DNA of 62,451 nucleotides, filler included, from Spirochaetales bacterium (GTDB lineage Bacteria; Spirochaetota; Spirochaetia; Treponematales; UBA12059), in the NCBI GenBank assembly GCA_016928955.1. It is 3 parts of 3 records of this genome, joined end to end, with 100 filler letters (N's around TTAATTAATTAA, not from the genome) between each part and the next. Parts side by side here need not be neighbours in the genome. Positions count along the whole stretch, not along the records: positions 1 to 24,216 come from JAFGJV010000025.1; 2 more parts are not named here. One strand, 5' to 3'. Position numbers and translations under genes: made by a program. Below are positions 1-62,451 of the stretch, one piece after another (position 1 is the first letter of the stretch; every line of letters begins with the position of its first letter). The notes under the pieces were generated by a model. It saw nothing but the letters and a program-made list of their open reading frames with translations. It made no database searches and was not told the DNA's origin.

Positions 1-49
1 ATGCGGACACGCCGACCGGCCGCGCGTGGCAGCCATCAGCGGACGTGAA

Positions 50-1729
50 TCAGCGCTCCAGTTTCCTGTACACGTAGCGATGCGGCCGGTCGGCGTCGCC
101 GCCGAGCTTCTCGCGGCGGTATTCGGCGTACTCTGACCAGTTGCCGTCGTACCACAGCACCTCGCCGTCCTCAAAGGCCAAGAGGTGCGTGCACACGCGG
201 TCCAGGAACCAGCGGTCGTGGCTGACCACCAGGGCGCAGCCGGCAAACTCGTCCAGGGCCTCTTCCAGGGCGCGGAGCGTGTTGACGTCAAGGTCGTTGG
301 TCGGCTCGTCCAGGAGGAGGACGTTGGCACCGTCCTTGAGCATCAGGGCCAGGTTCAGCCGGTTGCGCTCGCCTCCCGACAGGACGCCCACCTTCTTCTG
401 CTGGTCGGCGCCCGAGAAGTTGAACCACGAGCAGTAGGCCCGGCTGTTCACTTCCTTTGACCCGCCCAGCTTGATGATGTCCAGGCCGTCCGACAGCTGT
501 TCCCACACGGTCTTGTCGGGGTCCAGGCCGGCGCGCAGCTGGTCGGCGTAGGCCAGCTTGACCGTGTCGCCCAGGCGTACCTCGCCGGAGTCGGCGCTTT
601 CCAGGCCGGATATGAGCTTAAAGAGGGTGGTCTTGCCGGCGCCGTTCGGCCCGACAATGCCGACCACGGCTCCCGGCGGCACGGTAAAGTCCAGGTCCTT
701 GAACAGGAGCTTGTCGCCATACGCCTTGGTCAGCTTGGCGGAGCTTATGACCACGGAGCCAAGCCTGGGTCCGGGCGGTATGACCAGCTTGGTTTCCCGT
801 ACTTTCTCCCGCTCGCCGTCTGCCAGGAGTTTCTCGTACTGGGTTATACGCGCCTTGCTCTTGGCGTGCCTGCCCTTGGGGCTCATGCGCACCCACTCAA
901 GCTCGCGCTCCAGGGTCTTGGCGCGGGACGAGTCGGCCTTGTCCTCCATGGCTAGGCGGTCGCGCTTCTGCTCGAGCCAGCTGGAATAGTTGCCCTTCCA
1001 CGGGATGCCTTCCCCGCGGTCCAGTTCCAGGATCCAGCCGGCCACGTTGTCCAGGAAGTAGCGGTCGTGGGTAACGGCTATGACCGTGCCCTCGTACTGC
1101 TGGAGGTGGCGTTCGAGCCAGGCCACCGTCTCTGCGTCCAGGTGGTTGGTTGGCTCGTCCAGGAGGAGTATGTCCGGCTTGCGGAGGAGCAGGCGGCACA
1201 GGGCCACGCGCCTGCGCTCGCCCCCGGACAGCACGTCTACCACCTGGTCGGCCGGCGGGCAGCGCAGGGCTTCCATGGCCAGGTCCAGGCGGGCGTCAAG
1301 GTTCCAGCCGTCCGCCGCCTCTATGCGTTCCTGGAGCGACGCCTGTCGTTCGGCCAGCTTGTCAAAGTCCGCGTCCGGGTCCCCAAAGGCCTCGCTGACG
1401 TCCTCGAACTCCTTGAGGAGATCGACGACTTCCTGTACGCCTTCCGACACGATGTCACGCACGGTCTTGCCGGCCTCAAGGTGCGGTTCCTGCTCCAAAA
1501 AGCCTATGCTGTAGCCTGGGGAACAGCTGGTGTCGCCGGCAAACTCGGTGTCAACGCCGGCCAGGATGCGCAGCAGGCTGGATTTTCCCGAGCCGTTGAG
1601 CCCTATCACGCCTATCTTGGCGCCGTAATAGTAGCTGATGGATATGTCCTTGAGGACCTGCTTGACGCCGTGTTTCTTGGAAACGCGGTACATCGTATAG
1701 ATGATTTTCTTGTCGTCTACTGTGGCCAT
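50..1729 (-). CDS. ettA: Energy-dependent translational throttle protein EttA (ABC-F ATPase)
   Basis: Two ABC domains (GLNGSGKS and GPNGAGKT, LSGGE signatures, LLDEPTN), no TM segments, EttA-typical 'ELEWVRMSPKGRHAKSKAR' linker. Confidence 0.95.
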   Translation of the reverse strand: MATVDDKKIIYTMYRVSKKHGVKQVLKDISISYYYGAKIGVIGLNGSGKSSLLRILAGVDTEFAGDTSCSPGYSIGFLEQEPHLEAGKTVRDIVSEGVQEVVDLLKEFEDVSEAFGDPDADFDKLAERQASLQERIEAADGWNLDARLDLAMEALRCPPADQVVDVLSGGERRRVALCRLLLRKPDILLLDEPTNHLDAETVAWLERHLQQYEGTVIAVTHDRYFLDNVAGWILELDRGEGIPWKGNYSSWLEQKRDRLAMEDKADSSRAKTLERELEWVRMSPKGRHAKSKARITQYEKLLADGEREKVRETKLVIPPGPRLGSVVISSAKLTKAYGDKLLFKDLDFTVPPGAVVGIVGPNGAGKTTLFKLISGLESADSGEVRLGDTVKLAYADQLRAGLDPDKTVWEQLSDGLDIIKLGGSKEVNSRAYCSWFNFSGADQQKKVGVLSGGERNRLNLALMLKDGANVLLLDEPTNDLDVNTLRALEEALDEFAGCALVVSHDRWFLDRVCTHLLAFEDGEVLWYDGNWSEYAEYRREKLGGDADRPHRYVYRKLER

Positions 1730-1764
1730 GGCCGGAGTGTAGCAAATTCCCGAGCTTTAGGGAA

Positions 1765-3699
1765 ATGCCCCTTGCCAATCCGCCGCCGGCAGGCATACTT
1801 GATGCCATGGCTTCAGGCGTTCCGGGTGCGCGCTTTGCGCCGGCCCTCAAGCATTTTTTCTTCTCATCGCAGCGTGAGCCTGACGTCCGGGCCGGGCAGG
1901 CCTGGAGCAGCCTTGCGGGCCTGTACCTAGTTGCCCTTCTGGCGCTGTTCGCCGGGCCTTTCAATATCGTCCATGACCTGCGGGCCGGCCACGCGTTCCT
2001 GGCCCTCATGACCCTGACCTTCTGCCTGATGGCCCTGGCCGCGGTGATCGTGTTCTGGTCGACGCGCTCACTGCAGGCAGCCCAGGGCATGCTGGCGGGG
2101 GCCATAGCCGTTCTCCTGATAGCGGTCATCGTTGACGGTGGGGGTGTACGGGGTTTCGGTTTCATCTACTTCATAGCGGCCTTCCCGATCCTGCAGACGG
2201 CCCTGGGCATCAAGGGAGCAATAGCCCTGACCGGTCTCATGGTGGTGGGGTCCATAGCGCGCCTGGTCTTCGGGGTGGTGGAGCCGGGCTCCATCTATCA
2301 CGACGCGGACACGGTCAGGCGCTATATCGTCCTGGTGCTCACGGCTGCGGGCTTCGGGATACCGTCCATGCTGATACAGCACCGCCTCATGCAGCGCCTG
2401 GCCCGGGCGGCGTATGTGGACCCAACCACGGGCCTGGCCAACCGGACCCGCCTTATGGAAGCCGCCCGCGCCATGCTATCCGAGGCCCAGCGCTCGGACC
2501 GGAGCCTCGGCTTCATTGCCCTCAAGCTCAAGCGCTTCACGCAGTTCAATTCCCGGAACGGCATGGCCATGGGCGACGCTGTCCTGGGCGAGGTAGCCAG
2601 GCGCATCGTGTCAATGGCGCCGGAAGGCGCGCTGATTTGCCGGTACTCGGGCACGGTGTTCATGGTGGTGGGCGAGCTTGGCGCCCCCGGCGAGATCGAG
2701 CGACTGGCAGGCCGGCTGACCGCGGAGGCGTCGCGGCCCTTCGAGCAGGGCATCATGCGCGTGGCCCTGCAGATGGAAGCCGTGGTCACGCGCTATCCCG
2801 AGGACGGGCACAACCTGGAAAAGATCCTGTCCAACATCCTGTCCACCCTGGCCAAACCCCACCGCGGCCCCGAGTTGGTGCGCTATTTCAACGAGGCGTC
2901 CTACCGAGAGGACCAGCGTCGCTACGCCCTGGTGGACAGGCTCAGGCGCGCCCTGGAGAACAACGAGTTCAGGCTGGTGTACCATCCCAAATACTGGCTC
3001 AAGGACGAGCGTTGCGCCGGCGCAGAGGTCCTCTTGCGCTGGGAAACCGAGGATTTCGGAGCGGTGGCTCCGGCTGATTTCATACCGCTGGCCGAGGAAA
3101 CAGGGGTCATACGGGAAATCAGCCGCTGGGTGCTCATACAGGCCCACCGGGAAGTGGCCCTGATCAAGGAAAAATTCCCGGACCTGTTCAAGAGCCTGGT
3201 GTTCGCCATCAACTTGTCGCCTTTGGACATTGCCGACAAACGTATACTGGATTACCTGTCCGAGCTGGAGCGGGGCAGCGGCATAGACCGGGCGAATATA
3301 GAGTTCGAGATTACCGAAGGCACGCTCATGGAAGACGAGCCCGCCGCGGTCGAGGTGCTTGAGAGCTTGCGCGAGCACGGGTATCGCCTGGCCATAGACG
3401 ATTTCGGCACGGGCTATTCCAGCCTGTCCTACCTGCACAGGCTCAGGGTGAACACCATCAAGATAGACCGCAGCTTTGTCATGCAGATAGACGGCTCGGA
3501 CAACGAACTGCCCATCGTGCAGGCCATCATATCCATGGCCTCGTCTTTGGGCCTGGAACTGGTGGCCGAGGGCGTGGAAACAAAGGCCCAGTCGGATTAT
3601 CTGGCCGAACATAACTGCCAGTTTGCCCAGGGCTGGCTGTATTCCAAGCCCCTGCCGCTTGAGGACTACCTGCAGCTTCTGTCCTCGCGCTGCGGCTGA
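1765..3699 (+). CDS. Membrane-anchored GGDEF(degenerate)-EAL protein, probable c-di-GMP phosphodiesterase
   Basis: N-terminal hydrophobic helices; GGDEF-like domain (DPTTGLANR) with the active-site motif changed to RYSGTVF; EAL domain AEVLLRW, FEITE, IDDFGTGYSSL, KIDRSF, AEGVE, QGW. Start codon uncertain. Confidence 0.85.
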   Translation: MPLANPPPAGILDAMASGVPGARFAPALKHFFFSSQREPDVRAGQAWSSLAGLYLVALLALFAGPFNIVHDLRAGHAFLALMTLTFCLMALAAVIVFWSTRSLQAAQGMLAGAIAVLLIAVIVDGGGVRGFGFIYFIAAFPILQTALGIKGAIALTGLMVVGSIARLVFGVVEPGSIYHDADTVRRYIVLVLTAAGFGIPSMLIQHRLMQRLARAAYVDPTTGLANRTRLMEAARAMLSEAQRSDRSLGFIALKLKRFTQFNSRNGMAMGDAVLGEVARRIVSMAPEGALICRYSGTVFMVVGELGAPGEIERLAGRLTAEASRPFEQGIMRVALQMEAVVTRYPEDGHNLEKILSNILSTLAKPHRGPELVRYFNEASYREDQRRYALVDRLRRALENNEFRLVYHPKYWLKDERCAGAEVLLRWETEDFGAVAPADFIPLAEETGVIREISRWVLIQAHREVALIKEKFPDLFKSLVFAINLSPLDIADKRILDYLSELERGSGIDRANIEFEITEGTLMEDEPAAVEVLESLREHGYRLAIDDFGTGYSSLSYLHRLRVNTIKIDRSFVMQIDGSDNELPIVQAIISMASSLGLELVAEGVETKAQSDYLAEHNCQFAQGWLYSKPLPLEDYLQLLSSRCG

Positions 3700-3762
3700 G
3701 CGCTCCAGCGCTTTGCTGGCCGGCACGGTCGGCAGGAGGGCTCCGCGGGCGACGCTATCCGC

Positions 3763-5616
3763 TCAGTCGCCGTTCGCGTGAGGCAGCCGGAGAACCTCCC
3801 GTTCGTCGCCCCTGCGTTTCAACAGCCCCCGGTCCTCCATGCGGTTGAGGAGGGGCAGAATGTACTTCCTGGACAGGCCTGTTCTCTCCTTGGCCAGGCC
3901 CACGCCAAAGAGCTGGCCGGGCGACATGCCGGCCAGTATGGCGGCCGAAAGGCGCGCGTACTCGCGTGAAGCCAGGAAGATGCCCCCGTCCAGGGGCACG
4001 GCCAGCCCGAGTGAGCACAATTGTTTGAGGGCCGGCGCGTCGGTTTTTGGGGCGCTTGCGCCGGGCTCAAGACCCGCGGCCCCCGCCTTCCCCAGGCGTT
4101 TCAGAAGTTCGGCCAGGGCTGGGCTCAGGGTCGGCGCCTGCCCGGGAATCCGCCATGTCGCTTCTGAGCGCGTAAGTGCGCCCTGAGCCACCAGGGTAGA
4201 CAAGACAGCGTCGGCGGCCGTATCGCTTAGGGAACATGCAGACAGTGCCGCCACCCTGCCCAGGCCCTCCGGTTTTGACGCCAGGTGGGCAAGGGTGGCT
4301 GACAGGGCGTTCCAGGCGCTTTGGGTAAAGGCAACGCGTCCGGCCGCGAGCAGGTTCAGTCCGGCCACGGCCGTGGGGGGCAGGTCGGCCGGCAGGAAGG
4401 CGTGGCCGCGTCCGGTCAGCTCAAGGGCAAAGTCCCATGCCTGGGACGGGGCCAGAGCCGGAGCCGAGCTGGCCAGGGCTGCTACCAATGCTTCCGCCTG
4501 TCCGGCCGATGCCGACAGGGACTTTCTGCCTGCCTGGCCGGGCGGCGCCGTACCTATAACCAGTCCCCTCCCTATGAGGTCTGAGCCGCCCTTGCGTATC
4601 AGGATGAAGGGCTGGCCGGCAGGACAGGCCAGGGCCTGGGCGCAGGCCACCCGGACCAGCCGGCTGTCCTTCAGCGGCCACAGGACCACCTCGCCGTGCG
4701 CGCTGCCCAAGGCAAGCTCTGCCTCCACTCCCGGCCTGATCAGGGCCCGCCCCCTTTTGTCCAGGGGACACAGCGTGTCGGTGCCCGGAAGAGGCTGGAG
4801 GACGGCAAGCAGGTCCGTGCCGGATATGGTCCTGACGCCGTCTTTGACAAGAAGTTGGCCGCGCCTGTATCCGTCCTTCCTGGAAGACAGGGAAAGGGCC
4901 ACCCTGGCGGCGGGCCGTACCAGCTCCTGCCCGCGCCTGTGGGTCTGAATGGCCTTGATTTTTGCCTGATCGCCTTCCGGCAGGAGCACCAGGCGCTCGC
5001 CTTCTGCCAGGGGGCCGCCCCGGAGCGTCCCCGTGACCACGCTGCCGCCGCCCCTCGGAGTGAAGTGGCGGTCCACATAGCAATAGGCCGAATCCTCTAA
5101 CGGGGGCGGCAAGGATGCCAGCTCGCAGGCTATGGCCTGTTTCAGCTCTGAAAGACCGGTGCCCGCCTTGACGGACACGGATACGGCGTGCGGACGGTAT
5201 CCAAGGATTTTTGCGGCTCGTTCGGTCACGTCGGCAATCACGCTGTCCGTTCGCTCCCGCTGGGCAAGGTCTGTTTTGGAGACGACGATCAGCACCCGGG
5301 ACACGCCCATGCACGCCAGGATGGACGCGTGCACCTGGCTCTGGGGCATCCAGCCGTCGTCCGCCGCCACCACAAGGAGGGCCATATCCAGGCCCCAGGC
5401 TCCCGCGGCCATGTTGCGCAGGTAGCGTTCGTGTCCCGGCACGTCCACCACGCCCACGTCCTGGCCGTCGGAACCCTGGTACCAGGCAAAGCCCAGGTCG
5501 GTGGTCATGCCGCGCGCCTTTTCCTCGGGCAAGCGGTCAGGATCCATGTTGGTCAGGGCCAGGATCAGGGCGGTCTTGCCGTGGTCCACGTGACCAGCCG
5601 TGCCTATGACCCTCAT
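3763..5616 (-). CDS. selB: Selenocysteine-specific translation elongation factor SelB
   Basis: GTAGHVDHGKT, DRLPEEKARGMTTDLGF, DVPGHERY; C-terminal winged-helix SECIS-binding motif LSRKYILPLL; overlaps the selA stop. Confidence 0.95.
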   Translation of the reverse strand: MRVIGTAGHVDHGKTALILALTNMDPDRLPEEKARGMTTDLGFAWYQGSDGQDVGVVDVPGHERYLRNMAAGAWGLDMALLVVAADDGWMPQSQVHASILACMGVSRVLIVVSKTDLAQRERTDSVIADVTERAAKILGYRPHAVSVSVKAGTGLSELKQAIACELASLPPPLEDSAYCYVDRHFTPRGGGSVVTGTLRGGPLAEGERLVLLPEGDQAKIKAIQTHRRGQELVRPAARVALSLSSRKDGYRRGQLLVKDGVRTISGTDLLAVLQPLPGTDTLCPLDKRGRALIRPGVEAELALGSAHGEVVLWPLKDSRLVRVACAQALACPAGQPFILIRKGGSDLIGRGLVIGTAPPGQAGRKSLSASAGQAEALVAALASSAPALAPSQAWDFALELTGRGHAFLPADLPPTAVAGLNLLAAGRVAFTQSAWNALSATLAHLASKPEGLGRVAALSACSLSDTAADAVLSTLVAQGALTRSEATWRIPGQAPTLSPALAELLKRLGKAGAAGLEPGASAPKTDAPALKQLCSLGLAVPLDGGIFLASREYARLSAAILAGMSPGQLFGVGLAKERTGLSRKYILPLLNRMEDRGLLKRRGDEREVLRLPHANGD

Positions 5617-7007
5617 CCTTGCGCGTCCCCGATGGCGCCGGCCGCGCTCGGGAGGGAACAGCGGTCAAAGGCCCAGCGTATGGTCGACGCTATCTGGTCA
5701 GCGGGCTCGTCGGCCAGGGCGGCAAAATCCAGGCGTACGCGGTCGTCCTGTATCCTGCCCAGCAGGGGTAGGGGCGCTTGGCGCAGGGCGGCGGACAGGG
5801 TATCGGCCTTGTACCGGCCGCCCAGCTCCAGGGCCACGGACGGAAAGGTCTCGTCCGGGCCGCTCCCGCCACCCGACGCGGCTAAGGAGGGGACCAGGGT
5901 CGCTGAGTCGTCCGGAAGGAGGGCTAGTACGTCATGGGCGAGCGACTGTAGCTCCCCAAGCTCCCTGGACCGGGCGCGACCGGCAGGACCGGGCTCGCCG
6001 TTGAGCCGTGCCACCAGAACCCGTTCCAGGAGCGAATAGATGGTTTTGCCGGGCCGGAACGCCCTGTACAAGGGATGGTTCCTGAGCTTGGCCAAAAGGT
6101 CGGCCCTGCCGGCTATGATGCCAGCCTGGGGGCCGCCCAGGAGCTTGTCCGCTGAGAAGCTGACCAGGGCGCAACCGGCCTTGATGTAGCTAGACAGAGG
6201 GGTTTCGCCGGGTATGTTCTCGTCCAGGCAGCCCGAGCCCTGGTCCGCGTAGACGGGCAGGCCCGGGGGCAAAGCCTGTACCACCTCTGCCGGCCGCGGC
6301 CTGCTCGCAAAACCTCGGATGGCAAAATTGGAGCTGTGTACCAGGAGGGCGCAGGCGCTGTCCGGTCCCACGGCGCGGGCATAGTCCGACGCGTGGACGA
6401 TATTGGTCGTGCCCACTTCTTTGAATTTCGCTCCCGCCAGGGCCATGATGTCCGGCACCCTGAAGCCGCCGCCTATCTGTACCTGTTCGCCCCTGGCTAC
6501 TATCACATACCGCCCTGCTGCCAATGCGCTCAGGGTCAGGAGCACGGCCGCCGCGTTGTTGTTCACAACCAGGGCGTCTTCCGTGCCGGCCAGGGCGGCA
6601 GCAAGTTCGGGAACCAGGCCCCCGCGCGCTCCCCGTTGGCCGTTGTCCAGGTCCAGTTCCACCGGGCTGTAGCCGAGATTGGCCGCCCGGGCCCCGTCCC
6701 AGGCAAGCGCCGGCAGGGGAGACCTCCCCAGGTTGGTATGGAGTATGATTCCCGTGCCGTTAAGGACCGGCTTGAAGCGCTTGCGGTCCAGGCGTCCGAG
6801 GGCGTCCAGGGCCAGCATAATGCAACGCTCGGGTTCCGGCAGGTACGACTCGTCGCCCAAAGCCCGCTCGCGCTCCGCGGCCAGGACGCCGCTTACGGTT
6901 TTGGCTACCAGCGCCCGAGACAGCAGGGCGTGGTAGAAGGCTATCCGGGCGTCGGACAGGAGGCGCTCGGTGTGCGGCAGGCGCGACAGTCGTTCGTTCG
7001 TTTTCAT
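5613..7007 (-). CDS. selA: L-seryl-tRNA(Sec) selenium transferase SelA
   Basis: NGTGIILHTNLGRSPL, VNNNAAAV, IGGGFRVPD, EVGTTN, PLP-lysine motif FSADKLLGGPQ. Start reassigned to ATG at 7007 because the ORF-track start (7109) runs through the tRNA gene. Confidence 0.93.
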   Translation of the reverse strand: MKTNERLSRLPHTERLLSDARIAFYHALLSRALVAKTVSGVLAAERERALGDESYLPEPERCIMLALDALGRLDRKRFKPVLNGTGIILHTNLGRSPLPALAWDGARAANLGYSPVELDLDNGQRGARGGLVPELAAALAGTEDALVVNNNAAAVLLTLSALAAGRYVIVARGEQVQIGGGFRVPDIMALAGAKFKEVGTTNIVHASDYARAVGPDSACALLVHSSNFAIRGFASRPRPAEVVQALPPGLPVYADQGSGCLDENIPGETPLSSYIKAGCALVSFSADKLLGGPQAGIIAGRADLLAKLRNHPLYRAFRPGKTIYSLLERVLVARLNGEPGPAGRARSRELGELQSLAHDVLALLPDDSATLVPSLAASGGGSGPDETFPSVALELGGRYKADTLSAALRQAPLPLLGRIQDDRVRLDFAALADEPADQIASTIRWAFDRCSLPSAAGAIGDAQG

Positions 7008-7013
7008 AGGTAG

Positions 7014-7102
7014 CGGAAGAGGCAGGAATCGAACCTGCCACCGCGCGGCGCGCGGCCAGCGGTTTTGAAGACCGCGGGAGCCACCAGACCCCATCTGCTT
7101 CC
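7014..7102 (-). tRNA. selC: tRNA-Sec (anticodon UCA)
   Basis: GGAAGCAG... 6-bp D stem with 4-nt loop (GGGGTC-TGGT-GGCTCC), anticodon arm GCGGT-CTTCAAA-ACCGC, long variable arm, GCAGG-TTCGATT-CCTGC T arm, discriminator G; CCA not encoded. Confidence 0.96.
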
Positions 7103-7133
7103 CTGGCACACCGTGGCGCCATGAGCGTGCTCA

Positions 7134-7162
7134 ATACTACGGGCGGGCCGCGGGCTGGTCAA
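7134..7162 (-). promoter_or_regulatory. sigma70-like promoter for selC-selA-selB
   Basis: TTGACC-N17-TAGTAT on the minus strand upstream of selC. Confidence 0.6.
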
Positions 7163-7177
7163 GCTGGACTGCCGAGC

Positions 7178-7206
7178 TTGCCAAGCGCGCGGCGCGCTGG
7201 TACTAT
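7178..7206 (+). promoter_or_regulatory. sigma70-like promoter for selD
   Basis: TTGCCA-N17-TACTAT upstream of ATG 7242. Confidence 0.6.
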
Positions 7207-7241
7207 CCATCGGCGGCGCACCGCGCCGGAAACGAGGGCCC

Positions 7242-8306
7242 ATGGACATCCGGAAGACCATACGTCTGACCAGTATGTGCTCGGCCGCTGGGTGAGCGGC
7301 AAAAATGGGCCCTGAAGCCCTGGCGCAGGTTCTGCGCCCTTTGGCCGCCTTGGTGCCGCCCGAGCGGGCCCCCGATTTGCTGGCGGGTTTTGCCGAGGGT
7401 GACGACGCGGCCGTATACCGGCTGAACGACGAGCAATGCCTCATTTTCACGGCTGATTTTTTCACGCCCGTGGTGGACGACCCCTACGACTTTGGGGCCA
7501 TAGCGGCGGCCAATGCCCTGTCGGACGTGTATGCCACGGGCGGCGTGCCCATACTTGCCCTGAACCTGGCGGCTTTCCCGCCGGAACTGGACCAGGACGT
7601 GGTGAGGCACATCATACGTGGCGGAGCGGAAACGGCGTCGGCCGCCGGGTGCGCGGTTGCCGGCGGGCACACCATAACGGACGCTGAGCCTAAATTCGGC
7701 ATGGCCGTGGTCGGTTTGGCCCATCCCGACCAGGTGCTCCTCAAGTCGGGGGCCGTGCCGGGCGATGCCCTGATCCTGACCAAGGTGCTTGGAACGGGGG
7801 CCGTCACCACGGCCGCAAAGAACGGGCGATGCACGCCGGAACAGCTGGCCGCCGCCGTGGATTCGATGAAGCTGCTCAACCGCGACGCTTTGATGGTCCT
7901 GCGGAGGCACGGCGTGAGGGCGTGCACGGACATAACGGGTTTCTCCTTCGCCGGCCATGCCCTGGAACTGGCCGGAAAGGGCAGTGTCGGTCTGCGGGTA
8001 AACGCTGACAACCTCCGGTACCTGGACGGGGCACGGGAACTGACGGCCGCCGGGCAGGTACCCGGAGGAGCCATACGCAACCGTCGCTGTTACGAGCCCA
8101 TGGTCGGCTTTGACGGGAACTTTGACGAAGCATGGAGGGCGCTCTTCTTTATGCCGGAAACCTCAGGTGGGCTCCTGGCGGCCATACCGGCCGAGCGTGC
8201 ATCTGCCTGCGTGGACGAGCTCAGGCAAGCCGGCATCGTGGCCGACCGGGTCGGAGACGTGGTTGCGCCAGACGGCGGGCCGCCCCTGCGCGTGAGCTCC
8301 GGCTGA
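7242..8306 (+). CDS. selD: Selenide, water dikinase SelD, selenoprotein form (Sec at UGA 7293-7295, codon 18)
   Basis: ATG 7242 reads MDIRKTIRLTSMCSAAG-U-AAKMGPEAL in frame with ORF 7305..8306; the UGA occupies the catalytic Cys/Sec position of the G-C/U-x-x-K motif; DDAAVY, DFFTP, ANALSDVYA, GGHT, TDITGF, ETSGGLL. Confidence 0.95.
7306..7338 (+). promoter_or_regulatory. Candidate SECIS element of selD
   Basis: Hairpins 3' of the UGA: GGGC-CCTGAA-GCCC and GGCGCAG-GTT-CTGCGCC (7322-7338); which one is functional cannot be decided from sequence. Confidence 0.55.
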
Positions 8307-8326
8307 GCCAGACGCCAGCCGACTTT

Positions 8327-8359
8327 AAAAAAAGGCTGCCCTGTGCGGGCAGCCTTTTT
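8327..8359. terminator. Bidirectional intrinsic terminator between selD and the rhodanese gene
   Basis: A7-GGCTGCCC-TGTGC-GGGCAGCC-T5 between convergent genes. Confidence 0.85.
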
Positions 8360-8412
8360 GTTGCAGGAAACGTTTCCGCCGACTTTTAGCCGGCGGAGCC
8401 GTCCGCTTGCGC

Positions 8413-9285
8413 TTACTTCCAGGTGAGCTTGACGAACTTGACGGCAGGGTCCTTGGATATATCCTGGGCGGAACCGTCATAGGAACGGACCTTGGTCCAG
8501 CCCAGCTGCTGGGTCAGGATCCACCACCAGGTGGTGGCCAAAACGCCTGAATCGCAGTGGATGATCGTTTCCTTGCTGGCGCTCAGCTTGAGGGCCTTGA
8601 CCATGGCTTCAAGCTCGGCCTTGGGCTTGACCATGCCGTCGGCGGTAATCCAGGCGGCGGGCAGGCTCGTGGCGCCGGGGATGTGGCCGAACTGGGCCAC
8701 AAAAGCCGCTTTGGCAAGGCCAAAGTAGGTGTCGTAGGCGCGGACGTCCAGGATCTGGGCTTTCTTGAGGTTTTTGAGCACGTATGCCTTGTCGGCAAAG
8801 TAGGCGGCGTTGAAGCTCACCTGGAACTCTGTCTCGTCCTTGCTCTCAAAACCGGTGGCCACGCCCTTGCCGGCCTTGGTCCAGGCGGCGTACCCGCCGT
8901 CCAGCACGGCCACGTTGGGCACGCCGGCGTATACCAGGGTCCAGGCCACGCGGGTCGCCCAGGTGAAACGGGCACCGTCGGTCTCAACCACCACGACGAT
9001 GGAGTTGGCGTCAATGCCGGACTCGGCCAGGATGTCCGACAGGTCCTCGGCGTCCGGAACCTCGTTGGACAGGTCGTTCTTGGCCATGTACAGGCCCATG
9101 GCGTTGACGGCGCCGGGGACATGGCCGGCCTTGTAGTCGTCCATCTTGCGGACGTCCAGGACGACCAGGCGCTCGTTGCCAAGGTTGGCCTCGAGCCAGT
9201 CGGCTGAAACGATGGCGTCAACGTCGCGAGCAAAGGCGGGCGCGACGAGGGCGGCCAGTACCAGGAGAAGGGCTAGCTTCTTCAT
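8413..9285 (-). CDS. Exported tandem-domain rhodanese/sulfurtransferase
   Basis: AAGGAG RBS then signal peptide MKKLALLLVLAALVAPAFA; LDVR...Y..GHVPGA, VLDGGY..W, GHIPGA, active-site loop HCDSGVLA, YDGS. Confidence 0.9.
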   Translation of the reverse strand: MKKLALLLVLAALVAPAFARDVDAIVSADWLEANLGNERLVVLDVRKMDDYKAGHVPGAVNAMGLYMAKNDLSNEVPDAEDLSDILAESGIDANSIVVVVETDGARFTWATRVAWTLVYAGVPNVAVLDGGYAAWTKAGKGVATGFESKDETEFQVSFNAAYFADKAYVLKNLKKAQILDVRAYDTYFGLAKAAFVAQFGHIPGATSLPAAWITADGMVKPKAELEAMVKALKLSASKETIIHCDSGVLATTWWWILTQQLGWTKVRSYDGSAQDISKDPAVKFVKLTWK

Positions 9286-9338
9286 GATGGGGTGCTCCTT
9301 CAAAGGCAAGGCGGTTTCTCGGCATGGCCGGTCCCGCC

Positions 9339-9370
9339 AAAAAAGGTCCCCGCCCGGCCAGGGGGCGGGG
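9339..9370 (-). terminator. Intrinsic terminator-like hairpin between the cytochrome and rhodanese genes
   Basis: Minus strand CCCCGCCC-N7-GGGCGGGG-ACC-TTTTTT just after the cytochrome stop. Confidence 0.65.
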
Positions 9371-9378
9371 GCTATGAA

Positions 9379-10602
9379 CTAGGGAACAAGCTCCAGGTTT
9401 TTCAATGAGAGCCCCTCGGGCAGGTCGCTGGTCTGCAGGTAATGGGCGCCTTCCACGTGGCAGGCGTTGCAGTCGCGGGTGCGGTCTGTGCGCTTGGCCA
9501 GGTTGTGGGGCACGGCGTCCCAGTAGTTCGGCAGGCTGTCGTAGTTGGACATGGTCACCCCGGCGTGCTTGAACGTGTCGCGCACGGTGGGGATCAACCT
9601 GAGCGTGGTCAGCTCCTTGGGATTGCGTGGACTCTTGCCCAGTACCAGGCCAGGCTTGGCCGTGGCGCCGGAGCCCTCATGGCAGTTTGAGCACTGGCGG
9701 TATTCAGACGTGACATGGCAGGCGGAACACGACACGTGCTCTAGATGCGTTGCGTGGGTCTCCTGCGTGGAATCCTTGCCCATGGTGGCTATGTCGTGGC
9801 AGTCGGTGCATGACGGCCTGTTGGCCACGTCCTTGCGTCCGCTTGCTGCTCCGGACGTGCCGTGGAACTGGTCTCCGCTGTGACAGTCCGTGCAAGTCAT
9901 GCCCTTGCGGTAGTGCACGTCGGGCACTCCCGTGTAGTCGCCCGTGAATTCCGGCCACACGCGGCCTCCGTGGCACAGGGCGCAGGTTTTAGACTCGTCG
10001 GCTTTGACAAAGCGGTGCCCGTCCAGGAGGCCCGAGTTGATTCCGGATACCACGGGGCTCTGCACGTGGCAGTCGCCGCAGGACGCGTGGCATGAGCGGC
10101 AGGATTGCTCGAACACCTTCTGGTCAAAGAGCTTCTTTTCAGCGGCGTTGAAACGCGGCGCAACGCCGTTTTTCATGCCGGCCGCCGTGTAGTGCAGGGC
10201 CAGGGTATAGGTTTTGGAAATGGCCTCATGGCATTGTCCGCAGCTGGTTTCCGGCTGGTCCGAAGGGCGCTTGATCATGCCCTTGTGCGCAGCCGCCTTG
10301 TCCGCCGCGTTCTGATTGCCCTGGTGGCAACTTATGCAATCGAGGTAGAAATGGGGGTCTTCCGCCAGCGCGTCAGGGCTGACGACAAAGCCCATGTAAT
10401 AATCCGCCCGAACCGGGGGAGGAGCTCCCGCTCACCCCTCGCCTTCGGCCGACGCACCCGAGGGCGGCGTGACGAGCTTCTGCATCGTGGCCGGCGTGCT
10501 GTGGCAGTCAACGCAGCTACCGCCCGTTGCGTGGGCGGCTAGGGCGGCGGCGCCAAAGAACGCGACCATGAGCATGGCCCGCTTGCTTGCGGCCATATTC
10601 AT
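9379..10602 (-). CDS. Exported multiheme cytochrome c selenoprotein (11 CxxCH, Sec at UGA 10432-10434, codon 57; 407 aa)
   Basis: AAGGAGG RBS, ATG 10602, signal peptide, CVDCH, ...SAEGEG-U-AGAPPPVRADYY continuing in frame into ORF 9379..10395, which carries 10 more CxxCH; SECIS-like hairpin; adjacent sel genes. Confidence 0.88.
10403..10420 (-). promoter_or_regulatory. Candidate SECIS element of the multiheme cytochrome
   Basis: UCCCCCG-GUU-CGGG(C)GGA hairpin whose G-starting loop begins 18 nt after the UGA. Confidence 0.7.
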
Positions 10603-10715
10603 AGGAACCTCCTTGCCGGGATGGATAAGGCCAACGGCCCTCGCGGATCCAGTAAAGAACCCGCTACTCAGCTAATTTCAAAACTCGTCCGACTTTTGAA
10701 AGAGCCTCGTATCAG

Positions 10716-10744
10716 ACTATAACCAATGTTGGGCACGGTGTAAA
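10716..10744 (-). promoter_or_regulatory. sigma70-like promoter for the cytochrome gene
   Basis: TTTACA-N17-TATAGT on the minus strand, with an AT-rich tract upstream. Confidence 0.6.
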
Positions 10745-10797
10745 TAGATAAAAATAAATATATATATGATTAACGACATCAAGAATGCCCGTCTCGA

Positions 10798-10826
10798 TTG
10801 ACAAAAACGGTTTGTGCCCCTAGTCT
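10798..10826 (+). promoter_or_regulatory. sigma70-like promoter for resB-ccsA
   Basis: TTGACA-N17-TAGTCT, divergent from the cytochrome promoter. Confidence 0.6.
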
Positions 10827-10879
10827 TGGCTGGTTTACGTCCTCAGGCCTGAGGTACGAATTCCCTTCGGGAGTAGCCC

Positions 10880-11857
10880 GTGAACAAACTGCTGGATAAG
10901 CTGTCCTCGATAAAGCTGGCCATCGGACTGATCGTGTATCTGGCCGTGACAGGTATTTTGGCGACCCTGGTGCCGCAGGGTCTTGCCTTTGAAGAATACC
11001 AGGCCCTGTACCCCCGCCTGCTTGCCGACCTGGTATTCCAGACCGGGTTCTCGCATTTTTTCAATTCAATCCTGTTCATACTTCCGGCCTTGCTGTTTTT
11101 TGCCAATCTGTCGGTGTGCACCGTCAAGCGTTTTGTCCGGGAAATCCGCAGGAAGGGTCCCAAGCGCTTTGGTCCGGACATACTCCACCTCGGGCTGATG
11201 CTTCTGGTGCTGGGCTCAATCTGGTCGTATTCCGGACATCAGCAGGGCGCGGTTACCTTGAGCCCGGGCGAGGGCGTGGAGCTGCCCGACGGATCGACCC
11301 TGGTGCTCAGGGACTTCCGCTTTGAGCAGTACGACGATGGGCGCCCTAAGGATTGGATATCCACGGTGGACCTGAGCAAAAACGGCCAAATCATCAAGGA
11401 AGGCTATCAGCTCAAGGTCAACGCGCCGTTGCGGCACGCAGGCTTGACCCTGTACCAGGCATCCTACTCCCAGCGCTCGTCGCTCATCCTCAGGGACGCT
11501 GAAGGCCACGAATTCCGACTAGGGCAGGGCGAGAGCCTGGAACTCGGCGGCCTATCCGTGTTTTTCATGGCGCCCGAGGGCACGGACCCGGCGGGAGACG
11601 GCGTACTTGCGGCAGACCAGCAGCCGGATAACGCGCGGGCGGTGGTACAGCTGTCCGACGCCGACGGACAACGAGTGGAAAGGCTGGCGCCGGGCTCTGT
11701 GCTCGGCGACGTCACCGTGATCGGCTTCAGGAACGAGCTGGCGACGGGCATAGAGGCTGTGGACGACCCGGGCTATCCCCTGGTGCTCGTGGCCCTGATT
11801 CTCATAGCCTTTGGCACCGCGCTCACCTTCATACAGAAACTCAAGGAGCTTGCATGA
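10880..11857 (+). CDS. resB: Cytochrome c biogenesis protein ResB/CcsB-like (system II)
   Basis: LSSIKLAI...GILATLVPQG, NLSVCT, conserved His (ILHLG), large extracytoplasmic loop with VNAPL...YQASY, DPGYPLV TM; ATGA overlap with ccsA. Confidence 0.85.
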   Translation: MNKLLDKLSSIKLAIGLIVYLAVTGILATLVPQGLAFEEYQALYPRLLADLVFQTGFSHFFNSILFILPALLFFANLSVCTVKRFVREIRRKGPKRFGPDILHLGLMLLVLGSIWSYSGHQQGAVTLSPGEGVELPDGSTLVLRDFRFEQYDDGRPKDWISTVDLSKNGQIIKEGYQLKVNAPLRHAGLTLYQASYSQRSSLILRDAEGHEFRLGQGESLELGGLSVFFMAPEGTDPAGDGVLAADQQPDNARAVVQLSDADGQRVERLAPGSVLGDVTVIGFRNELATGIEAVDDPGYPLVLVALILIAFGTALTFIQKLKELA

Positions 11858-12654
11858 CCCTGTCCCAGATACTGGCCACCGCGGCCTTCTCCCTCCTTGG
11901 CCTTTCGGCCCTGGTCCTTATCGTGCGCCTGTTCTCCCGCTCGGGCAAACCCGAATGGCTGTCGGCGGCTGCCCAGGCCCTCGCGGCGGTGCTGTTGGCC
12001 GCCGAGCTGGTCATGCGGAGCTTTCAGGTGGGCTTTGTGGCCCTCACCAGCACGTACGAGTCGCTCCTGTTCTACGCCGCGGTGATAGCCGCCCTCTTGG
12101 TGTGGTACCGTTTCCAGAAAAAACTGCGGTACAGCGCCGGGCTGGCCTTTGGAGCCGTGATGGTAGCCATCATCATGATGGCCGTGGCCAGTTCACCGCT
12201 GATAGCCAAAGAGGCCCTGCCGCCCATACCGGCCCTGCGTTCGGGGTGGCTCGTGTTGCATGTGAGCTTCTCGTTCATCGGGGAGGCGTTCTTTGTGGTC
12301 AGCTTCGTCGCGTCCATACTGTTCCTGGCGACCAAGAACGACGAGCGTCGCCTGGATCTGGACCGCGTCACCTACACGTCCGTGGCCATAGGCTATGTAT
12401 TCTTCACGGCAGGCGCCCTGGCCTTTGGAGCCATCTGGGCAGAGCAGGCATGGGGACGCTGGTGGAGCTGGGATCCAAAGGAAACCTGGGCCCTGGTCAC
12501 CTGGCTGGTGTATACGGCGTACCTGCACGTGCGCCTGGTGATGAAGCGCAAGGACTCGTGGCCGTCGATCATATCGGTTGCCGGGTTCCTGTGCACGGTG
12601 TTCACGTTCTTTGGAGTGAACTACCTGTTGCCCGGGCTCCACAGCTACGGTTGA
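11854..12654 (+). CDS. ccsA: Cytochrome c biogenesis protein CcsA/ResC (system II heme lyase)
   Basis: WWD domain GAIWAEQAWGRWWSWDPKETWAL, PALRSGWLVLHV, YLH, GVNYLLPGLHSY. Confidence 0.95.
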   Translation: MTLSQILATAAFSLLGLSALVLIVRLFSRSGKPEWLSAAAQALAAVLLAAELVMRSFQVGFVALTSTYESLLFYAAVIAALLVWYRFQKKLRYSAGLAFGAVMVAIIMMAVASSPLIAKEALPPIPALRSGWLVLHVSFSFIGEAFFVVSFVASILFLATKNDERRLDLDRVTYTSVAIGYVFFTAGALAFGAIWAEQAWGRWWSWDPKETWALVTWLVYTAYLHVRLVMKRKDSWPSIISVAGFLCTVFTFFGVNYLLPGLHSYG

Positions 12655-12662
12655 TAAACGCC

Positions 12663-14606
12663 CTACCCGGAAGCCAGGCTCCCGTCAGGGGGCCGGCCCT
12701 TGCCCGGTGCATCCGCCGCCGATGCATCGGGGCGGGGCGGTATGTACACGGTCACCGATGACCCGCCGCCGGCCCGCCCGCCCACGGTGAGCGACGCGCC
12801 GAGTTGCTGGGCCAGGGCCCGTACGATGGTGTAGCCCATGCCCCCTGACTGCTCGGGTTCAAAGCCGTCCGGAAAACCGCGCCCGTCGTCCTCCACCGAT
12901 ACCGCGAGCCATCCGTCATCCTGACGGCGCGCCCGCAGGTAGACGGTGCCGTGGCCGCGGTCCAAGAAGGCATATTTCAGGGAATTGGTGACCAGCTCGT
13001 TGGCGATGAGGCCTATGGGCACGGCGTCCTCAAGGGCAAGCTGGCTATCGTCCGCGTCCACCTTCCATTCGATCTCTGTGCATCCGCCCAGATACACGTC
13101 GCACAGGTCCGTAAAAAGATCCCGCAGGTAGTCGCCGGCGCTTATGGACGACAGGTCCACCGAGCGGTACAGCTGCTCGTGCACGTGGGCCATGGCGCGG
13201 ACGCGGTCCTGGCTCTCCTGAAACAAGCCTCGGTCGTATTCGTTGTGGAAGCGGTCCGACTGTATGGACAGGAGGCTGGACACGATCTGAAGGTTGTTTT
13301 TGACGCGGTGATGGATTTCCTTGAGCAGGGCCTCCTTTTCCCGCAGCGAATCCGACAATTTCCGAAGGGTCAGTTCCCTGCTGGTTACATCACGGGACAG
13401 GCAGAGGGCGCGCTTGTCGTCCAAACGGGCTATGCGAGCATCAAAGGTCAGGCCGCCGTCCGGGCCCGGAAGGGTGTACTGGAGCAGCTGAACCTCATTG
13501 GTCTTGATGGCCTTATCTATAGCTACACAGGCGCGCTCGTGCAGGGCGCTGTCGCCCAGGACCTCGTACACGCTTTTGCCCAGGAAGTCGTCAACCGGTG
13601 CCGCGACCACGGCCGAGCTCTGGTAATGGGCCTCCAGGTAGCGGCCCTCCCGGTCAAACACAAACAGGTAGTCGGGCAGGGCGTTGACCATGGCTTCCAG
13701 GCGGGCGCGTGCGCCGGCCAGCTCGGCCAGTCTGGCCGCCAATTCGGCCGTGCGCACGGCTACCGTGCGCTTGAGAACGGCCGCGGCCAGGGCAAGGATA
13801 ACGATAAAGAGGGCTAATACAGCCGAGCCCGCCGCCAGCCACGTTACCGTTTTTGGGTCCAGACTCCGGAACAGCGTTGACCCGAACCAGCGCCTGTCTA
13901 TGGCGTCCGTCACGGACGGCGGCAGGGCATTGAAGCCGCGCTCGACCAGTTCCAGCACGGCCGCGTCGCCCTTGGCCACGGCGCGGTGGAAACTGCCGGT
14001 GTACAGGTTCATGGCCTTGCGGTAATCGCGTGCCGCCCCCGCTTTCTGGAGCAGGTAGAGGGCGGGAGGTTCGTCCAGGCAGAAAATGCGCTCGGTACCG
14101 TCGAGGGCGGCGTCTACGAGCGCGTCGTAGCTCGGGTAGAGGCTGATGTCCTCAACACCGGCGGCGCGGAGCACGTCCACGCATGCGTCGCCCCGCTTGG
14201 CAGCCACGCGGAAACCTCTGAGGTCTTCAGGTTCGGCCAGGCCCGATATGTCGCTGTGGAAAAAGACAGGCACGGGCAATTCGGCGTAGGGCGGGGTGAA
14301 ATCCAGCCAGGCGTCCCGCTCGTCGTTCCGGAAAATGGTGTCTATGACGTCCGCCTGGCCGGCACGCATGGCCTCCAGGGCGGCCGACCATTCCATGCCC
14401 CGGAGCTCGACCCTGACGCCCGTGGCATCCTGCCAGGCCTTCCACAGGTCCGGAAGTATGCCCTTGAGCCTGCCGTCGTCGTCCTGAAACGAGTAGGGCG
14501 GGTAGTCGTTGTCGCATACCACGACTATCGAGTGTATGGACGGCGTGGCCTGGGCAAACGCCAGCTTGGTTGCCAGGCACAAGAGCAGGGCGGGGGCGAA
14601 CTTCAC
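12663..14606 (-). CDS. Sensor histidine kinase (family-3 solute-binding domain, TM, PAS, HisKA_2/HATPase)
   Basis: Signal peptide, DYPPYSF SBP domain, LLKEIHHRVKNNLQ, NELVTNSLKYAF, DDGRG, GMG. Confidence 0.9.
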   Translation of the reverse strand: MKFAPALLLCLATKLAFAQATPSIHSIVVVCDNDYPPYSFQDDDGRLKGILPDLWKAWQDATGVRVELRGMEWSAALEAMRAGQADVIDTIFRNDERDAWLDFTPPYAELPVPVFFHSDISGLAEPEDLRGFRVAAKRGDACVDVLRAAGVEDISLYPSYDALVDAALDGTERIFCLDEPPALYLLQKAGAARDYRKAMNLYTGSFHRAVAKGDAAVLELVERGFNALPPSVTDAIDRRWFGSTLFRSLDPKTVTWLAAGSAVLALFIVILALAAAVLKRTVAVRTAELAARLAELAGARARLEAMVNALPDYLFVFDREGRYLEAHYQSSAVVAAPVDDFLGKSVYEVLGDSALHERACVAIDKAIKTNEVQLLQYTLPGPDGGLTFDARIARLDDKRALCLSRDVTSRELTLRKLSDSLREKEALLKEIHHRVKNNLQIVSSLLSIQSDRFHNEYDRGLFQESQDRVRAMAHVHEQLYRSVDLSSISAGDYLRDLFTDLCDVYLGGCTEIEWKVDADDSQLALEDAVPIGLIANELVTNSLKYAFLDRGHGTVYLRARRQDDGWLAVSVEDDGRGFPDGFEPEQSGGMGYTIVRALAQQLGASLTVGGRAGGGSSVTVYIPPRPDASAADAPGKGRPPDGSLASG

Positions 14607-14735
14607 CGGTACTCCTTGGTACGGGATTGGGTGCCGGAGTGGCCGGCGCGCTCATGCCTACGGACTACAGCATAGGCCCTACGCGCCGACGTTTCCAGGG
14701 CGGTCTGGCCCCTATCGTTCTTCCTCCGCGGACGT

Positions 14736-15812
14736 TCAGCGCAGGTGATATCCGCCGGCCGCCGTTTCCGCGGCCAGGTAGGCTGTATAGGCAGCCTGGT
14801 CATAGGGGTAATCCCAGGCGCCCTGCCTGTGCAGGAGCCGCCCGCCAAAACCGCTTTTGAACGCGTACAGGCCGTACAAAGGATGCTCGGGATCCGGCCT
14901 CGGAGCCACGCCGAAGAGGTCGTAGCTCAAGCAGTTCCGCCCGAGCGCCGCGAGCATGGCTTCCCACTGGAGGGCATAGGGCGCCATGGCTCCCCGCTCG
15001 GTGCCGCTGGACGCCCCGTACAGGTAGGTTGCCCTGTCCGCCGACACGGACAGGAACATGGCGGCCAGCGCCTTGCCGTTCAGCTCTGCTATCAGAAGCT
15101 GTATGCCGCCAGAGCCGGCATCGGGCCCGAACAGGGCTCTGAAATGTTTCTCGGCGTGGGGGACAAAGTTGTTGCGGGCAGCCGTTTCCCCATAAAGGCG
15201 TTGCCAGAGCGGGAGATCCTCCGGTCCGCCCGTCCGCACCCGGACACCCTTGCGGCGGGACAGCCTGATGTTGTAACGCGTTTTAGGCTTCATGCGGCGG
15301 AGCAGGGCGTCCTCGCCGCCCCTGAGGTCCACGATCATGGTGTCGGGGGGGAGTATGTCGCTCGGGGCCTTGCGTACTCCCACGGACGGAACGCCCCAGT
15401 TCATGCGGAGTTCCCGGAGGCGTGGCTCGGGAGGGCCGAGCCAGCGGCCATCTCCGTCGTAGCGCCCGTCGTCGTCTGCGTAGGGGGATGTCCACGGTAG
15501 ATCCCAGCGCACAAAGGCGCAGTCGGCCCCCAGGAGGGGCCTGAGCGTCTCGGACAGGGCGTGGAGGAATTCGCCGCGCCTGTCCGCATGGGGCAGGGTC
15601 TCCGGGCCAAAGGGCGCGTAGGCCAGGGTCCTGGCTCCTGAGCGCCTTGTCAGGATGAGCACGTCGCCGGCGGCCTGGCCGTCGACGCTGATGTCAAAGC
15701 TGAGGGGCCGCCAGCCAAGGCGCCGCTTGACCGAGCTCCAGAAGCTGGTCTGGTGTACCAGGGGTGTGTCCGTGAGGCGGGCGGACGGTTTTGCCGTCAC
15801 GCTGACCTTCAT
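14736..15812 (-). CDS. FemAB/FemX-family peptidoglycan bridge aminoacyltransferase
   Basis: HQTSFW..VK...GW, MKPKTRYNIRL..RKGV, YLYGAS, YDLFG, GLYAFKSGFGG; start placed after the GGAGGAG RBS. Confidence 0.9.
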   Translation of the reverse strand: MKVSVTAKPSARLTDTPLVHQTSFWSSVKRRLGWRPLSFDISVDGQAAGDVLILTRRSGARTLAYAPFGPETLPHADRRGEFLHALSETLRPLLGADCAFVRWDLPWTSPYADDDGRYDGDGRWLGPPEPRLRELRMNWGVPSVGVRKAPSDILPPDTMIVDLRGGEDALLRRMKPKTRYNIRLSRRKGVRVRTGGPEDLPLWQRLYGETAARNNFVPHAEKHFRALFGPDAGSGGIQLLIAELNGKALAAMFLSVSADRATYLYGASSGTERGAMAPYALQWEAMLAALGRNCLSYDLFGVAPRPDPEHPLYGLYAFKSGFGGRLLHRQGAWDYPYDQAAYTAYLAAETAAGGYHLR

Positions 15813-15836
15813 ACGCTCCTCCACGGCCGCGGATAG

Positions 15837-16319
15837 TCACCGTCCGCAGCACTGTTTGTATTTTTTCCCCGAGCCGCAGGGGCAGGGGTCGTTGCGTCCC
15901 ACCTTGGGCGCGGTGCGGGTGACCGTTGCGGTTTTCACCTCGCCTGATTCGTACAGCCAGCCGCCGTCCTGGCGGACAAAGCGAGCCGTTTCATGGTGCT
16001 CCTCGGCCAGGCCGTTCTGCTCGTAGGTGGCCACGAACTCCACCAGCCCGTCCTGGTCGTTCGGGCCGCCCCGCTCCACCCTGAGTATCCGCAAACCCTT
16101 CCAGGTGGATTGCTCGCTCCAGCGCCTGGTGGCTTCCTCGTCGATGTTGTCGTCATGGACGCAGCTGGCCATCACATGGTCGATCTTGTGCAGGGCGTAG
16201 GCGCTATAGCGGCTGCGCATCAGGGCCTCCGCGCTGGGGGCCGGCTTGTCGCCGGAAATGATGGGCCCGCAACAGGCGGTATAGGCGCGGCCGGAGCCGC
16301 AGGGGCAAAGATCGCTCAT
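15837..16319 (-). CDS. YchJ-family protein with SEC-C motifs
   Basis: [29 protein letters not shown]...[19 protein letters not shown]. Confidence 0.92.
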
Positions 16320-16495
16320 GAACATCCTCCGTGAACACGTTGTAACCCGGATAGGCTCCCGGGGGCAAGAAGGACCCGGCGCGGTCGTGACACGGCCTGC
16401 CTTGCCGCGCTACACTGGCTGCCGTCGAATGGACCCCGTAACCGGGCCATTAGCACATATTTTGCGCGGGATAGCGTCGCGGACAGGAACCATAC

Positions 16496-17392
16496 ATGAG
16501 ACGTTTCAGCATCATCATCACCGCCCTGGCTCTGGCCGTGTCGTCGTGCGGCACCAGGAGTGTCCGAGCCGGGACCTTGTCCATAGGGCTCATGCCGGCG
16601 GTGGACATAGCGCCCGTGCTGGTTGCCGCGGACAAAGGATATTTTGCGGACGAAGGCCTAGAACTGAGCTACCAGGTATTCACCAGCGCCCAAGACAGAC
16701 AGAGTGCTCTCCAGGTGGGAGCCATAGACGGGGCGCTGACCGACCTGGTGGCTCTGAGCGTGAACGCGGCTTCGGGTTTCGGGCTCAAGGCGACCATGAT
16801 GACCGACGGCATGTTCGCCGTGATGGCCCGGGCCAACGCTCCAGAGTCCGGCCGCGCGAGCATAGGCCTCATGGAGGTCAGCGTGACCAACTACCTGGCC
16901 GAACGCTGGCTGGCTTCCGGCCTGGATCTGGACAAGGTGTACATCAACGATATCGGGGCCAGGCTGGAAGCCCTTGCGTCCGGCCAGCTGGACTTGGCCG
17001 TCCTGCCGGAACCGCTGGCGTCGGTAGCCAGGGCGCGCGGGCTTATGGCCAGGGCCTCATCCAGGTCCGTTGACGACTCCCCGCAGGTGATGGCGTTCAC
17101 GGAAGCGGCGCTCAGGGACAAGACGGACGCCATCAGGGCCTTCCATACAGCCTATGCCAGGGCGGTGCGCGACATAGCAGCCAATCCTGACCTTGCCCGG
17201 GATGCCCTGGCGTCGGCCATTCCCAATGTCACGCCGGAACTCGCGGCAGCCATGGGCTTGCCCGAGTACCGCGAACCGGCCCTCCCTTCGGACGCCTTTC
17301 TGGCCGACATCCTGGACTGGACAGAGAGCGTTGTGGGCAAGCCGCTGGACCTGGAGCCGGCCGACCTGGTGGACGGACGCTTTGTCCGTTAA
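16496..17392 (+). CDS. ABC transporter substrate-binding lipoprotein (SsuA/NMT1-like)
   Basis: Lipobox VSSC, P..VA.DKGYFADEGL, G.IDG; first gene of an ABC operon. Confidence 0.85.
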   Translation: MRRFSIIITALALAVSSCGTRSVRAGTLSIGLMPAVDIAPVLVAADKGYFADEGLELSYQVFTSAQDRQSALQVGAIDGALTDLVALSVNAASGFGLKATMMTDGMFAVMARANAPESGRASIGLMEVSVTNYLAERWLASGLDLDKVYINDIGARLEALASGQLDLAVLPEPLASVARARGLMARASSRSVDDSPQVMAFTEAALRDKTDAIRAFHTAYARAVRDIAANPDLARDALASAIPNVTPELAAAMGLPEYREPALPSDAFLADILDWTESVVGKPLDLEPADLVDGRFVR

Positions 17393-18125
17393 GCAGCTCC
17401 GCGTCCGGGGCCTGTGCGTGCGTTACGGGCACGAGGCGGCCATAGACGGTCTGGATCTGGACCTTGAGCCGGGCCGCTCCTACGCCCTGGTGGGTCCCTC
17501 GGGCTGTGGAAAAACGACGCTCCTGTACACGCTGGCTGGCATCCTGAAACCTGACGAGGGCACGGTAGAGGTCGGAGGACAAGCCCTTGAGGGCATACGC
17601 CCCGGTACGGGGCTGGTGACCCAGCGCAACACCCTGTTGCCGTGGAAGACCGTCAGGCAGAACGTGGCCCTGGGCCTGTCTGCGCGTGGTGTGGACAAAG
17701 CCCAGGCGTACGCCCGCACCCTGGACATCCTGTCCGAGCTCGGCCTTGCCGCCCACGCGGACAAGTATCCCGCCCAGCTGTCAGGCGGCCAGGCCCAGAG
17801 GGTCAGCCTGGCCCGCACCCTCATAACGTCGCCGGACATACTCCTCATGGACGAGCCGACCAGCCAGCTGGACCAGATGACCAAGGAAGACGTCCAGGAC
17901 CTGATCCTCAGGCTGTACAAGCGCAGGCCCGTCCTCTCGGTGCTGGTCACGCATAGCATAGAAGAAGCGGCATTTTTGGGCTCGCGCGTGTTCATCATGC
18001 GCGCGGGCGCCATCGTCGCAGCGTTTGACAATCCCCATTTTGGCGACGAGAGCGCCCGGATGAGCGAGGAGTTTTACCGCCTGGTGATGGAACTCAGGCG
18101 TTCCCTGGCTGAGGACGCCGCGTGA
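17382..18125 (+). CDS. ABC transporter ATP-binding protein (nitrate/sulfonate type)
   Basis: GPSGCGKT, LLPWKTV, LSGGQ, LLMDEP, VTH; start (TTG 17382) approximate. Confidence 0.9.
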   Translation: MSVKQLRVRGLCVRYGHEAAIDGLDLDLEPGRSYALVGPSGCGKTTLLYTLAGILKPDEGTVEVGGQALEGIRPGTGLVTQRNTLLPWKTVRQNVALGLSARGVDKAQAYARTLDILSELGLAAHADKYPAQLSGGQAQRVSLARTLITSPDILLMDEPTSQLDQMTKEDVQDLILRLYKRRPVLSVLVTHSIEEAAFLGSRVFIMRAGAIVAAFDNPHFGDESARMSEEFYRLVMELRRSLAEDAA

Positions 18126-18895
18126 TATCCGGGATGGGCGGACGGGGCGGTATCGTGCGCCGGATGCTGCGCGCCGCGTACGCGCCGATGGCCGTACTGG
18201 CGCTCTGGCAGGCGGCCGCCTGGCTGTTCGACCATCCTGTGGTGCCGGGACCCGTGCCGGCCCTGGCCGAGCTCGGAATGCAGGTGGCCAGGGGGCGCAT
18301 ACTCTTGGACACGCTTGCCAGTTCCGGAAGGGCTCTTGCCGGCATGGCCCTGGCCGTGGCCGTGGGCCTGCCCCTGGGCCTGGTCATGGGCAAGAGCAGG
18401 CGCTTTGGACCCGTGCTCCGTCCCTTGGCCTACCTTCTGTTCCCCGTGCCGAAAATCGCCTTCCTGCCCGTTTTCATCGTGCTTCTGGGCCTGGGCAACG
18501 CGTCCAAGATAGGCCTTCTGTTCGTGATCGTCGTGTTCCACATCGTGCTGGCCGTGGCCGACGGGGTGGGCGAGATTGCCCCCGACTACTACAGCGCCCT
18601 CCGCGTTCTGGGCCTTAGGCGGCCGGGCATATACCGCCACCTGGTCCTGCCCGCGTCCCTGCCGCGACTACTATCGTCCATGCGCCTGAGCGCAGGCACG
18701 GCCCTGTCCGTGCTTTTCTTCGCGGAAAACTACTCGACACGGCACGGCCTGGGCGCCTTCGTTATGAACGCGTGGATCATGGCCGACTATCCCACCATGT
18801 ATGCCGGCATCGTCGCTTTGGCCCTGCTGGGCGTCGGCATGTTCCAGGCCATAGACCTGGTCCAAAGGCGCCTGTGCCCCTGGCTGGGCTCGTGA
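18122..18895 (+). CDS. ABC transporter permease (SsuC/TauC-like)
   Basis: Multiple TM helices, PVPKIAFLP, LPASLP, AE...GLG. Confidence 0.9.
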   Translation: MISGMGGRGGIVRRMLRAAYAPMAVLALWQAAAWLFDHPVVPGPVPALAELGMQVARGRILLDTLASSGRALAGMALAVAVGLPLGLVMGKSRRFGPVLRPLAYLLFPVPKIAFLPVFIVLLGLGNASKIGLLFVIVVFHIVLAVADGVGEIAPDYYSALRVLGLRRPGIYRHLVLPASLPRLLSSMRLSAGTALSVLFFAENYSTRHGLGAFVMNAWIMADYPTMYAGIVALALLGVGMFQAIDLVQRRLCPWLGS

Positions 18896-18937
18896 TACAG
18901 GCTTGCGCGATCCTGCGAACCAAGGTACCATAAAGCC

Positions 18938-19003
18938 ATGATGCTGGTTCATTCCACGTTGGCGTACTATTACCGCGACTGTCCGGGCTGCCATCGGGGA
19001 TAG
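18938..19003 (+). other. Putative leader peptide MMLVHSTLAYYYRDCPGCHRG of a transcription attenuator
   Basis: Short ORF with three consecutive Tyr codons, just downstream of TTGCGC-N17-TACCAT (18903-18931) and upstream of a terminator. Confidence 0.4.
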
Positions 19004-19023
19004 ACCGTCTTGTCACGCACGAC

Positions 19024-19055
19024 GCGGCTCCCGATCAACGGGAGCCGTTTTTTTT
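19024..19055 (+). terminator. Intrinsic terminator
   Basis: CGGCTCCCG-ATCAA-CGGGAGCCG followed by T8. Confidence 0.9.
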
Positions 19056-19225
19056 AAGGAGGAACCCAATGGGGTATGGAACGACGATCCAGTAAAACAG
19101 ACGCCGCAGGTACAGGGCAGGGAAGCGTCCGGCCCTGAGACCGAAGCCGACACGCCCGACATCCCTCACGGGAAGCCGGGCGAGCCGTGGACAGCCGACG
19201 GTGTGGGACCCTGTGGCTGGGGCTG

Positions 19226-21034
19226 CTAGCGCTTGGCGTCGGCCAGGTACGCGTCCACCCTGCGCTCAAGAATGTCCAGGGGCATGGAGCCGTTGGCCAG
19301 CACCACGGTGTGGAAGGCCCGGATATCGAAGCGCTCGCCCAGGCCGGCGCGGGCCTTGTCGCGTAGCTCGACCATTTTCATCATGCCCACCTTGTACGCG
19401 CAGGCCTGGCCGGGCATGACGATATAGCGCTCGATTTCGCTTACGATGCTGGCCTCAGCCTGGGCAGAGTGCTGGCCCATGTAGTCGATGGCTTCTTGCC
19501 TGGTCCACTTCTTGGCGTGGATGCCCGTATCCACGACCAGGCGTACCGCCCGGAACAGCTCTGAGTCCAGGGAGCCCAGGAGTCCGTAGGGATCGCCCTC
19601 GTAGCGGCCCATTTCCCTGGCAAGCAGTTCAGAGTACATGGCCCAGCCTTCGGCGTAGGCCGTGAAGGGCAGGAAGCGCCTGAACAGGGGCAGGCCCTTC
19701 TGTTCCTGGGCCAGGGCAAGCTGGAAGTGGTGGCCCGGTATGCCCTCGTGGTAGGCCAGGGTTTTCATGCCAAAGCGCGGCACCTCAGCCATGTTGCGCA
19801 GGTTGGCGTAGAAGACGCCAGGACGCCCGCCGCCAAGGTCGGGCATCTGGTAGTACGCGCCGGGAGCCGTTGCCTCCTTGAACTCGGGGATGCGCCTGAC
19901 CTCCAGCCTGGCCTTGGGCTTGATGGCGAACCATGCGTCAAGGTCGGCCGACATCTCAGCCAGGATGCGGGTGTATTCGTCCAGGCAGGCCTTCCTGCCT
20001 TCGTCGCTGTCAGGGAAGAGAAAGCGGGGATCCGAGCCCAGCGCCTTGAGTTCCCTCGTGGGATTGCCCACGGAGCTGTTCCCCAGCGTCTTGAAGATGG
20101 CTTTCATGTCGGATTCTATGCGGGCCACTTCGGCCAGGCCCGTTTCGTGCACGGCCTCTGGCGTTTTGTCCACGGTGGTGTTCGAGCGCAGGCAGTACGC
20201 GTAGTATGAGTCGCCATTCGGCAGTTTCCATACGCCGTCGTCGTCCGTCGCCCGTGACTCCAGCCGCGCGAAGTACTCAATGAGCCGCCGGTACGCCGGA
20301 TACACCGTGTCGCGTACCCTCTCCCTGGCCATGTCGACCAGCTTGGCCCTGGCGGCCGCGGATACCCGCGGCAGGGCTGCCAGCTTGGTGTCCAGCACAA
20401 CACAAAGGGCATGGGCGCCCGGCGCCGGCCGGATGAACGCCCGCATCTCGTCCAGCACGCGCCGTATCACAAAGCGGGGCGGGATGACTCCCTTGTCAGC
20501 GCGGATCCGTACGCCCTCCAGTACCTGGTCCAGCTTGACGCCGAAGCGCGACAAACGGCGGACGTAGTTGCGGCCCTCGAGCGCCGACACCACAGGATGG
20601 AGGTTCATCATGAAGTCGGGCAGGCTTGACTGGGCCCCGAACATCTGGTTCACCGGATAGTCGTGGTACCTGAAGCGTTCCCCGTATACCGCGTCGTCCA
20701 GGAACCAGTCCATTATGTCCGCGGACAGCAGGGCGGCGGGCGGCAGGCGCTTGCGGGAATAGCTCCTGAGGATGCGCAAGTCCTTGGCGAGAGAGCGATG
20801 CTGCTTGGTGGCCGCGGCCTCCGACGCGTTCGACAGTCTGGCGTTGTGGCCGTGCAGCCCGAATTTCTCCAGGATGCCGAGCATGGTCAGGAGTTCTGGC
20901 CCCGTGAGCGCGAACTTGAGAAAGGTGCGGGTCTGCAGCTGGCGCAGGGTCCACGGGCGGCCCGAGAAAAACGAGTACAGCCAGCTGAGCGCGATGACGG
21001 CCAGCACCAGGAGGGCGATAGCGACAAGCGACAT
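19226..21034 (-). CDS. DUF885-family protein (putative metallopeptidase), N-terminal membrane anchor
   Basis: HEGIPGHHFQ, AYAEGWAMYSE, RAVRLVVDTGIH, EIERYIVMPGQACAYKVG, FDIRAFH; start after the AAGGAG RBS. Confidence 0.9.
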   Translation of the reverse strand: MSLVAIALLVLAVIALSWLYSFFSGRPWTLRQLQTRTFLKFALTGPELLTMLGILEKFGLHGHNARLSNASEAAATKQHRSLAKDLRILRSYSRKRLPPAALLSADIMDWFLDDAVYGERFRYHDYPVNQMFGAQSSLPDFMMNLHPVVSALEGRNYVRRLSRFGVKLDQVLEGVRIRADKGVIPPRFVIRRVLDEMRAFIRPAPGAHALCVVLDTKLAALPRVSAAARAKLVDMARERVRDTVYPAYRRLIEYFARLESRATDDDGVWKLPNGDSYYAYCLRSNTTVDKTPEAVHETGLAEVARIESDMKAIFKTLGNSSVGNPTRELKALGSDPRFLFPDSDEGRKACLDEYTRILAEMSADLDAWFAIKPKARLEVRRIPEFKEATAPGAYYQMPDLGGGRPGVFYANLRNMAEVPRFGMKTLAYHEGIPGHHFQLALAQEQKGLPLFRRFLPFTAYAEGWAMYSELLAREMGRYEGDPYGLLGSLDSELFRAVRLVVDTGIHAKKWTRQEAIDYMGQHSAQAEASIVSEIERYIVMPGQACAYKVGMMKMVELRDKARAGLGERFDIRAFHTVVLANGSMPLDILERRVDAYLADAKR

Positions 21035-21106
21035 GGAAGCTCCTTGTGCGGCTATCATCGCACGGCCGCCACTCCGGCGCAAGGCGCGTCGCGGCTGGGC
21101 GCCGGC

Positions 21107-21140
21107 AAAAAAGAGGCCCCAGGCTCTCTCGAGCGCCGGG
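21107..21140 (-). terminator. Intrinsic terminator after the HU gene
   Basis: Minus strand AGGCCCCGG...CTGGGGCCT-C-T6. Confidence 0.65.
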
Positions 21141-21164
21141 GCCTGCCTCATATAGCGGGGAGTG

Positions 21165-21635
21165 CTACTCGGTGATCTTTGCCTTGAGCGCGGTTTCCTT
21201 GAAGGCTTTGCTGAAGGTAAAGCGGGGAACCTTGGACGCCTTCTTGGCGGCGATCTTGACCGGCTCGCCGGTCATGGGATTGCGGCCCATGCGCGCCTTT
21301 GTGGCCGGCTTGATTTTGACGTGCATCTTGCCCATTGCACCGAGCGGCACGCGCTGACCGGCCATGACGCCGGATTCCACCAGGCCGAACACCTGGTCCA
21401 GGAGCTCCCGGGCGTCCTTGCGGCTGATGTCCCTGAGCTCGGACAGATAGGCGGCCATGCTGTTCACGGTGAATTTGCTGGGCAGGCTGAGCTTCTTGGC
21501 GCTGGGCTTTGCTACGGCCTTGACGGTCTTGGCGGCCGGCTTTTTGGCTGCCGTGGTTGTCTTCTTGCTTGCGGGTTTTGCTGATGTGGCCTTTTTTGCC
21601 GACGTGGGGGCGGCGGTTTTGGCGGTTCGTGCCAT
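21165..21635 (-). CDS. HU-family DNA-binding protein with Lys/Ala/Pro-rich N-terminal extension
   Basis: ARMGRNPMTGEPVKIAAK..PRFTFSKAFK arm motif; about 45-aa AKK/PAAK tail. Confidence 0.9.
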   Translation of the reverse strand: MARTAKTAAPTSAKKATSAKPASKKTTTAAKKPAAKTVKAVAKPSAKKLSLPSKFTVNSMAAYLSELRDISRKDARELLDQVFGLVESGVMAGQRVPLGAMGKMHVKIKPATKARMGRNPMTGEPVKIAAKKASKVPRFTFSKAFKETALKAKITE

Positions 21636-22033
21636 CTCGTGTGTCCTTATGGATGCCGCGCGGCCTTAAAGCCGCGGCAGGTATCCGCGGAAGATGCGCG
21701 TTTTCCGCTGAAAACGCGGGGCTTTTGAACGGTACGGTCCAGAAAGCCCGTGCTTGCGCAATACGGAATAATACTACGAATTGCGCAATGTGAACAAGAG
21801 AAGCTATGGAAGTCGTGTTTTTTAGCGTGGATGATGTTCTGGAAAACGTCCACCAAAGGCGGTAGTTCCCGCTCATGCCAACGGCCTTGCTTTAGGAGCC
21901 CTATGGAACAATACTGGTAGCAAAAGGTTGTGGCTGGCGGTCACAGTCATACCATACTAAGAAGCACGCAAGAAAAGCTGACATCAGGATCGCACCGTGT
22001 GGCCGTTCGTCCGATCGGAACCGGAGGTGTGTC

Positions 22034-22710
22034 ATGAAGAAAAACGCGCGTCGGGGCCGCTCCTGGTCGTCACCGTGGCCTTGGCGGCAATGGTTGTGAT
22101 CTCGCAGGCAACGGCCCAGAGCACAACGATGGTTCTCCAGTACCCGGAGAACAGCACGGACCAGCTGGCCGCGGGCAAAATCCTGGTGCAGGCATATGCC
22201 AAAATAGGCATCACCGTGAGCCTGGTACCCGTACCGTCCGAACGGGCCCTGCAGAACGCGAACAATGGCAGCTGTGACGGCATAGTATGCAACGCGGCGG
22301 ATCTGGCCATCTTTGCAAAAAATTACCCGAATCTGGTGATGGTGGACAAACCAATTTACTCCATAAACGCTGCTGTCTTTGTCAAAGACAAGGTGTTTGA
22401 GGTCAAAGGCTGGGACTGCCTCAAACCCTATACGATAGGCTATCCCCTGGGAAACAAATGGGTGCAGGTCAATACCCAGGGCATGAAAACGTTTCAGGGC
22501 GAGAACGCAAAATCGTTATTCCAGATGTTGGACGCAGGGCGCCTGGACGTGGTGGTGGTACCGAGGGCTTCAGGGGAGAAAGTCATAAAGGATTACGGCT
22601 TTGCATCCATCAAGGCGCTGAGTCCGGACATAGCGGTCATTCCCATGTACCATTTTGTCAATAAAAAGCACGCGGACAAAATCCCGGCCCTCTTGAAGGT
22701 CCTGCCGTAA
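22034..22710 (+). CDS. Family-3 extracellular solute-binding protein (RBS-linked start is out of frame; possible indel)
   Basis: PSERAL..ANNG..DG, MLDAGRLDVVV, YHFVNKKH; GGAGG-ATG at 22034 is one base out of frame with the ORF across an A5 run. Confidence 0.7.
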
Positions 22711-22745
22711 CGGCTGGCGGGACGGGCGCCCTGACGGCGCCCGTC

Positions 22746-24038
22746 CTATGCCCCAGCCCGAGCCTTCCGCATCCGGAGCAAAAGCATCACGAGGATTCCC
22801 AGGCCGGCTATGCTGGTCACGGCCGACGTGAGCATGCCCACGCGGTAGGCCAGCACCGGGTGTCCGCCCGTCCGCAGGACCGCGTCTATGACCGGGCCGG
22901 TGACAAGCGTAGCCGACGTGCCCCAGCTGAGCATGAACGTGGCGTTGTACGCGGCGAAATACCGTCCGCGTTTTTCCGGCGGTATGAGCACGGACGCAAA
23001 GGCGTAGGAGGAGGCGGCCAAAAAGCCGTCGGACAGGCCGCGCATGAGCGATGCGGGGTATATCATCCACAGGCCCGGCGCCACGGTGTACGCAAGCAGG
23101 TACAGGACTCCGAACGCGGCGCCGAGCACCATCAGCGCTTGTACGCCTATCCGTTTTCCCAGGGCCCCGATGGACAGGCCTACCAGGATGAGGGCCAGCG
23201 ACTCGATGTTCGATATGAGGCTGATTTGCGTAGCAGAGGCGGCAAAGCCTTCCCTGAGGTCCAAAAACTGCCCGCGTATGGCCGCGAGTGAGTTGACGCC
23301 TGAGTTTATGAGCACCATGGCCACCAGGAACACGGCAAACACCCGCGTGTGGCCAGAGGTTCCCGAGGCACCAGCGTCGCTGCCTTTACCGGACTGGTCT
23401 TGCCCGGACTTTTGTATGCCGCCCTCCGGCAGGAAAAACATGGGAATGACGGACACGACCATGACGGCCGCCGCCAGGAGGAATATGCCGCCTTCCCTGT
23501 AGCCCCAGCCCGGGTAGGCACGCCCCAGTCCGTCGTACAAGGCTCCCCCTGCAAGGGCGCCAACAATCCTGCCGAGGCCGCCTATGCTTGCCAGCTTGCC
23601 CTGTATGGCGTTGCGCTCCACCGGGTTGTACACATCCGATATGAAGGCGCTCCAGCCTATATTGGACATGGACCAGAACACCTCGATGATGGTGAGGCCG
23701 CATATTACGACCCAGCCCGCGGCGCGTGGATCAACTTGACCGGTGTGCAGGATGAACATCACAACATGACCAAGGCCGGCCGCCAATTCCCCGGCTATGA
23801 TAAAACTGCGCCTGAGCTGGAAGCGGTCGGTGAGATGGCCCCACACAAAGGTCTGGAACAGGATATTGCCGACCATGGGTATGGTCTCGACGAGCGTCGT
23901 TTCCGTGACCGAAAGGCCAAGGTACGAACGGAGGTATATGCCCAGGAAGGTGTAGAAAATGCCGCGGCGGAACATGGCCAGGGCCTGGAAGGTGGACAGG
24001 CCAAAGAAGATCACCCGCGGTCTGCCTTGAGTACTCAC
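22746..24038 (-). CDS. MFS transporter
   Basis: About 12 hydrophobic segments, WGHLTDRFQLRR motif A, P..RGRYF; start GTG 24038 approximate. Confidence 0.88.
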   Translation of the reverse strand: MSTQGRPRVIFFGLSTFQALAMFRRGIFYTFLGIYLRSYLGLSVTETTLVETIPMVGNILFQTFVWGHLTDRFQLRRSFIIAGELAAGLGHVVMFILHTGQVDPRAAGWVVICGLTIIEVFWSMSNIGWSAFISDVYNPVERNAIQGKLASIGGLGRIVGALAGGALYDGLGRAYPGWGYREGGIFLLAAAVMVVSVIPMFFLPEGGIQKSGQDQSGKGSDAGASGTSGHTRVFAVFLVAMVLINSGVNSLAAIRGQFLDLREGFAASATQISLISNIESLALILVGLSIGALGKRIGVQALMVLGAAFGVLYLLAYTVAPGLWMIYPASLMRGLSDGFLAASSYAFASVLIPPEKRGRYFAAYNATFMLSWGTSATLVTGPVIDAVLRTGGHPVLAYRVGMLTSAVTSIAGLGILVMLLLRMRKARAGA

Positions 24039-24130
24039 GGCGGCATCATGGCTGAAACACGGACGCCTGGTCAAAGGGGTTCGGTAAAACCGGCCGCCGA
24101 CTACGTAAAAAAAGCCGCCCCCTAAGGGGG

Positions 24131-24215
24131 GGGGCCACTGAAAAAGCCGACTTAAGGGAGGCAGGGGGGCCAACGAGGCACCCCTGCCTTTTTTAGTGTA
24201 GAATTCTCTTGGTCC
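24131..24215 (+). mobile_element. End of a multicopy IS-like element (copy 1) at a contig end
   Basis: 85 bp that is the exact reverse complement of 51821-51905; begins GGCCACTGAAAAAG; family (IS1182/IS5-like) unverified. Confidence 0.7.
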
Positions 24216-24216
24216 G

Positions 24217-24316
24217 NNNNNNNNNNNNNNNNNNNNNNNNNNNNNNNNNNNNNNNNNNNNTTAATTAATTAANNNNNNNNNNNNNNNNNNNNNNNNNNNN
24301 NNNNNNNNNNNNNNNN
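24217..24316. other. Artificial contig linker
   Basis: N run containing TTAATTAATTAA (stops in all frames). Confidence 0.99.
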
Positions 24317-24402
24317 AGCCGTTGGCTTCGAGTGAGAAATCAGCACCGAAAAGCGGAAAGTTGAAATCGGTGAAAAGCGGAAAATCTAAATCGGTGTTGA
24401 CA
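24317..24402. mobile_element. IS21-family-like terminus
   Basis: Ends ...GGTGTTGACA (TGTCAACACC on minus), with two internal direct repeats AAAAGCGGAAA-N4-AAATCGGTG, the usual architecture of IS21 ends; at a contig start. Confidence 0.75.
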
Positions 24403-24594
24403 GTAATGATTTGAGCGGCGGATAGTAATGATTTGACCAGCAGATAGTAATGATAATCTTCTTAAATAGTAATGATAGCCCTCGTACATAGTAAGGATAA
24501 TCCTGGTAGATAGTAAGGAAAATCTATTTTATATAGTAAGGAAAATTCGTTTTATATAGTAATGATAATCAGATTTATATAGTAAGGATAATCA
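24402..24594. repeat. Degenerate tandem array, 9 units with 22-23-bp period
   Basis: Core AGTAA(T/G)GA(T/A), preceded by AT in all but the first unit, at 24402, 24424, 24446, 24468, 24490, 24512, 24535, 24558, 24581 with variable intervening sequence. Confidence 0.92.
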
Positions 24595-25818
24595 TACATA
24601 GTCGCCCAGTAGAAAATCCCGAATGTTTTTATGAATAATACCATTCCGGCTTCTGTCTATCTCGTCCATGGACAATACGTACTTGGGGAAATTGTCCGGT
24701 ATGCTTTCCAATACTGAAAACTCGCGTTTTACCGTTTCTTCGCTAGCCAAAAGATAGCACACCTGCACATAAACCAAAGCCGGCCCACGCATAGCGCAAA
24801 AATCAACTTCCGCGCTTTTGGTCTTTCCTACAGTTACCTCATAACCGCGGCGCAGCAATTCCATATACACGATATTTTCTAAAACCTGATTGATGTCCCG
24901 CTGATTGTTGCCATAGATAGCTTCGCGAATACCATGATCGGCCAGATAGATTTTTTCCTGGGTGGCCAGCAAGGCTTTCCCCATAAGGTCCTGACGTTGA
25001 ACCATATGTAAAAGGCACGCGGCGCGGCAATACTCGATATAATTATAGATGGTTTCGGTGGAAGCGCCGCGGCCCTGGCTTTTCAGGTATTTAACAAGCG
25101 AGCTTGCGGAAAAGGTATTACCCACGTTGGCGATAAAATACAGCACGAGCTGGCGTAGCTGGGCAATATCCCGTACTCCATTTCGTTGGGCTATGTCCTT
25201 AAGAATGGTGGAGTTAAAAATATCGCCTATATATTGGTTGGCGTCGGCATCGGTAAAGGGATAATTGTATAAGAAAGGAAAACCGCCCCGACCCAGGTAT
25301 AGTTTGAAGGCATCGTCGGTCTTGACCGGGCTATCGGCTTGAGAAAGCAGGGTGACGACCTCGGCGAAGGAAAAGGGATATATCCGTAGCTCCACGTAGC
25401 GCCCGGCCAGATAGGTGGCCAATTCGCTGGAGAGCATGCGGGCGTTCGAGCCGGTAATGTAGATATCGGCGTCGGTATCTATCAGCAGGGAATTGACCAG
25501 GGTTTCCCAACCGGTAAGTTCCTGGATTTCATCAAAAAAGAGGTATAAGCGTCCGGAGCTGTTCTGGCTTTTCTGTTTATGTACGGCTTCAATTACGGAT
25601 TCCGCGCTTTGTACCCGTTTATCCGCGGCGGATTCAAAGTTTAGCGATAGTATGCGGGAATATTCCACCCCCTGTTGCCGCAATTCGGCCTGTACAAGCT
25701 CCATAAACACGGACTTACCGCAACGTCGAATACCGGTAAAAACCTTTACCACGGGGGTATTCATAAAGGGTCTTAGCTTCTTCATGTATAGTTCGCGCTG
25801 TATCATTCTTTGTATCAT
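24592..25818 (-). CDS. AAA+ ATPase (AAA_14 + DUF4143 type) with C-terminal PD-(D/E)xK-like domain
   Basis: GIRRCGKS, FFDEIQ, ITGSN, LAGR, GGFP, KIYLADHG, LENIVY.EL, EVDF...YVQV. Confidence 0.9.
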   Translation of the reverse strand: MIQRMIQRELYMKKLRPFMNTPVVKVFTGIRRCGKSVFMELVQAELRQQGVEYSRILSLNFESAADKRVQSAESVIEAVHKQKSQNSSGRLYLFFDEIQELTGWETLVNSLLIDTDADIYITGSNARMLSSELATYLAGRYVELRIYPFSFAEVVTLLSQADSPVKTDDAFKLYLGRGGFPFLYNYPFTDADANQYIGDIFNSTILKDIAQRNGVRDIAQLRQLVLYFIANVGNTFSASSLVKYLKSQGRGASTETIYNYIEYCRAACLLHMVQRQDLMGKALLATQEKIYLADHGIREAIYGNNQRDINQVLENIVYMELLRRGYEVTVGKTKSAEVDFCAMRGPALVYVQVCYLLASEETVKREFSVLESIPDNFPKYVLSMDEIDRSRNGIIHKNIRDFLLGDYV

Positions 25819-25956
25819 AATTCAACTATATCGAAAAAACAACAATAAAAAACTATAGGATTTCGTTATATCGAAAGAAGCCACGGCTCAGATATTCTCA
25901 CTCTTCCGCCTTTTTCAGCGCCAATACGACGCAGACGGCCTTCATTCTGGAGCTTC

Positions 25957-25983
25957 TGAACCGCCCCGGGTTCACCGGAGTAC
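25957..25983 (+). mobile_element. Isolated IS3-family-like terminal inverted repeat remnant
   Basis: TGAACCGCCCCGGGTTCACCGGAG resembles IS629/IS51-group termini (from memory); no transposase adjacent. Confidence 0.55.
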
Positions 25984-26169
25984 TGTTTATGTGAGTCCGG
26001 CTCCTACGGCATCTCTGGTTCAGACATGATGATTTATAGTCACAACATTGATCACCTTGATGGTGCTACCGCCTAAATCTTCCGATCTTGCTACACCCTC
26101 GGCACTGACTTTTATATACTGTGCAAAGAAATCAATCGACAGTTAAATACAAATGCTTGTAGATGGTTT

Positions 26170-26198
26170 TTGACAGATATTTTTCTGTCTGCTATGCT
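26170..26198 (+). promoter_or_regulatory. sigma70 promoter with overlapping palindromic operator
   Basis: TTGACA-N17-TATGCT; GACAGA-N6-TCTGTC palindrome at 26172-26189. Confidence 0.7.
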
Positions 26199-26205
26199 AT
26201 CTGGC

Positions 26206-26400
26206 ATGGTTTCGAGCAATAAACCCGTTTTAACTGTTACAGAAGCCGCTGAATACCTCAGAATCCCAGTTTCCACGCTTTACAAACTCACCCGTGAGGG
26301 AACCGTACCAGCCCAAAAGCTTGGGAAGCAGTGGCGCTACCACAAGGATGTCATAGACGACTGGCTCAAGGGCAAAATGCTTGCAAAAACAACCAGCTAA
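26206..26400 (+). CDS. Excisionase-like helix-turn-helix DNA-binding protein
   Basis: LTVTEAAEYLRIPVSTLYKL...G.VPAQKLGKQWRY...IDDWL (HTH_17 pattern). Confidence 0.88.
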   Translation: MVSSNKPVLTVTEAAEYLRIPVSTLYKLTREGTVPAQKLGKQWRYHKDVIDDWLKGKMLAKTTS

Positions 26401-26412
26401 AGGAATATCAGA

Positions 26413-27966
26413 ATGGCTCGACCTAAAAAGGCAACGACTGCGGCCAACCTTGGCTTTGAAGCCACACTCTGGGCGGCGGCGGACAAGCTCCGCAACAACA
26501 TGGATGCCGCCGAGTACAAGCATGTCGTCCTTGGACTCATCTTTCTCAAGTACATTTCCGACTCGTTCGAGGAGCTTCACGCTGAACTGAAGGCTGAAAA
26601 AGACGCCGATCCCGAAGACGAGGACGAGTACATCTCCCGAAACGTCTTCTGGGTTCCCAAGTCCGCCCGCTGGAGCTTCATCCAGTCCAAAGCCAAACAG
26701 CCGAATATAGGCAAACTTATCGACGACGCGATGGACGCTATCGAGAAGGAAAACAGGTCCCTCAAAGGCGTTCTGCCCAAGGACTACGCCCGCCCGGCCC
26801 TGGACAAGACAAAGCTCGGCGAGCTCATCGACCTCATCGGCACCATCGGGCTTGGCGACAAGGAGAACCGTTCCAAGGACATTCTGGGCCGGGTCTACGA
26901 GTATTTCCTCACCCAGTTTGCCTCAGCCGAAGGCAAGAACGGCGGTCAGTTCTTCACGCCCCAGTCAGTTGTCCGCCTCATCGTAGACATGCTCGCCCCG
27001 TTCAAGAATGCCCGAGTATTCGACCCTGCCTGCGGGTCAGGCGGCTTCTTTGTGCAGTCCGAGAAGTTTATAGAACATCACGCCGGCAAGGTCGGCGACA
27101 TATCCGTCTTCGGGCAGGAGTCGAATCCGACGACATGGAAACTCGCCAAGATGAACTTGGCAATCCGCGGGATCGAGGCTGACCTCGGCGCGGAGCACTC
27201 GGACTCGTTCCTCCGCGACCTTCATGGTTCAGTGAAGGCTGACTTTGTTATGGCGAACCCGCCCTTTAACATGAAGGACTGGGGTCAGCCTCAGCTTCAG
27301 GGCGACAAGCGATGGAAGTATGGAACACCTCCGGCCAACAACGCAAACTTTGGTTGGGTTCAGCACTTTATCTCGCACCTTGCCCCGAACGGCATGGCGG
27401 GCTTTGTCCTCGCCAATGGCTCCATGTCGTCCAACACCTCAGGCGAAGGCGACATTCGCTCTGGGATGGTGGAAGACGATCTCGTTGACTGCATGGTTGC
27501 CCTGCCGGGCCAGCTTTTCTACTCAACCCAGATTCCCGTCTGCCTCTGGTTCTTGGCCCGTAACAAGTCAGATAAAAAATACAGGGATCGGCGGGGAGAG
27601 ACACTTTTCATCGACGCGCGCAAGCTCGGCACCATGGTGGACCGAGTCCACAAGGAACTCACCGAAGCAGACATAGAAAAGATTGTTGATACCTACCACG
27701 CATGGCGTGGCGGCAAAGACAGCAAGAAAAAGTATGAGGACATTCAGGGTTTCTGCCATTCAGCAGAAAAAGATGAAATCAAGTCGCACGGGTACGTCCT
27801 TACCCCCGGCCGCTATGTCGGGGCCGAGGAAGTTGAGGATGACGGCGAGGACTTCGACGAAAAGATGCAGCACCTGACGGCCAAGCTCAAGGAGCAGGTT
27901 ACCGAGTCGCAAAAGCTCTCGAAACAGATATTCAAGAACCTAAAGGTACTTGGCTATGGGGAATGA
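26413..27966 (+). CDS. hsdM: Type I restriction-modification methyltransferase subunit
   Basis: [38 protein letters not shown]. Confidence 0.97.
27865..27966 (+). repeat. Direct repeat copy 1 (3' end of hsdM)
   Basis: 102 bp, 11 mismatches versus 29696-29797 by manual alignment. Confidence 0.92.
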
Positions 27967-28059
27967 TTCTTATAATAGATTTGATTTTCTTTTTACCTTC
28001 GTTGTTATACTATGTCATAATGGACTGTTCCAAAAGCGTACGTATGAGGGCGGCATGTG

Positions 28060-29202
28060 ATGAAGTTGTCTATCAAGCCTGAGCTGCTACGCTGGGCTTG
28101 CGTACGATCCGGGTACGAAACGACCTCTTTAAGTAAAAACTTCCCAAAGCTAAATGCCTGGTTGGATGAAAGTCTTCAACCTACCTTTAAGCAGTTAGAA
28201 CGATTCGCCAAAACTGTCCACGCTCCCGTTGGCTACTTTTTCCTGCCGGAACCTCCCGTTGAGACAGTCCCCATTCCGGATTTTCGGACAAAGAGGAATG
28301 TATCCGTTAACCGGCCATCCCCCGATTTGCTCGATACCATCTATCTTTGCCAGCAACGTCAGGAATGGTATAAGGATTATACTCTGGTATCCGGCGAACA
28401 CGAACTTGACTTTATCGGGTCGAGTAGCCCGAATAACCCGATTGCTGAAGCCGCGGAGAAAATTCGCGCTGCCACGGGCTTCAGCTTGCAGGAGCAGTGC
28501 GCCTGCCATACCTGGACCGATGCGCTGCGCCGCTTCATAGAGCGGGTCGATTCGATTGGCGTATTGGTCATGACAAGCGGGATCGTTGGAAGCAACAGCC
28601 ATCGAAAACTGAATCCCGATGAATTCAGGGGCTTCGCGCTGGCGGATAGCCATGCGCCATTGATTTTCATAAACGGCGCAGACACAAAATCCGCTCAAAT
28701 GTTCACGCTTGCTCATGAGCTTGCGCACCTTTGGCTTGGGCAGAGCGCGTTATCCGATACCGAACTTTCCGACACGCCCTCCAACGAAGTGGAGCGATGG
28801 TGCAATGCCGTGGCTGCGGAGTTTTTGGTTCCCATGGAGGATTTAAAAAAATCTCTCATAGACGGCGAGACTACACGCGAAACGTTGGATCGTTTGGCAC
28901 GGCACTTCAAAGTCAGCACCTTGGTGATCTTGCGCCGCTTGCACGATGCGGGAAAGCTGGACAGCGCCGAGTATTGGACGGAATATAGAACCGAACTCGA
29001 TCGCTTAAAAGAACTAACAAAAACCAGCGGCGGGAATTTTTACACGACCACTACATCGCGGGTCGGAAATCGTTTTACCCGCGCCATGGTTGGTTCCGCA
29101 TGGGAAGGCAGAACATCGTTCACAGAGGCTTGCAGACTCCTTGGGTTTAAAAAAATGTCCACATTTAAGGAAATGAGCATCAGGCTCGGGATTGGCGCCT
29201 AA
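28060..29202 (+). CDS. ImmA/IrrE-family metallopeptidase with N-terminal HTH
   Basis: PELLRWA...PTFKQL..FA, PDFRT, FRGFAL, FTLAHELAHLW (HExxH), E.WCN.VAAEFL.P, FKVS. Confidence 0.92.
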   Translation: MKLSIKPELLRWACVRSGYETTSLSKNFPKLNAWLDESLQPTFKQLERFAKTVHAPVGYFFLPEPPVETVPIPDFRTKRNVSVNRPSPDLLDTIYLCQQRQEWYKDYTLVSGEHELDFIGSSSPNNPIAEAAEKIRAATGFSLQEQCACHTWTDALRRFIERVDSIGVLVMTSGIVGSNSHRKLNPDEFRGFALADSHAPLIFINGADTKSAQMFTLAHELAHLWLGQSALSDTELSDTPSNEVERWCNAVAAEFLVPMEDLKKSLIDGETTRETLDRLARHFKVSTLVILRRLHDAGKLDSAEYWTEYRTELDRLKELTKTSGGNFYTTTTSRVGNRFTRAMVGSAWEGRTSFTEACRLLGFKKMSTFKEMSIRLGIGA

Positions 29203-29699
29203 TGGCATACCTCTTAGACGCGAATGTTTTTATTGCAGCCAAGAATCTGCATTACGGCATGGATTTTTGCCCCGCGTTCTGGGAATGGCTACTGAATGCT
29301 CATGACAAGGGCATAGTATTCAGTATCGAAAAAGTCAGCGATGAATTAGCAGGTGGTCAGGATGAACTTGTGGCTTGGGCGCAAAATTTGCCGAAAGGCT
29401 TTTTTCTTTCTCCTGATGCGGAAGCCATACCAGCTCTCGGAAAGATCGCCTCATGGATACAAGCGCATGCGACCTACAGCGTAGCGGCCAAAAGCCTTTT
29501 TCTTCAAATCGCGGACTATTACCTGGTCGCTCAGGCTCTCGCTGGTAGCTATGTTGTCGTTACGCACGAACAGCCCCAAAATTCGATTAATAGAATCCTG
29601 ATACCCAATGTCTGCCTGGGCTGCGGGGTCAAGTACATAAATCCTTTTGAAATGCTCCGGAGAGAACAGGCACGCTTTGTCCTGGGGAGGCTCATATGA
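29202..29699 (+). CDS. DUF4411-family PIN-like protein
   Basis: YLLDANVFI.A...Y, FCPAFW, V..EL, ADYYLVA.A, VVTHE, IPNVC; TAATG coupling to the upstream gene. Confidence 0.88.
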   Translation: MAYLLDANVFIAAKNLHYGMDFCPAFWEWLLNAHDKGIVFSIEKVSDELAGGQDELVAWAQNLPKGFFLSPDAEAIPALGKIASWIQAHATYSVAAKSLFLQIADYYLVAQALAGSYVVVTHEQPQNSINRILIPNVCLGCGVKYINPFEMLRREQARFVLGRLI

Positions 29700-29797
29700 A
29701 GCACCTGAGCCCCAAGCTCAAGGAGCAGGTTGCCGAGTCGCAGAAGCTTTCGAAAGAGATATTCAAGAATTTAAAGGTGCTTGGCTATGGGGAATGA
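29696..29797 (+). repeat. Direct repeat copy 2: intact 33-aa mini-ORF equal to the HsdM C-terminus
   Basis: [33 protein letters not shown] versus Hsd[34 protein letters not shown]. Confidence 0.9.
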
Positions 29798-31076
29798 CTC
29801 TTCTTCCACTATTGCTGATGTTATAGAGTCAATTATTGACAATAGAGGGAAAACACCACCATACGAGGCAACAGGCATACCTCTTATTGATGTCGCGGTA
29901 CTCGCTCCAAATAGAAAGAATCCTTCTTTTCAGAACGCTACAAAATTTGTTGGTGCAGAGACCTATAAAAACTGGTTTAGAAATGGGCATCCAGTTAAGG
30001 AAGACATTCTATTTGCTACTGTTGGGAGCTTAGGCAATCTTTGCCTAATGGATTCGACAATTGGCTGTATAGCACAAAATGTCGTAGCATTACGTGTTGA
30101 TAAGAGTAAATGCATCCCGTCTTTTTTTTACTATCTTCTTAAAGGAAAGTATGGCAAAGAATTAGTAAAGAAGCTAGATATTGGAGGAGTACAACCGAGT
30201 ATTAAACTCCCCCATCTATTAAACAGTAAACTTGAACTTCCCCCTCTCCAAACCCAACAAGCCATCGCCCACATCCTCGGCACCTTCGACGACAAGATAG
30301 AACTCCTCCGCTCCATGAACGAGACTCTCGAAGCCATGGCGCGGGCACTCTTCAAGAGCTGGTTCATCGACTTTGATCCCGTCCGCAAGAAGGCAGAAGG
30401 CCAGCCCACAGGTCTACCGCCCGAGATCGACGCCCTCTTCCCCGACTCGTTCGAGGATTCGGAGTTGGGGGAGATTCCGAAGGGGTGGCAAACAGATTCG
30501 ATTTACCATATCGCAAAAGTCATCTATGGAGCACCGTTTTCTTCATCAATGTTCAATGCAGAGAAGCGTGGCACCCCACTGGTTAGGATACGCGATCTCA
30601 AGGATGAAAATCCAGAAATCTACACCGAAGAGGTACACCCTAAAGGCTATTTGCTAAAAGAAGGAGACATAGTTGTCGGAATGGATGGTGAGTTCAGAGC
30701 ATACTTATGGGGCGGCAAGAAATCTTGGCTAAACCAGCGAGTATGTGTGTTCCAGCCGAAAGATGACTATCCCATTGGATATGTATACTTTGCTATCCAA
30801 CCTCTATTAGCTGAGGTCGAAGCCACAGAGACCGCAACAACGGTCATCCATATTGGTAAAAATGATATTGATAGATTCAAGGTTTGTCTGCCACCCATTT
30901 CGATAATCGGTCATTTTGCGAAGAGTACCGACAGTATGGTGCATACTATTGTAAACAATAAGCATGAGATAAGAATACTTGAAGCCATGAGAGACTCTCT
31001 TCTCCCCAAGCTCGTCTCCGGTGAAATCGAACTCTCCGACAAAGACATATCTAAAATCATGGAGCCAGAAAAATGA
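29787..31076 (+). CDS. hsdS: Type I R-M specificity subunit
   Basis: Two AT-rich TRDs, [55 protein letters not shown]. Confidence 0.96.
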
Positions 31077-34000
31077 GCATAGGTCTGACCGAAGCTGATG
31101 TTGAGCAAATAGCCATCGATCTCTTCGAGGAGCTTGGTTACACCCACCTCTTCGGCGGCGACATTGCCCCCGAGATGCCCGCCGCCGAGCGGACTTCCTA
31201 TGCCGAAGTTCTTCTACTCGACCGGCTTCTCTCCAAACTTCGAGACCTGAACCCGAGCATCCCTCATGAGACAATCGAAGAAGCCGCCAGGAAAATCATC
31301 CGCGCCTCTTCACCCACGGCCATCGTTCAGAACCATGTCTTTCAGCAACTGCTTGTGAATGGCCTCGATGTCTCCTACCGCAAGGGTGACCGTATCGTCA
31401 ACGACAAGGCCATGCTCGTTGACTACCGGCACCCCGAAAAGAACGACTGGCTTATCGTCAATCAGTTTACAATAGTCGAGAACGGCAACAATCGCCGACC
31501 TGACCTCCTCGTGTTCCTGAACGGAATGCCTGTCGGCATTTTTGAGCTCAAGAACCCTGCCGATGAAAAGGCAGACATCTGGAAAGCCTTTAGCCAAATA
31601 CAAACCTACAAGGATCAGATACCGAGCCTCTTCAACTTCAACGCGGTCATTGCCATATCCGACGGACTTGAGGCTCGGCTTGGCTCCCTGACAGCCGACA
31701 AGGAACGCTTCTCCGTTTGGAAGACCATAGAAGGCGAACAGCTTGCTCCGTCCACCATGACCCAGATGGAAGTCCTCATCCGGGGTGTCTTTGACCAGCG
31801 TCGTTTCCTTGACCTCCTTCGCTTCTACACGGTGTTCGAGGCGGACGGCAAAGGAAGCTGGTACAAGAAGCTCTCCGCCTACCACCAGTTCCACGCGGTT
31901 GAATCCGCCGTGCGCGAGACCTTACGGGCTTCGTCGGCCCAGCAAAAGGGACAGCTGGCCGCCGCCGAATCTGCCGGTGCGTATACCTCGCCCGGGAGCG
32001 TAGCGCACGGCGACAGGCGCATCGGTGTGGTCTGGCACACAACAGGCTCGGGCAAGAGCTTATCCATGGTGATGTATGCCGGGCGTATCATCCTCGAACC
32101 CGCGATGGAGAACCCGACCATCGTCGTCATCACCGACCGCAACGACCTGGACAACCAGCTCTACGATACCTTCTGCAACTGCTCGGAGCTCCTCCGGCAG
32201 ACGCCCGTTCAGGCCGAGAACCGAGACCACGTGCGGGAGCTTCTGAAGGTGGCCTCCGGAGGCGTGGTATTCACTACCGTCCAGAAGTTTATGCCCGAGG
32301 AGAAGCTTGGCCAATACCCCATGCTCTCTGACCGCCGCAACATTGTCGTCATAGCGGATGAAGCCCATCGTTCACAATACGACTTTATCGACGGTTATGC
32401 CCGCCACATGCACGACGCTCTCCCCAACGCATCCTTCATCGGGTTCACCGGTACGCCCATCGAACTCAATGACCGCAACACCAGGGCGGTGTTTGGCGAC
32501 TACATCTCAATCTACGACATCCAGCGGGCAGTCGAGGATGGCGCGACTGTCCCGATCTACTACGAGTCGCGCCTCGCCAAGCTCGCGCTCAGGCAGGAAG
32601 AAAAACCGCACATCGACGCGGGCTTTGAGGAGATCACCGAGGCAGAGGAAGAGAAGACGGTCAAGTCGCTTCAAAGCAAATGGTCGCGGCTCGAGGCCTT
32701 GGTCGGAGCCGAGAAACGCCTCCAGCTCATAGCCAAAGACCTCGTGGACCATTGGGAGAAGCGGCAAGCCATCATGGGTGGCAAGGCGATGATCGTCTGT
32801 ATGTCGCGCCGAATCTGCATTGACCTGTACAATGAGATCATAGCCCTTCGCCCCGACTGGCATTCGGATCAAGACAAGGCGGGGCTACTCAAGGTGGTCA
32901 TGACCGGTTCCGCTACCGACCCGGTGGATTGGCAGCAGCACATCCGCAACGGGAAGCGGCGTAAAAACCTTGCCGATGTCTTCAAGGACAATAAGGCGTC
33001 CTTCAAGATCGTCATTGTCCGCGACATGTGGCTTACTGGCTTCGATGTTCCTTCCATGACCACCATGTATGTGGACAAGCCCATGGAAGGGCATGGACTC
33101 ATGCAGGCAATCGCCCGTGTCAACCGCGTGTTCAAGGACAAGCCCGGCGGCCTGATCGTTGACTATCTCGGTATCGCCGACAGCTTGAAGCGCGCGCTCG
33201 CTACCTATGCCGAGTCTGGCGGCAAGGGAAAGACCGCCATCGACCAGAACGAGGCCGTCGCGGTAATGATGGAGAAGTACGAGATTGTCCGCGATCTCTT
33301 CCATGGCTTCGATTGGTCTATCTGGAAGACCGGCACTCCTAAGGATCGACTTGATCTTCTGCCTTTTGCCCAAGAACATATCCTTGCCCAGCAGGATGGC
33401 AAAGCCCGTCTATACCAAACTGTTACGGAGCTGTCCCAGGCATTCGCCCTATCCGTCCCCCACGAAAAGACTGTAGAAATTCGGGACGATGTAGCCTTCT
33501 TCCAGACTGTCCGGGCCGCCATAGCAAAAGCGACGGGTGGTGACGACAAAAAGAAGAGCCCCGAAGAGCTTGATCTGGCTATCCGCCAGCTTGTTTCCGG
33601 AGCGGTGGATTCCGATCAGGTTGTGGACATCTTCTCGGCGGCTGGACTCAAGAAGCCCGACATTTCCATCCTCACGGACGAGTTCCTCGCCGAAGTGAAG
33701 GGCATGCCGCACAGAAACCTCGCGGTCGAGCTCCTCGCGAAACTGCTTAAAGGTGAGATCAAAAACCCAAAGGCACGCAAAAACCTCATCCAGTCCCGAT
33801 CCTTCGCCGAGATGCTCGAAGCGGCTCTTAAAAAGTACGAGAACCGCGCCATTGAAACGGCACAGGTTATCGAGGAACTCATCGAACTTGCCAGAAAGAT
33901 TCGTGAGGCCCACCAGCGCGGTGAAGACCTCGGCCTCAACGACGACGAGATCGCCTTCTATGACGCGCTCGGCGTCAACGAATCGGCGGTCAGGGACCTT

Positions 34001-34219
34001 GGCGACGATATCCTGAAGGCGATTGCCCGCGAGCTTGTAACGAGCCTCAAAGCAAACCTCAAGATCGACTGGAAGCAACGGGAGTCAGTCCGCGCACAGA
34101 TCAGGCTGGCCATCAAACGGATTCTACGGCACTACAGGTATCCGCCGGACAGGCAGGAAGCGGCCATCAAGACGGTGATCGAACAGGCTGAAGAACTCTA
34201 TGGGGAATGGGTGGCGTAG
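31073..34219 (+). CDS. hsdR: Type I R-M restriction subunit
   Basis: RRPD...[47 protein letters not shown]. Confidence 0.97.
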
Positions 34220-34255
34220 GATCATAAATTGAAATGCAGTTTGTATGTCGTTAAC

Positions 34256-34299
34256 TATAGGGAACCTCTAAAAACTGTAGTTTTTAGAGGTTCCCTATA
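34256..34299. repeat. Perfect 44-bp palindrome (REP-like) at the island edge
   Basis: TATAGGGAACCTCTAAAAACT-GT-AGTTTTTAGAGGTTCCCTATA, 21-bp perfect arms. Confidence 0.9.
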
Positions 34300-34480
34300 A
34301 TGATTTGCTAAAGCTATTTTCAATTAGTTTTACGGTCTGCCTACCTGTTCCAGCCTTCAGCTTCCTTGATAAAAGTGCGGATGTGCTCTGTGCTGGCTAT
34401 CTGAGGCCGCGTCCAGCCCGGGGTGTCGTCCTCATACACGGTGCTGGTCGAGCGGGACAGGACCCACCTGGACGCTTGCA

Positions 34481-36781
34481 TCACTCTCCCAGCATCCACG
34501 CAAGGAATTCCTCCACGTCCTGACCGCCGTACAGGGCGGCGTAGGCGGCGGCGGCTCCGGCCACGTTGCGGCCGTACTGACGGGTCTCCGCGTACTCAAG
34601 GGTCTCAAGGACCAGGTCGGCGGGCAGCCTGCCCGCGGACGCTTCCCAGCGGCGGTAGCGGCCCAGGCCGGCGTTGTACGAGAACAGGGCCGGAAGCACC
34701 TGGCCGTCCACGGTGGCCAAAAGGCGCGCCAGATAGGCGCTCCCGAGCTTCAGGTTGTCGGCGGGGTCATAGAGGTCATAGTCCAACAGCCTGAGGCGGC
34801 CGGCCGTTTCCTCGGCGGTGGCGGGCATGAGCTGGGCAAGCCCTATGGCGCCGGCAGACGACACGACGTCGGCCTGAAAGAGGCTCTCCGAGCGGGCCAG
34901 CCCGTACAGGAGTTCCGCCGGCAGTCCCGAATCCTGGGAGGACGACGCAAAGTGCTCGGGCCAGGGCCGCGGCCAGTAGAGCTCGCGGTCCTGGCGGCTG
35001 GGCGTAAAGCTGGGGCGGGAGAACAGGGGCGCTATGGTCCTGACCGCGTCCGCGTGGTTGCCGCGCCGTGCCAGGTTGGCGGCTATGTGCCTCAGGGTGT
35101 CGGCCCCCAGGCCCAGGCGCTCGGCGCCCAGTTCCGAGCGCAGGCGGGAAGCCAGGCCAAAGCGCGCCAGGGCCAGGGCGTAGTTGTCCGCTTCCGCGGG
35201 CTGGATGGCCGGCGCTGATTCGCGCTCTCCGGGCTCGGCAGGCTCCTCGTTGCCCGCTTCGGCCGCGGTGTCAGGCGGGGCCCAGCCAGGGCCGTCCGCG
35301 GGTTCGGCCAGGGGGCGGCCAAGGCGGTAGCCGGCCAGGAGCCGGTACCATGAGTCGCTGTGCTGGTCGTATGCCTCTTCCAGCCGGCGCTCCTGGTAAT
35401 CGGCGGCCGACGCAAAGGCGTCGTTCCCAAAAGCCGCTGACAGATGGGCCGGCTGAATGATGCCAACGGCGGACGCGCGCGCGGACAGGTAGGCCAGGCG
35501 GGCGCGGTCCCAGGCGTCTGCCCGGCCAAGGGTGGCCGCGTCCAGGGCGGCAAGCACGTCTCCGCGCCGCGCCAGGATGGCCTTCCGGGACAGGGGTTCC
35601 AGCAGGTCTGAATAATAGGAAGGATTCCGCGTGGAACGCAGGGCTGTGGCAACGACGCCAGTGGCGCCCAGGGGATCGGAAGCGGCCAGACTCTCAGCCT
35701 GGTACCAGAACGACGCGTCACGGTCGGCTGCGTTGGTGGCCAGGCGGGCGGCCGTGCCGAACCAGGCGGCGGCGTCCGTGTTTTTGCCGGCGGTCCGGAG
35801 GAAGCGTCCCCGCCAGAACGCCGCGTGAAAGGCGCCGGGGAGCCCGGGGTCGCCGGGGGCCATGAGGGCCCAGGCATTGTTGCCGGTATCGGGCAGGCCG
35901 TACACAAAGGCTCTGGCCGCGTCGGATGCGCTGGCTCGCGGGAGGGAGCGCACCAGGGCGGCCAGGCTCTGGGCGTCTTTGCCGCCGGCCAGCGATGCAA
36001 AGCGCGTTACGGCGTCGCCATAGTCGCGCAGGCCGCTGGCCACGCGGGCGGCCAGAAGCTCCCGGTCGTTCTGGGCTAGGGCCAGGCGACGCTCGGGTGG
36101 GGCGGCGGCTTCCTCTTCCAACAGGGTGGCCAGGGCCGTGTAGCCGGCGGGCTCCAGCTCCAGGGACCACAGGAGCCCTGCCTTGTCCGCCCAGGCGTTG
36201 CCGCCACGCGGGTTGGCCAGGCCGGCGCGCAGTTCCAGGATCAGGGCCAGGGGGTCAGTTTCTCCGTCCGTGGCCAGGGCGGCCAGGCCGGACAGGCTTT
36301 TTGCCGCGTCGGCTGGGCGGCCGGTTTCCAGCAAGGCCAAGGCTTCCAGGAATCTTCGCCGGTAGGGTTCCAGGGTGTCGGAGGCGGAGGAACGGACAAA
36401 GGCCAGGAGCCGCTCGTACAGGCCTGCGCCCGTAAGGGCATCGGCCAGGAGCTCGGCCGCCCTGGCCTTGTAGCGTCCGCTTTCCCGCTTGGCCGCTTCC
36501 TCAAGAAAATCCAGGCGCAGTTCGGTCCTGCCCTGGTTCTGGGCGTGCATGGACAGGAAGAGGAGGGCGCCGGGGCCGAGCCTGGACAGGGCCGCGTAAT
36601 TGGGGCGGGCGCCTTCCGCTAAGGGAAGCTCGGCGCCGGCTTCCAGGGCGTCCAGCCACTGTTCTGCTGACAGGCCGTGGGCGCCGTCGGCCAGGCAGGA
36701 CGACACGATGAGCGCGGTGGCCAGGATGGCCGTCAAAAAACCGGGGCGCGCGGTCCGCGCGCCCCTGGTTTGAGCAAGCAT
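34481..36781 (-). CDS. Soluble lytic transglycosylase (SLT domain) with long helical N-terminal region, probable lipoprotein
   Basis: LARSESLF, SSAGAIGLAQLMPATA, N..LG..YL, SYNAG, ETRQY; lipobox-like VSSC; start reassigned to 36781. Confidence 0.88.
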   Translation of the reverse strand: MLAQTRGARTARPGFLTAILATALIVSSCLADGAHGLSAEQWLDALEAGAELPLAEGARPNYAALSRLGPGALLFLSMHAQNQGRTELRLDFLEEAAKRESGRYKARAAELLADALTGAGLYERLLAFVRSSASDTLEPYRRRFLEALALLETGRPADAAKSLSGLAALATDGETDPLALILELRAGLANPRGGNAWADKAGLLWSLELEPAGYTALATLLEEEAAAPPERRLALAQNDRELLAARVASGLRDYGDAVTRFASLAGGKDAQSLAALVRSLPRASASDAARAFVYGLPDTGNNAWALMAPGDPGLPGAFHAAFWRGRFLRTAGKNTDAAAWFGTAARLATNAADRDASFWYQAESLAASDPLGATGVVATALRSTRNPSYYSDLLEPLSRKAILARRGDVLAALDAATLGRADAWDRARLAYLSARASAVGIIQPAHLSAAFGNDAFASAADYQERRLEEAYDQHSDSWYRLLAGYRLGRPLAEPADGPGWAPPDTAAEAGNEEPAEPGERESAPAIQPAEADNYALALARFGLASRLRSELGAERLGLGADTLRHIAANLARRGNHADAVRTIAPLFSRPSFTPSRQDRELYWPRPWPEHFASSSQDSGLPAELLYGLARSESLFQADVVSSAGAIGLAQLMPATAEETAGRLRLLDYDLYDPADNLKLGSAYLARLLATVDGQVLPALFSYNAGLGRYRRWEASAGRLPADLVLETLEYAETRQYGRNVAGAAAAYAALYGGQDVEEFLAWMLGE

Positions 36782-36792
36782 AGGCGCTTCCT

Positions 36793-37890
36793 TTACCGGG
36801 CCGGTATGAACATCCTGGTGCCGGATATGATGAGGTCCGGATCCGGAATCTTGTTGGCCTTGGCTATGCTGCCGTACAGCCAGGGCGTCCGGTAGTAGCG
36901 TATGGATATGTCCCACAGGGTGTCTCCCCATTTGACTGTGTGCCATACGCCTTCGGACGCGCCAGCTGGCTGGGCAGCCGGCGCCGCGGCGGGGGCCGGC
37001 GTTGCCGCTGGGGCGGGTGCCGGCGCTGGAGCGGGCTCGGCCGCCTGGGCCGCTGGAGCCGGGGCAGGAGCGGGTTCGGAAGCCGGCGCCTGTATGGCCG
37101 GCACGGACGCGCTCGGCGGGACCGGCTGGCGGTCGGCGGTGCACTTGAACACCAGGAAGGCCACGGCCAGCACCAGGAGGGTTGCCGCCAGGGCTATGAG
37201 TATGGGAACCAGGGCAGAGCGCTTGCGCCGTGCTGGCTTGTCCTCCGCCAGGTCGGCGTCGTCGTCCTGGGCAAACGAGTCCGACACGCTGGTGCCGGGG
37301 CCCGGTTCGTCCTCGTCCAGGGAATAGTCATCCGCCAGGAAATGGTCGCCCGCGGGCTCGTCCTGGGCAGGAACGTCCAGGTCCATGTCCGCGCCAAAGG
37401 CCTCGTCAGGGCTTTCCTGGTCCAGGCTCAGGTCAACGTCGCCGGACGGCACGGCTTCCACTTCGTCAAAGGGGTTCATGTCCGGGAACTCGTCGGTGTC
37501 CAGGGCAGGGCTCTGGCCGTCCTGGAAGTCGAAATCCGGGATCTCGTAGGTTTCTTCCTCGGTCAGGGCCTTGAGCGACACGGTCAGGGCCTGGTGCTCG
37601 CCGGAGGCCAGGTCCTCGGCGTAGGCGCTCAGGTTGTCGTCCTCGTCCAGGCTGATATCCAGGCGTATGTCGGGCTCACCCTTGGGTCGGGCGTCTATGT
37701 TCTCTATGACCAGGCTTCCCACGTAGGTTCGGTCCTCAAGGATGTCTTCCGTTCCCTTGTACACGTCTATCTGGACGCTGGTCTGCTCGTCCTTGACCGT
37801 GGTGACCACCAGGCGTTTCTTGCCGCCCTCGCCCTCGTCCAGAATCGGGTAGAATTGTCCGTCAGCCAGCCGTATGCCTATTTGTGCCAT
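36793..37890 (-). CDS. Membrane protein with Hsp70 substrate-binding-like N-domain, acidic linker, TM and C-terminal LysM
   Basis: TTVKDEQTSVQIDVYKG...KGEPDI (DnaK SBD-like); HTVKWGDTLWDIS..YY..PWLY..IA..N.IPDPDLI..G. Confidence 0.85.
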   Translation of the reverse strand: MAQIGIRLADGQFYPILDEGEGGKKRLVVTTVKDEQTSVQIDVYKGTEDILEDRTYVGSLVIENIDARPKGEPDIRLDISLDEDDNLSAYAEDLASGEHQALTVSLKALTEEETYEIPDFDFQDGQSPALDTDEFPDMNPFDEVEAVPSGDVDLSLDQESPDEAFGADMDLDVPAQDEPAGDHFLADDYSLDEDEPGPGTSVSDSFAQDDDADLAEDKPARRKRSALVPILIALAATLLVLAVAFLVFKCTADRQPVPPSASVPAIQAPASEPAPAPAPAAQAAEPAPAPAPAPAATPAPAAAPAAQPAGASEGVWHTVKWGDTLWDISIRYYRTPWLYGSIAKANKIPDPDLIISGTRMFIPAR

Positions 37891-38012
37891 CGTCGTATCC
37901 GTCCTTGTAACCGGGGTCCGGTAAAGCGCCCTCCGCTTCCCGCGCGGCCTTGGCATTTCAAGTATCGCCCCTTTTCCGGAAAAATGCGAGAGTTTTTACG
38001 ATTCTGGTACGT

Positions 38013-38789
38013 TCAGGCCCTCGCGACCATCACCAGGGTGTCGGCGGCGTGGTTGTAGGGCGTGCCGGAGAACGATCCGTAGGCCCGAGCGTCCGAGAAC
38101 CCGGCGGACATAAGCAGGCGCTTGAGCTCGAGCGCCGAGTACAGCCTCTGCACCCAGCGGCGGTCCACCCTGCGCTGGCCGTCTATGATCACCCAGCGGT
38201 TTTCTATGCCTTCCCAGTCGCCTACCACGGAAAACTCGGTCAGGACCAGGGCGGAGCCGCGCTCGAACCACTCTCCCTCGATGAAGTGCCTGGCGGCCGT
38301 CTCCTTGCCGTTCAGCTCCATGACCAGGACGCCGCCGGGCTTGAGGTTGTGCCGCAGGCGGGTGGCCATGAGGAGGTCGTCCGCGGGGTCGTCGAAATAG
38401 CCAAAGCTGGTGTACAGGTTGACGGCCAGGTCAAAGGCCCCGGGTCGGGAGAAAGCGCGCGCGTCGGCCTTGACCAGCTCCAGACGTATGCCCTCCGCGC
38501 GGGCGCTGTCCGCGGCGGCGTCCAGGTAGGGTTGGGTCAGGTCCACACCGCACACGGCGTGGCCGCGGCGGGCGAACTCCAGGGCGTGCCTGCCCGGTCC
38601 GCAACACAGGTCCAAAACGGCCAGGCCGTTCCGGTTCTGCATGCCCGCAAGGGCCAGTGCGCCGTCCACCACGGCGGGCGTTTCCGCCCAGCGGCGTTCG
38701 TCAAAGAGGAGCGACGCGTAGGCCGTCCAGAAGCCTTCGTCCGTGAACCAGCCGCCGGCTCCGGGGCCTTCAGTCGGACAGGCCGCCAT
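38013..38789 (-). CDS. Class I SAM-dependent methyltransferase
   Basis: VLDLCCGPGRH, GVD, DAR, FD...NLYTSFGYF, LKPGG. Confidence 0.92.
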   Translation of the reverse strand: MAACPTEGPGAGGWFTDEGFWTAYASLLFDERRWAETPAVVDGALALAGMQNRNGLAVLDLCCGPGRHALEFARRGHAVCGVDLTQPYLDAAADSARAEGIRLELVKADARAFSRPGAFDLAVNLYTSFGYFDDPADDLLMATRLRHNLKPGGVLVMELNGKETAARHFIEGEWFERGSALVLTEFSVVGDWEGIENRWVIIDGQRRVDRRWVQRLYSALELKRLLMSAGFSDARAYGSFSGTPYNHAADTLVMVARA

Positions 38790-39147
38790 GGTCCATCACC
38801 TGGGACATGACGTACGACAGCACGTCCATGTCCATGTCGCCCGCGTCCTGGGTGAGGAGCTCCCGGATTTCGGCCCAGTCAGCCGCGCTGAACGGCGTGC
38901 CGTCGTAGTCCATCAGCACTAGGGAAGCCACGCCCGCGAGCCAGTCCAGGGCCGCCTGCCTGTCGCCGTCCAGCCTTGCGCGGAAGGTGTCCATGATGGC
39001 TGCCAGGGTGTCCCTGGGCAGGGGGCCCAGGAAACGGGCCAGGTCGGACGACAGCCGCTCAAGGGACGCGGCGTCCGGGGCGCCGTCCGTTCCCGCTCTC
39101 CTGGCCCAGGCGTCCAGGTCGGATTTCAGTTTGTCTATAGCCTGCAT
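38770..39147 (-). CDS. Hypothetical protein
   Basis: Co-oriented ORF overlapping the methyltransferase start; protein-like composition. Confidence 0.7.
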   Translation of the reverse strand: MQAIDKLKSDLDAWARRAGTDGAPDAASLERLSSDLARFLGPLPRDTLAAIMDTFRARLDGDRQAALDWLAGVASLVLMDYDGTPFSAADWAEIRELLTQDAGDMDMDVLSYVMSQVMDHGGLSD

Positions 39148-39165
39148 GCTTCCATGATAGCGCTT

Positions 39166-39822
39166 TTACGCGCCGCCTGTGAACAAGGCCGCCAGTATGA
39201 CAAAGTCGTATGCTCCGTGGGCCCAGGCCAGGGCGTGCACGCTTGAGCCCCGCAGCCAGGCCACGGCCAGCACGGCGCCCATCACGGCGGACGTGGCCAT
39301 GCCCGCGGCTCCCTGGTAGGCGTGGCCGGCGGCAAAGGCCAGCACGGACACGGCCAGGGCCTCCAGGTCCCGGGCGCCAAAACGCCTGGCCCAGCGGAGT
39401 ACCCAGGCCCGGTAAAACAGCTCTTCCCGGTAGCCCACGGCCGCCGCGTACGCCGCCGCCAGGGCCAGAGTGGCTGGCAGGGGCCAGCCGGGAGCCGCTT
39501 TGGCCGCCAATGCCCCGGCCGATCCGCCGCCCAGCACGGCAGACGCCGTAAGGCCAACGGCCAGGAGAACGGCCAGCAGTATGGCCGCTCCGGGCAGGTC
39601 GCCGAGCCTGGGCCTGCGGACACCGTACTCATGGGGCGGTCCCAGAAAGCCGATACTGACAAGGAGGAACAGTGTCTGGGACGCGGACTGGGCCAGGCCG
39701 GCCCACAGCCAGGTGTGCGCGTATTCGGCGGGCACTACCGGCGCAAACTGGGGTATAATGACTGCCGCGCTGACGGCCAGCGCCGGCCAAACGCCTTGGG
39801 CGGCGCGCTCTCCGGATACCAT
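39166..39822 (-). CDS. CPBP-family (CAAX/Abi) intramembrane metalloprotease
   Basis: EELFYR, FAAGHAYQG, HGAYD motifs within TM helices. Confidence 0.88.
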   Translation of the reverse strand: MVSGERAAQGVWPALAVSAAVIIPQFAPVVPAEYAHTWLWAGLAQSASQTLFLLVSIGFLGPPHEYGVRRPRLGDLPGAAILLAVLLAVGLTASAVLGGGSAGALAAKAAPGWPLPATLALAAAYAAAVGYREELFYRAWVLRWARRFGARDLEALAVSVLAFAAGHAYQGAAGMATSAVMGAVLAVAWLRGSSVHALAWAHGAYDFVILAALFTGGA

Positions 39823-39906
39823 GGACCCAGTATAGCAGAACGGGTTCCCGGCGCCTGGGCAAAACGCGCCCGGCGGCGCGCATTTCGCGATACGGCAGGT
39901 GAATAC

Positions 39907-40956
39907 TTGGTAAACGCGCTTCTGATCGTCGTCGTCATCCTCCTCCTGGTGTCCGTCACCCTATTGATGAGGGGGGACCGGCGTTTTTCTCCCCTTGAGT
40001 ACTATGCCCGCGGCAAGGAAGTGGGCTTTACCCTGTCAGAGTCCAAGCTGATCAAGGACACGGCAACCATGGCCCGCCTTGAGGATCCCACCGCCGTGTT
40101 CTGGTCCATACGCGAGCTGGACGCGTGCATACGCGCCTTTACCCGGCGCTTCAAGGCGGAGGGCCGGGACCGCGAGCGGGGCACCATAGCGTTCATGGAA
40201 AAACTGTACGACTTCCGCAAGCGACTGGAGTTCGACCAACCCAAATACCACCTGGGTATCCGCTCGTCGCGTTCCATACGGCCAAACCAGCGCCTGCGCC
40301 TCCTTGTGCCCGGGCTGGGCGTGTTTTCGTCCACGGTGGTGGACGCCAACGAACGCTACCTGATGGTGTCCTATCCCGTGGGCGGCAGGGTGCCGCCCGG
40401 CTTCCAGTGGAAGGGCCTCCGGGTGTCCGTGTATTTCTGGCGGCAGGACGACGCGGGCTACGTGTTCGACAGCTACGTGCTTGAGGACCTGCGCATACGG
40501 AACATACCCGTGCTTCAGATAGGCCATTCAGAGTCGCTGTTCCGCACCCAGAAGCGCCGGTCCCTGCGCCTGCGCTCCCGCGTGCCCGCCTACCTATATA
40601 TATTGAAGCGCCTGGAAGGCGCGTACGAGAAACCCGAGCGCGTGCCCGGCATGAAGTGCGTGGTGCAGGACCTGTCGGAGGACGGCGTGGCCGTGCTGAT
40701 AGGCGGCAAGGCCAAGGTGGGGCTCCTGGTCAAGGTCCAGTTCTACGTGGGTGACGACCAGCTTGTGGTCAGCGGCACGGTGCGCGGGGCCGAATACCAG
40801 GCCGAGAAGAACCAGTCCATACTCCACGTGGAGGCCGTGGCCCCCAGCCCGCGCATGCGCAACCTGATCAGGGCCCACGTGTACAACATACGCCAGGGCG
40901 ACCCCGGAGTGGGCGCGGGCGGCACCGCGCTGGACGACAGGGCTTTTTCCGGGTAA
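39907..40956 (+). CDS. PilZ-domain protein with N-terminal TM (flagellar-brake-like)
   Basis: QKRRSLR (RxxxR) and DLSEDG (DxSxxG); start approximate (the ORF-track extension overlaps the CPBP gene). Confidence 0.85.
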   Translation: MVNALLIVVVILLLVSVTLLMRGDRRFSPLEYYARGKEVGFTLSESKLIKDTATMARLEDPTAVFWSIRELDACIRAFTRRFKAEGRDRERGTIAFMEKLYDFRKRLEFDQPKYHLGIRSSRSIRPNQRLRLLVPGLGVFSSTVVDANERYLMVSYPVGGRVPPGFQWKGLRVSVYFWRQDDAGYVFDSYVLEDLRIRNIPVLQIGHSESLFRTQKRRSLRLRSRVPAYLYILKRLEGAYEKPERVPGMKCVVQDLSEDGVAVLIGGKAKVGLLVKVQFYVGDDQLVVSGTVRGAEYQAEKNQSILHVEAVAPSPRMRNLIRAHVYNIRQGDPGVGAGGTALDDRAFSG

Positions 40957-41058
40957 GCTTTGCCTTAAGGCCGGTTCATGCCGCTCGGACGAGCGTTCGG
41001 AACCGGCAGCCGGGGCGCGGGGCCGTAACCACGGCGGCGCCGCGGTGGTTACGGGGGT

Positions 41059-42246
41059 ATGATGCGCAGACTGAGAGCCATGCTCGCCCTTGCGGTGGCG
41101 CTGGGACCGCTGGCCTGGGCCCAGGACGCCAACGAACTCATAGACACCTACCGCAGGAATTTCGCGCGCTCGTCCCTGGGCACCAAGGTCGAGCTCCTCA
41201 AGGAAGCGGCCGGTTACAAGGACGTGAACCTGGGACCGCTGTACCACACGGCCATAGAATTCGTGCTCAACAATTCGTCGCTCATAGGCACGGACGCCCT
41301 CATGCTGGAGATGGCGGCTTTTTCCGTGTCCATGATCAAGCAGAGCGGCTACGCGGAGGCGGCCGACGACCTGTGGAGCCTCTTTGGAATCTACCGGGAC
41401 ACGTCCATACGCGTGCCCATACTCCAGGCCCTGGCCACGGTGGGCAAGGGCAACGACTCCACGGTGCTTGAGCTCAACGCCTTCCTGGACTCGCAGGTTG
41501 TCCTGTTCAAGTCCGGCGCCCAGCCGGACCTGGCCGTGATGGACGCAGCCATACAGGCCGTGGGCGGCCTTGGCGACGAGTCCAGTTTCCCCTACCTGTT
41601 CGCCGCCTACAACGCTGGCGCGGGCAGGACCATCAGCGACCGGGCGGCCGCCGCCATGGCGTCCCTTGAGGGCGACTACGCGTCCTTCCTGGCGGGCATA
41701 CTGCGCCGGGGCACCCTGGCAGAGAAGCTGGCGGCGCTCCAGGCGGCGCTCCGCGACGGAGCCCTGCAGGCGGAAAACCGCGCCGAGCTGTCCGAGTCGG
41801 CGCTGTCCGCCGGCCTGGAAACCCAGGGATCCAACGCGGTGGACCAGAAAATGCTGGTGGACCTCCGGTCGCAGGCGGCGCGCGAGCTGGCGGCCCAGAA
41901 GTGGCAGCGGGCGTCGCCCCTGGCCGTCAAGCATTTTTACGACTACCAGGTCATGTACAACCGGGGCCAGCTGGCCAAATCGGACTTTCTTGAGTCCATA
42001 GCCCTGCTCGGGGCCATGGGTACCCAGGAAGCGGCCCAGGCCCTGTCCCTGTACCTCCAGCTGATCAACACGGAAACCGAGCAGGGCAAGTCCTACGACG
42101 AGCAGATCACCCTGGCCGTGGTCAACAACCTCGGGCTCCTGGGCGACAAAAACGCCTTTGACTACCTGCTCTACATCGGCTACCTGCAGTATCCCGATTC
42201 GGTCAAGCGGGCCGCCCGCGACGCCCTCCAGAAACTCCGCTGGTAG
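41059..42246 (+). CDS. Exported HEAT-repeat protein
   Basis: Signal peptide AWA, repeated ALA.VG / AVG.LGD / LG.LGD helices. Confidence 0.8.
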   Translation: MMRRLRAMLALAVALGPLAWAQDANELIDTYRRNFARSSLGTKVELLKEAAGYKDVNLGPLYHTAIEFVLNNSSLIGTDALMLEMAAFSVSMIKQSGYAEAADDLWSLFGIYRDTSIRVPILQALATVGKGNDSTVLELNAFLDSQVVLFKSGAQPDLAVMDAAIQAVGGLGDESSFPYLFAAYNAGAGRTISDRAAAAMASLEGDYASFLAGILRRGTLAEKLAALQAALRDGALQAENRAELSESALSAGLETQGSNAVDQKMLVDLRSQAARELAAQKWQRASPLAVKHFYDYQVMYNRGQLAKSDFLESIALLGAMGTQEAAQALSLYLQLINTETEQGKSYDEQITLAVVNNLGLLGDKNAFDYLLYIGYLQYPDSVKRAARDALQKLRW

Positions 42247-42324
42247 CTTCCCACCAGGTGGTGCAAGGGCTTGAGTAGACGGGCCGTCCGCAAGCGCGGG
42301 CGGTCCGTTTGACGTATACGGGGC

Positions 42325-44055
42325 ATGAACGCCACAAAAGCAGCCGGTCCGCTCCGGCCCCTGCGCATGCTGGCCGCCGCGTCGGCGCTATTTGTCTATT
42401 TGGACCCGGGAACGGGCGGCCGCGGATGGCGGGCGGCCCTGCTTGCGCTCTGCGCGCTTGTCTATGCCGCCTGGCTGGGGCTGGCCAAAGGCCGGCGGAG
42501 CGCGGGCCGCTCGGCCATGCTGGCGGTGGCGGCCGGCTTGGCCTTGGGCTGGCTGGCCTGCGTCCGGATAGACGCCGCTGAGGCTGCCGGGGGAGGGCTG
42601 GCGTCCGGGGCGCCCTTAGGCATAACGACCCTCACGGCCCGGGTGACCGGGGACGGGAGCCTGGGCGCCAAGGCCATGCGCAGGCATGAGGTGACCCTGG
42701 AGTGCGGCCAAGGCGACGGCGTCCGGGTGAGCATGAGCGGACGGGCCTGGGTATATGTCCGCGGCGGCGACAGCCTGCCCCGGGGGGCGGTGGTGGAATT
42801 CCCGGCCGCCACCCAGGCGGCGGACCGGCGCTATTTTGTCGAGCTGGCCCACCTGACCATACTCAAGGCTCCCCCCGCCCTGGAAGGTTTCCGATTCAGG
42901 CTGAGGACAGGCCTCCTTGCCGTACTGGCCAGGGCCGGGGGCCGGGCGGGGCCCCTCCTTGAGGCTCTGCTTGTTGGGGTGCGGGACGAGCTGGACGCCG
43001 ACCTGTCGGCCGCTTTCCGGGACTCAGGATGCGCCCATATCCTGGCCTTGTCCGGCCAGCACCTTGGCATACTGGCTGCCCTGGCGGCGGCGCTCCTGGG
43101 GCCGCTCATGGGTCCCATACGCGCCAGGCGGCTGTCCTGCGTGCTCGTCGTCTTCTATTTGTGGCTCGTGGGACCGTCCCCATCGGTGACCAGGGCCGCC
43201 GTCATGTACTGGCTGGCGGCTTTGTGCGCAGAGCTGGACCGGCCCCAGCCCGTGTCTGACCATCTGTGCGCGGCCTTTGCGCTGGCCCTGATACTGGAGC
43301 CTGCCCAGGCGCGGACCCTGTCCTTCCAGCTGTCCTATCTGGCCGTGTTGGGCATGGCCCTCTGCGGAGGATTGCATGAATTCCTCCTGGCACGCTGGCT
43401 ACCGCCAAAACTGGCCCGCGGCATGGCGGCTGGCACGTCTGCCCTGTCGGCCACGGCCCCGCTCGGGGTCATGTCTTTTGGCCGGCTGAACCCGTTGTCC
43501 CCGGCGGCGTCGCTGGCGGCCGGGCCCCTGGTGTCGGCGCTCATGTGGCTGGGCCTGGCCGGGGCGGCCGTAGTCGCCCTGGTGCCGCGCTCGTTCCGCC
43601 TGGTGCGGCTCCCCTGCGAGGCCGTGTACGGACTGCTGTCCCGTCTCATGGGCACGGCAGCCAGGTTTCCCGCCGTGACGGCGGCCAGGGCGGGAGACGG
43701 CGGAAAACTCGCGCTGGCCGGGCTCGTTGCCGCGCTGGCCGCCCTCGTGTATGCTGTGCCCTATGCCGCCTACCGAGCCGGGCTTGCCCGATACAGAGCA
43801 AAACCAGAGTCGCCTGGTCGCTCCCGTGGACTACGACTCGCCCAAGGAGCTGGCCGCCCTGCTGGACAGCCTGGGCTTTGCCATGCAGAAGCGCTTTGGG
43901 CAGAACTTCCTGATAGCCCCTCGGGCCAGAAGCAGGATTCTGGACCTCCTGGAGGCGGAGTCGGGCCGCCGCGTGTGGGAGGTAGGGCCAGGCGCGGGCG
44001 CCATGACCCTGGAAGCCCTGCGCGCCGGCCTGGCCTTGAGCGCCTTCGAGATTGA
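42325..44055 (+). CDS. comEC: ComEC/Rec2-family competence protein (no beta-lactamase domain)
   Basis: ALLVG.RD.L, FRDSG.AHILALSGQH, PSVTRA..M, SFQLSYLA; 3' end overlaps rsmA. Confidence 0.85.
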   Translation: MNATKAAGPLRPLRMLAAASALFVYLDPGTGGRGWRAALLALCALVYAAWLGLAKGRRSAGRSAMLAVAAGLALGWLACVRIDAAEAAGGGLASGAPLGITTLTARVTGDGSLGAKAMRRHEVTLECGQGDGVRVSMSGRAWVYVRGGDSLPRGAVVEFPAATQAADRRYFVELAHLTILKAPPALEGFRFRLRTGLLAVLARAGGRAGPLLEALLVGVRDELDADLSAAFRDSGCAHILALSGQHLGILAALAAALLGPLMGPIRARRLSCVLVVFYLWLVGPSPSVTRAAVMYWLAALCAELDRPQPVSDHLCAAFALALILEPAQARTLSFQLSYLAVLGMALCGGLHEFLLARWLPPKLARGMAAGTSALSATAPLGVMSFGRLNPLSPAASLAAGPLVSALMWLGLAGAAVVALVPRSFRLVRLPCEAVYGLLSRLMGTAARFPAVTAARAGDGGKLALAGLVAALAALVYAVPYAAYRAGLARYRAKPESPGRSRGLRLAQGAGRPAGQPGLCHAEALWAELPDSPSGQKQDSGPPGGGVGPPRVGGRARRGRHDPGSPARRPGLERLRD

Positions 44056-44668
44056 CCGCGGCTTTTCGTCGTTCCTGCGCGGCGCGTACGGGGACGTGCC
44101 CGGCTTTGAGCTCTTTGAGGGTGACTTTGTGCGCACCTGGCCGGATGCCCTAGCCGCGTCTGGCAGGCCAACCCGGGCCTTTGGTAACCTGCCCTACAAC
44201 GCCGCCGGCGCCATAGTTGCTTCTTTAATAGAAGGCGGCGCTCGGCCTGAGCGCATGGTGTTCACCGTCCAGAAGGAAGCGGCCGCCCGCATGGCGGCGT
44301 CGCCGGGCACCAAGAACTACGCGGCCTTTACCGTGCTGTGCCGCTCTGCATACGAGGTCAAGCAGTCCTTTGACCTGCCGCCGGGCGTGTTCTGGCCCCA
44401 GCCCAGGGTCACGTCCACCGTGGTGCTCATGAAGGCGCGTCCGGACGCCCTGGCCTGCGCGGGCAGGAAGGATTTTACCACCTTTACCAGGATGGCCTTT
44501 GCGTCCAGGCGCAAGACCCTGCGCAACAACCTGCGCGCCGCGGGCTGGTCCGACGAGCAGGTGGCCGCGGCTGCCGGGGCGGCCGGCCTGTCTGTGGACG
44601 CGCGGGCGGAAACCCTGTCCCCTGAGGAGCTGTCGGCCCTCTTTGGCGGCTTGCCAACGCGGCCGTAA
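43826..44668 (+). CDS. rsmA: 16S rRNA adenine dimethyltransferase RsmA/KsgA
   Basis: KRFGQNFL, EVGPGAG, EID, GNLPYN, VQKE.A.R, F.P.PRVTS, RRKTLRNNL, RAETL; start GTG 43826 approximate. Confidence 0.95.
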   Translation: MDYDSPKELAALLDSLGFAMQKRFGQNFLIAPRARSRILDLLEAESGRRVWEVGPGAGAMTLEALRAGLALSAFEIDRGFSSFLRGAYGDVPGFELFEGDFVRTWPDALAASGRPTRAFGNLPYNAAGAIVASLIEGGARPERMVFTVQKEAAARMAASPGTKNYAAFTVLCRSAYEVKQSFDLPPGVFWPQPRVTSTVVLMKARPDALACAGRKDFTTFTRMAFASRRKTLRNNLRAAGWSDEQVAAAAGAAGLSVDARAETLSPEELSALFGGLPTRP

Positions 44669-44688
44669 AACAATATCATCGCTCTGGT

Positions 44689-45060
44689 ATGAACGAAGTC
44701 CCACTGAGTTTTGTCGACGAGGATACCCTGGACACCATCCTGGCCGAGGATGTGAGTTTTACAGGCACCCTGTCGTTCAAGGAACCGCTGATGATCAAGG
44801 GCCGCGTGTCCGGATCCATCCGCACGGAAAGCGACCTCCACATAGACGAAAAGGCCGTGGTCGAGGCCGACATCAACGCGGCCAACGTGACCGTGCGCGG
44901 CCTGGTCAAGGGCAACATCGTGGCCACCGGCCGGGTTGAGCTCTTTTCGTCGTGCACGGTCAACGGCGATGTCAGGGCTGCCCAGGTGACCATGGAGCCG
45001 GGCTGCCGTTTCAACGGCGTGTGCACCATGACGGGCGCCAGAGATGCCGGCCAGGCGTAA
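44689..45060 (+). CDS. Bactofilin (polymer-forming cytoskeletal protein)
   Basis: TIL..DV.FTG.L, IKG.V.G.I, V.G.VKGNI, GC.FNG.C.M. Confidence 0.92.
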   Translation: MNEVPLSFVDEDTLDTILAEDVSFTGTLSFKEPLMIKGRVSGSIRTESDLHIDEKAVVEADINAANVTVRGLVKGNIVATGRVELFSSCTVNGDVRAAQVTMEPGCRFNGVCTMTGARDAGQA

Positions 45061-45670
45061 CGCGGCCATCGTCCTGTGCCTGGTCCTGGCGGCGCAGGCA
45101 TGGGCCCAGGCCAAGCCGGACGCCCTCAAGCTGTACCGTGAGGGCAAGTACGACCAGGCGCGCGCCGTGTGCCTGGCGGAAATCGAGCAGGCGCCGGGCA
45201 ACATGGAATCCTACGTGGTGCTCGGATGGAGCCTTTTGGCCCTCGGCCGCTACGCCGACGCGGAACTGTACGGCACGCGCGCCTACGAGAGCATACGGCG
45301 GGACCCCCGGATCGTGGAAATCCTGGGGGAGGCTGCGTACCACCAGGGCAAGAACGACCAGGCCCTGGAGCGCTTCGAGCAGTACGTCAATCTCCTGCCG
45401 GACGGCGAGCGCCTGGGAACCGTGTATTTTTTCATGGGCGAGATATACCTGCGCCAGGAGCTCTGGTCGCACGCCGACATAGCCTTCCGCACGGCCGTCC
45501 AGTACGAGCCGGGCAAGGCCGCATGGTGGACCCGTCTGGGCTACGCGCGGGAAAAGAACCGGGACTGGACCTGGGCCCTTGAGGCATACGAAAAAGCCCT
45601 GGAGCTGGACCCGGCCGCCAAAGACGCCCGCCTGGGCCGCGACAGGGTCAGGGCCGAGCTCCGGGCCTGA
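45044..45670 (+). CDS. Exported TPR protein
   Basis: Signal peptide and TPR patterns (LG.A.Y..G....A, AYEKALELDP). Confidence 0.85.
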   Translation: MPARRNAAIVLCLVLAAQAWAQAKPDALKLYREGKYDQARAVCLAEIEQAPGNMESYVVLGWSLLALGRYADAELYGTRAYESIRRDPRIVEILGEAAYHQGKNDQALERFEQYVNLLPDGERLGTVYFFMGEIYLRQELWSHADIAFRTAVQYEPGKAAWWTRLGYAREKNRDWTWALEAYEKALELDPAAKDARLGRDRVRAELRA

Positions 45671-45681
45671 CGGATTAGCGC

Positions 45682-47127
45682 GTGACCCCAACCGTATCCT
45701 TCCGCACCTTTGGCTGCAGGCTCAACCAGACGGAAACAGAGGCCGCTTCCGCAGCCTTCAGGGCGGCTGGCTTTGCCGTGCTCGCTTTTGACCAGCCGGC
45801 CAACGTGGTCGTGTTCAATACCTGCACCGTGACCAGCAAGGCCGAGCAGAAGGCCAGGCGCGAGCTCAGGCTGGCCGTCCGCAGGTCCCCGGACGCCGTG
45901 ATCGTGGCCACCGGTTGTTACGCGGAGCTGGACCCAGCCGCCCTGGCCGAGCTGGCGCCGCGCGTGGTCGTCCTGCCCGGCTCGCGGAAGGGCGCCCTTC
46001 CGACCCTGGCCGCCGACCTGGCCGCAGCCTTTGCCGAGGGCCTGGATCCCCTGGACGAGGCCCGCAGGAGCGTGGCGGCGGCCGAGGGCGCGAGCGTCGA
46101 TCCTTTCTTTTTTGACCCGGGCGACTACCGCCACCGGTCCAGGGCCGCGCTCAAGGTTCAGGACGGATGCAACAACCGCTGTACCTACTGCAGGGTGTGC
46201 CTGGCCAGGGGACGTTCCGTCAGCCTAGATCCCGCCCTGGCGCTGGAGCGCGCCCGCGTGCTCGAGGGACTCGGCTATCCGGAAATCGTGCTGACCGGCG
46301 TCAATCTGTCCCACTACCGGGCCGGGGGCTTGGGCTTTCCGGGGCTGGTCGAGCTCCTGGCGCGGGAAACCGACCATGTTGCCTACCGCGTGTCGTCCTG
46401 GGAGCCGGATGGAGTGGACGACGCTTTTCTCCGGGCTTTTGCCCTGCCCAGGGTGCGGCCCCACCTCCACCTGGCCACGCAATCCGGCTCTGACGCGGTC
46501 CTGCGGGCCATGGGCAGGGCGTACCGCCGGGCGGACGTGCTGCGGGCCGTGTCCGACGCGCGGGCGGCCAAGGGCGACCCCTTCATAGGCATGGACCTGA
46601 TCATGGGTTTTCCCGGCGAGGGCGACGACGAATTTGTCGACAGCGTGGACCTGATCCAGCGTACGGCTCCGGCCTGGGTGCACGCCTTTACCTTCAGCCC
46701 CCGGCCCGGCACCAAGGCCTTTGGCATGAAGCCCAGGGTGCCCGAACGGCTGGCCGTGGAACGGGCAGCCAGGGTGGCCGAACTGGCCGTCCGGGGCCGG
46801 GCGGACTTTGCGTCCCGCCGCGTGGGCAAGACGCTTCTGGCCGTGCCCGAGCTGGCTGACGGCGACCGCCCCCTGGCCAGGACCGAGCACGACGACGAGG
46901 GCGCGGCCTTGTTCCGCGCCAGGGTGGCGGCAAACGGCTTGTCGGTTCTGGTGGCCGAGCCGGCCGCGCGCTCGACTGGCCCGGTGACGGTGCGGGCCGT
47001 GTCGGCGGATTACCTCAAGCTGGACGTCCGTGGCCTGCCCCCGGATGCCCGCGGGGAGTTTTCCTGCAGGGTCACGGGCGCGGCCAACGGCTCGGATGCC
47101 GACCTTGCGGCCGAATACCGGCCCTGA
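45682..47127 (+). CDS. mtaB: tRNA t6A methylthiotransferase MtaB (radical SAM)
   Basis: TFGCRLNQ.E, NTCTVT, TGCYA, LKVQDGCNNRCTYC, EIVLTGVNL, QSGSD, GFPGE, FTFSPRPGT. Confidence 0.9.
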   Translation: MTPTVSFRTFGCRLNQTETEAASAAFRAAGFAVLAFDQPANVVVFNTCTVTSKAEQKARRELRLAVRRSPDAVIVATGCYAELDPAALAELAPRVVVLPGSRKGALPTLAADLAAAFAEGLDPLDEARRSVAAAEGASVDPFFFDPGDYRHRSRAALKVQDGCNNRCTYCRVCLARGRSVSLDPALALERARVLEGLGYPEIVLTGVNLSHYRAGGLGFPGLVELLARETDHVAYRVSSWEPDGVDDAFLRAFALPRVRPHLHLATQSGSDAVLRAMGRAYRRADVLRAVSDARAAKGDPFIGMDLIMGFPGEGDDEFVDSVDLIQRTAPAWVHAFTFSPRPGTKAFGMKPRVPERLAVERAARVAELAVRGRADFASRRVGKTLLAVPELADGDRPLARTEHDDEGAALFRARVAANGLSVLVAEPAARSTGPVTVRAVSADYLKLDVRGLPPDARGEFSCRVTGAANGSDADLAAEYRP

Positions 47128-47217
47128 GCGCCCGCGGGCGCTTGATTTACGCCGGCTTCGCGGTAGATTTATGGTAGACGCTTGTCGCCGTCAGCGACAG
47201 CCTGGGGAGGTACCAGA

Positions 47218-48024
47218 ATGAATAGAGTGCTCGCCATTGTCGTCGCCGTGATAGCGGCCCTATCCCTGGCTTCCTGCGATTTCCTGGACAGCATCCTGGG
47301 CGTCAACATATTCGAGGCGCGCTACGAGCTGTCCGCCGACGAAGCGGCGAATATGAGCGTGGACGAGCTGTCCACCGAGGCCGACAATCCCGGCTTTTTC
47401 GAGGCCGTGGCCGAGGATCCTGCGCTTGAGGACGAAATCCTGGCCGAGGTCGACGATGTCATAGCCGATCCCGGTTCCACGGACGCCGAGGTGGAAGCTG
47501 CGGCCATCCTGGGCGCCGAGGTGCTGATCTACGGCTCCCCGGCAGGCGAGCTCATCAACAACGCGGCCAGCGAACTGCCCTACCTGATGGACACGCCCCC
47601 GGACTCAGGAGAGAGCATCCGGGACTTCGTATCGTCCATCATACCCCCGTCTCTGTACGTGGACGGCGTGCTGGACCGCGCGGCTTTCACGCTGATGGTG
47701 GACGACCTGTTGGCGTCGCTTACCTATTTTGAGACCATCGGCACGCTACTGGAGGCGAACGGCGGGGACTACCTGGATCCGGAAGCCAACGCCGGCGAAA
47801 TAGCCCAGAACGCCCTGGTGGCCGCCATGGTCAATGCCGTGACGCCGTCCGCAACATGGTTGGTACTCAATCCGGGCGGAAGCCTGGGCGACTATCTTTT
47901 TGATCTTCTGACCGACGAGACAACGGATCCGCCTGACTCGTATCTTCCTCCGGATTCGGAGACAGGGTACCTGTACTGGATACTGGAAGCCGCCGGCATG
48001 GGCGACATTAACCTGAGAGCCTGA
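47218..48024 (+). CDS. Acidic lipoprotein, function unknown
   Basis: GGAGG RBS, lipobox LASC. Confidence 0.8.
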   Translation: MNRVLAIVVAVIAALSLASCDFLDSILGVNIFEARYELSADEAANMSVDELSTEADNPGFFEAVAEDPALEDEILAEVDDVIADPGSTDAEVEAAAILGAEVLIYGSPAGELINNAASELPYLMDTPPDSGESIRDFVSSIIPPSLYVDGVLDRAAFTLMVDDLLASLTYFETIGTLLEANGGDYLDPEANAGEIAQNALVAAMVNAVTPSATWLVLNPGGSLGDYLFDLLTDETTDPPDSYLPPDSETGYLYWILEAAGMGDINLRA

Positions 48025-48035
48025 GGAGGGTGACC

Positions 48036-49190
48036 ATGAAACGCATCATCGTCCTGACCCTGCTGCTGGTCGCCGCCGTGGTTCCCGTCCTGGCCCAGGC
48101 CAGGCTGGACGCCGTGTCGCCCAAGGATCCCAGGACCATGGCCCTGGGAGGCGCCTTTGTGGCCCTGGCGGATGGTTACGCGGCCTTCTACGGCAACCCC
48201 GCGGCCTTTGCCGGGGAGGATAAGGAACTGACCATCGCGTCGTTCAATCCCTGGGCCTACGTGTCGTCTACCACCGAGAACCTGGCCCTGCTCCAGGCCG
48301 CCCTCTCCGATGGCGAGTACGCCATAGAGGCGCTCAATTCCCTGATCACCACAAACGGCCTTGGCATTGGCGCCAGCGCCGGGCTGGGCTGGGTGGGCAA
48401 AGGCCTGGGCATAGGCCTGGTGGCCACCTTTGACAGCTACGTGTACGGCAGAAACGCTCTGGGCGCCATGGGGCCCCTGGACGCCCAGCTGGAGGCCGTG
48501 TTCGGCGTGGGCACCCATCTTTCCCTCTTTGGGCTGAATTTCAGCGTGGGCGGGGACATCCGGCCCTATCTCAGGATGACCGGCCAGGTCAGCTCCGAAC
48601 AGATGGTGGGCATACTGACCGGCGAGCTTGATCCGGCGGGCGCGGTCATGGCCCTGCCCGTGGACGTAGGCTTTGGCCTGGCCGCCGACCTTGGCGCCCG
48701 CCTGGAGCTTGGGCGCCTTTTGTCCGTGGGCCTGGCCATCCGCGACATAGGCACCCGGCAGACCTTGAGCTCGTCCACCGTGGGCGAGGTGCTCGATGGT
48801 CTGGCGTCCGGGAGCCTGCCGTCAGGGGGCGCGGACAGCGAGTACGCTTTCCTTCCGAACATAACGATAGGCGCGGCCCTCCGGCCCCTGCCCGAGGACC
48901 TGTCCAGGACCATAGACCTGCTTATCCTGTTCGAGATCCAGGATCCCGTGCGGGTGATAGCCGACCAACAGAGTTTCTGGCAGCTCTTGCACCTGGGCGT
49001 GGAGGCGGAGTTCTTTGGGGGGACCTTGGCTCTCCGCGCGGGCGTCAACGAGGGCTACCTGTCCCTGGGCGCCGGCCTGGACCTCTTCGTCGCGGAGGCC
49101 AGCATCGCGGTGTTCGCGGAGGAAATGGGTCTGTACCCCGGCCAGTGGCCGCGCGTGGGCATGTCCGCTGAACTGGCCATACGTTTCTGA
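48036..49190 (+). CDS. Outer-membrane beta-barrel protein (FadL/TraF-like)
   Basis: Signal peptide, R.MALGGA...FYGNPA, amphipathic strands, LRAG, C-terminal F. Confidence 0.75.
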   Translation: MKRIIVLTLLLVAAVVPVLAQARLDAVSPKDPRTMALGGAFVALADGYAAFYGNPAAFAGEDKELTIASFNPWAYVSSTTENLALLQAALSDGEYAIEALNSLITTNGLGIGASAGLGWVGKGLGIGLVATFDSYVYGRNALGAMGPLDAQLEAVFGVGTHLSLFGLNFSVGGDIRPYLRMTGQVSSEQMVGILTGELDPAGAVMALPVDVGFGLAADLGARLELGRLLSVGLAIRDIGTRQTLSSSTVGEVLDGLASGSLPSGGADSEYAFLPNITIGAALRPLPEDLSRTIDLLILFEIQDPVRVIADQQSFWQLLHLGVEAEFFGGTLALRAGVNEGYLSLGAGLDLFVAEASIAVFAEEMGLYPGQWPRVGMSAELAIRF

Positions 49191-49276
49191 GCAACTGACA
49201 GGCGGCCCTTGGCTTTTTGGTCTGGCCTGCCGATACATGAAGAGGCGCGGCCTTTGGGGCCGGAAAGGATAGAGAC

Positions 49277-49981
49277 GTGAGTAAGACAGCCAAGGCCGTT
49301 GGCGCCATAGTCGTCCTCAGTGTCCTTCTGGCTTCATGCCAGGCTTTTTTCACCACATCCTGGGCCGCGCCCCTGGCCAGGGACTCGTACGAGCTTCCTG
49401 CCGATTTGACAATGGACCAGGCTGCCCAGCTCCTGGCCGACCATCCGGAAGACCCGGCCCTGGCCGAGGCCCTGGTGCCCATCCTGACCGATGCCGCGGC
49501 CGATGAAACGCCAGGCACCGCCGCCTATGACGAGGCTGCGGGGCTCCTGGTAGACGCGGTGGTCCAGTCCTCCGAGGTGGGCGGGGCGATCACCGAGATG
49601 GTGGCCAGCATACCGGCGGACGGGAACGTGACGCTCGAGGAGATGGAAGCCATCTACCTCGAATTCCTGGATACCGTCAGCTTGACCGCCGACGAGCAGG
49701 CGGCCTTGCCCGGGCTTGCAACCAATCCGCCGTCCGACATGGAAGCCGAAGAGGCGTATGCCCTGGCGGTTGCCTTGCTGGCTGAGGCCGCCCAGGCCGC
49801 GGGCATTACCGACCTGGACAACATAACCCCGGCGGAGCAGGCCATCCTGGACGCCGACCCGAACTACGCGCTGGCTTTTGATTTCCTTGACCTGGGCACG
49901 ACCCTGCAAGGCGGAGAAACCAGCATGATCGGAGACCTCCTTGGCGGCCTGGCCGGGAATTTCACCGACCCAACGCCATAA
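49277..49981 (+). CDS. Acidic lipoprotein, function unknown
   Basis: Lipobox LASC. Confidence 0.8.
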   Translation: MSKTAKAVGAIVVLSVLLASCQAFFTTSWAAPLARDSYELPADLTMDQAAQLLADHPEDPALAEALVPILTDAAADETPGTAAYDEAAGLLVDAVVQSSEVGGAITEMVASIPADGNVTLEEMEAIYLEFLDTVSLTADEQAALPGLATNPPSDMEAEEAYALAVALLAEAAQAAGITDLDNITPAEQAILDADPNYALAFDFLDLGTTLQGGETSMIGDLLGGLAGNFTDPTP

Positions 49982-50014
49982 GACGCACCAGGGTACAAGC
50001 CGAAAGGTGAGCGC

Positions 50015-51148
50015 ATGAAACGAGCCGTGCTGACGATAATCACCATCATTGCCGTTGCGGGGGCTTCCTTTGCCCAAACGGTGGATTCCTTCCTGTTCGA
50101 GTCGCCGCGCCTTTCCGCCCTTGGCGGGCCCCATGCGGCCCAGGGCGTGGGCATGGACGCCTTCTTGGAGAATCCTGCCGGTTTTGCCACCGAGGACACG
50201 GGCTTCAGCGTGGCCAGGCTGGACCTCAGCGCTGCCGGCCCCCTGTCCGACATAGCCGCCATCATGCTCGGCGGATCGGACCTGACCTCGGCCCTGCCAA
50301 GCCTCCTGGACGACCAGGGTCGCCTGTACATGGGCATGGACCTTGCCGGCCCTATCTTTGCCGGTTATGTGGGCCGTGGCCTGGGCGTGGCCCTCATGGG
50401 CAAAACCAGCTTTACCCTGGACGCCGTGTCGCTTTTAAACGCCAGTCTGGTGGTGCATACCGACGCCATGCTGGCGGGTGGCTACTCCTTCCGCATACGG
50501 GCGGGGGAGCACACCATCGACATGGGCATCATGGCCAAACTGATGCTCAGGCTCGGCTTCTCCGAATCGGGAACGGCTGAAGACCTTACCAATACCATGA
50601 TGGCGTTCAACACCATCCTGGCCAGCCTGCCGTTCACCGGGCAATTCGGCGTGGGCGTTGACGCGGGCATCAAATGGACCAGTCCCTTTGGCCTGGCCGT
50701 TGGCCTGACAGGCAGTGATCCGTATTCGCCCGTATGGGGCGGAACCTATCCGAGTTTCATAGACTTTCTGAGCGGTACCAGCGGTACCAGCTCAACGGGC
50801 GTCCTGCATCCCGACCTGTCGGCCGGCCTGTCCTATGACCTGCCGTTCAGGTTCCTGGACAGACTAGGCCTCAAAGCCGTGATCATGGCCGATTACCGCG
50901 ACTTTCTGGATTTGCTGTCGCTTGTGCCGCGCAACGCCATACTCAACGTCAGCCTTGGCCTGGAAGTGTCCGTGTTCGAGGTGATGACCCTCAGGGCGGG
51001 CATGCGTGAGGCCCTTCCGGCTGCCGGCGTGGGCTTTGAATTCGGCCTCTTTCAGCTGGACCTCTCCATGTATGGACGCGAGCTGGGCCTGGAACCGGGT
51101 TCCCGGCCGTCGTTCAACATGGACCTTGCCATGTCGTTCGAGTACTGA
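50015..51148 (+). CDS. Outer-membrane beta-barrel protein (paralogue of 48036..49190)
   Basis: Signal peptide, PRLSALGG...FLENPA, LRAG, ELG..PG.RP, C-terminal Y. Confidence 0.75.
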   Translation: MKRAVLTIITIIAVAGASFAQTVDSFLFESPRLSALGGPHAAQGVGMDAFLENPAGFATEDTGFSVARLDLSAAGPLSDIAAIMLGGSDLTSALPSLLDDQGRLYMGMDLAGPIFAGYVGRGLGVALMGKTSFTLDAVSLLNASLVVHTDAMLAGGYSFRIRAGEHTIDMGIMAKLMLRLGFSESGTAEDLTNTMMAFNTILASLPFTGQFGVGVDAGIKWTSPFGLAVGLTGSDPYSPVWGGTYPSFIDFLSGTSGTSSTGVLHPDLSAGLSYDLPFRFLDRLGLKAVIMADYRDFLDLLSLVPRNAILNVSLGLEVSVFEVMTLRAGMREALPAAGVGFEFGLFQLDLSMYGRELGLEPGSRPSFNMDLAMSFEY

Positions 51149-51185
51149 GTCCACAAGCGGCGTATTCCCAAAGGCGGGCCCTTTC

Positions 51186-51214
51186 TTGACAAAGCCTCCG
51201 CCTTTGGGTATGGT
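51186..51214 (+). promoter_or_regulatory. sigma70 promoter of tRNA-Lys
   Basis: TTGACA-N17-TATGGT. Confidence 0.7.
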
Positions 51215-51229
51215 CAGCCCCAGATTTCC

Positions 51230-51302
51230 GAGCCGCTAGCTCACTAGGTAGAGCAACGCCCTTTTAAGGCGTGGGTACCGGGTTCGAACCCCGGGCGGCT
51301 CA
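51230..51302 (+). tRNA. tRNA-Lys (anticodon UUU)
   Basis: GAGCCGC acceptor stem, TAGCTCA..GGTAGAGC, ACGCC-CTTTTAA-GGCGT, CCGGG-TTCGAAC-CCCGG. Confidence 0.95.
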
Positions 51303-51464
51303 AAAAACAAGCGACCGAGTAACTCGAATATTTCTTTGGCTATCTGAATTTCCCCGGGGTTCGAACGCCTCGAGCGCCGAGCTGGCGAGGAAAAGGCGCC
51401 AGGATGGCGCCGTAAGCGAGAGGCGCGGCCCGTAGGCAGGGCGCAGGAGCGCCTTGCCTACGGG

Positions 51465-51482
51465 CGAACCCCGGGCGGCTCA
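51465..51482 (+). repeat. 18-bp direct repeat of the tRNA-Lys 3' end
   Basis: CGAACCCCGGGCGGCTCA, identical to 51285-51302. Confidence 0.85.
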
Positions 51483-51634
51483 TCGTCATCCATGACGTAC
51501 CTGTCCTTTGGACAGGACTGTAACTGGCGCGGCATCCTTGCCGCGCTTTTGCTTTTCCGGGGGGCGGTGCACAGGTCGCGGGAGCGACCATGATGACCTT
51601 TCCTTGCAGGTCGACGCTTTGGTGTCCTGGATTG

Positions 51635-51720
51635 CTTCCATAGTGCCGCGAACCTTGTTGAAAATCGCGCAGAAGCAAGCGCGGCGCGTCCGCTTGGCGT
51701 AGCAGGGGCATCTCCGCTAC
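51635..51720 (+). mobile_element. Multicopy element end (copy 1), family unresolved
   Basis: 86 bp with 2 mismatches to 62350-62435; at a contig end. Confidence 0.65.
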
Positions 51721-51820
51721 NNNNNNNNNNNNNNNNNNNNNNNNNNNNNNNNNNNNNNNNNNNNTTAATTAATTAANNNNNNNNNNNNNNNNNNNNNNNN
51801 NNNNNNNNNNNNNNNNNNNN
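51721..51820. other. Artificial contig linker
   Basis: N run containing TTAATTAATTAA. Confidence 0.99.
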
Positions 51821-51905
51821 GGACCAAGAGAATTCTACACTAAAAAAGGCAGGGGTGCCTCGTTGGCCCCCCTGCCTCCCTTAAGTCGGCTTTTTCAGTG
51901 GCCCC
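51821..51905 (-). mobile_element. End of a multicopy IS-like element (copy 2)
   Basis: Reverse complement of 24131-24215. Confidence 0.7.
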
Positions 51906-51928
51906 GGGACAACCCGGGGTTTTTTCGT

Positions 51929-52396
51929 CTACGAGCCTGATAGTTCCGATAGGCCCTTGCGCGCCAGTTCGTCGCAGCGCTCGTTCCACATTTCCCCGGC
52001 GTGGCCTTCCACCCACACAAAGCGCGCGCCGAGTTCCGCCGCCAGGGCGTCCAGCCTTTCCCACAGGTCCCGGTTTTTCACCGGTTCCTTGGACGCCGTC
52101 CTCCAGCCGTTGCGCTTCCAGGATTTGATCCAGGTCATGACGCCATTCTTGACGTACTGGGAGTCCGTGCGTACCTCCACGCCCGTGACCCGGACCTGTC
52201 CCGCATCCGTGCGTTCCTTCAGCGCCTCCAGGGCGTTGACCGCGGCGCTGAGCTCCATGCGGTTGTTCGTTGTGGCGGCGTCGCCTCCGAAGGCTTCCCG
52301 TATCTCGCCCCCGGCCAGGGCTACCCATGCCCAGCCGCCGGGTCCGGGGTTGCCCGAGCAGGCACCGTCCGTGTAAATGATAGCTGTCTCTTCCAT
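51929..52396 (-). CDS. rnhA: Ribonuclease HI
   Basis: IYTDGACSGNPGPGGW, TTNNRMEL, TDSQYV, WKRNGW, VKNRDLW, WV.GHAG...NERCD. Confidence 0.97.
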   Translation of the reverse strand: MEETAIIYTDGACSGNPGPGGWAWVALAGGEIREAFGGDAATTNNRMELSAAVNALEALKERTDAGQVRVTGVEVRTDSQYVKNGVMTWIKSWKRNGWRTASKEPVKNRDLWERLDALAAELGARFVWVEGHAGEMWNERCDELARKGLSELSGS

Positions 52397-52469
52397 GGTG
52401 TATAGCCTTTCGGGTACATGCGGCCGCCTTGGTCAAAAGCCAGGCGGCCGCGCGTTTGCGAGCGTCGTG

Positions 52470-54323
52470 TCAGGGCAGTAGGGCCAAGGAGAACCACGGT
52501 ACCCAGGTAACCAGAACCAGGACCACCAGCTGGAGCAGGAAGAACGGCAGGACCGAGCGGTAAATGGATAGTACCGGCCGGCCGAACGCGTAGCTGGCCA
52601 GGAACAGGTTCATGCCTATGGGCGGCGTCAGGAACCCGATGCTCAGGTTTGTCAGGAAAATGGCCCCAAGATGCACCGGATGTATGCCGTACGCAGCACC
52701 CAGGGGTATGATCAGGGGCGACACTACCAGCACCGCGGAGAACACGTCCATGAAACAGCCCACCAGGAGGAGCCCTACGTTCAAAAGGAGCAGGAAGGCC
52801 CAACGCGACGATATGGCGGAGCTCAGCCACGCGGCGAACAGTTCCGGTATGCCTGCGCTCATTATATAGAAGGACAGCCCCCGCGCCGCGGCTATGATGA
52901 TGAGGGCTCCCCCGGCAACCGGCAAGGCCTTGGTCATGGTAGCCTTGAACGACGAAAAGCCCACCTCGCGCTTGAGGAGCCCTTCCACGACCAGGAGGTA
53001 GGCCACGGTTACGGCGCCTATCTCGGTGAGGCCGGCAAAGCCGGTAAAGTACATGAGGGCTATGAACACGGGGATGACCAGCTCGGGGGCGGCGTCCAAA
53101 AGGGCCTTGCCCGCGGCCTTGGGGTTGAACCTCCTGGTCGTGCCCTTGGTACGCAGGCCCTTGACCACGCCGGCTCCTCCCATGGCAAGCACCATGAGCG
53201 CGCCGGGCAGGACTGAGCCCAGGAACATGTCGCCAATGGTAAACGACTCGGAGCCCTGCATCATGAAGGTGGCGTTCACCGCGTACAGGATGATGGCTAT
53301 GCTCGGGGGAAAGAGGAGGCCTATGGACGACGACGCGGTGAGGATGCCCTGGGCGTAGTCCTCTGTGTATGCGCCGGTACCCTTGAGAATGAAGGCCAAT
53401 ATGCCGCCAAGGGCCAAAATGGTCACGCCGTTGGCCCCGGTGAAGGTGGTGAAGAAGGTGCACACAAGGACGGCGGCAAAGGCCTCGCCGCCGGGCAGCC
53501 AGCCGAACAGCTCTCGGAACACGGCTACCAGGCGCTTGCCCGCGCCCGAGTCCGACAGGATGAACCCTGCTATGGTGAACAGAGGTATGGCCGGCATGGA
53601 CGTGTTCTTGAGCAGGTTGTACGCCTCGCTCGGTATCAGCTCTATGGCCGAGCCATTGCCCAGGAACAGGATGGCGGCTATGCCGGACAGGACCACGTAG
53701 AGGGGCAGGCCAAAAAAGGCGGCCACCGCCAAAACCAGGATGAGCGGAAGCTGGATGGCGGAAATCAGCGTGGCCACCGCGTCGGCAACGGCGTAGAGGA
53801 AGCCTGGATCCAGCCCAAGCGCCTCCAGGACATTCACCAAGGCGGGCGTACCCAGGAACAGTCCAACGACGAGCCCGGCCAGGGCGCTGAGTCTGGCGCT
53901 TCCGGCTGCCCTGGCCACGTCAACGCAGGCGATCAGCAGGAAGCCTATGGCCATGGGCGCCACAAAGATGGGCAGGGGCAGGCCCAGGAGCAGGGCGCCG
54001 GGCTCGAACCCCACAAACACCAGGGACAGGGACGCGCAGAACAGGGTCGTGTTTACCAGGGCCCCGAGCCCGGAACGTACGGCTCCTACGAACAGCGACG
54101 AGGTGCCGCCCGCGCTCAGTGCCAGGTGGGATCCGTCCACGCTGGCTTTGACGGCCGCGAAAAAGGCCAAGGCAAGAAGGGCGTGTTCCAGAACGCGGGG
54201 CACCTGGGGGAAACCCAAAAAGAACACCCGGGACAGGATCAGGTCCACTATGGCCACGCCGGCCAGCACCGCGAACGACAGGCCGGAGGCCCAGGTGACG
54301 ACAGAACCGAGGACTTTTCTCAT
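52470..54323 (-). CDS. TRAP transporter fused small/large permease (DctQM)
   Basis: AIPLFTIAG, LPGG, FTGA.G.TI, GLLFPPS, TE, G..PVH, LTPPIGMNLF. Confidence 0.93.
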   Translation of the reverse strand: MRKVLGSVVTWASGLSFAVLAGVAIVDLILSRVFFLGFPQVPRVLEHALLALAFFAAVKASVDGSHLALSAGGTSSLFVGAVRSGLGALVNTTLFCASLSLVFVGFEPGALLLGLPLPIFVAPMAIGFLLIACVDVARAAGSARLSALAGLVVGLFLGTPALVNVLEALGLDPGFLYAVADAVATLISAIQLPLILVLAVAAFFGLPLYVVLSGIAAILFLGNGSAIELIPSEAYNLLKNTSMPAIPLFTIAGFILSDSGAGKRLVAVFRELFGWLPGGEAFAAVLVCTFFTTFTGANGVTILALGGILAFILKGTGAYTEDYAQGILTASSSIGLLFPPSIAIILYAVNATFMMQGSESFTIGDMFLGSVLPGALMVLAMGGAGVVKGLRTKGTTRRFNPKAAGKALLDAAPELVIPVFIALMYFTGFAGLTEIGAVTVAYLLVVEGLLKREVGFSSFKATMTKALPVAGGALIIIAAARGLSFYIMSAGIPELFAAWLSSAISSRWAFLLLLNVGLLLVGCFMDVFSAVLVVSPLIIPLGAAYGIHPVHLGAIFLTNLSIGFLTPPIGMNLFLASYAFGRPVLSIYRSVLPFFLLQLVVLVLVTWVPWFSLALLP

Positions 54324-55327
54324 GGAGCTGACGCCTTGACCTTCTGGACCGCGCCCAGGACCGCGCTCATCCACTCGGGGGCGTACCAGTCTGCAAGGAG
54401 CTTCTCCATGCGCTGGCCCATGAACAGCTCATCCCAGGCGGCCTGGTCGGCGGGGCCGAGCGTGGGCACCGAGAGGCCTTCGCGCTTCATCGTCTCGATG
54501 GCCTGGTTCTCCAGCTTGAGGGCTTCCTGGGCTATCTCTGCGGCTATGCGGTCGGCGGCCTCGAGCAGGGCCGGCTTGAACTTGTCGGGCACCCTGTCCC
54601 AGGACTTGCGGTTGATGATAATGGCGCCAAAGAAGGGCGCTATGCGGAAGGCCGACATGTGGCTGACGGAGCGCTTGTACTGGCTCCACATGGTGGCCAC
54701 CAAAAGGGGGCTGGTGTAGGCCACGTCTATGGCGTTGGAGTTGAAGTGCAGCAGCATGGTGGACACGTCGGACTTGACCACGCGCATGCCCAGGGCCTGG
54801 AGCTGTTTGGTGAGTATCTCCTGGGACTGGCTGGAGCCTATGCGGGCATTGACCAGGTCCGAGGGCACGACCAGGGCCTTGTTGGAGAAAAAGCGTATCC
54901 ATCCGCCCTGGGCAACGGTGATGATTTCATACCGTTCGCCGATGCTCTTGCGCAGCAGGGGCTCGGCCGCGCTCACGGCGGCCGCGAACTCGCGCTCGTC
55001 ATGCACCACTGACGGCATGGACAGGAGCATGATGTTCTTGTCGATGAAGGACAGGCCGGCCGTTTCCAAGAGGGCGCCGTCCAGGCTGAACTTCATCTTC
55101 TGGATGATGTCTTCCTGGCTGGCGTTGGCCATGCTCTTGGGAAAATTCAGTCGGACCGCGCCGCCGGATATGCGCGACCATTCGGCCGCTATCTTGCGGA
55201 GCCCGAGGTCCCAGGGACTGTTGGCGGGAACCGCGGCGCCTATCTGCAGGGTAATGGTTTGGGCGCCGGCCGGCATGGCCAAGGCAAGCAGGCAAAGGAT
55301 GAGGACAAAGCGTCCTGGGTGCTTCAT
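54320..55327 (-). CDS. TRAP substrate-binding protein DctP (TatP-T type)
   Basis: Signal peptide, P.NSPW...L......W..ISGG.V, W. Confidence 0.88.
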   Translation of the reverse strand: MKHPGRFVLILCLLALAMPAGAQTITLQIGAAVPANSPWDLGLRKIAAEWSRISGGAVRLNFPKSMANASQEDIIQKMKFSLDGALLETAGLSFIDKNIMLLSMPSVVHDEREFAAAVSAAEPLLRKSIGERYEIITVAQGGWIRFFSNKALVVPSDLVNARIGSSQSQEILTKQLQALGMRVVKSDVSTMLLHFNSNAIDVAYTSPLLVATMWSQYKRSVSHMSAFRIAPFFGAIIINRKSWDRVPDKFKPALLEAADRIAAEIAQEALKLENQAIETMKREGLSVPTLGPADQAAWDELFMGQRMEKLLADWYAPEWMSAVLGAVQKVKASAP

Positions 55328-56274
55328 GGTGCGATACCGCCTTCCGTGGAATAGTCGAGGACGTAGTCCCCCATGTGTTCAAGGAGATAGGCCGCCTTGC
55401 GGCGGGCCAGGGCGTTCATAAGGGCTGACCGGGGCGCGTCGGAGGCGCTGATGGCCAGGGCCCGCTCAAGGTCGGCTTTAAATCCCGCCGCGTCGTCATC
55501 CGCCACCCGTATGATCAGGGCGTGCGACACAAAAAGCCCGGCTGACTTGCCGCCGGATGCTTCCATGGCGGACTCGTAGGCGGCCACGGCCCGCTCCCGG
55601 GAACCTCCCAGGTCGGCAGGCATGGACGCGTACACGGTAAACGCGAGCTCCTGGATGTCGGCGCGGTCCGGCGCCAGGGACAGGGCGCCTTCAAGCAGGG
55701 CGATGGCGGCAGGCACCCTGGCGGCGTGATCAAAGTCCAGGGGATCGGAACTGAAGGCCGCCAGTATGGACGCGGCCGTGTAGTACATGAGGTCCGCGTC
55801 TGTTTTTTTGAAAGGTTTCAGGGCGGACTGGGTGGCCGAACGCGCCTGGGCGTCCGCGCCAGGCGACAGCTGGAAGTCCACAGAGAAAAAGCCCGGACTC
55901 TTTTTTTCCACGAAGGGCGACAAAAGCCGGTAGGCGCGCAGGCAGAGGGCGCGGGCGCGCGACGTGAGTTCCTGGCGCTTCAGGTACGCGTCGTCAGGCA
56001 GGAAGAGCGTTTCCCCGTCAAGGAACGCCGTGGCGTACAGAAGCCACAACGATGCCACCGTGGTGGCGTTGCCTTGCTTGGAGGGATTGGTTGCCAGGAG
56101 CACCTCGCTCACTTTCATGAAGGAAGGGAGGGCCGCTCCTGCTATTGCCGGGTCTTCCTCGCCCAGGAAGGCGTCGCTTGCGTACACGCCCACGCGCGTC
56201 AGGGAGCAGGACGACAGGGCGCATGCAAGAACCACGAGGAGGGCAACCGGACGGAACGTAGACGTGTCATGCAT
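55324..56274 (-). CDS. TRAP transporter TatT component (TPAT lipoprotein)
   Basis: Lipobox LSSC, EEDP...AALP...K..E.LL...P, YA.AF, LGG...A, F...L..AL; upstream of dctP-dctQM; start reassigned. Confidence 0.82.
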   Translation of the reverse strand: MHDTSTFRPVALLVVLACALSSCSLTRVGVYASDAFLGEEDPAIAGAALPSFMKVSEVLLATNPSKQGNATTVASLWLLYATAFLDGETLFLPDDAYLKRQELTSRARALCLRAYRLLSPFVEKKSPGFFSVDFQLSPGADAQARSATQSALKPFKKTDADLMYYTAASILAAFSSDPLDFDHAARVPAAIALLEGALSLAPDRADIQELAFTVYASMPADLGGSRERAVAAYESAMEASGGKSAGLFVSHALIIRVADDDAAGFKADLERALAISASDAPRSALMNALARRKAAYLLEHMGDYVLDYSTEGGIAP

Positions 56275-56446
56275 GGATGCCAGTATCAGCGCGTGGGCGT
56301 TTTTTGTCAATTCTGGTGCCGCTCCCGCTGGTGCGCCTTTTGTGGCGACGCGCTTATCCGGACGCCGCCGCGCGGTAAGCACGGGCCGAATTTTTGCGTC
56401 GCCGTGGGCCTCGCCAAGAATCAGCAAGACGGATACAATCACCGCC

Positions 56447-58207
56447 ATGCTGAAGGAATTCAAGACGCTTCTGCCGTACATCAAGCGATACTGGCTTCGA
56501 TACGCGCTTGGTCTGCTCTGCCTGGTCACCGTGGACGCGGCCCAGCTTCTGTTGCCCCAGTACTTGCGGCGCGCCGTGGACACCGTAGCGGCCGGCGGGG
56601 GCAGGCAAGCCGTGCTCGGCATAGGCGCCGCCATGGTCGCCACAGCCGCCCTGGTCGCCCTTGGCCGCTTCATGTGGCGCTATTTCATACACGGAGCGTC
56701 TCGGCGCATAGAAACCCATCTCCGGGACCGGCTCTTTGGCACCTTGATGGTCCTGCCCATGACTTTCTTTGGTAAAAATGCCGTGGGCGACCTCATGGCG
56801 AGGGCCACCAACGACATGCAGGCCATACGCATGGCCACCGGCATGGCCTTTGTGTCCTTTGTGGACGGCGTGTTCATGTCCATGGCCATTCTGGTGGTCA
56901 TGTTCGCGCAGAGCCCCGCAACCACAGGATGGACCATCATCCCGCTGCCCTTGGTGACCGTGTTGATCATTTTCTTCGGAAAACTGGTGGGCGCGAGGTT
57001 CAAGCGCGTTCAGGAAATATACTCGGACGTCAGCTCGGTGGCCCAGGAAACCCTGCAGGGCATACGCGTGGTCAAATCGTTCGTTAAGGAAAAGCATTTT
57101 GCCGGTCGCTTCTCCGAGGCCAACGACCGCTACCGCGACGCATCGATGAAGCTGGTCAAGGTGTTCGGTTTCTTCTTCCCGCTCATCACCTTCCTGGGCG
57201 GCCTGTCCACCCTGGTGCTGATAGCTGTGGGCGGAACCGCCGTGCTGGAGAACCGCATGTCGCCCGGTCTTCTGGCGGCCATGCTTGCCTACCTGGAAAT
57301 GCTCCTTTGGCCCATGCTGGGCGCCGGCTTTACCGTCAACATGATCCAGCGGGGGGCGGCCAGCCTCAAGCGCGTCAACGCGATCCTTGATCACGACCAG
57401 GAACCCCGCTTTGCTGATGGCGCTGCGCCCAAGCCCGATGCCGTTCCGGCGGGTGATGTGGAGTTCCGCGACCTGACCATCCGGTACGCGGATGACGCGC
57501 GGCCGGCCCTGGACTCGGTTTCCATCCGGGTGCCGCGCGGCGCCATCCTGGGAATACTCGGGCGCGTCGGCTCTGGAAAAAGCACCCTGCTCAAGACCCT
57601 GGCCCGCATCGTCGAGCCGCCGCGCGACTCCGTTCTGGTAGGCGGCACGGATGTGGGGTCTTTCGATCTAGAGCGCCTGCGCTCCGCCCTGGGCTTTGTA
57701 CCCCAGGACAGCTTCCTTTTCTCGGACAGCATCAGGAACAACGTGCTGTTCGCCAATCCTGACCTGCCCAAGGAGCGTTTTCTGGAAGTGGTCAAGGCCA
57801 GTGCCCTGGACCGCGACCTGGAGGCGTTTCCCAAGGGCTGGGATACCGTGGTCGGCGAGCGCGGCCTGACCCTGTCGGGAGGGCAGAAACAGCGCGTGGC
57901 CATAGCCCGGGCCCTGGCTGCGGACCCGGAAATCCTGGTGCTGGACGACGCCTTGTCGGCGGTGGACACGGAAACCGAGGAACGCATCCTGGGAGCCGTA
58001 TTGGCCGCTCGGGCGGGCAGGACCACCCTGATCGTGTCCAACCGCGTATCCACGCTCAAGCGCGCCAGCCTGGTGGCCGTCCTGGACGGAGGCCGCCTTA
58101 TCCAGCTGGGCAGCCCGGCGGAACTGGCGTCAGAGGACGGGTTCTATGCAGAGATAGCGGCCATGCAGGCCCTCAGCGCGACCACCGCCGGCGCGGGACA
58201 GGAGTGA
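56447..58207 (+). CDS. ABC exporter permease/ATPase, half 1 of a heterodimer
   Basis: TM domain, GDLMARATND, GRVGSGKS, GERGLTLSGGQKQR, degenerate LDDA and H-loop IVSNR; start reassigned to ATG 56447. Confidence 0.93.
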   Translation: MLKEFKTLLPYIKRYWLRYALGLLCLVTVDAAQLLLPQYLRRAVDTVAAGGGRQAVLGIGAAMVATAALVALGRFMWRYFIHGASRRIETHLRDRLFGTLMVLPMTFFGKNAVGDLMARATNDMQAIRMATGMAFVSFVDGVFMSMAILVVMFAQSPATTGWTIIPLPLVTVLIIFFGKLVGARFKRVQEIYSDVSSVAQETLQGIRVVKSFVKEKHFAGRFSEANDRYRDASMKLVKVFGFFFPLITFLGGLSTLVLIAVGGTAVLENRMSPGLLAAMLAYLEMLLWPMLGAGFTVNMIQRGAASLKRVNAILDHDQEPRFADGAAPKPDAVPAGDVEFRDLTIRYADDARPALDSVSIRVPRGAILGILGRVGSGKSTLLKTLARIVEPPRDSVLVGGTDVGSFDLERLRSALGFVPQDSFLFSDSIRNNVLFANPDLPKERFLEVVKASALDRDLEAFPKGWDTVVGERGLTLSGGQKQRVAIARALAADPEILVLDDALSAVDTETEERILGAVLAARAGRTTLIVSNRVSTLKRASLVAVLDGGRLIQLGSPAELASEDGFYAEIAAMQALSATTAGAGQE

Positions 58208-60336
58208 GCATGCCCGACTTCTTCGAGACCGACGACATAGTCAAAGGCTACGACGGCGCCATCGTCAAACGAATACTGAGATACGTTAAGCCCTACCGCG
58301 GGCTGCTTGTGGTGGCCGCCCTGGCCCTGGTCGTTACCACCCTGGGCGAGCTGGTGATGCCGGTGGTCGTGCAGAAAACCATGGACGAGGCCCTGGTGGT
58401 GTCCTGGGCCGCCCTGAGCCAGGACCACGAGGGCAGTGCCAGGGTACTTGGCTTGGATGTGCCGGACGACGCGCCCAGGGCCCTTGGGCGGGTGTTCCTC
58501 CGGCCCCACGACCTCTCTACACTTGGGGAAAAACGCAAGGCCGAGCTGCAGGCGGAAGGCGTTTTGGATCCGGGTCCCTACTACCTGACCAGGGAAGCGG
58601 GCATCCGCGTCTTGCCGGGCGGCGTGGCCAGGGACGTGTCCCCCGGATCGAGCATCAACGGACCTGTCCTTGCGGACGGCTGGTTGGTAGCCCCCGAGTC
58701 CTGGGTGGGCGCCCTGAGCCCCGAGGCCGCGCGCGGACTGCGCGCCTCAGACGCGGCCACGGTGAAACGAAACGCGCTGGCCTTCCTCATGATACTTGGG
58801 GTCGTGCTCTTGGGCACCTTTGCCCAGACTTGGACCACCAGCCTGATTGGTCAGCGCGTGATGAAGGACCTCCGCATGGACCTGTTCACGCGGACGACCG
58901 GCCAGTCCCTGGCCTTTCTGTCAAGGCAACCGGTGGGCCGCCTGGTCACGCGGCTGACCAGCGACGTGGAGACCATCAACGAGTTTTTTACCAGCGTGGT
59001 GGTGTCGTTCATAAAAGACCTGAGCATCATGGTGGGCGTGATTGGCGTGCTGGCCGTTATGAGCCCGCGGCTGGCCCTGGTGACCGTCCTAACCCTGCCG
59101 CCGGTGCTCGTGGCCACGTCCATATCCCGGCGCAGGGCCAGGGACGCGTTCCGAAAACAGCGGACCTGGCTGTCCAAGGTCAATGCGTTCATAGCCGAAC
59201 ACGTGTCCGGCGTGGCCGTGGTCAAGTTGTTCGGGCGCGAGCGGCCGAGTACCGCTGACTTCGAGGGGCACGACCGGGAGCTCATGAAGGCCAACTTGGG
59301 AGAGATGTACGTCTTTGCCACCTTCCGCCCGCTGATAGAATTCTTCTCCTCCACCAGCACGGCCGTGGTGCTGTGGTTCGGCGCGGGCTTCCATGAGGGC
59401 GGTCTCATATCCCTGGGCACGCTGATAGCCTTCGTGAACCTGATACGCATGTTCTACTCGCCGCTCCAGGACATATCGGAGAAGTACACCATACTCCAGA
59501 GCGCCATGGCCGGAGGAGAGCGGGTGTTCAAGCTGATGGACGCTGACGAGCGCGTGACGGACCGGCCAGTGGCCAGCCTGCCTGGGCAGGCCAGGGGCCG
59601 CATCGAGTTCGACCAGGTATGGTTCGCGTACAAGGACCAGGACTGGGTTATCAAGGACCTGTCCTTTACCGTGGAACCCGGGCAGACGGTGGCCATCGTG
59701 GGCTACACCGGCGCGGGCAAGACGACCATAGGCGCCCTGCTCACGCGCATGTGGGACGTCCAGAAGGGTGAAATCCGCCTGGACGGCGTGCCCATCAAGG
59801 ACCTGCCCCTTGGCCAGGTGCGTTCCAGCGTGCGCCCGGTCATGCAGGACGTGTTCCTGTTCTCGGGTACGGTGGCAGAGAACATAGGACTGGGCCTGGA
59901 ACTGGACAGGGCTGCCGTTGAGGACGCGGCCAAGGCGGTCCATGCCCACGAGTTCATAGAACGCCTGCCCGGACGCTATGACGAGAAACTGAGCGAGGGC
60001 GCGTCGTCCCTATCGTCGGGGCAGCGGCAACTTTTGTCCTTTGCCCGGGTGGTTGCCCACGATCCGGCCATTGTCATGCTGGACGAGGCGACCAGCTCCG
60101 TGGATACTGAGACCGAACGCCTGGTGCAGGCAGGCCTGTCCGAGCTCATGAAGGGCCGAACGACCATAGCCATAGCCCACCGCTTGTCCACCATACGCCA
60201 CGCGGATACCATCCTGGTGCTGTCGGAAGGACGGCTTGCGGAAGCGGGCGACCACGACACACTCGTCGCCCGGCGCGGAATATACTACAATCTGTACAGA
60301 CTCCAATACGACCAGGAGGTCGGGTCAGCGTCATGA
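58204..60336 (+). CDS. ABC exporter permease/ATPase, half 2 of a heterodimer
   Basis: GRLVTRLTSDVE, GYTGAGKT, LSSGQRQ, LDEATS, IAHRLST. Confidence 0.94.
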   Translation: MSMPDFFETDDIVKGYDGAIVKRILRYVKPYRGLLVVAALALVVTTLGELVMPVVVQKTMDEALVVSWAALSQDHEGSARVLGLDVPDDAPRALGRVFLRPHDLSTLGEKRKAELQAEGVLDPGPYYLTREAGIRVLPGGVARDVSPGSSINGPVLADGWLVAPESWVGALSPEAARGLRASDAATVKRNALAFLMILGVVLLGTFAQTWTTSLIGQRVMKDLRMDLFTRTTGQSLAFLSRQPVGRLVTRLTSDVETINEFFTSVVVSFIKDLSIMVGVIGVLAVMSPRLALVTVLTLPPVLVATSISRRRARDAFRKQRTWLSKVNAFIAEHVSGVAVVKLFGRERPSTADFEGHDRELMKANLGEMYVFATFRPLIEFFSSTSTAVVLWFGAGFHEGGLISLGTLIAFVNLIRMFYSPLQDISEKYTILQSAMAGGERVFKLMDADERVTDRPVASLPGQARGRIEFDQVWFAYKDQDWVIKDLSFTVEPGQTVAIVGYTGAGKTTIGALLTRMWDVQKGEIRLDGVPIKDLPLGQVRSSVRPVMQDVFLFSGTVAENIGLGLELDRAAVEDAAKAVHAHEFIERLPGRYDEKLSEGASSLSSGQRQLLSFARVVAHDPAIVMLDEATSSVDTETERLVQAGLSELMKGRTTIAIAHRLSTIRHADTILVLSEGRLAEAGDHDTLVARRGIYYNLYRLQYDQEVGSAS

Positions 60337-61715
60337 GCAACGAAGCAGATTTCGAGATACTAGCCCTGGTCGACGAAGGCGTGGGCAGCCAAATCCGCAA
60401 AGCGGCCGAAACCGTGCCCGGCTGCGCCCTCCGCGTCAGCTCTGGCGAGGAGGCCCTGGATCCGGAGAACCTGGCCGCAGGCATGAACCTGGTCCTCCTG
60501 GACCCAGAGGCCGTGCCGGTCAACGCGGCCGACTCCATCGTCCTTCTCAAGGCGGCCAACCCCGGCTGCGAGATCGTTCTCCTCCTGTCCGATCAGGACA
60601 TCACCATGGACGTGGAGCTCATGAAGATAGGCGCGTATGGAGCCCTGCCCAAACCCCTATCAGCTGACGACCTACGGAAGCTCATACGCGGGTTGATGGA
60701 GAAAAACGAGGTCGAGCGAGAGAACCGCGCCCTGATCGAGGCCCTGGGCGAAAGCCGGAGCCAGACCATCGTGTCGCACAGCCCCGAGATGGAAAAGGTG
60801 CTGTCCATGGCCGCCCGGGCTGCCCGCAGCGACTCCACCGTGCTGATATCGGGGGAGAGCGGCACTGGCAAGGAGTTGATAGCGCGGGCTATCCATCTCC
60901 TGGGCCCGAGACGCTCCAAGCCCTTTGTGCCGGTCAACATAGCCGCCCTGCCGGAAAACCTGATAGAGAGCGAGCTCTTTGGCCACGTCAAAGGCTCGTT
61001 CACCGGGGCCATGAACGACAGGACAGGGCGCTTTGCCCTGGCCAACGGCGGCACGCTGTTCATCGACGAGATAGGCGAGGTACCGCCGGGCATACAGGTT
61101 AAGCTGCTCCGCGTCCTGCAGTTCGGTTCCTACGAGCGCGTAGGCGAGAACGCCGCCAGGGAAGCCGACGTGCGCATCATAGCGGCTACCAACCGCGACC
61201 TGGAGGCCGAGGTGCGCAACGGCCGCTTCCGGGCCGACCTCTATTACCGCGTCAACGTGGTTCCCGTCACCATACCGCCCCTGCGCGAGCACCGCACGGA
61301 CATTCCCTACCTGGTTGAGTACTTCATACGCAAATACGCCATGAAGGCTGGCAAAAGGGTCCACGGCATAACGGCGGAGGCCATGGCCAGGGTCATGCGC
61401 TATCCCTTCCCCGGCAACGTACGCGAGCTGGAGAACGTCATAGAGCGCGGCGTGGTGCTCTGTAGGGGCGAGTACCTGACGGAAACGGATATTTTCCTGC
61501 CCCTGGAGGACGAGCCGGCCCCCGCCACGTCGCAGATGCCCGAAGGCTCGTATGACGAGGTGATGTCCAATTTCGAGCGGCAGTTTCTTGCCCGCGTTCT
61601 GGAGCGCTACGACAACAACAAGAGCGCGGCAGCCCGCGAGCTGGACATCAACGAGCGACGACTCCGCTATCGCCTCAAGGTGCTTGGCATGGAGAACACA
61701 GACTCCGGGCGCTGA
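60333..61715 (+). CDS. Sigma-54-dependent transcriptional activator (receiver-like domain, AAA+, Fis HTH)
   Basis: GESGTGKE, ESELFGHVKGSFTGA, GGTLFIDEIGE, ATNRDL, FRADLYYR, PGNVRELEN, NKSAAAREL. Confidence 0.93.
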   Translation: MSNEADFEILALVDEGVGSQIRKAAETVPGCALRVSSGEEALDPENLAAGMNLVLLDPEAVPVNAADSIVLLKAANPGCEIVLLLSDQDITMDVELMKIGAYGALPKPLSADDLRKLIRGLMEKNEVERENRALIEALGESRSQTIVSHSPEMEKVLSMAARAARSDSTVLISGESGTGKELIARAIHLLGPRRSKPFVPVNIAALPENLIESELFGHVKGSFTGAMNDRTGRFALANGGTLFIDEIGEVPPGIQVKLLRVLQFGSYERVGENAAREADVRIIAATNRDLEAEVRNGRFRADLYYRVNVVPVTIPPLREHRTDIPYLVEYFIRKYAMKAGKRVHGITAEAMARVMRYPFPGNVRELENVIERGVVLCRGEYLTETDIFLPLEDEPAPATSQMPEGSYDEVMSNFERQFLARVLERYDNNKSAAARELDINERRLRYRLKVLGMENTDSGR

Positions 61716-61753
61716 CAGGCTGGCGCCGGGGCGGCATCAAGCGCCCATACGCG

Positions 61754-62296
61754 TCAGAACGAACCGAGGAAATCCGATCTCAGCACATCCTCCACGGAGC
61801 GTTCCTCCTGGCCGGCGTCCAGGATGGCTTCAAATACTGCTATGTCCATGTACTTGACGGCCAGGGGCCGCTCCAGGGACAGCCGCGTGGCGCCGTCCGT
61901 CCATACGCTTTCCGACGGGGACAGGGTGTCAGGTTTACCGTATTTGGCGGACAGGGTCGTAAACAGGGAGTAATGATCCATCTTGGATTCGTCCATGGCG
62001 AATATCATGACGAAGAGTTTTCCCTCGTAGAACTGGAAAAAGGCGCGCTGTACGTAGGACAGGCCAGCCACCTCTATGATACTTTCGTTCGGGCGAGGCA
62101 AAAGGCTCACGTCGGGCTCGCCGCGGTAGAAATACAGGCTGTCCTTGGCCAGGGCGGCCTTCACTTCCTCCATACCCATGCCAAGGGCTATGCCCCTCCA
62201 TTCCCTGGGCACGACGGCGCCGCTCTGGTCCGCGTCCTGGGAAAAGGCCGCGGCAGCCGCGACCATGGCCAGGATGAACGTCATGGCTCGTTTCAT
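61754..62296 (-). CDS. Exported hypothetical protein
   Basis: GGAGG RBS, signal peptide MKRAMTFILAMVAAAAAFS. Confidence 0.75.
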   Translation of the reverse strand: MKRAMTFILAMVAAAAAFSQDADQSGAVVPREWRGIALGMGMEEVKAALAKDSLYFYRGEPDVSLLPRPNESIIEVAGLSYVQRAFFQFYEGKLFVMIFAMDESKMDHYSLFTTLSAKYGKPDTLSPSESVWTDGATRLSLERPLAVKYMDIAVFEAILDAGQEERSVEDVLRSDFLGSF

Positions 62297-62349
62297 TGCT
62301 CGCCCTCCACTGTAACTATCGGAACATGGCAAGCCGGTGCTGAGGACGC

Positions 62350-62451
62350 CTTCCATAGTGCCGTGAACCTTGTTGAAAATCGCTCAGAAGCAAGCGCGGC
62401 GCGTCCGCTTGGCGTAGCAGGGGCATCTCCGCTACTCCAAAGGAGGTGCCC
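62350..62451 (+). mobile_element. Multicopy element end (copy 2) running into an RBS at the window end
   Basis: Matches 51635-51720, then AAAGGAGG at the end of the sequence. Confidence 0.65.

Follow-up and report, generated by a model that had tools for sequence, protein, structure and literature searches.

A selenocysteine-encoding cytochrome gene block in a spirochaete points to a possible periplasmic sulfane-sulfur reductase

Exported rhodaneses such as ExtH and Sud are found beside sulfur-reducing terminal enzymes; in Wolinella, Sud is a periplasmic sulfur carrier that works with the molybdenum enzyme Psr. The one tested enzyme that combines selenocysteine (Sec) with hemes is MccSep (ExtKL; GSU2937-2936) of Geobacter sulfurreducens, for which structures are available (PDB 9wt8-9wtc) and which is a polysulfide reductase whose Sec lies beside a heme, also reduces selenite and is inactive on thiosulfate and tetrathionate (PMC13510729). 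A second point of reference is the octaheme tetrathionate reductase OTR (SO4144; PDB 1sp3; TIGR04315), in which Lys56 is a ligand of the catalytic heme II (PMC3769277) and which also reduces nitrite and hydroxylamine (PMC4484225); a 2026 review lists, for the OTR family, a Sec form annotated in GenBank. Sec machinery may also be clustered with its main client, as in sel clusters beside a Sec-formate dehydrogenase, one of which we saw in another genome (G017). In the locus described here the sel genes are likewise clustered, but the client is an exported cytochrome with 11 heme motifs and the heme lyase is clustered too. We found no description of an 11-heme Sec cytochrome family in the libraries and literature searched.

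The window, a stretch of 62,451 nucleotides from Spirochaetales bacterium (GCA_016928955.1), consists of three contigs joined by N, of which only positions 1-24216 form a genuine neighbourhood. Both of our trees were quick trees, and the nearest named relatives were spirochaetal, in agreement with the host suggested in a preliminary description of this DNA. That description had claimed an uninterrupted 8.9-kb block, and gene calls and profiles placed all of its named genes as claimed with no intervening gene. By gene direction the block comprises four units rather than a single operon. On the minus strand lie selB, encoding the Sec-specific elongation factor (3763..5616; Pfam GTP_EFTU and SelB-wing_3), selA, encoding Sec synthase (5613..7007, start from the gene call; TIGR00474 420.9 bits against a cut-off of 267.9), and selC, the tRNA-Sec with anticodon UCA (7013..7103; ARAGORN; Rfam RF01852 67.2 bits), which ARAGORN found as the sole copy in the genome. 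SelB has TIGR00475 as its best match at 216.8 bits, below the cut-off of 242.25, but it has both a GTPase domain and the winged helix of SelB. In the gap that separates selC from selD, a consensus scan placed one promoter-like site on each strand, in divergent orientation (7162-7134, minus; 7178-7206, plus; 9/12 matches each). The selenophosphate synthetase gene selD (7242..8306, plus; TIGR00476 347.9 bits, above the NCBIfam cut-off) is itself a selenoprotein gene, with an in-frame TGA at codon 18 (7293-7295) that occupies the same site in all seven selD N-termini matched among the loci compared.

Between the converging selD and rhodanese genes, a hairpin flanked by A/T runs (8329..8359, approximate coordinates) is probably a two-way terminator. 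The rhodanese gene (8413..9285, minus) is preceded on the same strand by the cytochrome gene (9379..10602, minus), which encodes 407 residues; a consensus scan found a terminator-like hairpin between the two (9348..9370, minus) and a promoter-like site for the pair (10716..10744, minus; 10/12 consensus match). Both products were classed as exported on signal peptides judged by eye. On the plus strand the block closes with the system II cytochrome c maturation gene resB/ccs1 (10880..11857; Pfam ResB 102.9 bits) and the system II heme lyase gene ccsA/resC (11854..12654; TIGR03144 (CcsB) 195 bits against 187.6). The GC content of the block equals that of its surroundings, and recent transfer was rejected on this ground. 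Contigs from four RNA runs of one study covered all 30 bins of positions 1-20000 evenly and at low depth, and may be DNA.

As the preliminary description had stated, the cytochrome carries 11 CxxCH motifs and a single in-frame TGA (10432..10434, minus strand), at codon 57. This TGA was kept in 21/21 loci with conserved sequence on both sides, in all 22 family genomes that carry the gene, and in 3/3 genomes of other spirochaete families; this conservation excludes a sequencing error or a pseudogene as its source. A code in which TGA specifies Trp was also excluded, because genes throughout this genome end in TGA. Among 46 stop-free homologues, the linker between hemes 1 and 2, where the Sec site lies, holds Cys in 14, while the other 32 have Trp, Ala, His, Tyr or a shortened loop without Cys. 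A SECIS-like hairpin with a G/U loop (10403..10420, minus) starts 12 nt 3' of the UGA and is present in the consensus fold, with no compensatory pair; of 77 invariant degenerate positions, 6 use a single codon, and 5 of these 6 fall within its stretch, with codon freeze at positions 61-66, while its folding energy was not beyond that of shuffles. Hairpins lie equally far after the UGA in two distant homologues, with unrelated sequences. Together with selA, selB, selC and selD in the genome, the conserved UGA, the Cys homologues and the downstream hairpin mark codon 57, by sequence, as a predicted Sec codon. Databases cut this family at the UGA, and 114 of the 120 homologues listed covered at most 84% of the cytochrome.

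We then compared the cytochrome with MccSep, which is likewise an exported multiheme c-type cytochrome with one Sec, split in databases at its UGA, with Cys-type homologues and a proposed cleavage of S-S bonds by Sec beside a heme. The two differ in heme number (five in MccSep, 11 here) and in the place of Sec, which is residue 325 in a C-terminal Ig-like domain of MccSep but residue 57 in an N-terminal loop here. Moreover, MccSep requires the heme-ligating Cys239, whereas all 22 Cys of the cytochrome fall in CxxCH motifs, leaving no free Cys. The MccSep/ExtKL model NF040886 gave no match at E 0.1, and a profile match to 9wt8 reached only E 0.004 over ~80 heme-motif residues. Its 11 motifs, the lack of an NF040886 match, the lack of a free Cys and the position of Sec thus exclude the cytochrome as an MccSep; MccSep was absent from the fold-search listings for the cytochrome, an absence that does not exclude a shared fold.

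The predicted fold of the cytochrome was closest to OTR (rmsd 4.2, 257 aligned residues, 20% identity; next match Z 4.7), at a Z of 9.8 that is only slightly above the best Z of 7-8 usual for unmatched models. Foldseek returned nothing from the PDB at E 0.001 for this model, a second Foldseek look gave Z 4.7 at most with OTR absent, and a single-sequence search of solved structures gave no matches. A profile search matched OTR at E 5e-9 in several collinear stretches, aligning hemes 3, 4, 6-9 and 11 and placing heme 4 on the OTR CTSCH motif, the equivalent of OTR heme II. From the likeness in fold and heme order in the model, the cytochrome is predicted to have an OTR-like core with three extra hemes (11 against eight). 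It departs from OTR in scoring 14.8 bits with TIGR04315 against a cut-off of 375, in an N-terminal Sec arm that lies outside the aligned part, and in its obligate rhodanese. The two homologue groups share no conserved Lys, and none is conserved between His137 and heme 4, so that Lys56 of OTR has no conserved equivalent; the stretch before heme 4 also holds no Cys, whereas OTR has one there. Conserved non-motif His number nine for 11 hemes, leaving two hemes without a conserved His ligand. Model confidence is lowest in the Sec loop (pLDDT about 64).

The rhodanese is of the tandem TST/MST type, with two Pfam Rhodanese domains and the catalytic Cys (codon 8556-8554) in the second. Its active-site loop reads HCDSGVLA, as previously noted, and the catalytic Cys is invariant in 25/25 aligned sequences. 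Among solved structures, its nearest relatives are thiosulfate sulfurtransferases (E 7e-25). Although it resembles ExtH and Sud as an exported rhodanese, it scores 66.8 bits with the ExtH model NF040901 against a cut-off of 200, and, unlike Sud with its molybdenum Psr, it occurs in a genome in which we found no molybdopterin enzyme. The proposed link to the Geobacter ext cluster therefore holds as an analogy only, since profile scores place neither the cytochrome in ExtKL/MccSep nor the rhodanese in ExtH.

Cytochrome and rhodanese genes co-occur exactly, in the same 22 of 42 family genomes, bearing out their linkage, and two homologues are rhodanese-cytochrome fusions; these genomes are kin and their counts are not independent. 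A weak search for longer fusions gave two proteins, both with heme domains only, and longer homologues of the cytochrome carry additional hemes. Other rhodanese types have been recruited in five cases (L019, L020, G206, G266 and G382). All 22 cytochrome-positive genomes have selA, and none of their FDH-alpha matches has a TGA. The full tight block is conserved, but only in a minority of relatives; in a second spirochaete family, a cytochrome belonging to another clade is surrounded by a similar block. A complex model of cytochrome and rhodanese scored 0.37 against 0.00 for the best control, which lends weak support, the mark being reached at 0.60 or under by 18/157 solved complexes and also by both passing mismatches (2/215); contacts agreed between runs by at least 75%, with a partner pLDDT of at least 91.

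We next asked which other products the two maturation systems could serve. In this genome, which is 99.5% complete, we found no other c-type cytochrome and no Sec client besides SelD and the cytochrome, as the single-product reading of the preliminary description had it; SelU/MnmH yielded only a 24-bit fragment, and GrdB, searched with another genome (G027) as positive control, was not found, nor were NrfD and MvhD. This is an unusually clean case of two maturation systems retained for one product, which implies selection on both the Sec residue and the hemes. The same description had called the block a complete kit, and here it failed: resB/ccsA lie in the block, but the other system II components, CcdA and its ResA-type thioredoxin (adjacent DsbD_TM and redoxin genes), are on a different contig, C52, and HemB, HemC and ferrochelatase were not found in the genome (HemB was found in 1/42 family genomes). 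The cell thus seems, from its gene content, unable to make its own heme, which would therefore come from outside. Our search for importers gave two FecCD-type systems, one B12-like and one with a weak IsdE-like binding protein, and identified no heme importer in this genome. Although the preliminary description saw no quinol dehydrogenase or membrane anchor in the window, candidate donors occur elsewhere in the genome, which carries NDH-2, HepT-like, ApbE, MenA-like and NapH-like genes; in another genome (G382), ApbE, NDH-2 and HepT-like genes adjoin the block. A NapH-like gene is present in 39/42 family genomes, with no co-occurrence signal to mark it as a dedicated partner.

The sequence evidence suggests that the cytochrome, partnered by a sulfur carrier, probably acts as a reductase of sulfur compounds. 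More specifically, we give about even chances to the proposal that the block builds a periplasmic polysulfide or sulfane-sulfur reductase, an OTR-like 11-heme Sec cytochrome acting as an electron sink for a spirochaete of sugar-fermenting type. This reductase is favored because the cytochrome is the sole c-type cytochrome found, with no molybdopterin enzyme, NrfD, MvhD or GrdB; because the rhodanese strictly accompanies it, in two cases fused; because Sec pairs with Cys at the site and all 22 genomes have selA; because OTR is the best structural match and nine conserved non-motif His serve 11 hemes; because of the complex model; because DsrE2, TusA, HdrA-like and QmoC-like genes lie upstream in one locus (L016); because MccSep provides a precedent (PMC13510729); and because the candidate donor genes are present. 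Against it, 32/46 stop-free homologues lack a linker Cys, so the chalcogen is not universal, and the frequency of NapH-like genes means that they are not specific. By sequence, SelA/B/C/D and the hairpin allow Sec at codon 57, ResB/CcsA have the cytochrome as their sole CxxCH client, and the rhodanese is present wherever the cytochrome is. In the proposed mechanism, a Cys of the rhodanese would accept sulfane sulfur as a persulfide and hand it to the cytochrome. There Sec57, the only chalcogen residue not engaged in heme binding, would attack this sulfur from a flexible loop. The attack would take place at, or beside, a heme that lacks a distal His ligand; heme 4 is the likeliest site, and Sec57 might be an axial ligand of that heme. 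The heme chain would then give two electrons, releasing HS- and freeing the selenol. Electrons may pass, in the weakest step, from NADH through NDH-2, menaquinone made from a scavenged precursor and a NapH-like membrane protein to the cytochrome, whose heme would be scavenged.

Other activities were weighed on the same evidence. The OTR-like predicted fold and a rhodanese related to thiosulfate sulfurtransferases would also suit a thiosulfate/tetrathionate enzyme of OTR or TsdA type, working in either direction, in which thiosulfate would be split by the rhodanese, or a Se-thiosulfonate would arise on Sec57 at heme 4; His/Cys-ligated hemes act so in TsdA and SoxAX (PMC13510729). The low TIGR04315 score, the missing counterpart of Lys56 (PMC3769277) and the inactivity of MccSep on both compounds make this unlikely, though we accord it some weight. 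Rather unlikely is a role in periplasmic detoxification or reduction of selenium or metalloid species (selenite, polyselenide, thioarsenate): MccSep does reduce selenite, and acr3/arsC/arsM-type genes lie close by in several relatives, with hgcAB in one (L010), but such neighbours occur only in kin of one family and not on the window's contig, an Acr3 query had no match in this genome, and eleven scavenged hemes would be a high price for detoxification.

Genomics gives no direction of catalysis, and the rhodanese could equally remove product, so an oxidative enzyme might turn sulfide into protein-bound sulfane sulfur, for detoxification or disproportionation, with electrons passing outward or to quinone. 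Homologues of the cytochrome do occur in Desulfobacteraceae; however, as possible sinks, molybdopterin terminal reductases, NrfD and a further cytochrome c were searched for in this genome and none was found, and we hold this to be quite unlikely. That so many stop-free homologues have no chalcogen at the Sec site, and that longer ones add hemes, would fit an electron carrier or storage cytochrome in which Sec57 has a structural part or only adjusts one heme, with a co-regulated rhodanese. Such a role appears improbable, as it is difficult to see why selABCD would be maintained for a residue that is not essential, no other cytochrome c was found as an exchange partner, and the rhodanese linkage is strict. 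Nitrite or hydroxylamine reduction, the second activity of OTR (PMC4484225), finds some support in a genome (G015) with an NrfA-family gene at resB/ccsA in place of the cytochrome, but it accounts for neither Sec nor the obligate rhodanese and is very improbable.

Returning to the sulfane-sulfur reductase, a bolder extension is possible, if doubtful: in this OTR-fold enzyme, a c-type heme may have Sec57 as its axial ligand, which would make it a natural heme c with His/Sec ligation and unite the roles of MccSep's Cys and Sec in one residue, and heme-auxotrophic fermentative spirochaetes may have gathered a portable module of Sec code, heme lyase, enzyme and sulfur carrier at least twice, enabling sulfur reduction once heme, quinone precursor and selenium are provided by neighbours. 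Our findings suggest that Sec-heme enzymes include a second class, with no sequence relationship to MccSep. Searches for the markers molybdopterin Psr/Phs and NrfD would class such spirochaetes as non-sulfur-reducing, while the reading favored here predicts that spirochaetes of the sludge and groundwater type reduce sulfur in a manner dependent on heme and selenium.

The preliminary description's gene block at 3763-12654 was borne out: selB, selA, the tRNA-Sec gene selC, selD, a tandem rhodanese, the cytochrome and resB/ccsA lie with no further gene between them, wholly on the first (C37, 1-24216) of the three contigs (C37, C40 and C48; N runs at 24217-24316 and 51721-51820) that make up the window. 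Gene direction divides these into four units: selC-selA-selB (-), selD (+), cytochrome-rhodanese (-) and resB-ccsA (+). The 407-residue cytochrome (9379-10602, -) has 11 CxxCH motifs, which take up all 22 of its Cys, and a single TGA in its reading frame, at codon 57; in selD, a TGA occurs at codon 18. By eye, the cytochrome and the rhodanese (8413-9285, -) both carry signal-peptide-like N-termini without a lipobox. Contig ends in the window show an 85-bp repeat that recurs in numerous other contigs and is probably the end of a mobile element; two ORFs at 21148-21876 (-) and 21997-22710 (+) gave no convincing family match.

Judged from sequence conservation, the cytochrome UGA is very likely a Sec codon. 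The TGA is kept in 21/21 loci (one genome per species, L015 and L016 being near-identical), in all 22 genomes of the taxonomic family that carry the gene, a set overlapping with these loci, and in 3/3 genomes from other families. Among 18 spirochaete cytochrome genes, 77 positions hold an invariant residue of four-fold or more degeneracy, and only 6 of them use a single codon; five of these six lie in the hairpin that follows the UGA (codons 61-66). The consensus hairpin showed no compensatory change and its folding energy was not unusual; two distant homologues each form, equally far from the UGA, a hairpin that differs in sequence and has a GUU loop. In 14 of 46 stop-free homologues, picked because their N-terminus was covered, the Sec linker holds Cys, and the remainder have Trp, Ala, His, Tyr or a shorter loop there; the Trp in some is perhaps a TGA translated as Trp by gene callers. 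The sequence family is large (796 matches); for 114 of the 120 matches listed, coverage of the query is 84% or less. One cytochrome gene (L005:110-1330, genome G028) has an extra TAA at codon 41, a pseudogene or assembly error.

No NCBIfam model passes on the cytochrome. Its AlphaFold2 model (pLDDT 91; Sec loop ~64) best matched octaheme tetrathionate reductase (OTR, 1sp3; Z 9.8, rmsd 4.2, 257 aligned), the next match reaching 4.7. In a profile alignment, heme 4 aligns with the OTR CTSCH motif, whose heme is described as heme II, catalytic, with Lys56 as ligand (PMC3769277, PMC4484225). Outside the heme motifs, nine His are conserved against 11 hemes, which leaves two or more hemes either open or with a different ligand; candidate ligands are Sec57 and Tyr301. 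Modeled together without the Sec arm, cytochrome and rhodanese scored 0.37 versus 0.00 for the best control, with runs agreeing in at least 75% of contacts and partner pLDDT of at least 91. With scores of 0.60 or under, 18 of 157 solved complexes attained the mark, as did both mismatches that passed (of 215); the model weakly suggests a complex.

The source genome, G000 (completeness rating 99.48%), was scanned for other clients of the Sec and heme-attachment genes. Of 73 CxxCH-bearing stop-to-stop segments, 15 passed a filter that required either several motifs or a positive coding score. Two of the 15 belong to the cytochrome gene, and the others resemble, by eye, cytoplasmic Zn/Fe-S proteins or shadow frames. 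Two heuristic, non-exhaustive read-through scans (116 candidates and 1555 TGAs adjoining coding DNA) left selD and the cytochrome as the only plausible Sec genes. Searches of G000 for molybdopterin oxidoreductases, FDH, MvhD and GrdB found none, and no SelU scored over cut-off. The claim that the machinery serves one product thus held in these scans, selD aside.

Across 42 genomes of the taxonomic family, 22 carry both cytochrome and rhodanese and 20 carry neither; selA is present in 22/22 of the former and 5/20 of the latter. Of these five, G017 has a Sec-FDH and G027 a GrdB as an alternative client; the other three are G022, G039 and G040. FDH-alpha matched in 28/42, with a TGA in G017 only. 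Because kin are not independent, no statistic was placed on this co-occurrence. The ccsA-like genes extend more widely (35/42), often as a bare resB/ccsA pair, which suggests a lost client or other clients. In cytochrome-lacking G022, ccsA is broken into two frames; this gene and resB (L043:16445-17697, C18), which lie 13 kb from selA/selC, look like decay following client loss. G017 has a separate sel cluster with the Sec-formate dehydrogenase and a YeeE/YedE-type sulfur transporter (L059:3315-15433, C22).

Conserved synteny was upheld for the cytochrome-rhodanese pair, adjacent in 21/21 loci (19 with the same rhodanese type, 2 single-domain) and fused in two of 22 homologues scanned, but the tight block with sel genes proved a minority layout. 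By coordinates, it occurs in G000, G003, G006 and probably G005 among the 22 family genomes, and beyond those in L012 and L021, partially in L013 and L014; selA lies 17 kb from the cytochrome in G038 and on a separate contig in most others. Either resB or ccsA neighbors the cytochrome in 13/21 loci. Among side observations, L003 has a radical SAM/SPASM putative metalloenzyme maturase (12293-13639; TIGR04311, over cut-off) directly after the rhodanese, for which tblastn of G000 gave no match. In L010 (2128-5097), the cytochrome-rhodanese pair is directly followed by hgcB and hgcA, each of which scores over cut-off, and by an arsC-like gene and acr3, making the host a candidate mercury-methylating spirochaete. 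In L016 (848-7996), DsrE2-like, TusA-like, two HdrA-like and QmoC-like genes, all under cut-off, lie upstream of the pair.

Of 401 genomes sampled from the phylum, only four, G000 counted, gave a match to the cytochrome. G382, from another family, has in a row a rhodanese lipoprotein, selC, selA, selB, a Sec cytochrome, resB and ccsA, preceded by ApbE, NDH-2-like and HepT-like genes (L068:2-13225, contig C18); selD was not seen in the 20 kb fetched, and HemB and FDH searches of this genome gave no match. Its cytochrome (35% identity) belongs to a different clade from the window's, which takes in Desulfobacteraceae, Syntrophales and Geobacteraceae sequences. A single clade of eight spirochaete cytochromes, a group named after the first tree was seen, was rejected on a quick tree (p-AU 1e-46); separate acquisition and old paralogy both fit the split.

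The description of a complete kit failed on heme supply: searches of G000 gave neither HemC nor ferrochelatase, and HemB came up in only 1/42 family genomes (control matches in 11/14), so the heme of G000 must, on gene content, be scavenged; a heme importer search of this genome identified none. G206 and G266, two other compared genomes, have HemB, with no sel genes seen in the 20 kb fetched. CcdA and redoxin genes lie away from the block, on C52. Possible electron-supply genes in G000 are an NDH-2-like gene adjoining a HepT-like gene (C47), ApbE, a MenA-like gene (C36; under cut-off for its best models, 37.6 versus 102 for TIGR00751), an under-cut-off NapH-like gene (C31; 39/42 family genomes), three RnfD/NqrB-type loci and four FeFe-hydrogenase matches; NrfD was not found in G000. 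The NapH-like membrane Fe-S gene is followed by a 252-residue protein without Pfam match (C31:8083-9685; L057:5084-6686). The RnfD/NqrB-type clusters comprise a full Rnf-like cluster, another that is divergent, and one that is Nqr-like (C9, C1 and C25; L048, L049 and L050).

A 2026 review covering 119 families of prokaryotic selenoproteins names three entries of cytochrome type in its Table 1: ExtKL, GSU2204 and OTR-family (PMC13188914). Models of all three fail to pass on our cytochrome, and the open-access literature, screened at the level of result listings, yielded no description of its family, which may still figure in supplementary tables. The cytochrome resembles OTR in build but lies outside TIGR04315, and a thiosulfate/tetrathionate enzyme seems to us unlikely. 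Metalloid reduction we rate a little lower, and operation in the oxidative direction lower again. A mere electron carrier is improbable, and a nitrite enzyme scarcely credible.

The Geobacter sulfurreducens MccSep (ExtKL) is described with five hemes, a ligating Cys239 and Sec325 (PMC13510729); our cytochrome lies outside its family, without homology beyond heme motifs, and the likeness is in the proposed way of working. Sulfur reduction by a spirochaete is not new in itself, Spirochaeta smaragdinae reducing sulfur according to an abstract (PMC3035371). We give roughly even odds to a periplasmic polysulfide/sulfane-sulfur reductase, in which the rhodanese persulfide would bring sulfur to the cytochrome, Sec57 would attack it at an open heme, and the heme chain would hand over two electrons, entering from NADH via quinone, with release of sulfide.

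Follow-up and report, generated by a model that had tools for sequence, protein, structure and literature searches.

In Wolinella succinogenes, Sud is a periplasmic rhodanese-type carrier which hands sulfane sulfur to the terminal reductase, and the polysulfide reductase (Psr) is a molybdoenzyme, not a heme selenoprotein. The octaheme tetrathionate reductase (OTR) of Shewanella oneidensis (structure 1sp3, family TIGR04315), a periplasmic enzyme of sulfur-compound reduction, carries an active-site heme that is Lys-ligated. The one biochemically characterised multiheme-cytochrome selenoenzyme in the literature searched is MccSep, published in 2026. MccSep is a selenocysteine (Sec)-containing multiheme polysulfide reductase that also reduces selenite, the Sec attacking polysulfide or selenite before heme-fed reduction takes place (PMC13510729). 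Sec-containing members of TIGR04315 are listed in a 2026 selenoproteome review (PMC13188914).

The locus described here lies in a window of 62,451 nucleotides (filler included), that is, the whole stretch of DNA from a Spirochaetales bacterium that was analysed (assembly GCA_016928955.1). We are nearly certain that positions 9379-10602 form one gene, whose UGA codon 57 is read as Sec by the adjacent SelA/B/C/D machinery under the guidance of a hairpin 11 nt downstream. The gene and its associated elements are the following.

9379..10602, minus strand: complete gene of the 11-heme cytochrome c selenoprotein; 407 codons followed by a TAG stop at 9381-9379, supported by full-length homologues
Codons 1-25 (approximately), minus strand: signal peptide of the cytochrome
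Residues C30xxCH (heme 1) and C89 to H382 (hemes 2-11): heme-binding motifs of the cytochrome
10432..10434, minus strand: in-frame TGA, codon 57, in the context AEGEG-U-AGAPPPVRA
10403..10420, minus strand: SECIS-like hairpin with stem UCCxCC/GGxGGA, nt 15-32 when the U of UGA is position 1, GU at nt 22-23
10608..10614, minus strand: ribosome-binding site AAGGAGG, 5 nt ahead of the ATG at 10602-10600, read from the sequence
10716..10744, minus strand: sigma-70-like promoter TTTACA-17-TATAGT, 10/12, a consensus match only
9338..9370, minus strand: terminator-like hairpin of 8 G-C pairs followed by TTTTTT, lying past the cytochrome stop and ahead of the rhodanese start, a consensus match only

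Two open reading frames in the same frame make up the gene, one of 56 aa (10432-10602, minus strand) that closes with the TGA at 10434-10432 and one of 338 aa with ten CxxCH motifs (9379-10395, minus strand), so that a single frame runs from the ATG at 10602 through the TGA into the ten-CxxCH portion. Conceptual translation of the TGA as U gives a 407-aa product with 11 CxxCH motifs, in which all 22 Cys residues fall within the motifs and none is free. The N-terminus, MNMAASKRAMLMVAFFGAAALAAHA-T, resembles a Sec-pathway signal peptide as judged by eye, and the downstream piece, which starts at M70, has none. An earlier note on this DNA had described the same layout, including the ribosome-binding site, the missing signal peptide downstream and a 56-aa monoheme peptide as the product of termination at the UGA, and the layout was confirmed. 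The peptide amounts to approximately 3.7 kDa per heme, and a low ratio of this kind is, by a published rule of thumb, the look of an electron carrier (PMC7096707). Only nine His residues outside the motifs are conserved in the family alignment as against 11 hemes, and therefore two hemes would have another sixth ligand or none.

The in-frame TGA is conserved. In 115 of 118 aligned homologous loci (87 distinct sequences in the TGA-bearing set) the codon is TGA within the motif EGEG-U-AGxPP(P/S)V, and the sequence is conserved on both flanks, with purifying selection on each side; the remaining three comprise two loci that begin past the Sec site and one with AAT (Asn, L119). Record titles assign the TGA-bearing loci to Spirochaetota, Syntrophales and other deltaproteobacteria, Nitrospirota and others. 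Among the genomes of 61 relatives, all 21 cytochrome homologues contain exactly one in-frame TGA. A sequencing error, which the earlier note had named as a possible undoing of the claim, is contradicted by independent metagenome assemblies of near-identical DNA (one spanning 9200-10800, another 10071-10800), in which 10432-10434 is unchanged. One genome (G031; L006/L025) has an additional in-frame TAA inside the heme-1 module.

Relatives without the TGA are few among close homologues and varied among distant ones. Of the best 120 database matches only six cross the Sec site, the other 114 starting downstream of it, and the genuinely TGA-free ones are of Ala type (P0042, P0062, P0090) or Tyr type (P0088); being unbroken across the site, they show that both pieces belong to a single continuous protein. 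A DNA scan with Ala-type queries recovered TGA at 15 of 15 sites and no Ala-type DNA. Among 47 full-length TGA-free cluster representatives, 12 have Cys at or beside the aligned Sec column, in distant homologues with the motifs x-C-GG-xxP or DG-C-A, and the rest show Ala, Tyr, Trp, Val and further residues. Varied non-Cys residues at position 57, given in the earlier note as grounds for refutation, do occur in a small minority (the Ala, Tyr and Asn cases named above). A few relatives keep the loop motif with Ala, Tyr or Asn, so that Sec is dispensable for the fold and perhaps for some functions.

A hairpin with a GUU loop had also been predicted, starting 18 nt after the UGA; the hairpin is present and its stem begins 11 nt past the UGA. 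Its loop contains an invariant GU (a Val codon), and hairpin and GU are placed as we take those of a bacterial SECIS to be. All 70 sequences retain the pairs C16-G31, C17-G30 and C20-G27, and 66 of them also have U15-A32. Third-codon bases of the stem are frozen (G27 in 87/87, G30 in 86/87, U15 in 83/87): at +4, 81 of 85 Pro codons are CCT, for which codon usage in these genes would predict a fraction of approximately 0.15; codon +8 ends in G in all 87 cases, whether it specifies Arg, Lys, Pro or Ser, and codon +9 does so in 86 of 87. At codons +1 to +3 all four third bases occur. A second sequence class (L114-L118) retains a stem and the GU. Only one pair varies on both sides (RNAalifold and pair counting, 70 sequences), and the formal covariation test on these sequences was null (paired cells 77.1% vs 77.8% in shuffles); the stem is conserved, not covarying. 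Compared with synonymous-codon shuffles the stability of the hairpin is weakly shifted (mean z -0.62), with z below zero in 78% of sequences as against 47-54% in control windows, and the 91-nt stretch overall folds no better than shuffles (z -0.01). An Rfam search of the DNA returned tRNA-Sec only and no SECIS-type match.

The genes for Sec synthesis and insertion, as well as those for a sulfurtransferase and for cytochrome c maturation, surround the cytochrome gene.

3763..5616, minus strand: selB-like elongation factor with GTP_EFTU and SelB-wing_3 domains
5613..6989, minus strand: selA, L-seryl-tRNA(Sec) selenium transferase, start codon not fixed; TIGR00474 420.9 bits, cut-off 267.9
7013..7103, minus strand: tRNA-Sec (selC), anticodon TCA, found by ARAGORN; Rfam RF01852 67.2 bits, gathering score 47
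7242..8306, plus strand: selD, selenide, water dikinase; TIGR00476 325 bits, cut-off 125
8413..9285, minus strand: periplasmic tandem-rhodanese gene with a signal peptide; PF00581 matched twice, 119 bits
10880-11857, plus strand: resB, divergent from the cytochrome gene, System II cytochrome c biogenesis; PF05140 102.9 bits
11854-12654, plus strand: ccsB; TIGR03144 195 bits, cut-off 187.6

All four sel genes lie within 7 kb of the cytochrome gene (3763-8306). The selB product scores just below the cut-off of TIGR00475 (216.8 vs 242.25 bits) and has the SelB winged-helix domain, and selD encodes a selenoprotein in its own right, its in-frame TGA being at 7293-7295 (SAAG-U-AAK). The cytochrome occurs in 21 of 31 relatives with selA and in none of the 30 without a selA match over the cut-off, all 21 cytochrome-bearing relatives possessing selA. 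Across 80 loci, selD, selA or selB is found within 6 kb in 16, all with titles of the form Spirochaet*, Treponema* or Rectinemataceae; none of the 35 non-spirochaete loci has sel genes nearby. In the genomes G010, G021 and G043 selA lies within 2.5 kb of the cytochrome gene. A search of the genome for GrdA gave no match, and the control genomes were likewise silent.

The rhodanese gene adjoins that of the cytochrome in 73 of the 80 loci, and the two are fused in two of 17 long homologues (P0165, P0179). The predicted catalytic Cys244 of the rhodanese, in the motif C-D-S-G-V-L of the second domain, is invariant in 45 aligned homologues. resB and ccsB neighbour the cytochrome gene in 34 and 30 of the 80 loci, respectively, and the ccsB locus is the sole match to PF01578 in the genome. 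In L074 the operon extends further, to another cytochrome, another rhodanese and a multiheme/cytochrome b561 fusion. The window genome contains no other multiheme cytochrome, and searches of it for a b561-type or NrfD-type membrane partner and for a molybdopterin oxidoreductase found none; no candidate electron donor for the 11-heme cytochrome is evident in the genome. RNA-library contigs cover 9200-10417, leave 10447-10595 uncovered and do not bridge the TGA, and so show neither transcription nor readthrough.

The core of the cytochrome had been likened to OTR from the pattern of its motifs; the likeness has structural support and does not reach membership of the sequence family. An AlphaFold model from a 109-sequence alignment (pLDDT 91.1) superseded one from 49 sequences (pLDDT 67, with the Sec region under 50). 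The closest solved fold to residues 81-407 is 1sp3_A (VIA-align Z 9.9, rmsd 4.1 A, 257 aligned residues, 20% identity), the next-best structure having Z 4.6, and OTR topped the ranking already with the weaker model. Foldseek against the PDB returned nothing at E <= 0.001 for either model (best E 0.088, TM 0.26), and a PDB sequence search gave local heme-motif matches only (best E 1.1e-6 over 48 residues). Membership in TIGR04315 was rejected, the protein scoring 14.8 bits (E 0.011) as against a cut-off of 375 and having 11 hemes; weak matches to this family occur in nine of 49 family members (best E 4e-5). The earlier note had proposed that the Sec acts as a flexible catalytic arm or an axial heme ligand; the Sec loop is strongly conserved and the block that follows it, residues 61-70, is modelled with pLDDT 90, which argues against a floppy linker.

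Taken as a whole, a recoded gene with an OTR-like fold that acts together with the rhodanese as a sulfur or selenium reductase is a probable reading. Five kinds of evidence support the recoding, which the earlier note had put forward for an exported 11-heme cytochrome c: the TGA and its flanks are conserved, the hairpin is constrained at the RNA level, the gene co-occurs with selA, distant homologues carry Cys, and there are full-length relatives of Ala or Tyr type. For the function we lean, by a modest degree, towards a periplasmic enzyme that reduces bonds between chalcogens, as in polysulfide or sulfane sulfur, thiosulfate, tetrathionate and possibly selenium species. The protein would be exported by means of its signal peptide and receive 11 c-type hemes through the adjacent ResB/CcsB; Cys244 of the tandem rhodanese would bear the sulfur in persulfide form, to be attacked by the Sec57 selenolate on the conserved tight loop G-U-A-G, and electrons from the heme chain would then free sulfide. 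Substrate, role of Sec57 and electron donor are here inferred rather than shown. Several observations weigh against this explanation, namely the null covariation and weak stability shift of the hairpin, the relatives that keep the loop with Ala, Tyr or Asn, the absence of a free Cys that could ligate a heme as in MccSep, the carrier-like 3.7 kDa per heme, RNA contigs that stop short of bridging the TGA, and a genome in which no other multiheme cytochrome, b561/NrfD partner or molybdopterin enzyme was found.

Alternatives to the insertion of Sec fare poorly. Gene callers split the locus, as in 114 of the best 120 matches, and G031 has a TAA within the heme-1 module as well, and from this one might suppose that the TGA is a true stop, reflecting a pair of distinct genes, a pseudogene or a misassembly; such a supposition is barely credible given a TGA kept in 115 of 118 loci under purifying selection on each side and agreed upon by independent assemblies, the existence of full-length TGA-free relatives, and a downstream piece that needs periplasmic heme attachment and yet lacks a signal peptide. 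Readthrough by means of a near-cognate tRNA or an altered code, with Trp, Cys or Gly inserted, is very improbable. Databases do give W at the site in P0045, P0058 and five more entries; however, the DNA of P0045 itself (L086) carries TGA, so that its W is a code-4 translation by the gene caller. Furthermore, the selD frame in the window ends at TGA, and hence the organism uses TGA as a stop, the cytochrome gene is confined to selA-bearing genomes among the relatives examined, and the hairpin and GU stand where a bacterial SECIS is presumed to lie.

Where Sec is accepted, its purpose could be read differently. A doubtful but not negligible suggestion is that cytochrome and rhodanese reduce or carry periplasmic selenite or elemental or poly-selenium and so feed selenide to SelD: the operon abuts selD, tRNA-Sec, selA and selB in the window, sel genes lie close by in 16 of 80 loci (selA within 2.5 kb in three of the genomes), the genome search gave no respiratory partner, and the best weak NCBIfam matches of the protein are to the Geobacter selenite/tellurite operon proteins ExtM, ExtN, ExtO and ExtH. 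Selenite is also reduced by MccSep (PMC13510729). Against such a supply role, none of the 35 non-spirochaete loci has sel genes nearby, the cytochrome is absent in ten selA-bearing relatives, in which Sec use is thus possible without it, an 11-heme chain is lavish for trace-element provision, and the operon of L074 is of respiratory type, with a quinol-oxidising c/b fusion. Selenoprotein genes, besides, often adjoin sel genes merely through block transfer of the trait. It is rather improbable that the Sec is non-catalytic and instead ligates one heme axially or tunes its redox properties, in a cytochrome devoted purely to electron transfer to or from the rhodanese or another partner. Nine non-motif His for 11 hemes, the low peptide-per-heme ratio and the retention of the loop in Ala, Tyr and Asn variants suit such a role, but Sec is costly and nearly always kept for catalysis, Cys-type homologues suit a redox-active chalcogen, OTR as the nearest fold is an enzyme, and the strict pairing with a sulfurtransferase suggests substrate chemistry.

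Starting from the preferred reading of a Sec-dependent chalcogen reductase, a bolder proposal is that Sec-cytochrome, rhodanese, ResB/CcsB and selD/C/A/B constitute one transferable, chalcogen-harvesting island with a novel catalytic centre in cytochrome-poor spirochaetes, a speculation we think unlikely. If true, a selenolate on an N-terminal loop would sit at, or ligate, the active-site heme of an OTR-like core, and environmental selenium or sulfane sulfur would be reduced outside the classical quinone-linked respiratory chain. In spirochaetes, the cytochrome may explain the retention of the c-type maturation system and of part of the Sec trait, and it offers a compact system for the study of Se-heme chemistry.

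The 11-heme Sec-cytochrome family is widespread, routinely truncated in annotation and apparently unnamed. Relatives occur in 358 species genomes in one scan, and at E <= 1e-10 there are matches to 375 clusters (50% identity); metagenomes of sludge, digesters, wastewater and sediment, from 11 studies in all, contain near-identical copies of the window gene. Nearly all database entries for the family are truncated proteins labelled "cytochrome c3 family" or "hypothetical"; none of the NCBIfam models scores over its cut-off, NCBIfam and Pfam giving generic cytochrome domains only, and the full-text literature search found no description of such a family. Truncation by annotation pipelines strips the signal peptide, heme 1 and the selenium from the records; metabolic reconstructions of anaerobic communities consequently overlook an enzyme that probably reduces sulfur or selenium compounds, and selenoproteomes are undercounted.

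Comparison with the systems described at the outset places the cytochrome apart from each of them. The arrangement in Wolinella resembles it in the rhodanese-type carrier and differs in that the window genome has no molybdopterin oxidoreductase. OTR, with eight hemes, has the solved fold closest to that of the core of the 11-heme protein, and the N-terminal module of heme 1 and Sec (residues 26-80) lies outside the OTR-aligned range. With MccSep/ExtKL (GSU2937-2936 of Geobacter sulfurreducens) it has in common that both are periplasmic multiheme c-type cytochromes with one UGA-encoded Sec, split in annotation, and that the Sec stands on a small Gly-flanked loop (PMC13510729); the ext gene cluster likewise contains a rhodanese-like gene, ExtH. 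MccSep has five hemes as against 11, a Sec near the C-terminus (U325, D-G-U-P) as against residue 57 (G-U-A-G), a Cys-ligated active-site heme, whereas the 11-heme family has no Cys outside CxxCH, and an Ig-like stem and tetrameric assembly (PMC13510729). The MccSep/ExtKL model NF040886 is absent from the matches of the window protein at E <= 1 and is not among the best 25 of 29 families matched by 49 members. Identity with MccSep/ExtKL was accordingly rejected on the 11 CxxCH motifs, the position of Sec57, the zero Cys outside motifs and the unmatched NF040886. The chemistry reported for MccSep may nevertheless serve, by analogy, as the best working model for the window cytochrome, which would represent a second Sec multiheme-cytochrome family, unrelated to MccSep and far more widespread.

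The earlier note had proposed that a UGA interrupts the cytochrome gene in frame, downstream of a ribosome-binding site and ATG 10602 and in one frame with a 338-aa open reading frame, and this layout is reproduced in the sequence. The features of the locus are:

10614-10608, minus strand: ribosome-binding site AAGGAGG, 5' of the ATG
10602, minus strand: ATG start of the cytochrome gene
10434-10432, minus strand: in-frame TGA after 56 codons
9379-10395, minus strand: 338-aa open reading frame, in frame with the 56-codon upstream stretch without a shift
8413-9285: tandem rhodanese with its own signal peptide, 3' of the cytochrome
7242-8306, plus strand: selD, with an in-frame TGA at 7293-7295 (SAAG-U-AAK)
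7013-7103: tRNA-Sec (Rfam, 67.2 bits)
5613-about 6989: selA
3763-5616: selB-like gene

Translation with TGA as selenocysteine (Sec, U) gives 407 residues and 11 CxxCH motifs, which contain all of the cysteines (22/22). The N-terminus resembles a cleavable signal peptide (…AAHA-T; judged by eye) and the downstream piece, from M70, has none. Ala-type (P0042, P0062, P0090) and Tyr-type (P0088) database homologues run uninterrupted from signal peptide through heme 1 to the core, and by comparison with these sequences the two pieces on either side of the TGA are evidently one protein. The 5' leader of the gene contains a palindromic element of ~33 nt (10662-10709, minus strand; stem TTTCAAAA/TTTTGAAA, 10-nt loop) that is found again at some 20 or more scattered sites of the source genome, attracts many unrelated metagenome contigs (depth up to 448) and has no match in Rfam; it resembles an extragenic repeat of the REP type.

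A cytochrome homologue occurs in 21 of 61 related genomes (54-100% identity), each with exactly one in-frame TGA. In genome G031 (loci L006/L025) a TAA also interrupts the frame within the heme-1 module (…NPATM*KLV…), besides the conserved TGA, and this homologue may therefore be a pseudogene, broken or mis-sequenced. A scan of one genome per species detected 358 stretches encoding a relative, the best 80 of which were fetched, and a metagenome scan added 18 further loci. When all fetched loci were aligned to cytochrome residues 28-100 (118, including genomes fetched twice; 87 distinct sequences around the site), the site codon was TGA in 115, one of the two states (TGA or Cys) that the earlier note had expected of homologues; two contigs began after the site, and the sole sense codon was AAT (Asn, in AAEGEG-N-AGTPLPVKA) at a contig end (L119:3001-3345). 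The surrounding motif is (A/S)EGEG-U-AGxPP(P/S)V(R/K/P/S), and the homologue records are titled Spirochaetota, Syntrophales, Smithella, Syntrophorhabdaceae, Pelobacter, Nitrospirota and a "Firmicutes" MAG. Positions 10432-10434 are unchanged in independent metagenome assemblies of near-identical DNA (X2 record 17 covers the whole stretch around the TGA and X3 record 27 covers 10071-10800). Judged from these alignments, the TGA is conserved and not an accident.

Databases carry this family as truncated proteins: a protein search gave 792 matches at E <= 1e-10 and, among the best 120, 114 start after the TGA, under names such as "hypothetical protein", "cytochrome c3 family protein" and, from JGI, "thiosulfate/3-mercaptopyruvate sulfurtransferase". 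A survey of 47 full-length, TGA-free cluster representatives found Cys at or beside the aligned column in 12 (motifs x-C-GG-xxP or DG-C-A) and Ala, Tyr, Trp, Val, Leu, His or other residues in the remainder; for at least one "W" in the databases, the gene caller has mistranslated a TGA (the locus of P0045, L086, has TGA). Varied non-Cys residues, which the earlier note took as speaking against recoding, are found in part: Ala, Tyr or Asn takes the place of Sec in a minority of the close relatives. These retain the loop, so Sec is not required for the fold. Ala-type DNA was sought as a control, but all 15 sites recovered with Ala-type queries were TGA and no Ala-type DNA was found.

The GUU-loop hairpin described in the earlier note is present (RNAfold), its stem beginning 11 nt after the UGA rather than 18; in other respects the layout given in that note is correct. 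With the U of UGA numbered 1, nt 15-21 and 26-32 form the stem UCCxCC/GGxGGA around an invariant GU (Val codon) at nt 22-23, a geometry which we take to fit the E. coli fdhF SECIS. Pairs C16-G31, C17-G30 and C20-G27 occur in 70/70 sequences and U15-A32 in 66/70; because the stem hardly varies, a formal covariation test on these 70 sequences was null (77.1% paired cells vs 77.8% in shuffles). The 91-nt stretch as a unit shows no folding advantage over shuffles (z -0.01). Across the sequences, folding energies are weakly better than those of synonymous-codon shuffles (mean z -0.62), with 78% of sequences below zero vs 47-54% in five control windows. The telling RNA signal is the freezing of synonymous sites: the Pro codon at +4 is CCT in 81/85 (expected from the same genes ~0.15), the third base is G in 87/87 at codon +8 (Arg, Lys, Pro or Ser; expected 0.34) and in 86/87 at codon +9 (expected 0.29), and at codons +1 to +3 all four bases occur (expectation not computed). 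The fixed positions coincide exactly with stem bases U15, G27 and G30. In a divergent class (L114-L118; peptide U-AGPPPRVTE) the stem is instead CCUCCG/CGGAGG, with GU retained at nt 22-23. Conservation of 10403-10446 is high enough for contigs of other organisms to align there at a likeness of at least 90%; none of the RNA-library contigs bridges the UGA.

The Sec machinery genes directly adjoin the cytochrome operon, and selA is present in all 21 cytochrome-bearing relatives; the cytochrome occurs in none of 30 genomes lacking a selA match above the cut-off. The hairpin, the neighbouring machinery, this co-occurrence, the Cys-bearing homologues and the uninterrupted Ala- and Tyr-type proteins all speak for selenocysteine at the codon. 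selD is itself a selenoprotein gene (MDIRKTIRLTSMCSAAG-U-AAK...), and the table-11 call begins it only at ATG 7305, so that the catalytic N-terminus is lost. In the source genome (99.5% complete) no reading frame besides the cytochrome gene has more than two CxxCH motifs, and ccsB is the only PF01578 match; cytochrome, maturation system and Sec machinery thus form one block. Two frames with two CxxCH motifs each have no Pfam match, and searches of this genome turned up neither a b561-type nor an NrfD-type nor a molybdopterin protein. The window joins at least two assembly contigs (cytochrome region, C37; 24317-51720, C40), so genes across a joint are not neighbours.

The tandem rhodanese lies 3' of the cytochrome in 73/80 loci, its Cys244 is invariant in 45 homologues, and two of 17 long homologues (P0165, P0179) are cytochrome-rhodanese fusions. 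Between the two genes is a strong terminator-like hairpin (9338-9370, minus strand; 8 G-C pairs, T run); it is possible that the two are not always transcribed together, or that the hairpin controls their ratio. In L074, a deltaproteobacterial chromosome, the operon extends further, to another multiheme cytochrome, another rhodanese and a fusion of multiheme and cytochrome b561 parts, by gene content a respiratory layout; spirochaete loci have instead a divergent resB-ccsB pair upstream (resB in 34/80 and ccsB in 30/80 loci). Next after ccsB, a sensor histidine kinase with periplasmic solute-binding SBP_bac_3 and PAS domains (12663-14606, minus strand), which adjoins the module in 7/80 loci, is a candidate regulator. 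In a MAG titled Firmicutes (L082:3636-5625) the cytochrome-rhodanese pair adjoins an ArsR-type regulator, an ArsP_1-type permease and a thioredoxin-like gene, which hints at a metalloid- or thiol-responsive context.

The best-supported reading, which we favour by a modest measure, is that the cytochrome acts in the periplasm to reduce S-S (or Se) bonds, with the rhodanese as partner. The rhodanese would be the sulfur carrier and, by analogy with the Sec cytochrome MccSep and octaheme tetrathionate reductase (OTR), nucleophilic attack would come from Sec57 and the electrons from the heme chain. Only nine non-motif histidines are conserved for eleven hemes, so for two hemes the sixth ligand must be something else or missing, a situation seen in catalytic multiheme enzymes. 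The main rival, that the cytochrome serves selenium acquisition for SelD, is prompted by the sel-gene neighbourhood in spirochaetes and seems improbable, since this neighbourhood is absent from the 35 non-spirochaete loci (selD, selA or selB lies inside the fetched flanks in 16/80 loci) and ten selA-bearing, Sec-using relatives have no cytochrome gene.

No model of NCBIfam release 20 reached its cut-off for any of 49 family members; ExtM, ExtN and ExtO matched weakly through heme motifs, and TIGR04315 (the OTR family) weakly in nine (best E 4e-5). NF040886 (ExtKL) was absent at E <= 1 for the window protein and among the 25 families listed of the 29 matched by these members. A 2026 selenoproteome review names three families of cytochrome selenoproteins, ExtKL, the GSU2204 family and Sec forms of TIGR04315 (PMC13188914), and full-text literature searches found no description of the present family. 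MccSep, which has five hemes and carries U325 next to a heme ligated by Cys (PMC13510729), belongs to a different family. An AlphaFold model from a 109-sequence alignment (pLDDT 91.1, pTM 0.85; block pLDDT 68 for residues 51-60 and 90 for 61-70) gave nothing significant with Foldseek. VIA-align against 48,161 chains placed OTR first (1sp3_A; Z 9.9, next row 4.6; rmsd 4.1 A, 257 residues aligned, model range 81-407), and the ten-heme core, as modelled, appears OTR-like in fold. Compared with OTR, the heme-1/Sec module is an addition beyond the aligned range.
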